A DNA stretch of 64,000 nt from Pristiophorus japonicus (lineage: Eukaryota). This document shows positions 1 to 64,000 of this stretch, piece by piece. The stretch's first letter is position 1. Each line of letters begins with the position of its first letter. The notes below the pieces were generated by a model. It had not been told where the DNA came from, searched no databases, and saw nothing but the letters and a program-made list of their open reading frames with translations. The position numbers and the translations under genes are program-made. The stretch is from contig NC_091995.1 of NCBI RefSeq assembly GCF_044704955.1, forward strand, positions 45,818,001 to 45,882,000. Direction: 5' to 3'.

Positions 1-508
1 GGCACAAATATAAGGATGAAATAAAAAGGAGCGATTCATTGAGGGAAAGAAATAGATAGAAATGGAGAGAGATACAATGAAAGTCAGAGAGATAGAGACA
101 GGGAAAGAGAAAATGATAGAGACACAGATAAAAAGATATTGACAGCGGAGAGAGAGAAAGAGCAAGGGACAGTAATGTGTGTGAGAGAGACATGAGGAAA
201 GAGGGAGAGAGAGAGTGAGAACGAGAATGAGACATGGATAAAGACAGGGACTGAGAGAGAACGTGAAATAGAAACAGAGTGAGAGAGAGGGAAAGAGAGA
301 CAGAGAAAGAGAGGGAAAGAGAGAGGGAGGGAGACGGAGAGAGAGAGAGAGAAGGACAGACATATAGAGAAACAGGGAGAGTGAGGGAAACAAAGACAGA
401 GACAGGTACAGAGAGGGAAAGATGAAGAAACAGAGTGAAAGAGACAGGGAGAAAAAGAGAGAGAGAGCAAGACAGAGAGATGAAAGAGGGGAGAGAGAGA
501 AAGAGAGA
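1..508. repeat. GA-rich purine low-complexity tract
   Basis: Degenerate (GA)n/(GAGAGACA)n sequence; the overlapping ORFs are compositional artefacts. Confidence 0.9.
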
Positions 509-847
509 GTTACAGGACTCCGTAAACCAGGGATACATTCCCGGCCCCGGTCTGAGCGAGTCTGTAACAGTTACAGGACTCCGTAAACCAGCGATGCATT
601 ACAGGCCCGGTCTGAGGGAGTCTGTAACAGTTACAGGACTCAGTAAACCAGCGATACATTCCAGGCCTGGTCTGAGGGAGTCTGTAACAGTTACAGGACT
701 CAGTAAACCAGCGATACATTCCAGGCCTGGTCTGAGGGAGTCTGTAACAGTTACAGGACTCAGTGAACCAGCGATACATTCCAGGCCCAGTGTGAGCGAG
801 ACTGTAACAGTTACAGAACTCAGTAAACCAGGGATAGTTTCCAGGGC
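509..847. repeat. 60-bp minisatellite, about 5.6 copies, each with an internal near-perfect palindrome
   Basis: Unit GTTACAGGACTCAGTAAACCAGCGATACATTCCAGGCCTGGTCTGAGGGAGTCTGTAACA starts at 509, 570, 630, 690, 750, 810; unit junctions form CTGTAAC-A-GTTACAG. Confidence 0.92.
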
Positions 848-986
848 ATAGCAATGCGCAAACTGGAAACATGAGCATCAACTGAAAATTGTAAAGATAC
901 TCAGCACATCCTGCACCATGAGTGGAGAGATAAGGATAGTCTAGAAACTCAGCAATCAACTATGATATAATCTGCAGTAAAATTAT

Positions 987-1254
987 TGTAAAGTCCTGAC
1001 CCTGCAGTACAGACTTACATGAGGCACATGCTGAAGTCAAGGTCACTCTGGACCTGCACCTTTATTTCCCAGCTCTCGAGTGCCACACTTGCCTGAGACC
1101 TGCCTTTATATACCTATGTGGAACAGGTATGCAGTGTCTCCTGCAAGTGCACCCCTGGTGGTAAAGTATGCTTGTGGTTACAGGTCATATCTAGTTACAG
1201 TCATGTATAGCATGGTAAGATACAGTTATATACAGTACTGTGAGATACATGACA
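987..1254 (-). repeat. 3' LTR of the Gypsy element
   Basis: About 10 substitutions versus 5545-5812; adjacent minus-strand polypurine tract GGGGGAGGGTGA at 1255-1266; TATA-like (GGTATATAAAGG) and AATAAA on the minus strand. Confidence 0.95.
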
Positions 1255-1411
1255 TCACCCTCCCCCAAGGTCTTATTTTCTTTTAGATTCAGTCTCTCAG
1301 GTGGTCTATGCTCTCGCGTGGAGCGTCTTAGTAGTGGTTCAGTTGTTTGCCTTGGTGCCTGTTTTTTTTTCGGTGTGATTGCTGGTATCTCGCCTGGGCT
1401 GTCTGTTTCAT

Positions 1412-4400
1412 TCAGTATGATTGCTGGTATCTCACCTGGGCTGTCTGTTTCGATTGGTGTGATTGTTGTTGACTCGCCTGGGCTGTCTGTTGGGATTGCC
1501 CTTTCCTCAGGTTATTCCCTCTGTCTGTCCACAGGTGTGGTGTGAGTTCCACATTGTAGTCTGCCTCTGGTTCTGCAGTGTTGTTGGTGAATCTACTTTT
1601 TACTTGGTCTACATGCGTCCGGCAGGTTTGGCCATTGTCCATTTGTACAACCAGCAGCCTGTTTCCTTCCTTGCCTGTTACTGTCCCTGCAAGCCATTTG
1701 GGATCCCTGCCATAGCTTAGCACAGACACTTTGTCCCCTATCTCATTCCACCTCCCCCTCGAATTTCGGTCATGGTACTCAGTTAGCTTCCGGCATTTTG
1801 CCTCAACAATTTCATGCATGTCTGGGAGGATTAACGAGAGCCTAGTCTTTAAGGTCCGTTTCATCAATAGTTGCGCAGGGGGAACCCCAGTCAATGAATG
1901 CGGACAAGATCTGTATGCCAGCAGCAATCGCGACAGGCGGCTCTGCAGCGTAGGACCTTGGATTTTTAGCATGCCTTGTTTAACGAATTGCACTGCTCGC
2001 TCCACCTGGCCATTGGAGGCCGGCTTGAACGGTGCCGTCTTAACGTGATTTATGCCGTGGTCAACTATAAAATCTTGAAATCCTGCACTTGTGAAGCACG
2101 GACCATTATCACTGACCAATATGTCAGGAATTCCGTGCATTGCAAACATGATTCTAAGGCTCTCCACAGTGGTGGAGGTGGTGCTTGAGTTTAAAATGGT
2201 GCACTAGATCCACTTTGAAAATGCATCGACGACTACGAGGAACATTTTGCCCATGAATGGGCCTACATAGTCTACATGTACCTGCGACCAGGGTTTGGTG
2301 GGCCAGGGCCAGTGGCTTAGGCTGGCCTCCCTGGGGGCATTACTGAGTTGGGCACAAATGGTGCACTGCCTGATGCAGAGCTCCAAGTCCGCGTCAATGC
2401 CAGGCCATCAGACGTGGGATTTGGCTAAGGCCTTCATAAGGACGATCCCCGGGTGCTCGCGGTGAAGCTCCCTGACAAACGCCGTTCAGCCTCACAAGGG
2501 CATAACTACTCGGCTGCCCCACATCAGGCAGTCTGCCTGTGATGATAGTTCAAGCATGCGCCTATGGAAAGGTTTGAACTCCTCGGGGCAGGCATCACGA
2601 GCCTCTTCCCAGTCACCAGTTAAAAAACATTTTTTACTAAGGATAACGTGGGGTCGGTGGTCGTCCAGGCTCTAATTTGGCGAGCCGTCATGGGCGAACC
2701 TGTGGATTCAAAGGCATTGATTGCCATGACCATCTCACAGTCCTGTTCGTCGGACCCTTCCATAGTCGCCAGGGGTAGCCTGCTAAGCACGTCGGCACAG
2801 TTGTCTGTGCCTGGTCTGTGCCTTATTGTGTAGTCGTAAGATGCCAGCATGAGTGCCCACTGCTGAATACGCGCCGAGGTTTTGGCATTTATTGCCTTGC
2901 TCTCGGATAGCAGGGATGTGAGGGGTTTGTGGTCGGTTTCTAACGCAAACTTGACCCTGAAAAGGTATTGGTGCATCTTTTTGACACCATACACGCACGC
3001 AAGCGCCTCCTTCTCAACCATACCGTATCCGCGCTCCGCCCACGAAAGTGACCTGGAGGCATAAGCAATGGGTTGTAATTTACCCGCATCATTGACATGC
3101 TGTAAAACGCACCCGACCCCGTACGCTAACGCATCACATGTAAGGACTAGATTTTTAGCTGGGTCAAAAAAGGCTAAAACACTGTTGGAACATAGAAGGT
3201 TGCGTGCATTATTGAAGGCGCGTTCTTGGGCGTCCCCCCAAAACCAATCGCACCCCTTTCTGAGTAGCACGTGGAGAGGCTCCAGCAGCGTGCTCAAGTT
3301 CTGCATAAAGTTCTCAAAATACTTGAGTAGCCCGAGAAAGGCGCGCAGTTCCGAGACATTCCGGGGCCTGGGTGCCAGACGAATTGCTTCAGTTTTGGAT
3401 CCTGTTGGGCGGATTCCATCAACGGCAATCCTTCTGCCCAAAAAATTCAACCTCGGGTGCGAGAAACAGTCACTTGGATTTCTTAACTCTTAGGCCTACC
3501 CGATCCAATTGACTTTGTACTTCCTCCAAATTGCGAAGATTGGAATTGGTGTCCCTGCCCGTGATGTGTATGTCATCTTCAAACACAACCGTACCCGGGA
3601 TGGACTTGAGCAGACTCTCCATTTTGTGCTGGAATATAGCAGCTGCCGACCTGATGACGACTGGGCATCGATTGGACATAAAAAGATGTCGATATGTGTT
3701 GATGGTGGTGAGTAGCTTAGACTCTTTGGTCAGTTCTTGCATCATATACGCAGATGTAAGGTCTAGTTTCGAGAAAAGTTTTCCTCCAGCCAATGTGGCA
3801 AACACGTCCTCCGCTCTGGGCAGCGGGTATTGGTCCTGTAGGGAGACTCTGTTTATGGTAGACTTGTAATCCCCACAGATTCGTACAGATCCATCAGGCT
3901 TCATGACGGGAATTATAGGACTTGCCCAGTCGCTAAATTCCACGGCTGAGATATTGCCTTTCCGCAGAAGTCGGTCCAGTTCATGTTTAATCATTTCCCC
4001 TCACATAAGGCGCAGCTCTAGCCTTGTGATGGACCCGTCTGGCATCCTGTGTGATGTAGATTTTAACTTTAGCCCCTTTGAAGGTGCCCACCCCTGGCTG
4101 AAAGAGATGTTCAAAATGACTTAGAACTGTTGAGCAGGAGCTCCGTTCCTCTGAACACATGGCGTGAACATCATCCCATTTCCAATTTAGTTTTGCCAGC
4201 CAGCTTCTCCCCAACAGTACTGAGAGATCTCCAGGGACAATCCACAGGGGAAGTCGGTTCACCGTCCCTTTGTGTGTGACTGAGAGCATGGCGCTGCCAA
4301 GGACTGGGACAATTTCTTTGGTATAGGTCCTTAGTTTGGTGTCGATCCTTGTGAGTTTTGGTCTGTTGCTTTTGTGCGGCCACAGCTGTTCAAATTGTTG

Positions 4401-5509
4401 GACGCTCATGAGAGATTGACTAGCTCCCGTGTCCAGTTCCATGTTGACGGGTATCCCGTTGAGTAGGACCCTTATCATTATTGGAGGCGTCTTGTTGTAA
4501 GAACAGTGGACATTGATCGTATTGACCCGCTGTACCTCGGCGTCCCGGACACTGTCCCCACCGTCTTCTGGTCTGCTTTCCGACCCTTCTGATTCGTATA
4601 CCAGCCGAGCTGCTGTTTTTCTGCACATGCGAGCCAGATGGCCTGTATAGTTGCAGTTTCTGCAATCAGCATGATGAAATCAACACCCACTTGTTGAATG
4701 CCTTCCCCCACATCTCCAGCACAGACCACTTCCATTGTTTCCGAAGGATGAGCTGCGTCTGGCTGGTCTCTCTTGAGCTTCTCTCAGTCTGTAGTTGATT
4801 ACTCGCATTGTGGGTTGATGAGGTGTGAACGGCCGTTCATGTGGCCCTTGATGGCTTCTGGCGCCACTGCCTGCTGTTGAAGGACTGCTCTCCTGCCTTT
4901 GTCTGTTTGTGGGGGTAGCGGCTGTTTCACGCTGTGAACCACTTGTTCCGATGTTTCGTTAGTTGTTGTACCCGCAGTATAGATCAACCTCGTTTCTTCT
5001 TCTCCTGCTAAGAATGTCTGTGTGACCAGTACTGCTGTCTCTAGGGTCCAATTCTTGGTCTCTATAAGCTTTCGGAATATGCCTGTGTGGCCTATTCCTT
5101 CAATAAAAAAGTCTCTCAATACTTCTCTCCTTAGTTCATCGGAGAACTCACATAAACTAGCTAGCCTCCAAAGTTCCGCCACAAAGTCGGGTATACTCTG
5201 GCCCACACAGCGTCTGTCGTTGTAGAACCTGTGTCTGGCCATATGTCGGCTGCTCGCTGGCTTCAAGTGGTCTCTCACCAGTGTGCTCAACTCCTCAAAC
5301 GACTTGCTTGCTGGTTTCTCGGGTGCCAGCAGGTCCTTCATTAAGGCGTATGTTTCCGAGCCACAGCTGGTCAGGAGATGGGCTCTTCTCTTGTCTGCCT
5401 TATCGTCGCCCAACCAGTCTTTGGTTACAAAGCTTTGCTGGAGCCTTTCTATAAAGTCCTCCCAATTGTCTCAAGCATTGTATTTCTAATCTGAGCCGTT
5501 GGTAGCCAT
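1412..5509 (-). pseudogene. Disrupted gag-pol of the Gypsy element
   Basis: ORF fragments 4799-5413 (gag), 3987-4628 (protease), 3470-3994 (RT), 2620-3450 (RT/RNase H), 2204-2386 and 1412-2167 (integrase); probable ATG at 5509 followed by an early TAG. Confidence 0.92.
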
Positions 5510-5544
5510 TCTGTGGATTCTGTGATCCCGTAACTCATCGCCAC

Positions 5545-5812
5545 TGCAAAGTCCTGACCCTGCAGTACAGAGTTACACGAGGCACATGCTGAAGTCAAGG
5601 TCCCTCTGGATCTGCACCTTTATTTCCCAGCTCTCGAGTGCCACACTTGCCTCAGACCTGCCTTTATATACCTGTGTGGAACAGGTATGCAGTGTCTCCT
5701 GCAAGTGCACCCCTGGTGGTAAAGTATGCTTGTAGTTACAGGTCATATCTAGTTACAGTCATGTATAGCATGGTAAGATACAGTTATATAGAGTAGTGTG
5801 AGATACATGACA
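5545..5812 (-). repeat. 5' LTR of the Gypsy element
   Basis: Direct repeat of 987-1254; followed on the minus strand by a PBS-like TGGCGATGAGTTACGGGAT (about 5525-5543) resembling the complement of the tRNA-Ser(GCU) 3' end. Confidence 0.95.
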
Positions 5813-5984
5813 ATTATTTTTTCTGCTGTGTTAATGATTTGTGGATTCTAACTCTGGGAACCTGTGTGGAGACTGATAAATCTTGATATTTATTGGAACC
5901 GTTAAACATTTTAAAATAACCGGTTCACTGCCTCCTGTAAAATACCACATGAACGAATTTTTCTTCGCATCCACAGCATACCTG

Positions 5985-7800
5985 CAACCTCCCCATCCAC
6001 TCTCCCCCTGTCCCCTCCCTCCCCTCTACGCTCTCCCCTCCCCATCCACTCTCCCCCTGTCCCCTCCTTCCCCTCCACTCCGTCCCCTCCCCATCCACTC
6101 TACCCAGTCCCCTCACTCCCCTCCACTCCGTCCCCTCCCAATCCAATCTCTCCCTGTCCCCTCCATCCCCTCCACTCCGTTGCCTCCCCATCCAATCTCC
6201 CTTTGACCCTTCCCTCCCCTCCACTCCGTCCCCTCCCTCCCCACCACTCTGTACCTGCCCCATCCTTCTCTCCCTGTCCCCTCCCTCCCCTCCACACCAT
6301 CCTCTCCCCATCCATCTCTCCCTGTCCCCTCCCTCCTTTCCCTCCACTCTGTCACCTCCCCATCCATCTCTCCCTGTCTCCTCCCTCCATCCCCTTCACT
6401 CTGACCCCTCCCCATCCATTCTCTCCCTGTACCCTCCCTCCCCTACACTCCATTCTCTCCCTCATCTCTGTCCCCTCTCCTTGATCCCCACACTCCATCC
6501 CCTGCACTCTGTCCCATCCACTCTCTCGCTTTTCGCTCCCATTTCACACCACTTCTTTACCCCACTCCGCTCCATTCCCTCCCTACCCCTTTTCCAGCTC
6601 CCCATCCACTCTCTCCCGTCCCCCTCCCCTTCCTCTCCACTCCATTCTCTTCCTCTCCTTTGTCCCCTCCCCTTGCTCCCCTCCCCTCAACGTTGTCCCA
6701 TCCGCTCTCTCCCTGTTCACTCTCATTCCACACCACTACATTATCCCCACCTGTCCCCTCCCTTTGATCCTCCCCCTCCCCTCCACTCCATCTCCTCTAC
6801 TTTCTCCCCTCCTATCCGTCCCCTCTACTGGATACACTTCCCATCCAATCTCGCCTTCCCCCAAATTTTCTTTGTCTCCTTCCACTCTCTCCCCTTCTCT
6901 CTGTCCCTCATATCCAGTCTACCACTTCAGCTCTCCACTCTCCCCTCACATCCATACTCTCCTTGTCCATCTCCTTTATCTCCCTGCTCTTCACTCTACC
7001 TATATCCTCCACTCTCTCACTCCCCCTCTCTCCTTCCCCTTCACTGCTCCTATCCCCTCCACTCGCCCACTCCAGCTCCCCAATCTCTCCCTAACATCCA
7101 CTATACCTCTCCCCCTGTCCCCCTCTCCCTCCCCTTCACTCCTCCTATCCCCTCCATGCTCCCACTTCAGCTCTACAATCTCTCCCTCACATCCACTCTC
7201 CCTCTCCCCCTGTCCCATCTCTCACTCCCCTTCACTCTATCCGTCCCCACCACTCTCCCACTCCACATCTCCCGTTTCCTCCTCTTCAGTCTCTCCTCGG
7301 CTCCACTCTCCCCACACCTCTCTACTCTCCCCCCTCTCCTCTTTCTCCCACCCCTTCACTCTCTCCTTTCCCTCCACTCTACACAATCCACTCTCTCCCA
7401 CCCCTCCACTCTCCACCTCGCCCTCTCCAATTTCCCCAACCCCTCTCCACACTCTCATGCCTCTTCACTCTCCTCCCTCCCCTTGAGTCTCTTACCTCCG
7501 TTCTGGTATCTCCCCTCCTTCCACTGTATCCCTCCCCCACATTTTGCTCTCTCCCTACATTCTCTCCCTCTCCCTCCACACACTCCCTCCCCATCCTGTG
7601 AGTCTCAAATATTTCAGGATACTTTTCAATTAATACTGAATCAGAGACAAAGAAAGAGAAAGAGACATGGGCACAAAGAGAGAGAGAAAGGAGGGGGGGC
7701 GGCTGCGGGGGGGGGGGTGGTGGGCGGAGTCAGAGAGAGAGAGACAGAGAGAGAGAGAGATAATAATACAAGGACAGGGAGAGAAACAAAGAGTGAGATA
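5985..7800. repeat. Long polypyrimidine (CT/CCT) tract followed by a GA-rich tract
   Basis: About 1.6 kb of nearly G-free C/T-rich sequence, then GA repeats and a G-run near 7707-7718; the P/S/L-rich ORFs are artefacts. Confidence 0.9.
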
Positions 7801-7929
7801 TAGAGTAGAAGGAGAGCAAGCTGGCTACAAAGCAGCACACAGTGAAGAGTGGGTGAGGGTAGTTAATCAGACTGATGGAAGGTGGGGAGTGGTGTTCCAC
7901 TGGGATCGGTGCCGGGAACACTGCTGTGC

Positions 7930-10900
7930 ACCATTTACATAAACAATTTGTACAATTTCGACATTTGCGGATGGCACCAAATTGGGGAATACAGTTAGCA
8001 CTGAGGAAGACTGTTATAAAATTAGATTTTAATAACCTTGCAGAATGTGAGCGTAAATGACTACTGAATTTCTATATAAATAAGTGTGAGGTGGTGTATT
8101 TTGGTAGGAGGGATAGGGATGTCACACACATCTTGAAAATTAATTGTCTAAATGGGTAGAGGACAAAGGGACATAATGGTAAACATTCAGAAATCATTAA
8201 AAGTAGCAACGTAAATTAATAAGGCCATGAAATGCAAAGTAAGCACTGTGGCAGGGTAGCCTTGAGGAACAGTTCATAGAGTGTATCCGGGATCATTTCC
8301 TTGTGGAACCAACCAGGGAGCAGGCGATCTTAGATCTGGTACTGTGTAATGAGACAGGATTAATAAATGATCTGCTAGTAAAGGATCCTCTGGGAATGAC
8401 TGACCATAACACGGTTGAATTTCAAATTTAGTTAAAGGATGAGAAAGTTGGATCTCAAACCAGTGTCCTAAACTTAAATAAAGGAGACGACAAAGGTATG
8501 AGGGCAGAGTTGGCTAAAGTGGACTGGGAAAATAGACTAAAGAATGGGACGGTTGATGAGCAATGGCAGACATTTAAGGAGATATTTCATAACTCACGAC
8601 AAAAAATATATCCGAATGAGAAGGAAAGGCTGTAAGAGAAGGGATAGCCATCTGTGCCTAACTTAGGAAATAAGGGATGGTATCAAATTGAAAACAAGGG
8701 CATACAATGTGGCCAAGACTAGTGGGAGGCCAGAGGATTGGGAAACTTTTAAAAGCCAGCAAAGAACGACTAAAAAAATTATAAAGAGAGGAAAGATAGA
8801 TTATGAAACTAAACTAGCACGAAATATAAAAACAAATAGTAAGAGTTTCTACAGGTACATAAAAAGGAAATGACTGGCTAAAGCAAATGTTGGTCCCCTC
8901 GAGGATGGGCCTGGGGAATTAATAATGGAGAATGGGGAAATGGCAGAGACATTGAACAATTTTTTCTTATCGGTCTTCACAGTAGAAGACACTAAAACAT
9001 CGCAATAGTGGATAATCAAGAGGCTTTAGGGAGGAGGAACTTAATAAATCCACTAACACTACAGAAGTAGAATTCGGTAAAATATTGGGACTAAAGGCAA
9101 ACAAGTCCCCTGGGACTGATGGCTTACATCCTCGGGTCTTAAAATAAGCAGCTGTGGAGATAGTGGATGCATTGGTTGTGACCTACCAAAATTTACTGGA
9201 TTCTGGGGCGGTCCCAGCGGATTGGAAAACCGCAAATGTAACGCTCCTATTTAAAAAAGCAGGCAGATGAAAAGCAGGAAACTATAGGCCAGTTAGCCGA
9301 ACATCTGTCGTTGGGAAAATGCTGGAGCCCATTATTAAGGAAGCAGTAGCGGGACATTTGGAAAAGCATAATTCAATCAAGCAGAGTTAGCATGGTTTTA
9401 TGAAAGGAAAATCATGTTTCACACATTTGCTGGAGTTTTTTGAGGATGTAACGAGCAGGGTGGAAAAAGAGGAACCAGTGGATGTGGTGCATTTGGATTT
9501 CCCAAAGGCAATCAATAAGGTGCCGTATTAAAGGTTACTGCACAAGATAAAAGTTCACGGGCTTGGGGGAAATATATTAACATAGATGAAGGATTGGTTA
9601 ACTAACAGAAAACAGAGAGTGACGATAAATGGGTCATTTTCCGGTTGGCAAACTGTAACTAGTGTGGTGCCGCAGGGAGCGGTGCTGGGGCCTCAGCTAT
9701 TTACAATCTATAGTAATGACTGGGATGAATGGACCGAGTGTAATTTTGCCAAGTTTGCTGATGATACAAAGCTGGGTGGAAAAGCAAATTGTGAGGAGGA
9801 CACAACAAATATGCAAAGGCATATAGACCGGTTAAATGAGTGGGAAAAAATGGCAGATAGAGTATAATGTGAGGTTATCCACTTGGCAGAAATAATAGAA
9901 AAGCAAATTATAATTTACGTGGAGAAAAATTTCAAAGTGCTGCAGTAAAGAGAGATCTGCGGGTCATTGTGCATGAAACGCAAAAAGTGAGTACGCGGGT
10001 AAACCAATATTCAGGAGAGCAAATGGAATGTTGGCCGTTATTGCAAGGGGAATAGAGTATAAAAGCAGAGAAGTCCTCCTACAATTGCACAGGTTATTGG
10101 TGAGGCCATACCTGGAGCACTGCGTACAGTTTTGGTGTCCGTATATAAAGAAGGATATACAGTACTTGCATTGGAGGCTGTGCAGAGACGGTTCACTAGA
10201 CTGATTCCGGAGATGATGGGGTTGAATTATGATGATAGGTTGAGTAGTTTGGGCCGATACTCATTGGAGTTCAGAAGAATGAGAGGTGATCTTTTCGAAA
10301 CATATAAGATAATGAGGGGGCCAGACAAGGTGGATGCAGACAGGATATTTCCACTCATAGGGGAAACTAAAACTAGGGGATATAGTCTTGGAATAAGAAG
10401 CTGCCTGTTTAAAATTGAGATGAGGAGGAATTTCTCCTCGTAGAGGGTTGTAAATCTATGGAATTCTCTGTCACAGAGAGCTGTGGAGGTTGGAGCATTG
10501 AATATATTTAATGCTGAGATAGACAAATTTTTGAGTGATAAGGGAATATGGGGTGCAGCCAGGAAAGTGGAGATGAGTCCATGATCAGATCAGACATGAT
10601 CTTATCAAATGATGGAGCAGGCTCGAGGGGCGAGATGGCCAACTCCTGTCCCTATTTCCTATGTTCTTATGATAATTTCTAGAGGAATAGAATCGAAAAA
10701 AAGGAAGTTATGTTCAATGTACTGAACCTTGGTTAGGCTACACTGGTCTCCATATTACAGAAAGGATATAGAGGCACTGGAGAAGCTGCAAAAAATATTT
10801 AAAAGGATGATACCAGAACTGAGAGGTTATTACTATGGGGAAAGACTGAACAGGCTGGGGCTTTTTTCTCTGGAAAAGTGAAGACTGAGAGGTGAGATGA

Positions 10901-11170
10901 TAGGGGGTTTTAAGGTTTGATGGAATAGATGTAGAGAAGTCATTTCCACTTGTGGGGAACCAAAACTAGCGCGCATAAAAGTAAGATAGTCAATTGTAAA
11001 TCCAATAAAGCATTCAGGAAAAAATTTTTTACCCAAAGGATGGTTAGAATGTGCAATTTGCTGCCACATGGAGTAGATAAGGTAAATAGCATTGAAATCT
11101 CAAAGGGGAAGCGAGATGAGTCCATAAAGGAGGAAGGAAGATAAGGCTATGCTCTTTGGGTTAGATGAAG
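7930..11170 (+). mobile_element. Old CR1 LINE 3' fragment split by a younger CR1 insertion
   Basis: RT-like text (FADGTKLG) at 7960-8248 resumes at 10672 (TTTCTAGAGGAATAGAA...) and runs to about 11170. Confidence 0.7.
8249..10671 (+). mobile_element. CR1 LINE, 5'-truncated (late endonuclease, RT, 3' UTR)
   Basis: Motifs KSPGTDG, GNYRPVS, HGFMKGKSC, VPQGAVLGP, FADDTKL, LEFRRMRGDL; typical 3' UTR ending CCTATTTCCTATGTTCTTATG. Confidence 0.93.
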
Positions 11171-11639
11171 TAGCTATCTATTTTTTTCAAAGCACCTCAC
11201 GTAATTCTGGGCACAGCATTCCACATTGTCACAATACATTGTGTGAAAATATTGTTCCTGGATTCAACTGGAACTGGTTTTAATCATACCAGTACGTGAA
11301 TTTAAATTTACAAGTTAATTTATTTGGGTAAGAAAATGCAAACATACCAGTTTCCTGTCAAGGACATATCACAGGCAGATAAAAATTTCTAGGTACATCA
11401 TCCAACAGCCAGCACTGGTTAATTATGTGAACAAAACCATTACATTGACTGATAGCACTACAACTTAAAAACATTTAACTGATTCGTGATTGTCCAATCT
11501 ACTGTTTCCAATTCGATTTTATTGGGTTGTTTTGTAGTTTTCTGATACCTCCCTATAGAATCTTGTGCAGAAAATGGGCATAACTTGGAATTAAGAGATA
11601 CACATCTATACATGCAGGAATAATGAGTGTTTCAATGGA

Positions 11640-13390
11640 TAAGGGGAAACAGTGGATAAGGGGGAACCAGTGGATGTGGCGCATTTGGATTTCCAGAAAG
11701 CATTCGATAAGTTGCCACATAAAAGGTTAATGCACAAGATAAAATTTCACGGGGTTGGGGGCAATATATTAACATGGACAGAGAATTAGCTAACTAACAG
11801 AAAACGGAGAGTCACGATAAATGGGTGAATTTCCGGTTGGCAAACTGTAACTAGTGTGATGCCACAGGGATCGGTGCTGGGGTCTCAACTATCTACAATC
11901 TGGATGAAGGAACTGAGTGTAATGTAGCCAAGATTGCTGATGATGCAAAGATGAGTGGGAGAGCAAATTGTGGGGACACAAAACATCTGCAAAGGGATAT
12001 AGACAGGCTAAGTGAGTGGGCAAACAATTGGTAGATAGACATTAATGGGGGAAAGCATGAGTTTCTCCATTTTGGCCGAAAAAATAGAAGAGCAAACTAT
12101 AATTTAAATGGTGAACAATTTCAAAGTGCTACAGTACAGAGGGATCTGGGGGTCCTTATGCATGAAACACAACAAGTTAGTATGCAGGTAAAGCAAATGA
12201 TCAGGAAGGCAGAGTAATTTAACATTGGGAAGCCTTCAAAGAGAGGACGTTTCGGGTACCTATTGAACACATTCGATCGAGGGGAAAAGGAAGGGCATCC
12301 AAAGCTAGAGCTTCCTGGGTGACTGATCATATAGAGATTACAATGGGACAGAAAGAGGAGCCTTATGACAAATATCAAGTTCATAATACAGTAGGGAATG
12401 AAGCTGAATACAGATAGTACAGAGGAGATCGAAGTAAAGAATAAGGAGATCAAATGGAGAGTATGAGAGTAGATTAGAAACTAACATAAAAGGTAAAATA
12501 AAAGCATTTTATAAATATAAAGAATAACAGGCTTGTCACAGGAAGGGACCAAAAAGGAGATATTCTTATGTAGGGAGAACATAATTGAGTTAATATATTA
12601 ATACTTTGCACCTGTATGCCACAACATTTGAAGGTGGCAGGACAAGTTGAGAAGGCTGTTAAAACGATGGGATCCTGGGCTTTATTAATACCGGAATAGA
12701 GCACAAAAGCAAGGAAGATATGCTAAACCTTTATAAAACACTGATTAGGTCTCAGTTGAAATAATATGTTCAATTTTGGGCACCAAACTTCAAGAAGTAT
12801 GGGTCACAACGTTGGAGAGGGTGCAGAAGAGATTTACTAGAATGGTACCAGGGATGTGGAACTTCAGTTACGTGGAGAGACTGGAGACGCTGTGGTTGTT
12901 GTCCTTAAAACAGAAAAGATTCAGAGGAGATTTTATAGAGTTGTTCCAAATAATGAACGGTTTTAATAGAGCAAGTCAGGAGAAACTATTTCCAGTGGCA
13001 CAAATATCGATAACCAGTGGTCAGAGATTTAAGATGATTGGCAAAAGAACCAGAGGAGACTTGCAGGAACAATTTTTACACAGTGAGTTGTTGTTATCTG
13101 TAATTCACTGAATGAAAGGGTGATGGAAGCAGATTTAACAGTAAATTTGAATTTGGATTTTGACAAATATTAAAGGGACCACAAGACAACAGGGCTACGG
13201 GGAAAGAACAGGTGAGTGGGACTAAATGGTTAGCTCTAGAACAGAGCAGACATAGGCACAATGGCCCGAATGGCCTCCATATATGCTGTATAATTCTCTG
13301 ATTAGATGGAGTTAAATACAGATCAGCCATGGTCTATTTGAGTGGTAGAAAAAGGCTCGAGGGACTGAATGGCCTCCTCCTATTCCTAAA
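11640..13390 (+). mobile_element. Cluster of decayed CR1 fragments
   Basis: RT segment 11640-12210 (DFQKAFDK, PQGSVLG), linker segment, 3' segment 12610-13310 (LERVQKRFTRMVPG) and a second 3' tail to about 13390. Confidence 0.85.
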
Positions 13391-14199
13391 TTAATCTTGG
13401 TGATAGTGGAGGTAAATTGCTTAACATATTGGTATAACATTACTTTGCCTGTTATTTTAATGGTGCAGCCTATTTACAAGTGGGATATGACCTGTGTTAA
13501 AGCAATGGACAATAACATGTCACACTAATATTGTCAACGGTAATTTCAGGCAGAAAATATACAACGGTACAGCAAGTAATGAGAGGCAATGAACAAATGT
13601 TTTTATAGTTTAGTCTGAAAATCCTCTTTTCATTCTTTTATCGGTGCCTCAACCTATTCATAGCAGATAGATTTACAGCTTCACTTAAAGTGAGGACGGT
13701 TACATTTTCAGATTGTGCAGCTTGTAAACTTTAGATCACCCAGCAAAAATAATGAAAGTCAGCCTATGAGCAGCCTTTCATTGACCTTAACAAGGCGAGG
13801 TAGTGTTGGCCAGTGAGGTTTGCATCTGTTCTGTTGGGGTACAAACACGGGATAGGAGATTGTTGACGATTTTAACAGCCAGCTCGATAACCGCTACCCA
13901 TAAGGTTCAGTGGGAAATATCCTCGCTGGTGTTTTCAATTTGTTTCACAAATTTACTCCAGGTTCAAGTCTTTGCCGTTGACCAGTGTGTTCTTTTCTAA
14001 TCCAGTTCTGCCCACAGTTCGTAAAGCTGGGAAGAGGACCGTAGATTTCTTCCCGAGTGCCGGGAGGTGATTTTGTTTCCCATTGGATTGAATGAGTTTC
14101 ACGGAACGAGATAAACAGAATAATGTGGGAGGGGATCGGAAATCTACAAAACCTTCCGGTCTCGCTGCGCAGGGTTTTACCTGAGCGACTCTCTGAAAC

Positions 14200-14251
14200 A
14201 TGTTCCGCTTTGTTTTGCTGAGCCTTTGCTATTTTCAAAGGGCGGTTCCTG
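14200..14251 (+). CDS. MHC class I exon 1 (signal peptide)
   Basis: ATG...MFRFVLLSLCYFQRAVP then G|GTAAGT consensus donor, phase 1, in frame with exon 2. Confidence 0.8.
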
Positions 14252-17200
14252 GTAAGTCAAACCATGGGACTTGTGCGGCTATATTCTTTATTGCACGACA
14301 TGACCGCCAGCATGAACAACATACTGGACCCGTGTATAATCTGAGTTAGTTACACTGACTTACTCCGTGTTTAGTCCGGTTTACACTGACTGTCCCATGT
14401 TTCGTCCGGGATACACTGACTTACAGCGTGTTCAGCCCGGGTTACATCGACTGTCCTGTGTTTAGTCTGGGTTACACTGACTGCCCTGTGTTTAGTCGCA
14501 GTTACACTGACTGTGCCGTGTTTAGTCTGGGTTACACTGACTGCCACGGGTTTCGTCCGGGATACAGTGACTGCCCTGTGTTTAGTCAGGGTTACACTGA
14601 GTTTCCCGTGTTTAATCCTGGTTACAATGATGGCCCTCGTGTTTACTCCGCGTTACACCGATTGCCCAATGTTTACTTCGGGTTACAACGACTGCTCCGT
14701 GTTTAGTCCGGGTAAACTGACTGCCCTGTGTTTAATCTGGGATATACTGACTGCCCTGTGTTTAGTCCGGGTTACATCGACTGTCCTGTGTTTGGTCCGG
14801 GATACACCGACTGCCCCATGTTTAGTCCGGGATGCACCGAGTGCCCCGTGTTTCGTCCAGAATAAACTGAGTGCCCCGTGTTTAGTCCGGGATAGAGCAA
14901 CTGTCCTGTGTTTAGACCTGTTACACCGACTGCTCCGTGTTTAGTCCGGCATACACCGATTGCCCAGTGTTTAGTCCGGGATACACCGACTGCCCCGTGT
15001 TTAGTCCAGGTTACGCCGACTGCCTTGGACCTTGTGGATGCCCTACGGGAGCTCCTGTGCTGATTGAATCTCTGAGGGGATGATATGGGCTTGTGTGGTG
15101 CTGTACACTGAAGAAAGTTGCCGGCAGACTGATTGCAGGAATGGAGTGATGTCCATCAATTGTAGATGGGGATTTGTGCTTGAATCAGGCTGACGCGTTG
15201 CCAAGTTTGGTTGGCCTCATTTCTGGATGTTTCAGCACATGACCTCCAGTCGAATCACACCGCCTTTATTCCCCATCTTCAATACTTTTATAATTGCGAC
15301 TTTTTCCAATGTTATATTTCTCCCAAGTTTCTTGCAGCGGTATCCAGGCGATTAATCTTTAATTCCTGGACATTGCAGGATAGTTGGAAAATCTAAATTC
15401 CACCAGTCCGAGAGATAAAGTTGGTGGGATCTTGATAATGTCGTGTGACTCACACTTTGCCGATATTCATTTTGACCCCGTCTATTTCTGGCAGCAGCTC
15501 TGGCCACCTAAATGATGGACTGTCTGAAAATCAGAATGTGTGGAAAATGACCCAGTGTTCAGTAGTTCGGTGTCCTTGTTACTGCTCCATTGTTGGTCAG
15601 CAACACGGCAGCAGCAACTAGCAAGGATTTGCATTGGGTTTAGAGAGAGGGCCGTCATAACTGGGCAGCAGAAGAGAAACATTCCCTGACTGTATTCGGG
15701 GCAAGGAGCCTCATTCGCTGGGAGTGATGTTCTGTTGTGCGTGAGGATCTGAGCTGCCAGGACATACTCTTGACAATGGCCTGGAAGTGCACCGACGTTT
15801 TGTCTCCCTGGTCTGAACACGCTTGTTAGGAGCATGCTGTCCCACATAGAAAGTTAAGGCCATATTCATTGAAGGATACATTTATGTCCAGATTTTCATT
15901 CCAACAGATCCAGTTGTTCTAATTTAGGGTTTGTGCACCAATCGGGTAATGGGGCTAACGACCGTCCTCGCTCAAAAAATCCAAACTAGACCAACAAAGA
16001 AATAAATGTAGAGTTAAATTAGTCTCCTGGTGTCACATGCCAGATTGGCAGGGTCTGTAGGCCCATGTGGATCACATTTTGCAACACTTGAATTTTCTGG
16101 TGGCAGAAAGCGTGTCTTTAAACCTTGTAATCCTAACAGAACTAGATCATCATCTCATGCACTCTCTCGTGGTTCTACACACACAGAAAGAGGATATTGA
16201 CATGACAGATGAGTTACCAGCCGCCACTCGAGTGTTCTCCCAGCTGTAGGGACAGGAGATGGGCAGTATGCCAGGAAGCGTTTCCCGGATCACGCCCTTT
16301 GGCTCCCTATTTAAACCTATTTTCTTTTCTACATCCACCCATGTCTGATCGGGTATTTCATGCCCCAGCAATCCTCGACTGTATAATTAATCTATGGGGA
16401 GAAATGAACGTTGGTGAACTGCAAAACGCGTGCAAGTGGTTCAGTTGGTCGTCAAACAACCCATCTGATTTTCCTCCTCATTGAAAATCATGCGTTGCAT
16501 TTACCGCCCAATTCACACTCTGGCTTCAATTGAATTCCACTCCAACCTCTGACCTCTGCGCTCAACAGATGAATCACAAGGGGCTGATTTACTGTCAGCG
16601 TCGGGTAGAAAACTGCGGTAATGGGTCTACATTTCTAATAGTTGGTCTTCCAATGAGGGGGATTTTTAAAATTCTGTTCCAGTGTTTCATTCTCTGCTAT
16701 ACTACTACACCCTGAGCCATGGGAGTGCTGATCTGCCGGAGTATAGTTTCCTGGGACGTTTGGACGGCTCTGAGACAACCTATTACGACAATAATATGAA
16801 CATAACTGTTCCAAGACAGCACTGGATGGCGAAAGCATTTAACAAGCGATACTGGGAAGAATTCACAATCACTCAAGCGGGTTTCCACGGTATCATCAAG
16901 GGACAGTTTGATAGATGGCTACAGCAGGGCAACCAAACATCAAGTGAGTGGATTCATTTGAATGAATGCAGTAAACTGTGGGGTCATTTAAACTTGAGGG
17001 ATTCCTACCATCAGCGATATCGAACGGATAGCCCATTATACACGCCGCCTGATTTTCCATTCCATTATACCTTCAATAGAAAGGAACATCAAGCGAGGTG
17101 TGCAATGGGGAACTAATTGGATATGGCCCACTTTGTACGATGTCTGGAAGGTGCCATTAACTCCAATTAATTATATTTTTAATACTGATGGTGAAATTCA

Positions 17201-20200
17201 ATGTCGGCGGGTATAAAATGGGCAGTAGCAGCGAGTCCGCCCTTTAAACATGCTGTCTGATTGTCCTTTCCATTCAGTTGAAAGTAAAATGGGCCGAGCT
17301 ATATAACAGGCGGCTTTCCGCTACCACCCGTTTCGCAAGCCTGCTGAAGTAAAATTTAATTCCCAGGAGAAATGTTAAATATTATCACAGGCGAAATATG
17401 GACGCCTGTGAATCAGCGACCGTTTTACATCTGGATCGATTTTCTGAAATTCGGGCATTGTATAAAGTGGGCGGCGGATTCACTATTGGCCATATTCATC
17501 TGTTGATAAAAGATTTTAAAAATCCACCGCCCACCAGTGATTATTGAATGATATTGGTATTATTACATTCAATTAATTGTGTTGATAATATTCGATTTAT
17601 TGAATGATTTTGCTGGTAATTTTACACGTAACACATCATATCCTTGTTGCGGTAATTTTTAACTCTTCAGGCAAAAATGTAAAGTTGTCAATATCAGACC
17701 TGCCTCCCGTTCTACACCTTGCTCAGATTCCATTTCCATTGGGTGAGGTACATAACAGGCCTGCTTTAAATTGTGACCAAAATTTAAAATTCCCCACCGA
17801 TTCATGGTAATATTACCTTTCATGAAATATATCAGTAATAGATTTACTGAATGACGTTGGAAATATCACATTTTTGAATCATATCGGCAAAATTGTGTTT
17901 ATTGAATTATAGCATCAATATTCATATTATTGCACTTGTTGAATGGAATTGGTGAGCACCTATATAATATGTATGTATATATTTTGTGGTTCCAATGCCG
18001 TCTTACATCTAGGAGGTGGTTCATCAGAAAGGCGCACTGCACTGCCCGGAGTTTTCCATCCATGGACTATTTTGTTTTATCTTTGCACAATAGTTTAAAA
18101 TGAGTGATATCAAACTGACTGCCCAGTTTTCTCCCTGCCTGATTTTCCATTCCATTGACCTCAGTGGACATGAAAATCTGGCTGGTGCAAAATGGGCGGA
18201 CGATCCAATATTGCCCATTTTACACATTCACCCAAAGTCAAAATTACCCCCATGGAGTCAATTCCACTGTAATAAGGTTGGAGGACAGGGACTGTTACCT
18301 ATGCTGTTAAAACATAATTCAGTCCTAAATTTAAATGTCATACATTCTGGCCTGTATCCTGGGCTAATATTCGTGCATGTTATCTGTAGTTCAGTAGAAA
18401 ACTTAACAGAAAATTGTGATGGTGAGAAGTTGAGTTGGTTTATATTGGGGATTTTCCAGAAGTATAGGTTGAAAAGTTGGACAATATTACACCGAGGCAT
18501 TACAGCGGCACCATCGGAAGGCGTGTAAAATTACAGCCTGCTCATTTTACAGCAGCAACTCTCATATTAAGGGCCCAAGTTTCCACAGGATAAAAAACGG
18601 GCACCCCTCCGAGCTGGGCGCCCGTTTTTCGCACCTAAAACGGCGCCAGAAAAAAAACACGCTATTCTCGAGCGCTTTGTAGCTCCTTGTCTGTTTGGCG
18701 CAGCGCCCAGGGTGGCGGAGCCTACACTCGCGCCGATTTTGTAAGTGGGCGGGGGCGGGTACTATTTAAATTCGTTTTTTTCCTGCCGGCAATGCTGCGC
18801 GTGCGCGTTGGAGCGTTCGCGCATGCTCAATGTGAAAAAAAACATTGGTACTCGGCCATTTTTGTAGTTCTTTGCAGCTGTTTAATTTTTGAACATTTTT
18901 TAATAAAATCACATTGCCATCAGCACATCAACACTGAGGCTATACTTCTCACTGTCTCCTTCCCCACCCTTCCCTCCGCGGCAACAAACGGCTGTCTCCT
19001 TCCCCTCCCTCCCCTCCACAACAACAACCCACTGTCTCCTTCCCCTCCCTCCCCTCCGCGGCAACAAACCGCTGTCTCCTTCCCCTCCCTCCCCTCCACA
19101 ACAACAAACCGCTTTCTCCTCCCCCCCCACTCCTGCTCAGCGGCACAAACGGCTTTCTTCCGCCCCCACTCCCTCCCGCTCAGCGGCACGAACGGTTTTC
19201 TCCCTCCCCCCACCCCCGCTCAGCGGCAACGAACGGCTGCAGAATTCTCCCTGGCTGAAGCACTTTCACACAGGTAGGAAGATGGTTTATTTATAAATGT
19301 TTATTCAGGTTGGATTTATTTGTATAATATTTGTAGAAATATAAATAAGGATTTATTGTAGAATTAAATGAGTTCCCTCCCCCCCCCTCCCCCCCCGCAC
19401 CTCGTTCTGGACGCCTAATTTGTATCCTGCGCCTGATTTTTTAATGTGTAGAACAGGTTTTTTCAGTTCTACAAAAATCTTCACTGGCTCCATTCTACTT
19501 TAGTTTGGAGTACGTTTTCACTGTGGAAACTTTCAAATCAGGCGTCAGTGGCCGGACACGTCCCCTTTTGAAGAAAAAATTCTGTTCCAAAGTACAACTG
19601 TTCTACCTGACGAGAACTGCAGAAAAAAAAATGTGGAGAATTGCGATTTCTAAGATAGTCCGTTCTCCACCAGTTGCTCCTAAAAATCAGGCGCAAATCA
19701 CGTGGAAATTTGGGCCCATTATGTTGGCATATGAAATCATAAAATGAGACCGCATGGAAAGAGGCCATTCGGTCCAGCGTAGAACGGTCACCGATTACAC
19801 CCTTTCCCAATTCTCCCTTCCTTTGGGGCCATAGTGAATTGGCTGCCAATGTTACATCTTTGAAGTTAACAGAGAAATAAATGGGTCAAGTGCAGACTGG
19901 GCTACTGATCCACTCTGAGCCCATTTCTCAATTCTGACAAAGACAATTTTTACCCCATCAGGGCATTGAATATAGCATCAGGGACTTGATGCTGACTTAC
20001 ACAAAACACTGTTAAGACATTGTTAGCGTGTTAATGCAGTTCTGAGCACCTATATTGACACCAGGAAAAGTGTTTCACTAGAATGAGTGACTGTAGTTAT
20101 GAAAAATAAATTGAAAAGTGGGGCATTTTCACAGAAATAGACAAGGTTTGCGGAGGATGTGAGAGGTTTTCAAAGTTTTGTTGTTTTTTCAGAGAGTAAA

Positions 20201-23200
20201 CAATGAATAATTGTTCCCCTGCCTGAGCTAACAGAGAAGGTTAATGAGGCTAATGAGGTACTATACATTAATTTACAAAAGGACTTCGACAAAATTATAG
20301 CCCATGGAATGAAAGGGATAGTGGCAGCATGGACACAAAATTGGCTAGCGATCGGAAATGGACCACTGCTTTTCTTTAGATATATTCATGGCTTGGATGT
20401 GGGTGTAAAAGGCACAAATTCAATTTTTTCAGATGACACAAATGTTGGAAGTATAGAGAACCATGAGGAGGCGAGTGATGAATTCAGCAAGACATAGACA
20501 GGCGGATGAAATGAACAGACACGTGGCAGATCAAATTTAACGCAGTAAATTGTGAAGTGATGCATTTTGATAGAAATAATGAGGAGAGGACATATAAAGT
20601 AAATGGTACAATCATAAAGGGGGTGCCCGATCAGAGAGACATGGGTGTATATGTGCAAAAATCGTTTAAGATGGCAGGGCAGGTTGAGACAGCAGTTAAA
20701 CAGGCTTACGTGATCCTGGGCTTCATAAATTGAGGTATAGAGTACAAAAGTGTGGACATTATGACGATGCTGTCTAAAACACTGGTTCGGCCTCAACTGG
20801 AGTACTGTGCCCAATTCTGGGCACACACTTTAGGAAGGAACTGAAGGCCTTAGAGAAGGTATAGAAAAGATTTATGAGAATGATACCAGTAATGAAGGAC
20901 TTTAGTTACGTTGATAGACGGGAGAAGCTGGGTTGTTCTCCTTGGAGAAGAGAAGATTGAGAGGAGATTTGATAGAGGTGTTCAAAATCATGATGGGTTT
21001 GGACAGAGTAGATAGAGAGAAACTGTTTCCATTGCAGACGGGTCGAGAACCAGAGGACACAGATTTAAGGTGATTGGCAAAATAACCTGAGACAACGTAA
21101 CTAAATATTGTTTTACACAGCGAGTGTTCAACGTCTGGAATACACTGCCTGAAGAGGTGGTGGAGGCAGACTCTAAAAGGGAATTAGATAAGTATCCGAA
21201 AGAAAAGAAAATCAGGGCTATCGAAAAGGCCAGGGTAGTGGGACTAGCTGAGAGCCGGCACGGCTCGACAGTCCGAATGACCTTCTTCCGTATTCTAACC
21301 ATTATATGATTCTATGATTCATAGCGAATTGTTAATAAGAGGCACACCGTCACTAGAACAACGATGGTAGAAATTAGGATTTTTCCCGTTAGAATATGCA
21401 ATGTTACTGAGGCAGTTACCACAACATAACTTAAAAGGGAACTTGATAAATATATGAAAATGAAGATGCTAGAAAAAAATGAACATCGGCAGGGAAATAG
21501 AACTAAAGCAGAAAGCCCCTGTCTAAATTTGGCGCCAAATGTTCTCTTTCTGTGCTGTAAATTCTATATCTCTGTGTAACGATGCTTGTTTCAAATACTA
21601 AATTCCATTTCTACCCTAAGTAATGGAGAGACTGACTAGATGTGCAGTGACTAGAAGATAGCTGACATTCTCAGACGGTGTGAAAAAAGCGATAATTATG
21701 TAGCTATTGATCGGTTGAATAACTGTTCTAGGTACTCACTACATTCAAGGACTGTTTGGCTGTGAGCTGCATGATGCCAATCCTATTGGAGGGGTTCTGA
21801 AATTGGCTTATGATGGAAGATATGCACTTTGTTTTGATAAAGACACATTGGTTTGGACTGTACATGATCCAATAGCTCAGATGTCCAAAGCGAAATGGGA
21901 TAAGGAAACAAAGTTGAACCGTTACTTCAAGAGCTTGATAGAAAAGGACTGCGTGAATTTATGGAGGACATACTATTCAATTGGAAATGTATCACTAACC
22001 AGAAAAGGTAAGTTCAGAACAACCTGGGGATAGTGTACAATGGGCGATATTGGACCATCTTCCATTACACACCTCGCCCCATTCTCCTTTAACAGGCAGC
22101 CGATGCAATATCGCCAATTTTGGACTAGCGGCATAAGTTCAAGTGATCCCCCTGATTTTATTTTGAAATGTGCACCTTATATTGAAGTTGAAAATAATTG
22201 TCATTCTATCACGTAGTTTCCCTGAGGTCTCAGTTATTGCCAGGGCTGGTGATCGTTGGTTTCTCCACTGCATTGTGATTGGATTTTACCCGCAGTCCAT
22301 CAATGTGACCTGGTTGAAGAATGGGGAACATGTCCCTGAGACCAAATCTACTGGAGTATTACCCAATGAAGATGGGACGTATCAACTAACGACAAGCCTT
22401 GAATTTGATCCGTATGATGGGAAACAATACTTCTGTCATATTGAACACAGCAGCTTGTCAGGTGGGAAGACTGTCCCCTGGGGTAAGGACATGAGCAGCA
22501 ACACTGAACAATCCATCAATAATCACAAACATCCCATACAGGGAGAGAGCAGGGATCAATGAAATTAATGATTGAATCAAATTGGCCATTGCCTCCCAGC
22601 CTTTCTACTCTACTCTACAAATGAACAGGATATTCTGTTTCCCAGTGATTTGTATGTGTTATTATCTGGTCTGTTGTGCTGTTTCTTATGGACACGACCA
22701 GGAACATTAAAATCTGTCACTCCTATAACTGTCATTTCTTGTCCGTCACTTTTCTCTGCATTGTTCTTTCTGTCAGTTTATTTACACGTAAAACCACGCT
22801 TTTGTTATCTCTGTTCTTCAGGCTGCCTGTGAGTGTTTCTCATTCTTTCTGTCACTTTTCGGAACTTTATTTTATCTTCTGACTCTTCCATAATCTTTAC
22901 CCACCCCTCCTTGTGTGCGCCCCCACACTTGCTTTCTCTATATATATCTTTGTCATTGATTCTTACTGTCTATCTCCTCTTTATACACCTCCCCAGCCTC
23001 CCCCCTCCCCCCCGCACCCCGCCGGCTCCCCCAACCACACACACACACGATCTCAGAGTTCGATAGGAAACGATTCCGTATTCACAGTCTATCTGGGTTC
23101 GAGAATGGATTAATCTGCATTCATCATCCACGCTCCAACAGCAGACTCTTCATTTGTCTGAGTTGTTGTTGCTTCATTGTTTGTTTCTGCTTTCTCATTG

Positions 23201-25666
23201 TTGATCCCTTGCACCGTGTTTCTGGAGCTGCTCGATTTCTGAGCTTGAACATTTGCTCTGTGCTAAACTATTTCACTCTCAGCGTCAGTGTGTTTTTGAT
23301 TATGTTGTCTCTTTGCTCTGGTGGGGAATAAGGGGACGGGTCACCTTGAGGAGGAGTGTGGAAGCGTTGTGAGGAAAGGGTATTGAAATGTAGTGCACTG
23401 AGGAAGCGATGATAAGATTATGCGGCCGGACGGCAAGGGTGAGGCTGAATTGGCTCCTGAGGCGGGAATGGGTCTGATGTACACAGGGAGCTGCAGGCAA
23501 GGAAGTTGGCGGATGAGGGCTTTGCCCAGAGAGCAAAAATCTGCAACAAGAGTGAAGGTTGGGGCAACACAAAATACAGATGGGTGGAAACACCCATAAA
23601 ATAAGCCTAGAAATTGAAACAACAGCCGTGATGCTATCGATTTTTAAAACAAGGTCAGCATTTTACAATTTGAATTAAAAGTGAAACTTTCTGAAGCTAG
23701 TTTGGTTAATTACAATTATCATGAGCTGCAACTTTGAACCTTGAGCTCCCTCCCATCACACGGACCTGTGGGAACAGTAGGAAGCTCGATCCCCCAGCCC
23801 TGGGAGCTGGCATAGTGGGTATCATTGATGCAACTGCCATTATTTACCCCTCGACCAGCAGACACAGGCCTCTGCCACTTCTTTACCTGGCTCCCCTCAC
23901 CCAGTGATCCAGGGGCAGTTGTGTGGGATGGGACAGCTTGCTTTCCTCCTGCCTCGCTGGGCACAATGACCATAACCCCTTTCCATTGGTCTCCCAGCAG
24001 CACATTCATATCTCTGGCCCAGCCCCGATCAATCAGGAAATCGCGCTTCACTCTTCACAGCCTTTGATTCTCCACGCCTCCCCCCACCCCCGAGTCACAT
24101 TTACAGCATTCTCTCTTCGTGGACCAGAACCTGTGGTTACTAACAAAAAGTGAACTTTGTGGCTTTAAAGAAACCTGGCCCCACCTTCGTGAAATAATAC
24201 ATTGTGCACTGTGTGGTGTGGGAAATCGTACATATAAAGCAGCACATCATCGGTGCATGAGTAGGGCCACAGGTTCCCATTGACTATATGTAAAACTGTC
24301 AATCCACACATATATAATTATACAACCCTTGCTCATATATTTCAGAAGGCAAAGTAGAAAAAGACAAGGATGTGGTGCTGATTGTCTTGGGTGTACTGCT
24401 ATCGTTGGCTATCGTTTTAATTGTAATCTATATGTGGAGGAAAAAACGGAGAGGTAAGGTCAGGGAATAATGTTGCAGTCTTTTATGTAAATGTATTGCA
24501 CAGTGGCTTTGCAGAAAATCTTGTAGCCTGCCTCAGGATTATATTTCAATGTCAAATATCTGTTATAAAGTAAACAAGAATAAATCCATTTGTTTAACGC
24601 CTTTCCAAATCTCAGTACGTCCCAAAGCGAATTACACTCAATGAAGCACCAAGTGTATTCACTGTTGTAATGTAAGAAACGCGGCAGCCGACGTGCGCAC
24701 AGCAAGCTCCCACAAACAGCAACGTGGTAATGAGCAGAGAATCTGTTTTACTAATGTTGATTGAGGGGCATCGGGGAAAACTAACCTTGCACTTCTATGA
24801 AATAGTGCTATTGGATCATTTACATCCACCTGAGAGGACTGATGGTTTAACATCTTACCCGAAAGACCGCAACTCTGTCAAATTAACGTGCATGTTGAAT
24901 TCTGTAATACGGGCTTGTTCTATCCACCTTTTCCTCCTGACAACTATTGGTTCCCAGACATGGGCAGCCCTTGTGTACCTGTCTGAGGAGTCACACTTCA
25001 TGTGTTGCCCTAGACACAGAGGTCCTGTGTTCATAGAGCCGCCCTTTCCTGCTGGGGTCATTGGATTGCCATCAGGAGCAGGACGCCAGCCATTTTTCTC
25101 CTTCCAAGCCCAGGAATCCTGGAGCCAATGTGAACTCTGTGACAGCAGCGACCAGTGCACTGAGGGGGAGCCTGGCTGACAGGGCCTAGTACCAGTTAGG
25201 ACGGTGCATTTTCACGCCGAGATTTGGCATTGAGATCCATTTCTCTGTAATACTTCCAATAAACTGGATGTCCTTGTTGGACTGTGAGCATCTAGCCAGT
25301 AGAAGGAGACCAGTTGCAGTTAGGTATTTGTGAACTATGGGTCCTTCTAATGAATCAGTTTTAAACAGAGGCTGTGAGTTCCTGATTTCAGCCTCCCATC
25401 AGGAATGGCGACCAGCAGGTGTTTCCCACTGGAACTGAGGGGGAATGGGAACTGAAGCGTCCGACTTCTTGCAGTATAACTGACCACAGCGCAGCATTTA
25501 CAGAGGATTGGAGAACGGACACCTTAAGGGAGCTAGCGCTCTGTAAGGGGAAGAACCATGAAAAGAGTGTGAACAAGTCACTTCATTCTCTGTACTGTGC
25601 TTTGCTCCATCATCTCGGGATTGTGTAACATTTGTATTTCACTCCCTAGATTACAATGTTGTTTAA
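14200..25666 (+). CDS. Non-classical MHC class I heavy-chain gene, 6 coding exons (14200-14251, 16683-16943, 21732-22007, 22217 or 22234-22482, 24346-24453, 25650-25666)
   Basis: One domain per exon with GT-AG phase-1 introns, the canonical class I organisation; class I motifs in alpha1, alpha2 and alpha3; TM with basic stop-transfer residues; AATAAA at 25908 and 25933. Frame anomaly at the alpha3 acceptor leaves functional status uncertain. Confidence 0.88.
14329..15024. repeat. About 30-bp minisatellite (over 20 copies) in MHC intron 1
   Basis: Consensus GTGTTTAGTCCGGGTTACACTGACTGCCCC repeated head-to-tail with divergence and no unique spacers. Confidence 0.92.
16683..16943 (+). CDS. MHC class I exon 2 (alpha1 domain)
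   Basis: TTCCAG| ... |GTGAGT, 261 nt; (V)FHSLLYYYT...LPEYSFLGRLDG...YYD...PRQHWM...YWEE...NQT with the conserved N86 glycosylation site. Confidence 0.93.
17020..17540. mobile_element. Cluster of short degenerate palindromic (MITE-like) elements
   Basis: Imperfect inverted arms, e.g. CCCATTATACAC..GCCTGATTTTCC versus GGAACATCAAGCGAGGTGTGCAATGGG; related copies near 18070-18250, 22025-22140, 28030-28320 and 50130-50280. Confidence 0.55.
18571..19717. mobile_element. Non-autonomous DNA transposon (PIF/Harbinger-ISL2EU-type MITE)
   Basis: 16-bp TIRs GGGCCCAAGTTTCCAC / GTGGAAATTTGGGCCC (1 mismatch); AT-rich flanks; internal short tandem repeats at 18950-19230; no coding capacity. Confidence 0.8.
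19960..21570 (+). mobile_element. CR1 LINE fragments in MHC intron 2
   Basis: FSDDTNVG, RPQLEYCAQFW, RLRGDLIEVFKIM; 3' tail ATTCTATGATTC near 21320; older 3' fragment to 21570. Confidence 0.85.
21732..22007 (+). CDS. MHC class I exon 3 (alpha2 domain)
   Basis: TTCTAG| ... G|GTAAGT, 276 nt; (S)THYIQGLFGCELH...AYDG...FDKDTLVW...AQMSKAKWD...CVNLWRTYY...LTRK with the C101/C164-equivalent pair. Confidence 0.95.
22217..22482 (+). CDS. MHC class I exon 4 (alpha3 Ig C1 domain)
   Basis: PEVSV...LHCIVIGFYPQSINVTWLKNG...VLPNEDGTYQ...YFCHIEHSSL...W, donor G|GTAAGG. The acceptor at 22216 is 1 nt out of frame; an in-frame CAG lies at 22231-22233. Confidence 0.93.
24346..24453 (+). CDS. MHC class I exon 5 (transmembrane)
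   Basis: TTTCAG| (E)GKVEKDKDVVLIVLGVLLSLAIVLIVIYMWRKKRR G|GTAAGG, 108 nt, phase 1-1. Confidence 0.88.
24585..24875 (-). mobile_element. Deu-domain SINE fragment (SacSINE1/AmnSINE-like)
   Basis: CACTGTTGTAATGTAAGAAACGCGGCAGCC...ACATCCACCTGAGAGG...GGTTTAACATCTTACCCGAAAGAC resembles the antisense of this family; related fragment at 44102-44215. Confidence 0.7.
25650..25666 (+). CDS. MHC class I terminal coding exon (cytoplasmic tail DYNVV*)
   Basis: Pyrimidine-rich acceptor TTTGTATTTCACTCCCTAG|AT TAC AAT GTT GTT TAA in phase 1, followed by an AT-rich UTR and polyA signals. Confidence 0.65.
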
Positions 25667-25907
25667 CCAGAACAGAGAGGGTCAAACGCCAGACTTGTCT
25701 TGGATCCAGGAACAAGCTGAAAGAGTAATCGTGAATCAATTGATTTATTATTGAAACAACACGATTTGTATAAACATTTCACCCATGCTTTATGCTTCAG
25801 TCACTGTATTAAAATATTTTAACTTGCTTAACATTGAAGCAACATTGTCAAATCTCATCTACAATTGCACAAATTGGCGCTTTAGGTATTATAGAACCGC
25901 CCCGCAG

Positions 25908-25938
25908 AATAAAGGCACACCGGGGATTTTAAAATAAA
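25908..25938 (+). terminator. Candidate polyadenylation signals of the MHC class I gene
   Basis: AATAAA at 25908-25913 and 25933-25938, about 250 nt after the stop codon. Confidence 0.5.
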
Positions 25939-26344
25939 TCTTGTTAATATTGATACATTATTATTACAAACGTCATTTCATTTTCCTTCTACTCTTATCT
26001 CCCGAAGGCTTGACTCTGATATTGGCCTCAGGGAAACAGTCTCCTCTTGTGAACAGAAACAGTGACTATGGGAACACGATTCATTATCTGGAAACACAGC
26101 CGAGCCCGCTCCTGATCACACACTCACAATTAACCTGCAGTATCGCCAATACAGCGGTCCGGAGCAAATCCAGTGTAACTGAAGGGAGCGAGGCCAGTGT
26201 AATCCATCTGTTGCTAACCCGGGATTAAAATGCGAATGAGAATAAGATGGATTTATCACCGCTGGCCAATCTGCAAAGAGCCTTCCAGACTCCAGCAGCA
26301 AGATGAAAATCTTCTGCAGAGAGTCAAGTTGAAATAGTCCGACA

Positions 26345-27980
26345 GGGGCTATGTGGGGGGTCAGGGGAGGAACTTGACACAATCATAATCACTAAAGAGG
26401 TTGTGCTCAGTAAAATGATGGGACTAAAGGCAGATAAATCCCCTGGAAATGATGGCTTGCATCCTAGGGTCTTCAGAGAAGTAGCGGCAGTCGTGGATGT
26501 ATTGGTTATAATTTACCAAAATTGCCTGGATTCTGGGGAGGTCCTGGAAGATTGGAAATCTGGAAAAAAGGAGGTAGACAAAAAGCAGGAAACTATAGAC
26601 CAGTTAGCCTAACATCTGTAGTTGGGAAAATGTTGGAGTCCATTATTAAAGAAGCAGTAGCAAGACGTTTGGATAAGCAAAATTCGGTCAGGCGGAGTCA
26701 GCATGGATTTATGAAGGGGAAGTCATGTTTGACAAATTTGCTGGAGTTCTTTGAGGATGTAACGGACAGGATGGATAAGGGGGAACCAGTGAAAGTGGTG
26801 TATTTCGACTTCCAGAAGGCAGTTGACAAGGTGCCACATAAAAGGTTACTGTACAAGATAAAAGTTCACGGGGTTTGGGGTAATATTTTAGCATGGATAG
26901 AGGATTGGCTAACTAACAGAGAACAAAGAGCAGGATAAATGATTCATTCTCTGGTTGGCAACCAGTAACTAGTGGGGTGCCACAGGGATCAATGCTGGGA
27001 TCCCAATATTTACAATCTATATTAATGTCTTGGAAGAAGGGACCGAGTGTAATGTAGCCAAGTTTGCTGATGATACAAAGATGGGAGGACACAAGGGGAA
27101 ATCTGCAAAAGGACCGAGACAGGCTAAGTGAGTGGGCAAAAATTTGGCAGATGGAATATAATGTTGGAAAGTGTGAGGTCATGCACTTTGGCAGAAAAAA
27201 AAAATCGAAGAGCATGTTATTGTTTAAATGGAGAAGGATTGCATAGTGCCGCAGTATAGCAGGACCTGGGGGTACTTGTGCATGAAACATAAAAGAATAG
27301 TATGCAGGTACAGCAAGTGATCAGGAAGCCAAATGGTATCTTGGCCTTTATTGCAAAGTGGACGAAGTATAAAAGCAGGGAAGTCTTGCTGCAGCTATAT
27401 AAGATATTGGTGAGGCCACACCTGGAATACTGCGTGCAGTTTTGGTTTCCAAATTTACAGAAGGATATACTTGCTTTTGAGGCCGTTCAGAGAAGGTTCA
27501 ATAGGTTAATTTCGGGGATGAGGGCGTTGACTTATGAGGACAGTTGAATAGGTTGGGCCTTTACTCATTGGAATTTAGAAGAATGAGAGGTGATCTTATC
27601 GAAACATATACAATTATGAGGGGGCTTGAGAAGATGGATGCAGAGAGGAGGTTTCCACTGATGGGACAGACTAGAACTCGAGGGCATCATCTTAGAATAA
27701 GGGGCTGCCCATTTAAAACAGAGATGAGGAGAAATTTCTTTCAGAGAATTGTAAATCTGTGGAATTCGCTGCCTCAGAGAGATGTGGAAGCTGGGACATT
27801 GAATAAATTTAAGTCAGAAATAGACAGTTTTTTAAACGATAAGAGGATAAGGGGTTATGGGGAGTAGGTAGGTAAATGGAGATGAGTCCATGATCAGATC
27901 AGCCACGATCTTATTGAATGGTGGAGCAGGCTCGAGGAGCCGTATGGCATACTCCTGTTCCTATTTCTTCTGTTCTTCTG
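26345..27980 (+). mobile_element. CR1 LINE, 5'-truncated
   Basis: KSPGNDGLHPRV, GNYRPVSLTS, DFQKA, FADDTK, LEFRRMRGDL and a CR1 3' UTR. Confidence 0.93.
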
Positions 27981-28339
27981 AAATTTGAAATGTCACACAA
28001 CTACGAATAGATTCAGGGAATATTTGAGAGAGAGCGGCGTGGGCATAAAACTGGCTTCATTGTTTCGGCTGGCGTTTATAACCATCACCCGATTGTCCTT
28101 TCATTGAACTAGATCCTGTCAGAGGTGAAAGTTCCACCAGCCCAGGGGGAAATTCACCTTCAGGTGCGGCACAACACAGGCGGTGGCAGGTCGGCCGCTC
28201 ATTATACACCCGCCCGACTTTCCTCTCCATAAAACTCTACCGAAAATAGCATCCAGCTTATTGAGCGAACAACAGGCGGTGCATCAACTGCTGCCCGTGT
28301 TGCATAATTAAGATGGAAGCGAGTCTCAATACTTTTAAT

Positions 28340-28520
28340 AAAAACAGAAAATGCTGGAAATGATCAGCGGGTTAGGCAGCTAATATGGAGAGAGAAACAA
28401 TATTTACATTTCAGGTCGATGACGAAAGGGTTCTCTCTCCAAAGATGCCGTCTGACCCGCTGCATATTTTCAGTATTTTCTGGGGTTTTTTCAGACTTCC
28501 TGCATCCGCAGTGTTTTACT
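28340..28520. mobile_element. Hairpin relic formed by two inverted Penelope terminal-repeat segments
   Basis: AAAACAGAAAATGCTGGAAAT..CAGCGGGTTAGGCAGC..GGAGAGAGAA followed by its reverse complement; homologous to 37130-37200 and 39460-39540. Confidence 0.7.
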
Positions 28521-28569
28521 ATTTTGTTAATTATCTGTAGTCAGTTCTGGTTAGACTCAGACCCTTCAA

Positions 28570-29450
28570 TTATTTCCCATCATTAATAATAAGAGCCAAG
28601 GGATATTTCATCAAATTCTTCAACTCCTCTCTGAATTTAGTCTTGGACACTGCATAAATAATGGTATTTGCGCAAGAACTCAAATCATGCAACATATATC
28701 CAGTTCGTTCCATGATGGTGGAAGGATTACTGTAGTCTGTGCACAAATATTGAACATCCATAATTTGCACACATACATAATGAATAAAAGTTACCATACA
28801 TAACAATGTAAAACTACCAGATATGACCAGCAGTAAAACGATGGATTTTCAGCGGTTTTTCATTTCTGGGTCACTGTCGCTGCTCTGGAGATCCTCCTCA
28901 GTCTACTTGTCAGCAGAATATGCTTGATGATCACACCATTGAATATTGGAATCAAAAGAAACGGAATCAAAGGCATTAAAGCTGCATCAAGCCATAAGGA
29001 TGTGACCCATATAGTTACAGTGTAGGGGCTGGATTTCACATCGCAGAACCATGGTATATTGTTATTGATTACTTGAGGTTCTATAGTAAAATAAATGGGA
29101 TTCTAAAGTAAATTAGATGCTCAGCCCCATATCATTGCTACAACCACCACCGCATTTTTTTGTGCAATGTTGGATCTTATTGTGTGGCGATAAATGGTGA
29201 CAAATCGACCAAAGGTGAAATCGAAAGTGAACCAAACAGAACATTCATCAGAAGCCAAAATCAGGATCACATTCAGACTGCAATCCGGAGGGTAGTCCAG
29301 GAATGAATCCAGGAAATAAATTTAATTCATCTGATACAACATCACGTCAAAGATCAGGACCAGTAGATCAACCACCAGGTAAATAGTGATGCATTTGGAG
29401 AGACCGTATGCACTTCCCACAGGAGATAATCATAATTGTCACGAAGTTGG
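28570..29450 (-). pseudogene. GPR139-like class A GPCR pseudogene (main exon)
   Basis: Minus strand reads GLSKCITIYL, DLLVLIF, CSVWFTFDFTFGRFV, PWFC, DPEMQNR*KSI, LSSCANTIIYAVSKTKFREEL; several stops and frameshifts; paralogous to 49178-50071. No exon 1 found. Confidence 0.88.
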
Positions 29451-29681
29451 TTTCAAGTGCGAGAATGAAGAAATAATGATTATGGTCATCAAAAGTAATT
29501 CGAACAAAAAAACGGGCAATAATTTATGCTAATTTTTCCATCATTTAAATTATTCACTGAATGTGCCACGCAAAAGTGGAAATCCTGAGGACACATTACG
29601 ATTTATCGATTCGCGTCACATCATTTATTGTTTGAATTACATCAAATGAAAGTAATAACTTGTGAAATTGGGTAACTTCTA

Positions 29682-32600
29682 AGGGGAAAATCCGTCCCAT
29701 TATTGCCTCCCGTTAGCGACAGCAGGTGGCGCTAACGGGGCACTAAGGCAGTATCGCCGGGGTGAGGTGAATCCAATGACACATGCCAAATCCCCACCAC
29801 CCATCCACGATGGCAGCAGTCAGAGCTCACGTGGCATCAAGCTGAGATTGAATGAGAGCAGCCTGAAATCTGATGTTACCAAGCACAGACTGCACTACAG
29901 CATTCGGAGATTGTGTCGCTTCCGTCTGTGCTGCATTGGAAACATAAAAACACAGAAAACAGGTGTAGGAGTAGCCCATTCGGCCCTTCGAGCCTGCACC
30001 AACAATCAATATGATCACGACTGGCCATGCAACTTCAGTACCCCATTCGTGATTTCTCTCCATACCCCTTGATCCCTTTAGCCGTATGGGCCATATCTAA
30101 CTCCCTTTTGAATATATCTAACGAACTGGCCTCAACAACTTTCTGTGGTAGAGAATTCCACAGGCTCAAAATTCTCTGAGAAAAGAAGTTTCTCCTCATC
30201 TCGGTCCTAAATGGCTTACCCCTTATCCTTAGACTGTGACTCTTGGTTCTGGATTTCCCCAACATCGGGAACATTCTTCCTGCATCTAACCTGCCCAATT
30301 CCGTCAGAGTTTTAAATGTTTCCATAAGATTCCCTCTCATTCTTCTAAATTCCAGTGAATATAAGCCCAGTCGATCCAGTCTTTCTTCATATGTCAATCC
30401 TGCCATCCTGGTAATCAGTCTGGTGAAACTTCGCTGCACTCCCTCAATAGCAAGAATGTCCTTCCTCAGATTAGGAGACCAAAGTGTACACAATATTCAA
30501 GGTGTGGCCCCACCAAGGCCCTGTACAACTGCAGTAAGACCTCCCTGCTCTCATACGCAAATCTCTCGCTATGAAGGCCAACATGCCATTTGCCTTCTTC
30601 ACCGCCTCCTGTACCTGCATGCCAACTTTCAATGACTGATGTACCATGACACCCAGGTCTTGTTGCACCTCCGCTTTTCCTAATCTGTCACCATTCAGAT
30701 AATATTCCGCCTTCCTGTTTTTGCCACCAAAGAGGATAACCTCACATTTATCTGCAGTATACTGCATCTGCCATGCATTTGCCCACTCACCTAACCTGTC
30801 CAAGTCACCCTGCATCCTCTTAACATCCTCCTCACAGCTCACATTGCCATCCAGCTTAGTGTCATCTGCAAACTTGGAGATATTACATTCAATTCCTTCA
30901 TTTAAATCATTAATATATACTGTAAATAGCTGGGTTCCCAGCACTGAACCTTGCGGCACCCCACTAGTCACTGCCTGACAATCTGAAAATGACCCGTTTA
31001 TTCCTACCTTTTGCTTCCTGTCTGCCAACCAGTTCTCTATCCACGTCAATTACATATGCTTTAATCTTGCACTCTAATCTGTTGTGTGGGACCTTGTCAA
31101 AAGCCTTTTGAAAGTCCAGGATCACCACATCCACTGGTTCTCCCTTGTCCACTCTACGAGTTACATCCTCCCACATCAGCTGCCACATCACCCATCCCAT
31201 GGAGCATCAGGTCTTGGTTGCCATTGTCCCTTTGGCAGTCTACAATTCTTTTCAGACTTTACATGATCGGCTCCATGGTATGCACAGAGCCTTGTGCAAG
31301 TTGGAGGTGGACCCCTCCATGCTCATTATCAATGACGAGAAGCTGTCGTGCACCCTTGCCATTGCACCTATTATCTCCGTGTGCATGCCCATCAACCATC
31401 TTCTAAAAGCCTCCCCATCGAGGTCCTCATCTGACTCCTGTGCAGCAGAGTTCATGCGTGAACTCACCTTCCAGAATGCTGGCCCCTGAGCTACCCATCC
31501 TTCCTGCCCTTGTTGCAGCCCATTCTACCTCGGTGCCTCACCCTGTGCGGGTGCCGCTACTGTACTATCATCTAAAGAATGCGAAGTGACAATGTCTGAG
31601 CTCGTGCCTGCGGGTGACTCATGCAGTGACTTGGTGTGTTCTTCCTCCTCCTCCTCTTCTCCTGCCTCACTCTCCACAGTCCCCTCAGCAACAGGCTGCT
31701 CAGTGTTTGTACTGTAGCTGAAAAGGCACCAATAATGGTTCAAGGTGAAGGGATGGGGCCATGAAGGGAGAAGAGCTTACACAATTAGCTGTAAGTTGTG
31801 AACCGTCTGTGGGAACTGCGATGTGAGAAGGAGAAGGGACGAACACACCGTTGTTAACCCCAGATGGGTCAAATTTACCGGTGGCTTGGCGTCCACCATC
31901 TATAATTTGTGGCACTCCATTTTACAGTGCAGACAGTGGTTGGCTGTCGGCTTGTCCTCCGCCTGTGCACTCCTGCTCTCTCCTGTTGTGGGGAAAATGA
32001 TCCTGCAAAAGAAAGGAAGGTTTGTAAGTCAGTGTGGAGCAATGCATTTGGGTGATATGCCTCCCATTGTTTAATAGCTGTCATTGTGTGCAAGGTGTGA
32101 GCTGTGGGTGTGAGTATTGGTAGTCAGTGATTGTTGGTGGGTGAGTGTTGGGGATGTGGTGTTTTGGAGACTGTGTCAAGATTGTAGTTCAGATGGTGGT
32201 GTACAGCAATTGTTGAAGCATTCACTCACCCTGACCACCTGAACGAGGTCCTTAAATGTCTTCGTGTGTGAGTCCTGGGGACCAGAGTGCTGCCTGAGAC
32301 GTGCTGCACCTCTGCCGTTCACATGATACGGAAGACTTGTGGTGAGGGCCTCCTGCCACTTGCTGGAGAGAGCACCTCCCTCCGTCTCTCCACACCAAAC
32401 ACCAACGCTTGATCGCAGAATCTTCAGGCTCGCTCCCTGGGGCGTGGATCTGCCATGAGTACAGTTACTTCCATTCTCCGGCTCGTTCTCCTTATCCTGC
32501 TGCTGCTGGCTAACGGAGCTGCTGCAGCCAGCAAAGCTGAGAATGAGTTCATGCAGCATCAATGAACCTCCCCTTTAAGTACTGAAAAAAGTCGGCAGCA

Positions 32601-32813
32601 AGCATTGCTTGCGATTAGAGAGCACCTGATATTGGTCCATCCTTCGAGTCTAACTGCAATTAGCTTGGGCTTAAAGACTTTAATTAGGACCCCAATCATG
32701 ACTTTGTGCAGTGAGCAAGAATTCTGCGTGCAATCTGAAGCATTAGCTCCTGGTGCTAAATCGCCAAATCGTTTCATGATACTGGCAATTCCTGGGATAT
32801 AATGAATTTCTAG
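29682..32813 (-). mobile_element. Harbinger relic carrying a decayed, intron-containing Myb/SANT-like gene; interrupted by a CR1
   Basis: Minus strand from about 32457: MADPRPRERA*RFCDQAL..VERRREVL..GRRPS; next exon HNRREQECTGGG; acidic third exon that continues across the CR1 into 29825-29940 (SNAAQTEATQ). Ends approximate. Confidence 0.7.
29941..31175 (-). mobile_element. CR1 LINE, 5'-truncated
   Basis: Minus-strand ORFs with LDFQKAFDKVPH, VPQGSVLG, FADDTKL, LEFRRMRG; 3' tail at 29941. Confidence 0.95.
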
Positions 32814-32814
32814 C

Positions 32815-33160
32815 TGAAAAAATTGTTAAGGGGTGTGACACGTTTAATGCTGAGAAAATGACTTCGCCAGAGTACGGGGTCATAGTCTCAGAATAAGGGG
32901 TCGGCCAGTTAATACTGAGATGAGGATACATTTCTTCACTCAAAGGGTTGTGAATCTTTGGATTGCTCTACCTTACAGAACTCCTGATACCCAGTTGTTG
33001 AGTATATTAAAGATAGAGGTCGATAAAGTTTTGGGAACAAAGCGAATTAAGGGATTTGGGGATAGGGCCTGGATGGGGAGTTGAGGTAGATCAGCCATGA
33101 TTTATTGAATGGCGGAGCATGTTCTCAGGGCCAAATTAACTACTCTAGCTGCTATTTCTT
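32815..33160 (+). mobile_element. CR1 3' fragment
   Basis: GGTCATAGTCTCAGAATAAGGGG...GATCAGCCATGATTTATTGAATGGCGGAGCA 3' end. Confidence 0.8.
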
Positions 33161-34002
33161 ACAATCACATGTCCTTCTTTAATCACGCTTCTCCCCCATC
33201 CATCAATCTTTTCTCGCTGAGAAGATACAGATTGGTTAGGAATGCACTTGACAGTATCTCCTCGCTTATCACCACAGCCAGACCCTTGTCCATTTTTCAC
33301 TTTATATACCCAAGAACTGGATCCTGACAGTCAGTGGAGAAAGAGGAAGAAGAAAGTTAAGATGAACAGACACAGTCACAGTCAGCAATTCAGATACTGG
33401 CTCTGCACAAATCGTAGAGGCTGATGTAGAGGAGGGGTCTGCACAAGGTGAGACATCAGAACCGAGTGCGCAGACCTAAGGACAGGTGGGAGGGGTGGGA
33501 ATATTAGAGCAGGTGCCAATTCACTGGAGGAGAAGCTCACACACTATTTCTGTTGCAGGGGACTGAGCTGAGGACTTCAATGCGACAGGGTGCAGAAAAG
33601 GCCTGATGGGTGTATACACCCAAAGGCTTGGTGTACAGGAAAGCTTGTCAGGAAGCCTGCGCTCAATGTCAAGGAGCATGAAGGAGTCCAAAACCAACTT
33701 GGCACGGGGCTTTGCACAGAGTTCAGTCCCATGCTTTCAAACATAGCAGCAGGCAGAAGAACGGGTTGTCACCTCCATGAGCACACCTGTGGAACCCACC
33801 ATGAAATGTGCATTGTCTGCTTTTTTTTATTTTTGTGTTGTTGGAAAGAGAACGATGTGATGGTCAGTGATAGAGGAAAGGTAAGGAACGTGGGACTAAT
33901 GGTGAATGGGGGGTGTGGTTGAGGTTACTAGTATCGCTCATTAATTATTTCTTCACATAGATGCTGAGCAGAGAAGGGCTGCCTATGTTGTAGCCTCCTT
34001 TC

Positions 34003-34214
34003 TGTTATATATATATACTTGCATTTACTCTGTATAGCCACCAGAGGGCTCATCCCTTGGAGTCCCAAGCGATCCCATAATCCCTTGAGAGCACAGGTAT
34101 TTAAGAAGGCTTCACAGGTTGGAGAGGCAGTCTGGAGACCTGCAATAAAAGACTACGGTCACACTTTACTTTGAGCTCACAGTGTTCAGTCTGACTATTT
34201 CTCCATACACAACA
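34003..34214 (+). mobile_element. Solo LTR (212 bp)
   Basis: TGTT...AACA termini, TATTTAA box, AATAAA, near-TSD CTTTC / CTTGC. Confidence 0.82.
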
Positions 34215-34219
34215 CTTGC

Positions 34220-35075
34220 CTCTGCCTCTTCTTCCAGTTCCTGTTGCACTTTGTTCTCCTCCATTTCCCCCTCCTCCACTTTCTCCGACTGCTCCCCAAT
34301 TACCCCTCCTCCACTTTCTCCTCCTCCTCCCCCAATTCCTCCTCCTCCACTTCCTCCTCCACTTTCTCCTCTTCCCCAATTCCTCCTCCTCCACATTCTC
34401 CAACTCCTCCCCCAATTACCCCATCTCCACTTTCTCCAACTCCTCCCCTAATTCCTCCTCCTCCACTCTCTCCAACTCCTCCCCCAATTCCTCCTCCTCC
34501 ACTTTCTCCCACATCTCCCCCAATTACCCCTGCTCCACTTTCTCCTCCTTCTCCCCAATTCCTCCTCCTCCACTTTCTCCTCCTCTTCCCCCAATTCCTC
34601 ATCCTCCACTTTCTCCCCCAATTCCTCCCCCAATTCTCCCTCCTCCACTTCTCCTCCTCTTCCTCCAATTCCTCCTCCTCCACTTCTCACCCAATTCCTC
34701 CCCCAATTCCCCCTCCTCCACTTCTCCTCCTCTTCCTCCAATTCCTCCTCCTCCACTTTCTCCTACATCTCCCCCAATTACCCCTCCTCCACATTCATTT
34801 CCTCCTCCTCATTTCCTCCTGCTCCACTTTCTCCTCCTCTTCTCCTAATTACCCCTCCTCCACTTTCTACTCCTCCTCCTCCACCAATTACCCATCCTCC
34901 ACTTTCTACTCCTCGCTCAATTCCTCCTCCTCCACTTCCTCCTCCTCCACTTCCTCCTTCTCCTTCCCCATTTCCTCCTCGTCCACTTTCTCCTCCTCCT
35001 TCCCAATTCCTCCTCCTCCACTTTCTCCTCCTCCTCCTGTCCAATTCTTCACTCACTTCATTCTCCTCCTCATGC
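34220..35075. repeat. CCT-rich degenerate tandem repeat
   Basis: Repeated CCCCAATTCCTCCTCCTCCACTTTCTCC-like units; the proline/serine-rich ORFs are artefacts. Confidence 0.9.
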
Positions 35076-36924
35076 ACAAGCTCCTCAGCTTCTCACCGAA
35101 TAGCTGTTGGCAGGGCTGTTCCCTCATAATGGCCAGTGTGTGCAGCATGCAGCAAACTGCCACAAATCTTGATACCCGCTCAGCTGAGTACAGTAGGGCT
35201 CCTCCAGAATGGTCCAGGCAGCTCAAATCTTGCTCGAGGATGCAGATGCTGTGGTCTGTGATATTTTTGTGCCAGCATGGTTCTCATGGCTGGCCATGCT
35301 GTGTATATGGGCGTGGGTGCCGGACCGGAGTCATGAACCATATCATCAGTGGAATTGCCGTGGTTGGTCGAAAACCGCTGTCACAGAGGACTATCAGAGA
35401 ATAGAGGAATCATGACTACTGCCAGGATAACGAACATTCACTTGCATGAAGCCTGGCTTGCGGTCACACAACAGATACACATTAAGGGAGTGGAATCCAT
35501 TCTGGTTCATGAAAATTGCCGAGTTGACATGAGGCACACACAAGGTATGATGCGTGGAGTCAATGACACCCTGAACCAGTGGGAAACCTGCAATCAGTGC
35601 AAACCCTTGTGCTCTATCGGTCTGCTGTCAGTGGGAAGAGGGAATGAGCTGAAGCTGCCTGTCTTTGTATAAAGAGCCTCACTGAACTCCCTTCTGCAGC
35701 ATTATACTGCAAACTGTGAGAGATTGCTTATACCGACAGGAGCATCCTGGAAGGAGCCAGAATCACAGTCACCTTGCCAGCCACATGCAATGTGGCCCTT
35801 GCCCTGCAAACCACTTTACCAAAATGACGGTTGGAGCATTTCTTGTTGGATGTATATGTGCGCATCTTGGAAATCATTTTAGAGAGATAGGAGGCCGCAA
35901 AGCCCCTAACCATTGGTGCAGAATTGCCCGCTATTGTAGGCTGCTTCTGAGAGCTTGGCTATATTGGTCAGTCTAAAGTCTGCAGATGATTAGCTTTCCT
36001 GATGGAGAACAGCACGCACATCCGAAGATTATTTTATTATCTGCAGGTGTTAATGTAGTCTAGTGTGTTGCTGCACGCAGAAAGTGTGTCCCACATGCTC
36101 CTCCCAAAAGATTAGGTTTTGCAGAAGCTGCAAAGTTACTGATCTGTTAACTTCGCTGTAAGTATCTGAGTTGAATAATTTAGGTTCGGCGGCAGTTAGG
36201 CAACAATAACCTGCTCATTGATGTCCAATTGGGGTTCCGCCACGACCGCTCACCTCCAGACCCCTTTACAGCCTTGGTACAAATATGCACAAAGAGCTGA
36301 ATCCCAGCGGCGAGTTAAGAGTGACTGTCCTTGACATCAAGACAGAATTTAAACGTGTGTGGGACCAAGGAACCCTAGTAAAATGTGAAATTTATGTGAA
36401 TCAGGGGAAAACAGTCAAGGAAGATCATTGTGTTTGTTAGAGGCCAATTATCTCAGCCCCACGACATCCCTGCAGGAGTTCCTGAGGTCAGTGTCATAGG
36501 CCCAAATATCTGAAGCTGTTTCATCAATGGCATTCCCTTCATTACAACATCGTGTGTGGGATTGTCTGCTGCTGATTGCACAGTGTGCAGAACCATTGCA
36601 ATTCCTCAGAAAATGATGCAGTCCGTGCCTGGATGCAGCAAGAGCTGGACAACATCCATACTTCGGCTGATAATTGGCAAGTAACATACACGCTGCACAA
36701 AGCGAGGCAATGACCAACTCCAACAAAAGAGAGACAAACCACCTTCACTTGGCATTCAACTGCATTACCATCATCTAATCTCACAGCATCAACTTGCTGA
36801 GGTTGAGCACTGACCAGAAACGTAACTGGACCAGCCTCATAAATACTGTGGCTATAATAGTGGCTCAGAGAGTGGGTATTCTGTGGCAAACGCAAAATAC
36901 TGCTGGAATCTGAAATAAAAACAG

Positions 36925-37121
36925 AAACATAGAAACATAGAAACATAGAGAATAGGTGCAGGAGCAGGCCATTCAGCCCTTCGAGCCTGCACCGCCATTC
37001 AATAAGATCATGGCTGATCATTCAACCTCACTACCCCTTTCCTGCTTTCTCTCCATACCCCTTGATCCCTTTGGCCACAAGGGCCATATCTAACTCCCTT
37101 TTGAATATATCTAACGAACTG
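36925..37121 (-). mobile_element. CR1 3' end inserted in the Penelope repeat
   Basis: (CATAGAAA)n tail plus 3' UTR closely matching 29941-30128. Confidence 0.88.
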
Positions 37122-37173
37122 GGGGTGCTGGAAATGTCAGCGGATCAGGCAGCATCTGTGGAAAGAGAAACAG

Positions 37174-37210
37174 AGTTAACGTTTTAGGTCGATGTCCCTT
37201 CGTCAGAACT
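37174..37210 (-). ncRNA. Degenerate minimal hammerhead ribozyme motif (copy 1)
   Basis: Minus strand AGTT-CTGACGA-AGGGAC-ATC-GACCT-AAAAC-GTTA-ACT; the GAAA box is mutated to AAAA. Confidence 0.55.
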
Positions 37211-39516
37211 GGCAAATGTTCGAAATGAAGAGATTCTGATGGAGCACTTGGAGTGGGAGGGGAGGACAGAACATAGGGAAGGTCTGTGAATGGGCAGAAG
37301 ACAGGAGAGGTTAGAGGGACAAAAGGGGTGATGGGCCGACTTGAGATGGTAATGGCAGAAGTTAGAAAATGATTAGTTCAGATAGAGTGTGAATGGCGGA
37401 ATAATTACCAGCTGCCCTGGGAAACGGAGAGAAAAAATACATAATTTTGGCAGAGGGTTAAAAAAGGGAGGAAAGGCAGCAAAATGTGGGCAGAGGTTAT
37501 GTCTGAAATTGTTGAACTCGATGTTGATTACAGCAGGCTGTAAAGTACCAAAATGAAAGATGAGGTGTTGTTCCCGAGGTTGTATTGAGCTTCATTGGAA
37601 CACTGTCGGAGGCTGAGTACAAAGAAGTCAGAGTGGAAGTAGAGCAGGGAAGTAAAGTGACAGGCGACCGGAAGCTCGGGGTCACATGTACGAACATTTT
37701 CTAGTTCAAGGCGAGAGCAGGAAACGGCACCGATACAATCATCAATGTACCGGAAAAAGAGGTGAGAGGGGGACAAGAGTAGGACTGGAACTAAGATTGT
37801 TCCACATATCCCACGAAAAAGCAGGCATAGCTTGGACCCATGTGTGTTCCCATGGCAACACCTTTAATTTCGCTGAAGTGAGTGGAGTGAAAGAAGAAGT
37901 TGTTCAACGTGAGAACAAGTTCACCAAACAGGGGAGGTTGTCGATGGATGGGGACTGGTTGCGCCTCTACTCGAGGAAGAAGTGGAGCGCCCTCAGGCCA
38001 TCCTGGTGGGGGATGGAAGCGTAGATGGATTGGAAGTCCGTAGCAAAAAGTAGAGAGTTGGAGCTGGGAAATGGAAACTGTTAAAGTGACAGAGTGGGTG
38101 GCAAGAGTGTGGACAAGGGGAGAGAAAATTGAGTCGAGATAGGAATAAATAATTTCCGTGGGGGAAGAACGGGCTGAATGGGTCTCTCGGGATAGTCCTG
38201 CATGTGCAGCTGGGGAAGGTGGTACCAGCGGGATGTGCAGGGTTGGGGGCCTATGAAGTTGGTGGCTGTGGAGGAAAGTTCTCCAGAGAAAATGAGTTCA
38301 GCGATGGTCTGAGAAATTATGAATTGATGTTCGGTAGTGGGGTCATGGTCCAGGGCGAGGTAGGAGGAGGTGACAGAGAGTTGGCGATCAGCATCTGCAA
38401 GGTAGAGGTCAGTTTGCCAAACAACAACAGGGCCACCTTTGTCAGCAGGTTCAATGACAATGTTGGGGTTGGATCTGAGAGAGCGGAGTGCTGCAAGTTC
38501 AGTGGGAGGTAGGTTGTAGTGAGTGAGGGGAGCAGCTTATTTGAGATGGTCGATGTCCCATCGGCAGTTTATAATGATGAAGTCTAGAGAGTGTAAGAGG
38601 CCAGTGGGAGGAATCCATGTAGAGCGAGATTTCTGAAAACTGGAGAAAGGTTCAGCTGTGCGGGGGGGAAGAGTCCTGCCTGAAGAAATGGGAATGGAGG
38701 CGACGGCAGTGGAAAAATAGCTCACCATCATGCCGCACACGAAATTCATAAGCGGATGAAGCTCAGACCTTTGTGAGGACTGATCATTTGGGGTCAGAGA
38801 GGGGATGGTCAGAGAAGATAGGGAAAATACGGCAGGGGTGAGATCGGAAGAGAAGATAGGATCAGAGGGAAGTGTGGGGAAGAAAGTTCCAGAGGGGTGT
38901 TGGTGTCCAAGAGTTGTTGAAGTTTACGATCCTTGACAGAAGGAAATGAAGGAAAAAAGTTTTTTGTTAAAGTGCTGATTGAGGCTAATGTTGAAATGGA
39001 ACTGCAGACCAGGACAGCTTAGAGAAAGCGTGAGTTGGTGCTGCTGAAGAGAGAGGTCGAGAGTGTGCATGTGGCGGGACATAGCATTGAATGTGGATCC
39101 CAGGATGCGGTGGAAGCAGTGGTTGGAGGAACGCTGAATATCTCAGAGTTTGCTGTAATCCTGGTTGGATTCAAAACATGAAGGGTGGAATTTCAGTTGG
39201 AATCCACATGAATTAAGTCGCAGGCGAAGACAGTTACTGAGGAACGAGATATGGCTGTGAAAGCGGGCTTTGGTAGATACTTGATCAAACACGAGAAGGG
39301 AAACAGAAAGCAGCGATTAAAAAGGTAAAAGAGATAAACGGAAATCCCATCAGAGGGAAGATCAGACATTCTTCAGGCGGGCATTCCGAGAAGAGAAGTG
39401 GCAGTGAATAAAACACTAATATAAAAGCAGAATAATGTGGAGGCTGGAATCTGAAATAAAAACAGATAATGCTGAAAATCTCAGCGGGTCAGGCAACATC
39501 TGTGCAGAGAGAAACA

Positions 39517-39553
39517 GATTTAAGGTTTCAAGTCAATGACCCTTCGTCAGAAC
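39517..39553 (-). ncRNA. Degenerate minimal hammerhead ribozyme motif (copy 2)
   Basis: Minus strand AGTT-CTGACGA-AGGGTC-ATT-GACTT-GAAAC-CTTA; core boxes intact, stem III mutated. Confidence 0.55.
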
Positions 39554-41167
39554 TGATGATTATTCCAAATGAACAGATGCTTAAGGAGCACTAAAAGAGA
39601 GAGGGATGGAATGGACAAAAGGGAATGTCTGTGATAGGGTGGAAGACAGGAGAATTTTGAGAGACAAAAGGGATTTTGGGCCGACTTGAAATGTTAATGG
39701 CATAAGTTAGAAAATATTAGTCTAGACAGGATGGGAATGATGGAATAATTACCAGCAGTCATGGGAAACAGAGGGAAAAAATACATAAGATCTGTGGGGA
39801 TGAGGGATGGGAAGGGGGGGTTAAAAAAGGGATAAATGGTTTTCAGTGGCGATTGACTCACCTCCTGACTCGCCAGAGTCTTTACAACACCTATAAGGCA
39901 CAAGTCAGGAGTGTGATGGAATAATCTGCACTTGCCTGGATGCGTGCAGCTCCAGCACTCAAGAAGCTCTAAACTATCCAAAAGAAACACTTTGCTTGAT
40001 CAGCACACCATTCACCACCTTAAAAATGCATTGCCTCCACCAATGGCACAAAGTGGCTTCAGTGTGTACCATCTACAAGACACTCTGCAGAAACTATTAA
40101 AGGCTTCTTCGGCAATAGCTCGCAAACACATGACCCCTATCATCTAGAAGGACAAGGGCAGCAGGCACAAGTGAACACCACCATTTCCAATTCCCCTTCA
40201 AGTCACACAGTATCCCGACTTGGAAATATATAGCCGTCACTTCATCGTCGCTGGTTCAAAATTCTGGAACTCCCGACCTAATAGCACTGTGGGACTATCT
40301 TTACCGCAAGGATTGCAGCCAGCCACCATCTCAAGCGTAATTGTGATCGGCAATAAAAGTTTGTCTTCCCTGAGATGCTCACATCCCCTGACTGAATAGA
40401 TAAAAAGTCACAATTATGTGCTCGGTGATATTCAATAATTAAGCATTTTAAAACGGATTACCACATGTGACTTGCTTCAACAGGCTTAGGATCATCACTG
40501 TTATAGACATCATGACATTTCCTTGAAGATACAGCCACATGAATTCATCCCTGGCCGCGAGATGTGTCTCTGGAAAATTAAACATTACATCGCATAAAAA
40601 GTACCTATTACATCATAGAATTTTGGAATATCACCATCTGAATAGGCAGCAATATGTCCATCTGAATCTGCACCAGCATGCATCAAAATATCTTTCCAAA
40701 CCTTCTTTGTTCAAAGGCGATCAGCTCACTGAGGCATTCAATTAAAGAGTTGATATTCTCTGCTTCTGTTTTGGCCCCATTACTTCTGCTAATTTGCGTG
40801 AAGCAGGATCAGTAATTACCACCAATTTTGGAAACGAACACTAAAGATCAGGTGTGATGCCCACCAACTTTATATGATTATATGTAAAACGTAAAGTAAC
40901 GGCCGGCAGTTGAATTCACAGGCTAAATCTAACGGTCAGAGTTTAATCACTGTGGATATATATCACAATATATCGACAGGGTAACTCACAACAGGATGCC
41001 GTATAATGTACTTTAATTCCAGCAGTTATTTACTCTACTGGGGCAAGCTACCCTGCAATGGGAGAATTGATTATACGGTTTTATAAGCCACAGCGATTTT
41101 GGGATGAAAAAACAATCTTCCACAGCCTTTACCCAGGCTGGATAATGAACATTTCTACTCAACCCAT

Positions 41168-42697
41168 GGGAGTAGAAATTCCGATGTCCCAGGCCCATAC
41201 GAAGTTTCTACAGATCCGGGAAGGCATCAGAAATCCGTTTTCAGCGCGCAATGTGCATCAGCTGAAAACGGGCTTTTCCGATCTGTCAATGAGCTTGACA
41301 GATCATAGACATCTCGGGAGCGAGGACATTTCTTGTGCAAGATTGCAGGACTTACCCAGAAAATGTCCTCAAAAATCTTGCACTTGATAAAAGCAGGTGC
41401 AGAGCCTACTTTTACAGGTGCATGTGATTTAAAATATACAAAAACACGATAAAATTGAATTATAAACACATATTTTATTGTTGAAAACCCTCTCCATTAA
41501 GGTAAGTTTATTTTTAACCATAATTAAAAAAACTTTTTTTAAAAATCGGGAAAATATTTTATTTTTATAAGACATAATGGGGTAGAAATTCCGACATCCC
41601 CAGGCGCGTACAAAGTTTCTACGGACCCGGGAAGGCATCGGAAAAGCTGGTTTTCAGCACACAATGCGCATGTGCTGAAAACCGGATTTTCTGATTTGTC
41701 AAGGTGGAGCTTGACATATCGTAGCCAGATCGGGAGCGAAGACATTTGTACGTGCAAGTTTGCAATATTTACAAATATGTTGCCCAGCAAATGTCCTCAA
41801 AAATCTAGCGCCTGAAAAAGCAGGCACATCATCATCTTTTAAGGGCACAAGTATTTTAAAACACACAAACATAATAAAAATAACGTTCTGAAAACATATT
41901 TTATTGTTAAGAAACCTTCCACACAACGGTAAGTTTATTTTAAGGCATAATTAAAAAAACTTTTTAAAAAATCTGGAAACATTTTTTTTATAAGACATTA
42001 ATAACTTTAATTTAAATGAATCTTAAATATATAGTGCATATTTTCTGTTTTTTATTCGTGTTTTGGGTGTTTGGGAGGGATTCTCATTCATAGTAATAGG
42101 AGCTTCGGACTTACAAAACTCCTATTAATATGAATGTGAATATACTATATCTGATTGGCTGCCCAGAGCCATGTGTTCCAGCTCCAGGCCTGCGCACGTC
42201 TGGACGTGCATGCACTGCGATGCACAGGGAGAGGAGGTCTGTGGATTGGAAAGTCGAGTGGGCACAGCAGCTTCAGGTAGGTACGCATTTTTTCTCTAAA
42301 ATGTAGTAGAACACCCGAGGGAAGGAGAAAACGGAATTTCTATGCCATTAACATTAATGTCAATTAATTTTAAATACGTGTGGTCTGTTTTTTATTTTAT
42401 ATTATTTTGTGTGTTTGGTTTTGTTCCCTTTAATATCACTGAGAACTCGTAGATACGCGAGTCTTAGTGCTATTAATGGAAACCTGTGAAACACTTACCT
42501 GATTGGTTGAGCAGTCACACGTGACTGCATCTTCTGTGTGGGTACCCTCCAGATGGGAGCACGCTGCACAACGCGGGAAGAGAAGGCCTCCCCACCAGAA
42601 TCCATGGCGCCTCCTAGATCACCAGGTAGATTCATAAAAATTCTCCGGTGAGGAGGCAATTGCCCGCGGGAAGACCTCGAAAAGAATTTCTGAGCCC
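41168..42697. mobile_element. Two related MITEs, one (41579-42346) nested inside the other
   Basis: Homologous left ends GGGAGTAGAAATTCCGA (41168) and GGGGTAGAAATTCCGA (41579); right ends GGAATTTCTATGCC (42346) and AGAATTTCTGAGCCC (42697); AT dinucleotide flanks both. Confidence 0.8.
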
Positions 42698-43319
42698 ATA
42701 TTTCCAGTCAGGTTTAAATGCAAGTCAAACCTGAGTCGTGATGTGACATGGAAATGTATCCAGCTACAGACATTAACTTGAAGTCAAATAAATGGGAGAA
42801 GGACAAACCTTATAGCTTGTGAGAAAATGTTTTTAATGTCTATATATAATTGCATCTTCCACTAAAATTTGCCTTAATCATTGCACAATCCGAAAGATAA
42901 ATAATTTACCTCAATCACTTGTCAATCCATATGCACTGGCTGTTCAACTAGGCTGTTCACTTCACTAATCATCTGTGTTTTGTTCTTGCTTTATTTCCAA
43001 ACAAACGGCCAGAGAAAAGCCAATAAACCCTCTACAGATTCGATATTTCCTTTTGTACAGCCTGACAGATCTGCACATTTAAGGTCACCTCTGCCACAGG
43101 AACAATAGACTTCCCATTATGGTACAATTTGGTGAATCTAATTTTAAATCAAATTTGCCCTTATTATTTGAAATTAAGTACCATTAAACAAAAAACAAAT
43201 CTTACTTTGTTATAGATTTACGGCAAACAAGTCTGGTCCAACTGTTTCAACATGGTCAGTTTATCAGTGGTCGCTACTATCAATTCGGTGTTAGAATCTG
43301 AGGTCATTTTGAGGTCACA

Positions 43320-43800
43320 TTGACATGGGTAGGGAATCTGTTGGGAAGAGTAGGTAGAGAGCAGTGATAATGGGTGTGTACTCAGAATGAGAGGATGTGA
43401 CTAGTGGTGTGTTCAGGGAACTGTACTGGAGCCTCAGCTTTTCGCTAAATTTATAGTGACATAGATGATGGAATATAGAGCCATATAGCCACATATTCAC
43501 GTTTGCTGCTGACACCAAGGTGGGACAGTAAATAGTGTAAATGGGAGCAGATGGTTGCAATGGGTAATTAATACATTAAATGAGTGAGAAATTCTGTGGC
43601 AGATGAAGTTTAACCAAGGGAATTGTGAGGTCATCCACTTTGGACATAAAATATATATCAGAATATATTCTAAATTGTAAGCAGATGAAAGCTGTGGAGG
43701 AGCAGAGAGATTTAGGGTTACAAGTACAGAAATTACTTAAAGCTAGTGGGCAGGTAAAAGAAACATAATCAAAAAGCATCTTGGTTCAGTAGATCAGCAA
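43320..43800 (+). mobile_element. Old CR1 RT fragment
   Basis: VTSGVFREL, FAADTKVG, CEVIHFG-like text. Confidence 0.75.
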
Positions 43801-43802
43801 CT

Positions 43803-44101
43803 NNNNNNNNNNNNNNNNNNNNNNNNNNNNNNNNNNNNNNNNNNNNNNNNNNNNNNNNNNNNNNNNNNNNNNNNNNNNNNNNNNNNNNNNNNNNNNNNNN
43901 NNNNNNNNNNNNNNNNNNNNNNNNNNNNNNNNNNNNNNNNNNNNNNNNNNNNNNNNNNNNNNNNNNNNNNNNNNNNNNNNNNNNNNNNNNNNNNNNNNNN
44001 NNNNNNNNNNNNNNNNNNNNNNNNNNNNNNNNNNNNNNNNNNNNNNNNNNNNNNNNNNNNNNNNNNNNNNNNNNNNNNNNNNNNNNNNNNNNNNNNNNNN
44101 N
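43803..44101. other. Assembly gap (299 N)
   Basis: Run of n characters; order and orientation across it depend on scaffolding. Confidence 1.
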
Positions 44102-44219
44102 TGCCTTTCATGACCACTGGACATCTCAATGCGCTTTACAACCAATGAAGTAATTCTGGTGTGTAGTCACTGTTGTAATTTGGGAAACACGGCAGCCAAT
44201 TGGTGCAATAAGAAATAAC

Positions 44220-47060
44220 AAGGGGCAGAAAACAGTAGCAGATGTAGCTTATAGGCCCCTTAACAACAGCTGCACCTTTGGACAGAGTATTAACAGAGAA
44301 ATAATAGGAACTTGCAACAAAGATAATATAATAACCATTCGGGAGTTTAATCGAATATAGATTGGTCAAATCAAATTATCAATGGTAGTCTGGAGGATGA
44401 GTTCATGGAATGTATTCAAGACAGATTTCAAGAACAATTCTTCATAGAAGTAACCAAGGAAGAGACTATTATAGATCTTGTTCTGTTTAATGATATGATT
44501 AAATAGTAAAGGACCCTCGAGGAAAGAATGATCATAATATGATAGAATTTCACTCTGAGTTTGAATGTGACATTCTTAAGTCCGACACTAGAGTCTTAAA
44601 CTTAAACAAAGTCAATCATGTAGGTATGAGACGTGAATTGGCTAAGGTAACTTGGAACATTAGATTAAAAGTTATGACAATAGATAAGCAGTGGCTATTA
44701 TTTAAAGAAATATTCCAACATTCTCAACGAATATACTTTCCATTGAAAAATAAAAAAACTTCACTGGAACTGTGATCCGTTAGTGGCGAAGTAAAGAAGT
44801 TCAAGATAATATTAGATTTAAAAAAAGAAGCATATAATTTTTCAAAGAGCAATAATAAGCCTAAGTATTTGAAAAATGCAAGGGATGATCAAAAACTTGA
44901 AAAAAGGGATAAAATATAATGAGAGCAAATCAGCAAGAAATAATTAAACAGATTGTAAGAACTTCTACACGTATGTAAAACGGAAGTGAGTAGAAAATAA
45001 TCGTTGGTCCCTTAAAGGCTGAGGCAGGAGAAATTATATTGGGAAACGAGGAAATGGCAGTATTTAAACAAATATTTGGTATCTGTCTTCATAGTAGAAG
45101 GCACAAAATGTATACCAAAATGAGTGGGTAACCAATGGGCTAATGAGAGTGATAAATTTAAAGTAATTAATATCATGATGTGCACTTAAAGTGCCGTAAT
45201 CTACAGGGATCAAGAGTTGGAAAGTGGGATTAGGCTAGATAGCTCTTGGTAGGCTGGAGCGGACATGATGGGCCAAAATGACCTCCTTCTGTGCTGTAGA
45301 TTTCTATGATTCTATGATCAGTAGATATAAAGTACTTGAGAAACTAATGGAATTAAACACCTACAAATCCCCTGGACCTGATGGCCTACATCCGAGGGTT
45401 TGAAAAGAGGTGGCTGCAGAGATAGTAGGTGCATTGGTTGTGATTTTTCAAAATGTCCTAGATTCAGGATAGATCAGTGCAGATTGAGATGTAGCAAATA
45501 TAACCTTGCTGTTCAAGAAAGGAGCGAAGGAGAAAACCTGAAACTACAGGTCAGCTAGCCTGACATCATCGTCAGTAAAATTCTAGAATCCATGATTGAC
45601 TCAACATGGTTTATGAAAGGAAAATCATGTTTAATTCATTTATTAGAGTTTTTTTGATGTAACTGGCAGGTAGATAAAAGGGAACCAGTGGATACAGTAT
45701 ATAAGTTTGCAGATGGAGTATTATTTCAGGAAATGTGAGGTTATTCAATTTGGTAACGAATAGAAAAACAGAATATTTTTTAAATGGTGAAAAACTATTA
45801 AATGTTGGTATTCAGAGAGATTTGGGTTTCCTAGTGCAAGAAATAGAGAGTTAACATGCATGTGCAGCAAGCAAATAGGAATGCAAATGGCACACTGTGC
45901 ATAATTGCTGGAGGGTTGGAGTACCAGAGTAAGGAAGTCTTGCTACAGTTGTACATGGCTCTGGTGAGTCCATACCTGGAATACTGTGCATAGTTTTGCT
46001 CTCCTTATTTAAGGAAGGATATAATTGTCTTAGAGGCGGTGCAATAAAGATTCATTAAATTGATCCCTGGGATGACAGGATTGTCCTATGAGAAGAGATT
46101 GAATAGATTTGGCCTATACTCTATCGAGTTTCAAAGAATGAGTGGTGACCTAATTGAAACATTTAAGATTCTTAGGCGGATTGATAGGGTGGATGCTGAG
46201 AAAATGATTCCACTGGTTGGAGAGTCTAGAACTAGGGGCCATAGACTCAGGATAAGGCGCTGGCCTTTTAAGACTAAGATGGAGGAATAATTCTTCACTC
46301 AGAGGGTTGTGAATCTTTCTAATTCTCTGCACCAAAGTGCTGTGGATGCTCATTCATTGAATATATTCAATGCTGAGATAGATAGTTTTTAGAACTCCAG
46401 AGGAACTAAGGGATACGGGGATAGGGCAGGAAATTGGAGTTGAGGTGGAAGATCAGACATGATCTTATTGAATGGTGGAGTACACTCGAGGGGTCGTATG
46501 GCCTACTCTTGCTTCCAATTTGTATGCTCTTCTGTTTTTAAAACGCCTAATGGAATGTTGGCTTTATCTTTGGGGGCCGGAATACACAGGGAGCAAGTGG
46601 TGTTACAGTTAGATACAAATCTGGTCAGCCCCCATTTAGAGAACTGCGATCAGTTCTGGGCACCTAAAGATTGAGGGTGAGGAAGTAGTGTCTCAAACGA
46701 GCTTACTATGCTTAAACACACACACACTCTCTCACAAGTGGCCTTGGAGGAGGGTACAGCGCAGATTCACAAGAATAATGCTGGGCAAATTATGAGGGCA
46801 GATTGCACATACTAGGTTTGTATTCCCTTGAGTGTAGAAGATTACAGGTGACCTGTCTGAGGTTTTTAAGATAAATAAAGGCGTTGAAAGGGTAGATAGA
46901 GAGAAACTATTTCCTCTGGTGGGGGCATGACTTTAAAATGAGAGCTCCACGGTTCGGGGATGATTTGCAGAAACAGCTCTTCACACAAATGATGGAAGAA
47001 ATCGGAAACTCTCTCCTCCAAAAAGTTGTTGAATTTAGATTAACTGAAATGTAAAATCTG
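44220..47060 (+). mobile_element. Decayed CR1 LINE with a nested CR1 tail (45180-45318) and a trailing older CR1 fragment
   Basis: Endonuclease-end motif (NDHNMIEF), KSPGPDG, HGFMKGKSC-like, EFQRMSGDLIETFKIL, 3' UTR near 46510; TTCTATGATTCTATGA tail at about 45315. Confidence 0.85.
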
Positions 47061-47801
47061 AGATTAATATCTACATAAACTGTGTCCTGGTCCAAATTCT
47101 GGCTCGACAGCCAGCATGATGTCTCCTTAAATTTGATTGCCAAAAATACCAACATCCCTTCCAAATGGAAATTTAGATCCGCATCTACAATCATCTTGTT
47201 CACACGTTATATATCAGTCCAGACCCTTGTCTCTTTCTCCTCCTGCCAACGCCTTTTGATGCTGAAATCCAACATCTCAGCATAACTGCGGGGCTGGTGA
47301 TGTGTGTACAACTGACTATATCCCTTTCTGTGTCTCTCTATGAATGCACTTCGATATCACGTGCACAGCACAGCCTCCTTATATTGATATTATGCACAGT
47401 ATACATGAAAACAGAAAGAAATATGATGTATCGAACATTTACGTGGCATTAATCCACTACAATTTGTACAATAATTTCATTAAATGACTTATGTACACCG
47501 ATAAATGAGTATCTTCAACTTCAGGAGTATGTACCATTAATTTACCAGTGCAGGTCTCAAAATGTTTCTGTTTAAAATTTTCCAACGTGAAATGTTATTG
47601 CAAAATATCTTACTCTCTAATCAGTAGCAGTAAATATGGCTCAGCTGAACCTGTTTGTTCAAATGACTGAAACTAATGCCAATCATTTTGTAATGTTCAT
47701 ATGTCACTTGAGGTTTCTGTCAGGTAAAATAAGAGCTTATTTCGAAAGCAAAAGATCAGCCTGTTCATAACAGTTACTGTCAACATCACTTCTCTACGAA
47801 T

Positions 47802-50071
47802 ATGGGACAGCAAGTAATCATAAAGATAGAAAACATTTACTATCCTATCCTTGCAACAGTTGGTGTTGCTGGTAAGCTGCTTAAATCAGTTAATATTCAC
47901 CTTAAACAGTGCTTCACTGTGTCACTGTTCCTGCTATTGGTGTATAAATAATATTTGTTTGTTTTGTTGTGATTTATGTGCAGACTTTGCTTACCGCAAT
48001 CAAACAAATAATAATTAGAATACTCTAACTTTCTGACATATTCTTAATGTAATAACGTGACAGACTGCGCAATTTCTATTTATGGAAACAATTTTGGTCA
48101 GATTGTGCCTCCTTTGTAAAGATTCTTGTAATTTTCAGAAACGAAATACTGCGGATTATAGAAACCTCAGCAGGCTAGGAAGTTTATATGGAGTGGGAAA
48201 CTGAATTAAAGTTTAAGGTCAATGACCATTTCTGATAAAATATCATCGATCTAAAATGTTAACGATGTTTCTCTTGCTATATATGCTGTCTGCCCTGCTG
48301 AAGGTTCACAGTATTTTCTATTCTTTTATGTCATTTTTAATCTGAGTCAAATATTAGTATCACACCTGGGTTCTAGTTAATATCATTGAACATTTTTAAA
48401 TAGACATCAAGGTCTGTTTACCACTAACTTTCAGCGACTGTTATCACTATAACTAGAAATCCATAAACAATGGGCGCAGTTACTGTTATGTTTTGGTCCA
48501 AGGTGAGATCTCGAAAAGCAGGCAACTGCCCGGAAATTTTACACTCACAGGGCAACCCTGAAGGTTGCAAGTATGATACTGAGCAGTATTGGATGCTGCA
48601 TTATATTGAGGCCAGCTAATAATGTGAGGCTGCACAGCACAGGTCAAAATGCTGTTTGACTCCCAAAGACAAGGTCAGGCAAAGTTTATAATTATCACAC
48701 CGGTAGCTATGGGGGAGGTTTTATTATTTACGGCTGCATTGGATGGATAGAACAAACTGCTGGAAAGGAGCCACCAGCTTTGCATAGTCCGATGGATTTT
48801 GCTGCCAATTAATATCAAACAAAGGGAAATGCGGCGGGTTGTGTTAGCAAGTGATACTTGGCCAGAATCTCCTTTCAGTGCACCAGTCAATCAATCTCCC
48901 ACTGTGGGGCAATGTTAACCTAGCCCGCCTGTCGGTAAACTGAGAGGATCAGGTACAATGCTGGTTTAACACTATGCCGATTCTACTCTCTACTGAAGGT
49001 AATGGAGAATAATAATGGAGTAAAACGAGCATGGCACTCAATGCATTGATTTTCTCCCTGGAAAGACATTTGGGTGCCAAGATTAGAAATTCATGAATTT
49101 TCATTCCAATAAATTGGTAAGTGATCATCCTCTCAATATAAGGAGAGACAGTAACTTCATCTTCCTCCTCTTCATAGCTAATTTAGCGACAATTCTGGTT
49201 CTCTCCTGTGGAAGCTGCGGTCTCTCCACATGCATCACCAGTTACGTGGTTGCCATGGCAATGGTTGATCTACTGGTCCTGATCTTTACTGTAATCCTGT
49301 ATGAAATTAATGATGCTTATTTTCCATATTCATTTCTGAACTACACTCCCATTTGCAGTCTCAATCTCTCCTTGAGTTTTGCTTCAATTGATTGTTCTGT
49401 CTGGTTAACTGTTGCTTTCACCTTTGATCGATTTGTGGCCATTTGTTGCCAACGGTTTCGATCAAAGTATTGCACCACAGAAACTGCAGCTGTGGTTATA
49501 GCTGTAGTGAGTGGGCTGAGCATCTTAGAAAGTGTTCCAATCTATTTTATAAATTAACCTTGGCAAATAATTGACAATGTACCATGGTCCTGCTATGTAA
49601 TATCAAGTTTTTATACCTCACCAATATGGGTAACATATTGGTGGTTGGAAACAGTTTTAACTCCACTTGCTCCATTTGTGTTCATTTTACTGCTCAATGC
49701 TCTGACCATCAGGCACATCGTACTGGCCAATAGGGTGAAAAAAGGAACTCCAAGCAAACAACAATGCTGAAAATCACAGTCATCCAGAGATTGAGAACCG
49801 AAGGAAATCCATATTTTTATTGCTCGCTATATCTGGCAGTTTTATACTGTTATGGATGGTAACATTCATATCTTATATATTTGTACAATTTGAAGATACT
49901 CAGTTTCTACAAGCAAATTACAATGACCCTTTCACTATTATGGAACAAACTGGGTATATGCTTAGCATGTTGAGCTCCTGCACAAACACCTTTAATTATG
50001 CAGTGTCCCAGAGTAAATTCAGAGCTGAGCTGATACTTATCACTAAGCGTCCACTTGGACGAATAACATAG
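47802..50071 (+). pseudogene. GPR139-like class A GPCR, two exons (47802-47871, 49178-50071), disabled
   Basis: Exon 1 MGQQVIIKIENIYYPILATVGVA G|GTAAGC splices in phase 1 to ANLATILVLSCGSCGLSTC...DLLV...SVWLTVAFTFDRFVAICC...LNALT...ENRRKSI...SSCTNTFNYAVSQSKFR. In-frame TAA at 49555-49557 and a +1 frameshift in the A-run near 49738-49743. Confidence 0.92.
48135..48330. mobile_element. Degenerate inverted Penelope terminal-repeat hairpin in the GPCR intron
   Basis: Same inverted arrangement as 28340-28520. Confidence 0.55.
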
Positions 50072-51584
50072 TTATTTAAGTAAGTTAAATGGCTTCACTG
50101 AATTAAAACACAACAGGAATCATTTTTACTGTGGGAAATAATGCAAATAATGTGATATTGAACTGCCCGCACGCCAGGCAGCACTGTCTTAACTGCAAAG
50201 GAGAAAGGAAATGATGTATAATGGGCGGCAAATATTATACAATCCATTCGATACTATCGTCCAAAACTAAAATTATCTCCAAATGTACCCAAATTGGTTC
50301 AACAGAAATGAGCACAGATTAATTTCCCGTAGAATTGCTCACACTCAGTGAAAGCAGATGTGCCGTGCTTCTTGTTTCTGGGCTCGCCAGCCTGCGTTTA
50401 TTTTCAGTTAAAGTGACAAAATGTGGGACAGGACTTGCTCGTTCAAAAGCAGAGTCTGAATACCGCGGCCGTGATAAATTTACAATTGCAGAGGCGATAA
50501 GCTCGATAAAAATCATGACACACTTTCATGGCTACTAATTAAATTACATTATATCCTTGTTTTTTACTTGTATTCAGGCAAACGATTCACTGATTCTGTC
50601 CATTGGTAGTTGAACATGGAATCCGTGGTCTTATTCTCTATTTTTTAAAATCGTGAGCTAAGATCACAATCCATGTCTTACCTGTTTACAAACTCCAGCA
50701 CACAATAAAGTGTTTGAGTTGAGATAACACGATGAAGCACCATCTCCATCACTAAACAATAATGGTGGGGGTGGGGGTTAGTTGTGAACTTTGATAGGAT
50801 TAGGAGGGTGGGATAGATTTTGGTAACCTTGGTGGTGTTCTGGAATATAAGAGAGCTGGTGTGGGAGTCCTGTGACTCACCTGCAGGGCAGTGGGTGAGC
50901 TTAGATTTTGTCCAAAGGAGGCAGAGGTCTGACATTTAGTAATGCTGGGACACGATATTTAGATTTTGAAAAATCAGATTATGCACCCAGGATTAAATGG
51001 CAGCAGTTATGGAGTGAGTGTTCTGAGGTGTGACACGACAATATGATGGCCTCGGGTTCTACAGAGCTGCAGTAACAGGTCTGAGGTTAATGGACACTAG
51101 AGGCAGGGTACTTGGCTTTAAGCCAAACTGGGAGAATTGGTCCCTGGCAGTACTGTAGTGGTAGAACCAGAGCCTTGCAGAAGTGGTGAGTGGATTCTGT
51201 CTTCTGGCGGGGTAGTACGAGGTCTATGACACCTTTGGTGGGAGTCGAAGGATCCCAGGATCTGACAACATTTCAGTCGATGGCCATGATTGTGAAATTA
51301 GCTTTGTCAGAAATCTTTCTGTAGATACTGCAGTGAGTGACTACCCGTCGGTTCATTGAAAATTAATTAAGTGTAACAGACTTTAACAACAACTGACTGC
51401 TTTACCGGACAAATGGTAAATAAATACATAACCGCTCATGGCATCATTTTAGTTCAAAGGTTCAATGAAAACTATAAAATGTTTTATGCGGATGGCTTGT
51501 GAATATTGCGATGCAGAAGGGGCTAAACCGCAACGTAAATGAATGAATGTTTGTTTTAAAAAGTATAGATGTATAGGCAATCAT

Positions 51585-51925
51585 TGACCTCTCTCCCACT
51601 CTCCCTCCACTGTCCCTCCCACACCCTCTCTCCCTCTCTCACCCTCCCACTCGCTCCCTCTCTCTACATCCCTCGCTTTCCCTCTGACTCTCTCTCTCTC
51701 ACTCTCTCTCCTCCTCCCACTCTAAATCTCCTTCCCCCTCCCACTCTCTCTGTCCGTCCACCAAACACTGTCCCTCTTTCTCCCCTTCTTACCCTCTCTC
51801 TCACTTCCATGACCTCTCCCTCCCCACCCTTTCTATCCCTCTCCTTCAACCAGCTCTCCCTCCCACCCTCTATCTCCCTCCCTCCCTTCCCTCTCTCTCC
51901 GTCTCTTTCTCATTCTCTCACTCTC
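51585..51925. repeat. CT-rich low-complexity tract
   Basis: Degenerate (CT)n/(CCT)n. Confidence 0.85.
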
Positions 51926-51929
51926 AAGC

Positions 51930-52140
51930 CACAAGCTCCTCTTGGTTCTGCCGCAAAGCCCGGGGAGGCACTGACCCCGTGCCCACGCCCATTGGCCCAG
52001 CTGCCTCCTCATTGGAGCAGACCCATCGCTCCCCGCCCTGATTGGCTGTGAGGCCAGGTGGGTTCTGATCGCCCATTGGTCGGTCCAACTGTCTCTCAGT
52101 CTGGACCATGTGCTTTTAGCCCCGCGCTCCGCCCCTGCTC
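51930..52140. promoter_or_regulatory. GC-rich promoter-like segment with four CCAAT boxes and two GC boxes
   Basis: ATTGG at 51991, 52011, 52041, 52075; CCGCCC at about 52033 and 52129; local CpG enrichment. Confidence 0.45.
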
Positions 52141-52464
52141 CAGGACAGACTAAAAGGGCAGACAATTATAGATATAATGGAGGAAGTTGTAATTATCTTT
52201 CTGGAAAATTAACTTGCAACACGTTTTTACATTGATTTTGCTTCAAACTAATTTGTAAAAATGGATTCAATATATGGAAGGGAATATACAATTCAACCAA
52301 TATTAAACTCATTTGCAGACTGGGTAGTTCGTAAAAATGAACTTTAACATAAATAATTGTGCGGCAATGGAGTTTGGTAGGGAAAATATAAACAACCCCT
52401 ACACATAAAAAAAATAAGAAACTGAAAGGGAGAGAAGATCAAAGGGGTATAGAGGTACTACTAC

Positions 52465-54690
52465 AAGAATTTGCATTTATATCGCAGCTTTAAAGTAGTG
52501 AAATGCCGCAAGGTGCTTCACAGGAGTACTGTGCGATGAAAATTTGACACCGAGCCGCAGAAGTAGAAATTAGCGTGTGTGACCAAAAGGTTGGTCAAAG
52601 AGCTATGTTTTTTAGGAGTGTTTTGAAGGAGGAAAGAGAGGTAGTGAGGCGGAGAGTTTTAGGCAGAGCTTGGGGCCTAGGCAACACAAGGAAGAGCCAC
52701 CAATATTTATAATCAGGTATGCTTAGTACAGCATAATTAGAAGGGTGCAGACACCTCGTGGGTTGTGGGGCTGGGGGAGATTACAAGATAAGGAGCGACG
52801 AGGCCATGGAGGGATTTGAAAATACGGATGAGAATTTAAAAAAATGAGGCGTTGCTTAACCAGAAGGCAATGTAGGTCAGCAAACACAGGGTTGATGGGT
52901 GACCAGGACTTGGTGCGAGTTAGGACACTGCCAGCCGAGCATTGTATCACCTTCAGTTTACGTAGGGTCGAATGAAGGAGGCCACCCAGGAGTGCATTGG
53001 AATAGAGAAGTCTAGAGTAATAAAGACAGGATGAGGGTTTCAGCCAGAGCAGCGGATGAGCTGAGGCAAGGGCGGAAGCGGGCAAGGTTACAGAGGTGGA
53101 AATAGGTGCTCTTGGTTATGCTGCGGATATGTGGTCGAAAGCTCAATTCAGGGTCAAGTATGACACGAAGGTTGTGAACGGTCTAGTTCAGCCTCAGACA
53201 GAAGTTGGGGAGAGGGATGGACTCAGTGGCTAGGGAACGGAGTTTGTGACGGCAACCAAAAACAATGGCTTCAGTCTTCCCAATATTCAATTGGAGAAAA
53301 TTTCTGCTCATCCAGAATTGGATGTTGGACAAACAGTCTGAAGATTTAGAGACTGTGCAGGGCTCCAGAAAAGTGGTAGTGAGATAGAGCTGGGTGTCAT
53401 CAGCGTACATGTGGAAATTTACAGTGTGTTTTTGGATGATGTCGCCAAGGTGCAACATGTAGATGAGAAACAGGAGGAGTGCATTGGATAGATTATTGGG
53501 GAATACCAGAGGTTACCACGTGGAAGTGGGAAGAGGAGCTGCTGCAGCTGATTCCCTGGGAATGATTAGTTAGATAAGAATAGAACCAGGCGAGTGCAGT
53601 TCCACCCAGCTACAACCCTGTGTTTGCTGACCTACATTGCCTTCTGGTTAAGCAGCGTCTCATTTAAAAAAATTCTCATCCATATTTTCAAATCCCTCAA
53701 TGGCCTCGTCCCTCCTTATATCTGTAATCTCCCCCAGCCCCACAACCCACGAGGTGTCTGCAACCCTCTAATTATGCCGTATTGAGCATACCTGATTATA
53801 AACACTGGTGGCTCTTCCTTGTGTTGCCTAGGCCCCAAGCTCTGGAACACCCTGCCTAAAACTCTCCACCTATCTCTCTTTCCTTATTCAAAGGCGTTGG
53901 AGATGGCTGGAGCGGTCAACCATGTCAAAGGTTGCAGACAGGTCAAGAAGGACGAGGAGCGATAGTTTGCCTTTGTCGTAGTCAGGAAGGATGGCATTTG
54001 TGTCTTTGATGCGAGCCGTTTGGTTACTGTGGCCAGAACAGAAACTGGATTGGAGGGATTCAAACATGGAATTGTAGGAAAGATGGGCGCATATTTGGGA
54101 GCTGACAACAGATTGAAGGATTTTGTAAAGGATAGGAAGGTTGGAGATGGGGTGATAGTTTGTAATGACGGAGTGGTCGACAGTGTTTTTTGAGGAGAGG
54201 GGTGATGATGGCAGATTTGGGGAGAGCAGGACTGCACTTGATGAGCGAGAACCGTTAACAATGTCAGCTAACATGGGAGCCAGAAAAGTAAGCTGAATGA
54301 TCAGCAGTTTGGTGGGATAAAGGTCAAGGGAGCAGGTAGTGGGTCTCATGGACAGGGTGAGTTCAGAAAGGTCATGAGGGGAGATTGGAGAGAAACTGGA
54401 GAAAGATGTTAGGTCAGGGCTAGGGCAGGGGGAATCCTTCGAGGAAGTTTGGCCCGGTGTGATAGGGGAAGGCAGGGAATATGCAGCGGCAGCTGGACAA
54501 ATGGTCTCAATCTTAGAGATAAAGAAGTCCATGAGCTTCTCACACTTATTTTCAGAGATAAGGGTGAAGACTGGGGAGGTTTAAAAAGATGGTTAGCAGT
54601 GGCGAATAGAAGCTGGGGTTTATCTTTACATTCCAGAATAATTCTGGAGTATTGAGCGATTTTGGCAGACGAGAGCACAATGGGCACAAA
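52465..54690 (-). mobile_element. L2-type LINE, 5'-truncated, with an internal inverted duplication
   Basis: Minus ORFs NYHPISNLP, LLDLSATFD, FHMYADDTQLY, LNIGKTEAIVFG; 52622-52894 is repeated in inverted form at 53613-53891. Confidence 0.9.
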
Positions 54691-54994
54691 TATTTACTGA
54701 TGGGAGTTGGGAAGCGAGTTCGGCTGAGAATAGGCCAAACAATACAGTCCAGAACATGTGTACTGTGAGGAACATTTACCTCAGGTTATTAAAAGCAACC
54801 CACCAGCAGCAGTAATGTAACAATGGACCAATGTCTTACCGGCAGGGTGCAGCACAAAGATTATTGGGAATTGCCTGCTGAAACACTGATCTACAGGGCA
54901 GGGAACAGGAATTCGTATCCAAACAATAAAAATCAGAGATATGAAGTCAGTGGAAAAAAAAATCAGGCCAAGTTGGAAACGGCTGACCATTCTA

Positions 54995-56041
54995 TATTCT
55001 AAAGTTAAAGTAAACATTGGTCCCTTAGAGGATGAGACTGGGGAATTAATAATGGGAAACAGTGAATTGGCAGAGACTTGGAACAAATATTTTATAACGG
55101 TCTTCATGGTAAAAGCATACAAAAAATTTATAATCAAGGGGCTATTGTGTATGGTGTGGGGGGGGGGTACTTAAAAGAGCCACTATCACCAGAGAAAATG
55201 TACTAGGCAAACTAATGGGATTAACGGTGGACAAGTGCCCTGGACCTGATGGCCTGCATCGTAGGGTCTTAAAATAAATGGCTACAGAGATAGTGGATGC
55301 ATTGGTTGTAATCTACCAAAATTCCCTGTTTCTGAAGAGGTCCCAGCGGATTGGAAAACAGGAAATTTAAGAAAGCCGTTATTTAAGAAAGGAAGGAGAG
55401 AGAAAGCAGGAAACTAAAGGCCAGTTCGTCTAACATCTGTCATTGGGAAGATGCTGGATTCCAGTATTAAGGAAGTAGTAGCAGGACATTTAGAAAATCA
55501 TACTGCAATGAAGAAGAGTAAGCATGGTTTTATGAAAGGGAAATCATGTTTGCAAAATTTGCTGGAGTTCTTTGAGGATGTAAAGAGCAGGGTGGATGAA
55601 GGAAAACTGGTAAATGTCGTATATTTGGATTTCCAAAAGCATTCGATAAGGTGCTATAAGGTTACTGCTCAAGATGAGAGCTCATGGGATAGAGGGTAAT
55701 ATATTAGCATGGATAGTGGATTGGCTAACAGAGAGAAAACAGAGAGTTGGGATACCTGGGTCCTTTTCCAGTTGGCAAACTGTAATTTGTGGGGTGCCAC
55801 AGGAATCAGTGCTGGGACCTCAACTATTTACAATCTATATAAATGATTTCGATGAAGGGACCGAGTGTAATGTAGCCAAATTTGCTGATGATACAAAGAT
55901 AGATGAAAATAATCTGCAAAGGGAAAAAGATAGGCTGAGTTTGTGGAGAAAATTTGGCAGATGGAGTATGATGTGGGAAAATGTGAGGTTATCCACTTTG
56001 GTAGGAAGAATAAAAAAGCAAATTATTATTTAAATGGGGAG
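54995..56041 (+). mobile_element. CR1 RT fragment cut off by the retrovirus-like element
   Basis: HGFMKGKSC, YLDFQK, VPQESVLGP, FADDTK; ends abruptly at TTAAATGGGGAG|TGTAGC. Confidence 0.9.
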
Positions 56042-59000
56042 TGTAGCATTTGGCCGGTGCCAACATCAGTGTGTGTAAGAGCCGACAGGAGTTTTTGACT
56101 TTTAAAATGGATCTGTAGCCTTTTAAAATGGAGACACACACAGGCTGCATTTCAAAATGGAGTTTGGGCTTTTGGACTTTAAAAGGACAGATTTTTGGTT
56201 TCTGTGAAGTATAGCAGGAGCTGTCTGTCTTTTGGGTTGCCATGGAACCAGTTTCAAAGCTGACGTCACGAACTTTGTGTGATTTGTGGAAAAACTCCTT
56301 ATGTCCATGGAGCCGGTATGTCTGGATAGACAATGAGGTTTTCAGGCCAAATGTACCACCTCTGGACTATTTCAATGAAGGAGCAGCCAGGAACTCAACA
56401 AACAGTTAGCACTTCGAGAACTGCTCATCTACAGAAATGGCCTACCATTGTTTTCATCAAGTTGACCAATCCAGGACAGAGATGTCACCAAGAAAACCAA
56501 CTAGCATCTCTGTGACCATGGTAACCAGGAATCGCCCAGCCAGTTTTTGTATAATATGGGGTATAAAGATGTTGAACTTTGGGGGATTCAGTGGCTAACT
56601 TTTCTCTGCCATCTGGAATGGGGTTTCCCGCATGGTTACGTGTCCGTTAACTCTCTAGGAATGCCCGAAGTGAGTGCCTCGCCATATCGCCTGAACGTAA
56701 CTCTCTAGACCTCATCGCATGCCTCTGTTAGGCACGGTTTTGTCTTTAGAGTTGAACGGACGCGGGACCATGTGAATCAATGACAAGGGCTGGTAAAAAG
56801 CATATACCGCCGGAAATCCCCAAAACCGCCAGCGTGTTTGGCTGCTAAGGAACTGTAGATGTGTGTGTGAGGAGGCTTCTAAGTGTGGGTTCTGACCGAA
56901 CTGGGAGAGCGATTTAGTTAGAAGGGTTTCCATTATCAAGGCTTACATTCTAGGGAAGGGAGTTGGTTTGGCGTAACTGAAAGGGTGGGTATTTAGTCGA
57001 AGGTTTTAAGCTCGTGTTCGCAGTCACCTAGTCTTTAAGCCATAAGCGAGATGAGTAGGGGTTGCCGTTTTGTGAGTGTAATGAAAGGAATCAATCTTTG
57101 AACAACCTGCACCATTTTGTTTTGTCTGAGTGGATTATAATCTATCCATCGCAACTTCTTTGTTTGCGAACTTGGGGGTTGTGGGGCTTGTGGTTCACGG
57201 AAGACCAACCGGGTGTCATCCACTCATGGCCGGGGTTACACAGTAATCCCGCTGCAGACGCTGCACATCGGGCATAGGAGAAGATCTATCTGACCTTTGT
57301 CTCTCTCTCTCTCTCTCTCTCTCTCGCTCTGTGTTTACCCACTAATCAACGGGCTAAGCAGGAACTATTGGCAAAAGCTCCTGCCATCCCAAGGGGAAAT
57401 ATCCCAAACCGTGGAGTTTTAATGCATGGTTAGACTGAAGGGAGGATCATAGAGACACGGGGCACACAAAACACCCGACAGCAATGACTACTGCAGCAGG
57501 ACGCGAGGGCGTGGGTGGTTCAATTGAAGTTAAAGTTGAAATGGTTCGGTCAGGTTTGGAAGATAGGATCGCATCCTACGTGTTCACTAAAATTAATGTG
57601 TTCCAGCAGTGCGGCTAGACATGTTACACTCAGACAGTCCTCAGGTTAGAGCTGCTGAGTGGACAGGGGGAAAGGAGCATAAGATGTCGAAGGAAAAGGC
57701 AGTTTGGCTCATATGCTTTCTAGGATTGTATTCATGATCAGTGCGTGGAAAAGATTCAGCTGTTAAAGAAGCAGGTAAACAGGCTTCAGGGGCAGCTGGA
57801 GGAGTTTGAAAGGGAATCAGACACATGTGGTATTGCGGGTCGGCAGTTGGTGGAGGAATTAGTTACAGAAAAGCAGTAAAGGAGGACTGTAGAAAAGTCT
57901 TCCCGGACGGCTGGGGAATATTTACATGCCAGGTTACCGAGGCTAAGTTGCACGACCAAGTCCTCCGAGAATAAAATTTCCGACTAGCAGCGAAAGGGCT
58001 GGAAAGCAAGTTTAATGACATGACGACCACCTACAGGGTGACTAGGAGTAAGGGCTTTGAGGATTGTAATCACGATCAGTGCGAGGAAACAATCAGGAAG
58101 CTACAAAAGGCTTTGGCTGGGTCTAGAGGCATGGTGTGCTTAATGGCGCCAGGTGGATCCCAGTTAGACCGGGAAGAGGATAGGCCCCAAGCAGAAGTTC
58201 CAGTCGCAGTACAAGAAGAAGTAGCTCCACCAGTGGGCAGGGAGCAACCGGGACCCATGTGTCCATTGCGGCAGCAGAGGTATGGTCCGCCAGCACCCAA
58301 ATGTGATGAGGGCCTGCTCCAAAATGACAACGTCGTCCCATTCACGAATCCTCAGCTCCGAATGATGATGGAGGGAATGGCAAAACTTAGCATCAAAGGG
58401 GACCCCACAGTCATTTCACTAAGATAGAACAGATAGGGGGCTTAAACGAGTGCAATGATGTGGCAACGCATGTACTTTTATTCTCCCTAGAAGGGATACT
58501 ATACCAAAGCCTGTCCACTGCCTCTAAGGCAGGACGAGGAAATCCTATGAGCCATGGGCCATACACAGAGGAGTCCATTTTCCCTCGTTGAGAATACACT
58601 GCAGATGGCCGGAGAAGCTCCGATTGCTTTGGCCGATAGGCTCTGGCCCATCTATGTTTAGGCAATGGTGGGCAGACAGGAATGAGCACAACTGCTAGGG
58701 GAGGTCCATAATTACGGGCTAAGGACCCTGGTTGCTAAAACACTCCCAGTTTTTCGAGCCAAGGCCAATGCCTGGTTTGATGCCGATGACCTCGCGAACA
58801 CTGAGGCTGTGGTGCTTAGAAAGCTCACCATGGCTTTCAGGCCCCTGGGTGAGGATGAGGTGAAGTCAGTGAGATGAAGGCCGGTAAGGGCAAAAGGAAG
58901 GAATGACGTCAGGAAGGGCCCCACACTAGTGTGTCAAAAACTTGTTTTCAATGTGGACAGATGGGGCATTGGAGGCGGGAGTGTCCAACCCAGAAAGGGG

Positions 59001-61921
59001 TACACGGCCGAGAAGGTGCTCCCGGGATGAAGTCCCCAAACACCGACATGAGGGAAACCAGCCAGCTGTCAGGATATGAGGTCCTGGTGGCTGCCCTCCA
59101 TACAGTGATGGGTAAGGACACCGGTAGACTTGATGCAGGTCCAGTGTGTCGCCCATCATCGTGACTAGAGTGAATATGATTTACGGATTGTACTAAACTG
59201 TACCTTGAAATGAAATGCAACCTAATGCATTGTATGGAACTGCTGTCAGCATCCAAAGGAATTGTATGGAATTGTCGACTGCAAGGTACTGAGCTATTTT
59301 ACAATGTATTGTGAAAATTTTATATGAATAAAGTATATTTTTGGAAAAAATAGTGCGCTCAGTCTGAGTACCTGTGCCCGCTCATCTACAATGAGTGTGG
59401 CAGGCCCTGTGTGCGGATGGGGGTGGAATTGGTCACGCGGAAGTACCGAGTGGACACCGGAGCCTCGCGCATGGTGATCCTTTCCAAGGACCCGGCCTAT
59501 TCACCCTGGTCCAATAAAGTCCCCTTCAATTTGATGTGGTTCATTGGGAATGAGCAGGCAGGAGTAAGGTCTACTTCCCTTGCTATTAAGCTAGGTTCCC
59601 TGACCAATAAATGCGAGTGCATTCTCCTGAAGTGTGAACAGCCTGGGTGCATACTCCTTGGGTTCGACTTCATGTTGGCCTATATGATCATTGTACATTT
59701 TAGGAGCACTGCTTGTGGGGAGCGGTGCATGAGGTGCATAAGGTGGATGAGGTAGTGGTAATACCCAGAGACAAGGGGGCACGTGGGAGTGTCTGCAGCA
59801 TGAAGCCCCGGGGTAGTTACGACCTGGGGGTTTTGGTCAGTAACGCCCTGCTCCAGTACGAAACAGAGGTGCGGAGCAAGTTAGATGCTTTTGCCATCCA
59901 CAAGCATGACTGCGGACGGGTGACTGGGGTAGAGGTTCGAGTAGATGGGGACCCCATGTCTAGGCCCCCAAAATAGTATCATTTTCCCAGGGAAGCGGAG
60001 GCAGATATGGAGATGGCACTGGGTTCCCTGGTAATGTAGGATCTGTTGAGGCCGATTGCCACCCATGTGAACTATCCCCTTTGGCCGGTCAAGACTCCTG
60101 ACTGGTCATGGAGAGCCACGGTGGACTATCGGGTCCTCAACAATAATATCCCAGCCTGAGCGCCCACAGTCACGTCTGTACCTGACCTAATTCGAAATAT
60201 TCCAGCCACCGAAACCACGTTCTCAGTGCTGGATATTTCAAATGGGTTCTGGTTGATTACCCTTCAACTGGAAGACCAGTATAAGTTTGCTTATACATTT
60301 AAGGGCCAAAAGTATTTTTGGACGTGTCGTCCCCAGGGGTTTCATAACAGCCCCTCCAACCTCCACCAGAGCATGGCTGATGCTCTGAAGAATGTTGGCC
60401 GGCCCCAGCAGATCGTTCAGTATGTGGATGACATTCTCTTGTTCTCTAGTGATAGAGAGGAGCACAGGCCACTGCTGAGCGACCTGCTGAAGTTACTCAG
60501 GGATGCAGTTTTCAAAGTCAACCAAAGGAATGCACACGTCGCTCACAAGGAAGGAAAATTTCTCGGACTGACCATCTGACCAGGTGAAAGGGCGATCGAT
60601 AATGCCCGACGAAAGGCAGTACAGGGACTCCCAGCCCCCAAGACGGTGTCAGGGGTGAGGTCTTTTCTGGGGCTCACAGGGTATTGCCAGGATTTAATCG
60701 AGAGATATGCAGCTACAACAGCCCCTTCTCTTCAGCTTCTCCGCAAGGGAGTTGAGTGGGATTCTAACTGCCAGGCCGCATTCATGGAGCTGAAAAGGGA
60801 CCTCCAAACGGCACCTGCATTGCGTGTGATTAGCCAGAGGGAAGAGTTCTCTCTCGAGGTAGCAGCCAGTGGGGACAGCTTGAGCTCAGTATTGATTCAG
60901 GAGCGACACGGCAAGCTGAGACCCGTGGTGCACTCCTCCAGGGTGCTCACAGATGTGGAGAGAGGATACTCCAATTGTGAAAGGCACCTTTTAGCCAAAC
61001 ATTGGGCTATGAAGCGCTTTTCACAGCATCCTGCCTGCCAATCCTCCTAACGATTCACATGCCAACCCAGATGTTTTTGGATGGGCGGATTAAGGACGGG
61101 ACAGTGAGCAGTGCCCACATTGCTTGCTGGACCCTACTGCTCTCACAGGTAAATCTCAGATTGCAGGAGTTGACTGAGCCGAAACTTGCAGGAAACATGT
61201 TGTATCCTGGGAAGGCACACATGCACAGTGGAAGGGGTGTGGGATGGCGAGGGACACAAGGCTGGGATACACTCTACGGGCCGGGACATCTACATGTATC
61301 GTTCCAGTACCATGTTCAACGGGGAGCGACTCACAGGTTGCGGGATTTATGACCCGACTGCTCAGCTAGAGTAGGTCATAAAACTTGCCAGCACCATGAG
61401 CGTACAGCATGCTGAACTGGCAGCCATGGCCGAGGTGCTGACTTACCCCAAAGAGTTCCCCCCTCCATGTACCATTTGCTCGGATTCAATGTTTACAGGC
61501 AACTCTTGCACTGAATATTTGGTGTTCTGGGCAAGGCAAGGGTTTAAATTTGCCAACGGGAGACCCCTGGTCACAGCATGGTTGCTCCACAAAATCTTAG
61601 AGGCCACGAAGAATAGAGAGGATATTACATCCACAAGGTAAAGGCCCATTCAAAGGCAGAACCCCGTGGAGAGTGGAACCTGACGGCAGATTAATTTGAG
61701 CTATAGAGGGAATGCTGTGGGATCTGGGGCAAGCGGCCCCAGTAGCAGCCATCCAGGACAGGGGAGGCATACCAGGGATCGCTCTAGCCGCGGACCTTAA
61801 ACAGGCACAGGACCCCATTCTCAAGGCCGTCCTACTAGGCAGGGAGAAGGGGGAAGTAATGGAAGGTCCCTTTGGCTCTGCTGACATCAGCGTTAAGGAT
61901 GGGATGTTGTTTAAGTGGGTG
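56042..61921 (+). mobile_element. Truncated retrovirus-like LTR element with dual RNase H (loki/spuma-like)
   Basis: Starts TGTAG at a sharp CR1 junction; decayed gag with CFQCGQMGHWRRECP, protease VDTGAS, RT LDISNGFW/PQGFHNSP/YVDD, degenerate Ty3-type RNase H (YSNCERHLLA), then a second RNase H (SVQHAELAA, ICSDS, KVKAH). No integrase core, env or 3' LTR visible. Confidence 0.85.
59172..59350 (+). mobile_element. 3' end of a polyadenylated non-LTR element (Tx1/L1-like) inserted between gag and protease
   Basis: AT-rich island ending TATGAATAAAGTATATTTTTGGAAAAAA within GC-richer element sequence. Confidence 0.6.
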
Positions 61922-62450
61922 GTCCCAGTGGATGTGGTGTATTTGGATTTCCAGAAGACATTCAATAAGGTTCCACATAAGAGGTTACTGCACAAGATAA
62001 AAGCTCACGAAGTTGGCGTAATATATTGGCATGGATAGAGGAATGGCTACCTATAGAAACAAGAGAGTCGGGATAAATGGGTCAATTTCCGGTTCGCAAA
62101 TAGTGATTAGTGGGTTGCCGCAGGGATTGGTGCTGGATCCTCAACTATTTACAATCTATATTAATGACAAGGGTGAAGAGACCGAGTGTAATGTAGCCAC
62201 GTTTGCTGATGGTAAAAAGATGGTTGAGAAAGCAAATTGTGAGGAGGACACAAAAATATCTGCCAAGTGATATAGACAGGCTAAGTGAGTGGGCAAAAAT
62301 TTGGCAGATGGAATATAATGTGGGAAAAATTGTGGTTTTTACTTTGGCAGAAATAATAGAAAAGCAAATTATAATTTAAATGGAGAAAAATTGCAAAGTA
62401 CAGAGAGACCTGGGGTCCTGCGTATGACACACAAAAAGTTAGTATGCAGG
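61922..62450 (+). mobile_element. CR1 RT fragment
   Basis: PVDVVYLDFQKTFNKVPH, LPQGLVLDP, FADG. Confidence 0.9.
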
Positions 62451-62939
62451 ACATCGGCTGAAATAACTTGACCAAATGGGAAATTTTAATCTATGTTTTC
62501 TATCTTTAATATTGTATTGGACAGTAAATTTCCTCTAGGGCTTATGACTGAGATAGAAAGGTAATTAATGGGACACACCACTTACAGTGCAGGTAGAAAC
62601 AGGAAAAGTAAACTGCCAAATTGAATTGTCCTAGTTTTCAATTGAAAGTCATGAAAGTGTAGTTACAAATAGTAAATGTATAGCTTTCACGTTTGTGTCC
62701 TTGCCTATCTCCCTTTCAAGAAAACTGCTCACTATCCCAAAAATTGGGACGATGCCGTGGGAGAGGAGAACAGATCTCCAGATAACTACAATATTTTGAT
62801 AAGATAAACTGAAAGCCCAAGAATGGCTTGTATTGGATTGCACGTGTGTCAAGATATTGAGATATCTGTGTGCAAATGTGACTTGTTACGTATGAATCAA
62901 GTACAATCTGGAAATAAATGGCGCATTTGCACTGAAGAA

Positions 62940-63172
62940 TGTTTTTTTTATTAGTTCATGGAATTTGACCATTGCTGTGAAGGTCAGCATTTATTACCCA
63001 TCCCTAATTGCCCTTGAGAAGGTGGTGGTGAGCCGCCTTCTTGTATCACTGCAGTCTGTGTGGTGAAGGTTCTCCTATAAGGCTGTTAGGGAGGGAGTTC
63101 CAGGATTTTGAGCCAGCAACGATGAAGGAATGATGATATCCTTCCAAGTCAGGATGGTGTGTGACTGGAGGG
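62940..63172 (-). mobile_element. 3' end of a CR1-group LINE (same family as 39846-40410)
   Basis: Poly-T start and reverse-complement similarity to 40200-40410. Confidence 0.7.
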
Positions 63173-63179
63173 AATTAGA

Positions 63180-64000
63180 TGCCAAACCAGGTCTGCACCT
63201 GGGCAGGTCCGGAACCAATGTCCTAGGGGGAGTGTTTGCTAGTGCTGTTGGGGAGGAGTTAAACTAATATTGCAGGGGGATGGGAACCTATACAGGGAGA
63301 CAGAGGGAGACAAAAAGGAAGCAAAAGCAAAAGACAGAAAGGAGATGAGGAAAAGTGGAGGGCAGAGAAACCCAAGGCAAAGAACAAAAAGGGCCACTGT
63401 ACAGCAAAATTCTAAAAGGACAAAGGGTGTTAAAAAAACAAGCCTGAAGGCTTTGTGTCTTAATGCAAGGAGTATCCGCAATAAGGTGGATGAATTAATT
63501 GTGCAAATAGATGTTAACAAATATGATGTGATTGGGATTACGGAGACGTGGCTCCAGGATGATCAGGGCTGGGAACTCAACATCCAGGGGTATTCAACAT
63601 TCAGGAAGGATAGAATAAAAGGAAAAGGAGGTGGGGTAGCATTACTGGTTAAAGAGGAGATTAATGCAATAGTTAGGAAAGACATTAGCTTGGATGATGT
63701 GGAATCTATATGGGTGGAGCTGCAGAACACTAAAGGGCAAAAATCGTTAGTGGGAGTTGTGTACAGACCTCCAAACAGTAGTAGTGATGTTGGGGAGGGC
63801 ATCAAACAGGAAATTAGGAGTGCATGCAATAAAGGTGCAGCAGTTATAATGGGTGACTTTAATATGCACATAGATTGGGCTAGCCAAACTGGAAGCAATA
63901 CGGTGGAGGAGGATTTCCTGGAATGCATAAGGGATGGTTTTCTAGACCAATATGTCGAGGAACCAACTAGGGGGGAGGCCATCTTAGACTGGGTGTTGTG
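63180..64000 (+). mobile_element. Young CR1 LINE: end of ORF1 and an open ORF2 endonuclease running off the window
   Basis: GLHL...EELN* then uninterrupted LKALCLNARSIRNK...GITETWL...RKDR...GVVYRPP...MGDFN...EPTRGEAILDWVL. Confidence 0.93.

Follow-up and report, generated by a model that had tools for sequence, protein, structure and literature searches.

A class I gene of the non-classical UGA lineage with a frameshifted alpha3 exon in the sawshark Pristiophorus japonicus: a likely young pseudogene

The window, by which we mean the whole stretch of 64,000 nucleotides of Pristiophorus japonicus DNA analysed here, holds a class I gene whose membership of the elasmobranch non-classical lineage UGA we regard as practically beyond doubt. 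One base is missing from its alpha3 exon, and on balance we favour the explanation that this UGA copy is a likely young pseudogene. A preliminary description of the locus had implied an intact, working gene; that implication is not confirmed, as the assembled alpha3 exon is out of frame and the copy is one of four recent duplicates broken in alpha3.

Results

Gene structure at the locus

The gene comprises six exons on the plus strand, located where the preliminary description had put them, with every boundary of the GT-AG type and in phase 1. The alpha3 exon encodes a C1-set domain in its own frame, and polyadenylation signals (AATAAA) stand at 25908 and 25933. The features, in window positions, are as follows.

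14200..14251, plus strand: leader exon, 52 nt, with a GT donor; one of two candidate leaders
About 1.5 kb upstream of the window start (G000:C19:45816512): second candidate leader, of the form typical of the lineage
16683..16943, plus strand: alpha1 exon, 261 nt, open
21732..22007, plus strand: alpha2 exon, 276 nt, open, with C101-C164; donor 9/9 against the consensus
22012..22013, plus strand: cryptic GT donor, weak (3/9 against the consensus), frame-restoring, lying 4 nt inside the intron
22217..22482, plus strand: alpha3 exon, 266 nt, with the C run near its start one base short
22232..22233, plus strand: downstream AG acceptor, frame-restoring, 17 nt downstream, giving alpha3 minus 5 residues
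24346..24453, plus strand: exon for connecting peptide, transmembrane segment and basic stop-transfer sequence, 108 nt
25650..25666, plus strand: tail micro-exon ending in YNVV-stop, a YxxPhi-type sorting motif

The leader at 14200 scores 9/17 against two UGA leaders and 7/17 against a classical leader, and a leader of its type is the sole one detected in the 65 kb searched upstream of paralogue D. We rejected the possibility that it is not a genuine leader because of this (weak) likeness to UGA leaders and because paralogue D has no other.

Assignment to the UGA lineage

A UniRef protein labelled Pristiophorus japonicus matches the alpha2 exon with 100% identity. Compared with PDB chains, each of alpha1, alpha2 and alpha3 matches 9CH4_A far above any other chain (alpha1, E 1.5e-37 and 5.6e-10 for the next match; alpha2, E 1.4e-40 and 1.2e-15). 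The entry, released on 2026-03-18, bears the title 'Crystal structure of shark nonclassical MHC CLASS I, UGA', and the alpha1-alpha3 letters of its chain A are, by eye, those of the 'Gcirratum_UGA' rows in the supplement of PMC10751288. The ectodomain of the window copy is 70% identical to 9CH4, and its identity to UGA sequences is 58-86%, as against 33-36% to classical ones; UGA orthologues at 56-75% identity were found in sharks and rays.

Structural comparison gives the same picture. A first fold of the 487-aa database model, made with an 18-row alignment, was poor (pLDDT 56.9) and was replaced by a fold of the ectodomain made with a 92-row alignment (pLDDT 93.6). The folded ectodomain has the junction residues of the database model, and it therefore represents a rescued form of the protein rather than the canonical product. 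Among its structural matches 9CH4 ranked first (TM 0.91, Z 30.6-30.8, rmsd 2.2 over 267 residues); the next entry is chicken BF2 at Z 28.0, with YF1 at 27.5 and shark classical class I at 26.7.

In a tree of 54 rows, all 18 UGA rows form one clade at 100/100, among them skate P0016, which matches the Lerinacea_UGA alpha1 row except for one residue (by eye), and a mixture-model tree of 26 rows unites 11 of 11 UGA rows at the same support. The join of UGA to its sister lineage carries a long-branch warning in the 54-row tree and still stands at 98/95 with the mixture model. These trees hold 53 and 25 proteins chosen from about 240, with no CD1, MR1 or UFA rows among them, and the named lineage sequences of the supplement were compared by eye outside the trees. 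An AU test rejects the grouping of the window copy with two classical-type rows (p-AU 0.00016). The phylogeny thus places the gene in UGA and rejects a classical grouping, and the suggestion that it may belong to an already described chondrichthyan non-classical lineage is borne out by the tree and by the match to 9CH4. The MHC linkage expected of UGA is also seen, as UDA-like, UFA-like, UAA-like and class II exons (labels assigned by eye) lie at 52.9-57.2 Mb of the same contig, C19.

Residues of the groove

Numbering after HLA-A2 was set by hand from published alignment rows of HLA-A2 and UGA. Under this numbering all 27 residues named in the preliminary description are as it gave them, and C101, C164 and N86 are likewise present. 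Of nine peptide anchors the copy retains five, where each of seven classical-type shark sequences retains 8-9, the non-classical anchor positions being Q84, S143, L159 and A123. Together with the rejection of a classical grouping, this confirms the earlier view of the gene as non-classical class I.

The groove is more apolar than in classical molecules on both position lists, as had been claimed, by a margin that is modest on the broader one. Over 45 positions that we take to line the groove, mean Kyte-Doolittle hydropathy is 0.42, against -0.06 to 0.27 in seven classical-type shark sequences; 17 UGA relatives span 0.17-0.95, a range that touches the classical-type range and includes the window copy. 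Over a list of 29 pocket positions, which overlaps the residues picked out in the preliminary description, the value is 0.72 against -0.60 to -0.23 in the classical-type sequences.

Much of the apolar core is conserved among the 17 relatives: all of them have F99, L114, F156 and L159, while 16 have W81 and G97, 15 have L167 and 14 have F70. Conserved polar residues are Y9, Y22, T66, Q77, Y155 and D163. The window copy has S at position 143 (F, L or M in 16/17 relatives), L at 152 (M in 16/17) and F at 63 (in none of the 17). It deviates at 6 of 128 near-invariant UGA columns, C31S and S125C included, a number that falls within the 3-21 deviations of intact relatives. A strict YxxPhi motif occurs in 9 of 17 UGA database proteins and in 0 of 8 proteins of the sister lineage; several of the 8 UGA proteins without it look mis-modelled at the 3' end.

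Six UGA copies in the genome

Six alpha2 matches at 80-100% lie on C19, with a further fragment on C20; the sawfish has three UGA proteins. Four of the copies are young, namely the window copy (B) and copies C, E and F, which can be aligned in long blocks at 92-97%; for C and F these blocks extend over more than 30 kb. All four are frameshifted in alpha3, by two independent events: C, E and F have in common a one-base loss in the middle of alpha3, which the window copy does not have and which differs from its own. Copy E has lost a further 7 bases of alpha3 and has a shifted transmembrane exon, and in copy F the transmembrane exon is deleted. Every exon is in frame in paralogue D (C19, 47.18 Mb), and it is the likeliest working copy. 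In noncoding sequence the four young copies differ by 55 indels per 8516 sites, and at this rate an indel would be expected in coding sequence if selection had lapsed.

The alpha3 frameshift and its consequences for splicing

Paralogues A and D have an alpha3 exon of 267 nt, and that of the window copy measures 266 nt; the missing base is present in 5/5 other copies, and the genome contains a single instance of the short form. With an exon 4 of 266 nt the joined frame runs into a stop at 22276-22278, so that under canonical splicing translation would end 20 residues past alpha2 and 204 nt upstream of the next junction, and a full open frame from leader through alpha1, alpha2, alpha3 and transmembrane segment to tail fails in the gene as assembled. 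The loss of a base from a homopolymer is a typical long-read error. In this case we judge the loss to be very probably real rather than an error of assembly, given that three siblings are broken and that noncoding indels among the copies amount to 6.5 per kb.

Other splicing patterns would leave the frame open. Use of the downstream acceptor, which has two AGs in the 20 nt before it, gives an open frame of 320 aa, and in-frame skipping of exon 4 one of 237 aa. The database model P0005 apparently uses the cryptic donor at 22012..22013, to judge by its junction residues. It ends in unrelated 3' exons, and is probably wrong both there and at the alpha2-alpha3 junction. The 20-residue frameshift tail (mean KD 2.06, last 14 residues) could be read as a GPI-anchor signal; we set this reading aside because the tail comes from reading a conserved exon out of frame, is confined to one copy and ends at a stop that should trigger decay.

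Low variation in the exons of the young copies

Among the four young copies 13 of 537 alpha1+alpha2 sites are variable, whereas in noncoding sequence 618 of 8516 are (P 3e-6). The difference persists at non-CpG sites, where alpha1+alpha2 (9/511) vary about 3.5-fold less than the adjoining flanks (63/1017, P 5e-5), and among C, E and F only (6/511 against 51/1017, P 8e-5); 0 of 39 noncoding bins are equally low. Nonsynonymous differences in alpha1-alpha2 number 8, with 29.7 expected at the intron rate (P 3e-6), and synonymous differences 4, with 8.7 expected (P 0.07). In alpha3, 7 nonsynonymous differences are observed with 14.7 expected, and the contrast with alpha1-alpha2 is not significant (P 0.27). 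Indels are absent from alpha1 and alpha2 (3.5 expected, P 0.03), and alpha3 has three. In every pairwise comparison the transmembrane exon shows 4 differences in 96 sites, which is the neutral rate. On the path from the window copy to C, E and F there are 4 nonsynonymous changes, where about 6.7 are estimated under neutrality, and hence no clear constraint. Of the three alpha1 variants that copies share, two do not fit the intron tree, a pattern suggestive of gene conversion.

Discussion

What could have become of this gene? We propose repeated duplication of a segment of at least 30 kb, after which the window copy would have lost one base near the start of alpha3; with canonical splicing, the resulting stop would make its transcript a likely target of nonsense-mediated decay. 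Late inactivation together with gene conversion focused on the exons explains the low variation of the young copies with no need for a new function. The sawshark genome thus shows an expansion of UGA to six copies with four of them broken, a birth-and-death pattern.

An intact UGA molecule would be expected to pair with beta2m through alpha3. A bulky apolar residue at 143 and the conserved apolar residues would make an acyl-chain cavity in place of peptide pockets, with F70, I73/I74, W81, F99, L114, L116, F156, L159 and L167, over G97, holding the acyl chains, and Y9, Y22, T66, Q77, Y155 and D163 could contact the lipid head group. The YxxPhi tail may route the chain through endosomes, with lipid exchange there, as in CD1. 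By this analogy intact UGA would most likely be loaded with lipid in endosomes and present it to innate-like T cells.

We consider it unlikely, while giving it more weight than the other alternatives, that the window copy is a working full-length UGA gene in which the absence of the C reflects an error of assembly or a rare allele, or in which the cryptic donor or the downstream acceptor restores the frame. Both rescue sites do exist, but the cryptic donor matches the consensus more poorly than the canonical donor 4 nt away (3/9 against 9/9), and the downstream acceptor has two AGs shortly before it. The ectodomain of the database model folds with high confidence; that model, however, requires the weak donor and closes with 3' exons unrelated to the gene. 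A lone base is lost, within a C run, the other splice sites, the transmembrane exon, the YNVV tail and the polyadenylation signals are intact, and the frameshift common to C, E and F is absent, but all three sister duplicates are broken. The deviations at near-invariant columns are in number those of an intact relative, yet they include C31S and S125C; and while alpha1-alpha2 of the four young copies vary below neutral, the window copy's own path to C, E and F shows no clear constraint.

Improbable in our estimation is a further possibility, that the four young copies have been retained for an alpha3-less product, either alpha1-alpha2 joined to the transmembrane segment with its YxxPhi tail or a secreted alpha1-alpha2. 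By analogy such a product might be an EPCR-like lipid carrier, presumably beta2m-independent, though we hold this too to be improbable. All four copies did acquire alpha3 frameshifts, by two events, and skipping of exon 4 would leave an open frame; the alpha3 acceptor, however, is intact, so that nothing forces the skip. Non-CpG variation in alpha1+alpha2 is low even among C, E and F, with no noncoding bin to match it, and indels are confined to alpha3 among the three domains; against this, alpha3 also varies below neutral without a significant difference from alpha1-alpha2, synonymous sites are low too, and the conflict of alpha1 variants with the intron tree suggests gene conversion. The transmembrane exon that the membrane-bound form would need evolves at the neutral rate, and it has been deleted from F and shifted in E. 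EPCR is a precedent in that, according to PMC11012567, it is without alpha3 and yet holds a phospholipid. Were this reading true, the sawshark would offer a living example of a CD1-like gene losing its dependence on beta2m, with a bearing on how EPCR- and ULBP-type molecules arose; that a CD1-to-EPCR transition is being replayed in a shark, with alpha1-alpha2 under purifying selection, seems to us correspondingly doubtful.

A classical peptide-presenting gene (UAA) or a new unnamed lineage can be dismissed as refuted by the trees, the AU test (p 0.00016) and the 70% identity to 9CH4, with five of nine anchors kept and sequence identities of 58-86% to UGA but 33-36% to classical class I, even though chicken BF2 (Z 28.0) is the nearest solved structure after UGA.

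Returning to the favoured reading, a likely young pseudogene of UGA, the apolar groove and the lipid inference of the preliminary description are already known as UGA, a lineage that has been named and whose structure has been released. The inference of a lipid presenter is probably right for the lineage. UGA lipid binding has been reported, by personal communication, in PMC12562908; since both that binding and the likeness to CD1 were already on record, it is not new.

Comparison with known systems

The closest known system is nurse shark UGA (9CH4), which resembles the window copy in clade, fold, apolar groove core, YxxPhi tail and MHC linkage. The window copy departs from the UGA norm in its alpha3 frameshift, and from the UGA consensus in S143, F63, L152, S31 and C125. 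The six copies of this genome also differ from what has been reported, UFA and UGA being described as single- or low-copy and MHC-linked in PMC12562908. The same 2025 review calls UFA and UGA CD1-like, citing a personal communication, and states on the same basis that a crystal structure and mass spectrometry suggest CD1d-like lipids for UFA/UGA. In the part of PMC10751288 that was available, UFA is called CD1-like from unpublished data, its orthology with CD1 is called difficult to assess, and UGA is listed only among the query sequences. A literature search whose coverage left out subscription journals found no primary paper for 9CH4, and a passage of a 2026 preprint contained no mention of UGA.

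Shark UFA (8GM8) is likewise non-classical, MHC-linked and reported to be CD1-like, and a UFA-like gene (by eye) lies on the same contig; at 28% identity, Z 22.2 and rmsd 2.6 over 252 residues, it is a separate lineage. Tetrapod CD1 shares the class I fold, an apolar groove and a short YxxPhi tail, a motif that CD1d carries according to PMC2194227, and the lipids reported for UGA are said to be similar. It differs at 19-27% identity, with Z 25.2 for chicken CD1-1 (3JVG) and 23.4 for human CD1d (6V7Y). Judged by Z, CD1 is not a nearer match to the model than classical class I is, and it falls below the classical and YF1 entries. The profile PF16497, which we take to be that of CD1-type alpha1-alpha2 domains, gives 22.1 bits, under its cut-off of 35, and PF00129 gives 93.7.

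Chicken YF1 (Z 27.5) and ZAG (Z 26.7) are class I-like molecules with lipid or fatty-acyl ligands in their PDB titles; at 28-30% identity they are likely analogues rather than orthologues. EPCR (PROCR) is comparable under the alpha3-less reading only, as a molecule of alpha1-alpha2 and transmembrane segment with no alpha3 and, in the source quoted above, a lipid in its groove. It differs at 13% identity and in gene structure, since the EPCR gene is without an alpha3 exon, whereas in the sawshark copy the exon is present but frameshifted.

UGA copies and associated relics

Besides the gene in the window, the MHC-bearing contig C19 carries other copies of the UGA lineage, together with relics confined to the alpha1 domain:

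C19 40.24, 46.29, 47.18, 47.46 and 51.51 Mb: five further UGA copies, named A, C, D, E and F, with D at 47.18 Mb (loci L069-L088)
C19 45800732-45800941: UGA-like alpha1-only relic (L039), 17 kb upstream of the window
L034, L040-L042 and L044: more UGA-like alpha1-only relics

All exons of copy D are in frame, and an alpha3 frameshift is common to copies C, E and F. The ectodomain of copy A is intact; its transmembrane exon has lost one base and the usual acceptor, which places the YNVV tail out of frame. The relics, UGA-like at 39-57% identity and in three cases interrupted by a stop codon, are placed upstream of UGA copies, with which they appear to have been co-duplicated.

A sister lineage of UGA

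A lineage sister to UGA, at 40-45% identity to it, is found on the same contig:

C19 44.97, 48.54, 49.65, 52.48 and 44.91 Mb: sister lineage loci (L035-L038, L043, L007-L009)

Its orthologues, present in sharks and rays, form a separate clade of nine rows in the tree (support 100/100). The groove is more apolar still than that of UGA (mean Kyte-Doolittle hydropathy 1.18 over 45 positions), and the lineage lacks a YxxPhi tail. Comparison by eye revealed no counterpart among the labelled rows of the PMC10751288 supplement.

Other elements of the window

The database model of the window UGA locus, P0005, lacks the YNVV micro-exon; its last exons are two unrelated frames (29716-29961 and 31238-31486) that have been appended. 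The window also contains:

1415-5470 (-): broken LTR-retrotransposon-like frames, reverse transcriptase and RNase H matches
14349-15024: minisatellite, 30-nt unit, 22.5 copies, shortly 3' of the leader exon
18952-19239: minisatellite, 40-nt unit, 7 copies, inside intron 2
28573-29102 (-): rhodopsin-family GPCR-like frame in two pieces, no match in the Pfam search
49087-50068 (+): rhodopsin-family GPCR-like frame in two pieces, 7tm_1 match
about 58900-62000 (+): broken LTR-retrotransposon-like frames, reverse transcriptase and RNase H matches

Classical-like genes off the MHC contig

Classical-like class I genes occur on a contig different from that of the MHC:

C3 316.6-319.3 Mb: nine classical-like class I genes (L012, L014-L021)

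All nine are near-identical to one another and intronless, a single uninterrupted frame spanning alpha1, alpha2 and alpha3, and they are possibly amplified retrocopies. PMC10751288 states that searches of elasmobranchs recovered class I genes nowhere but in the MHC.
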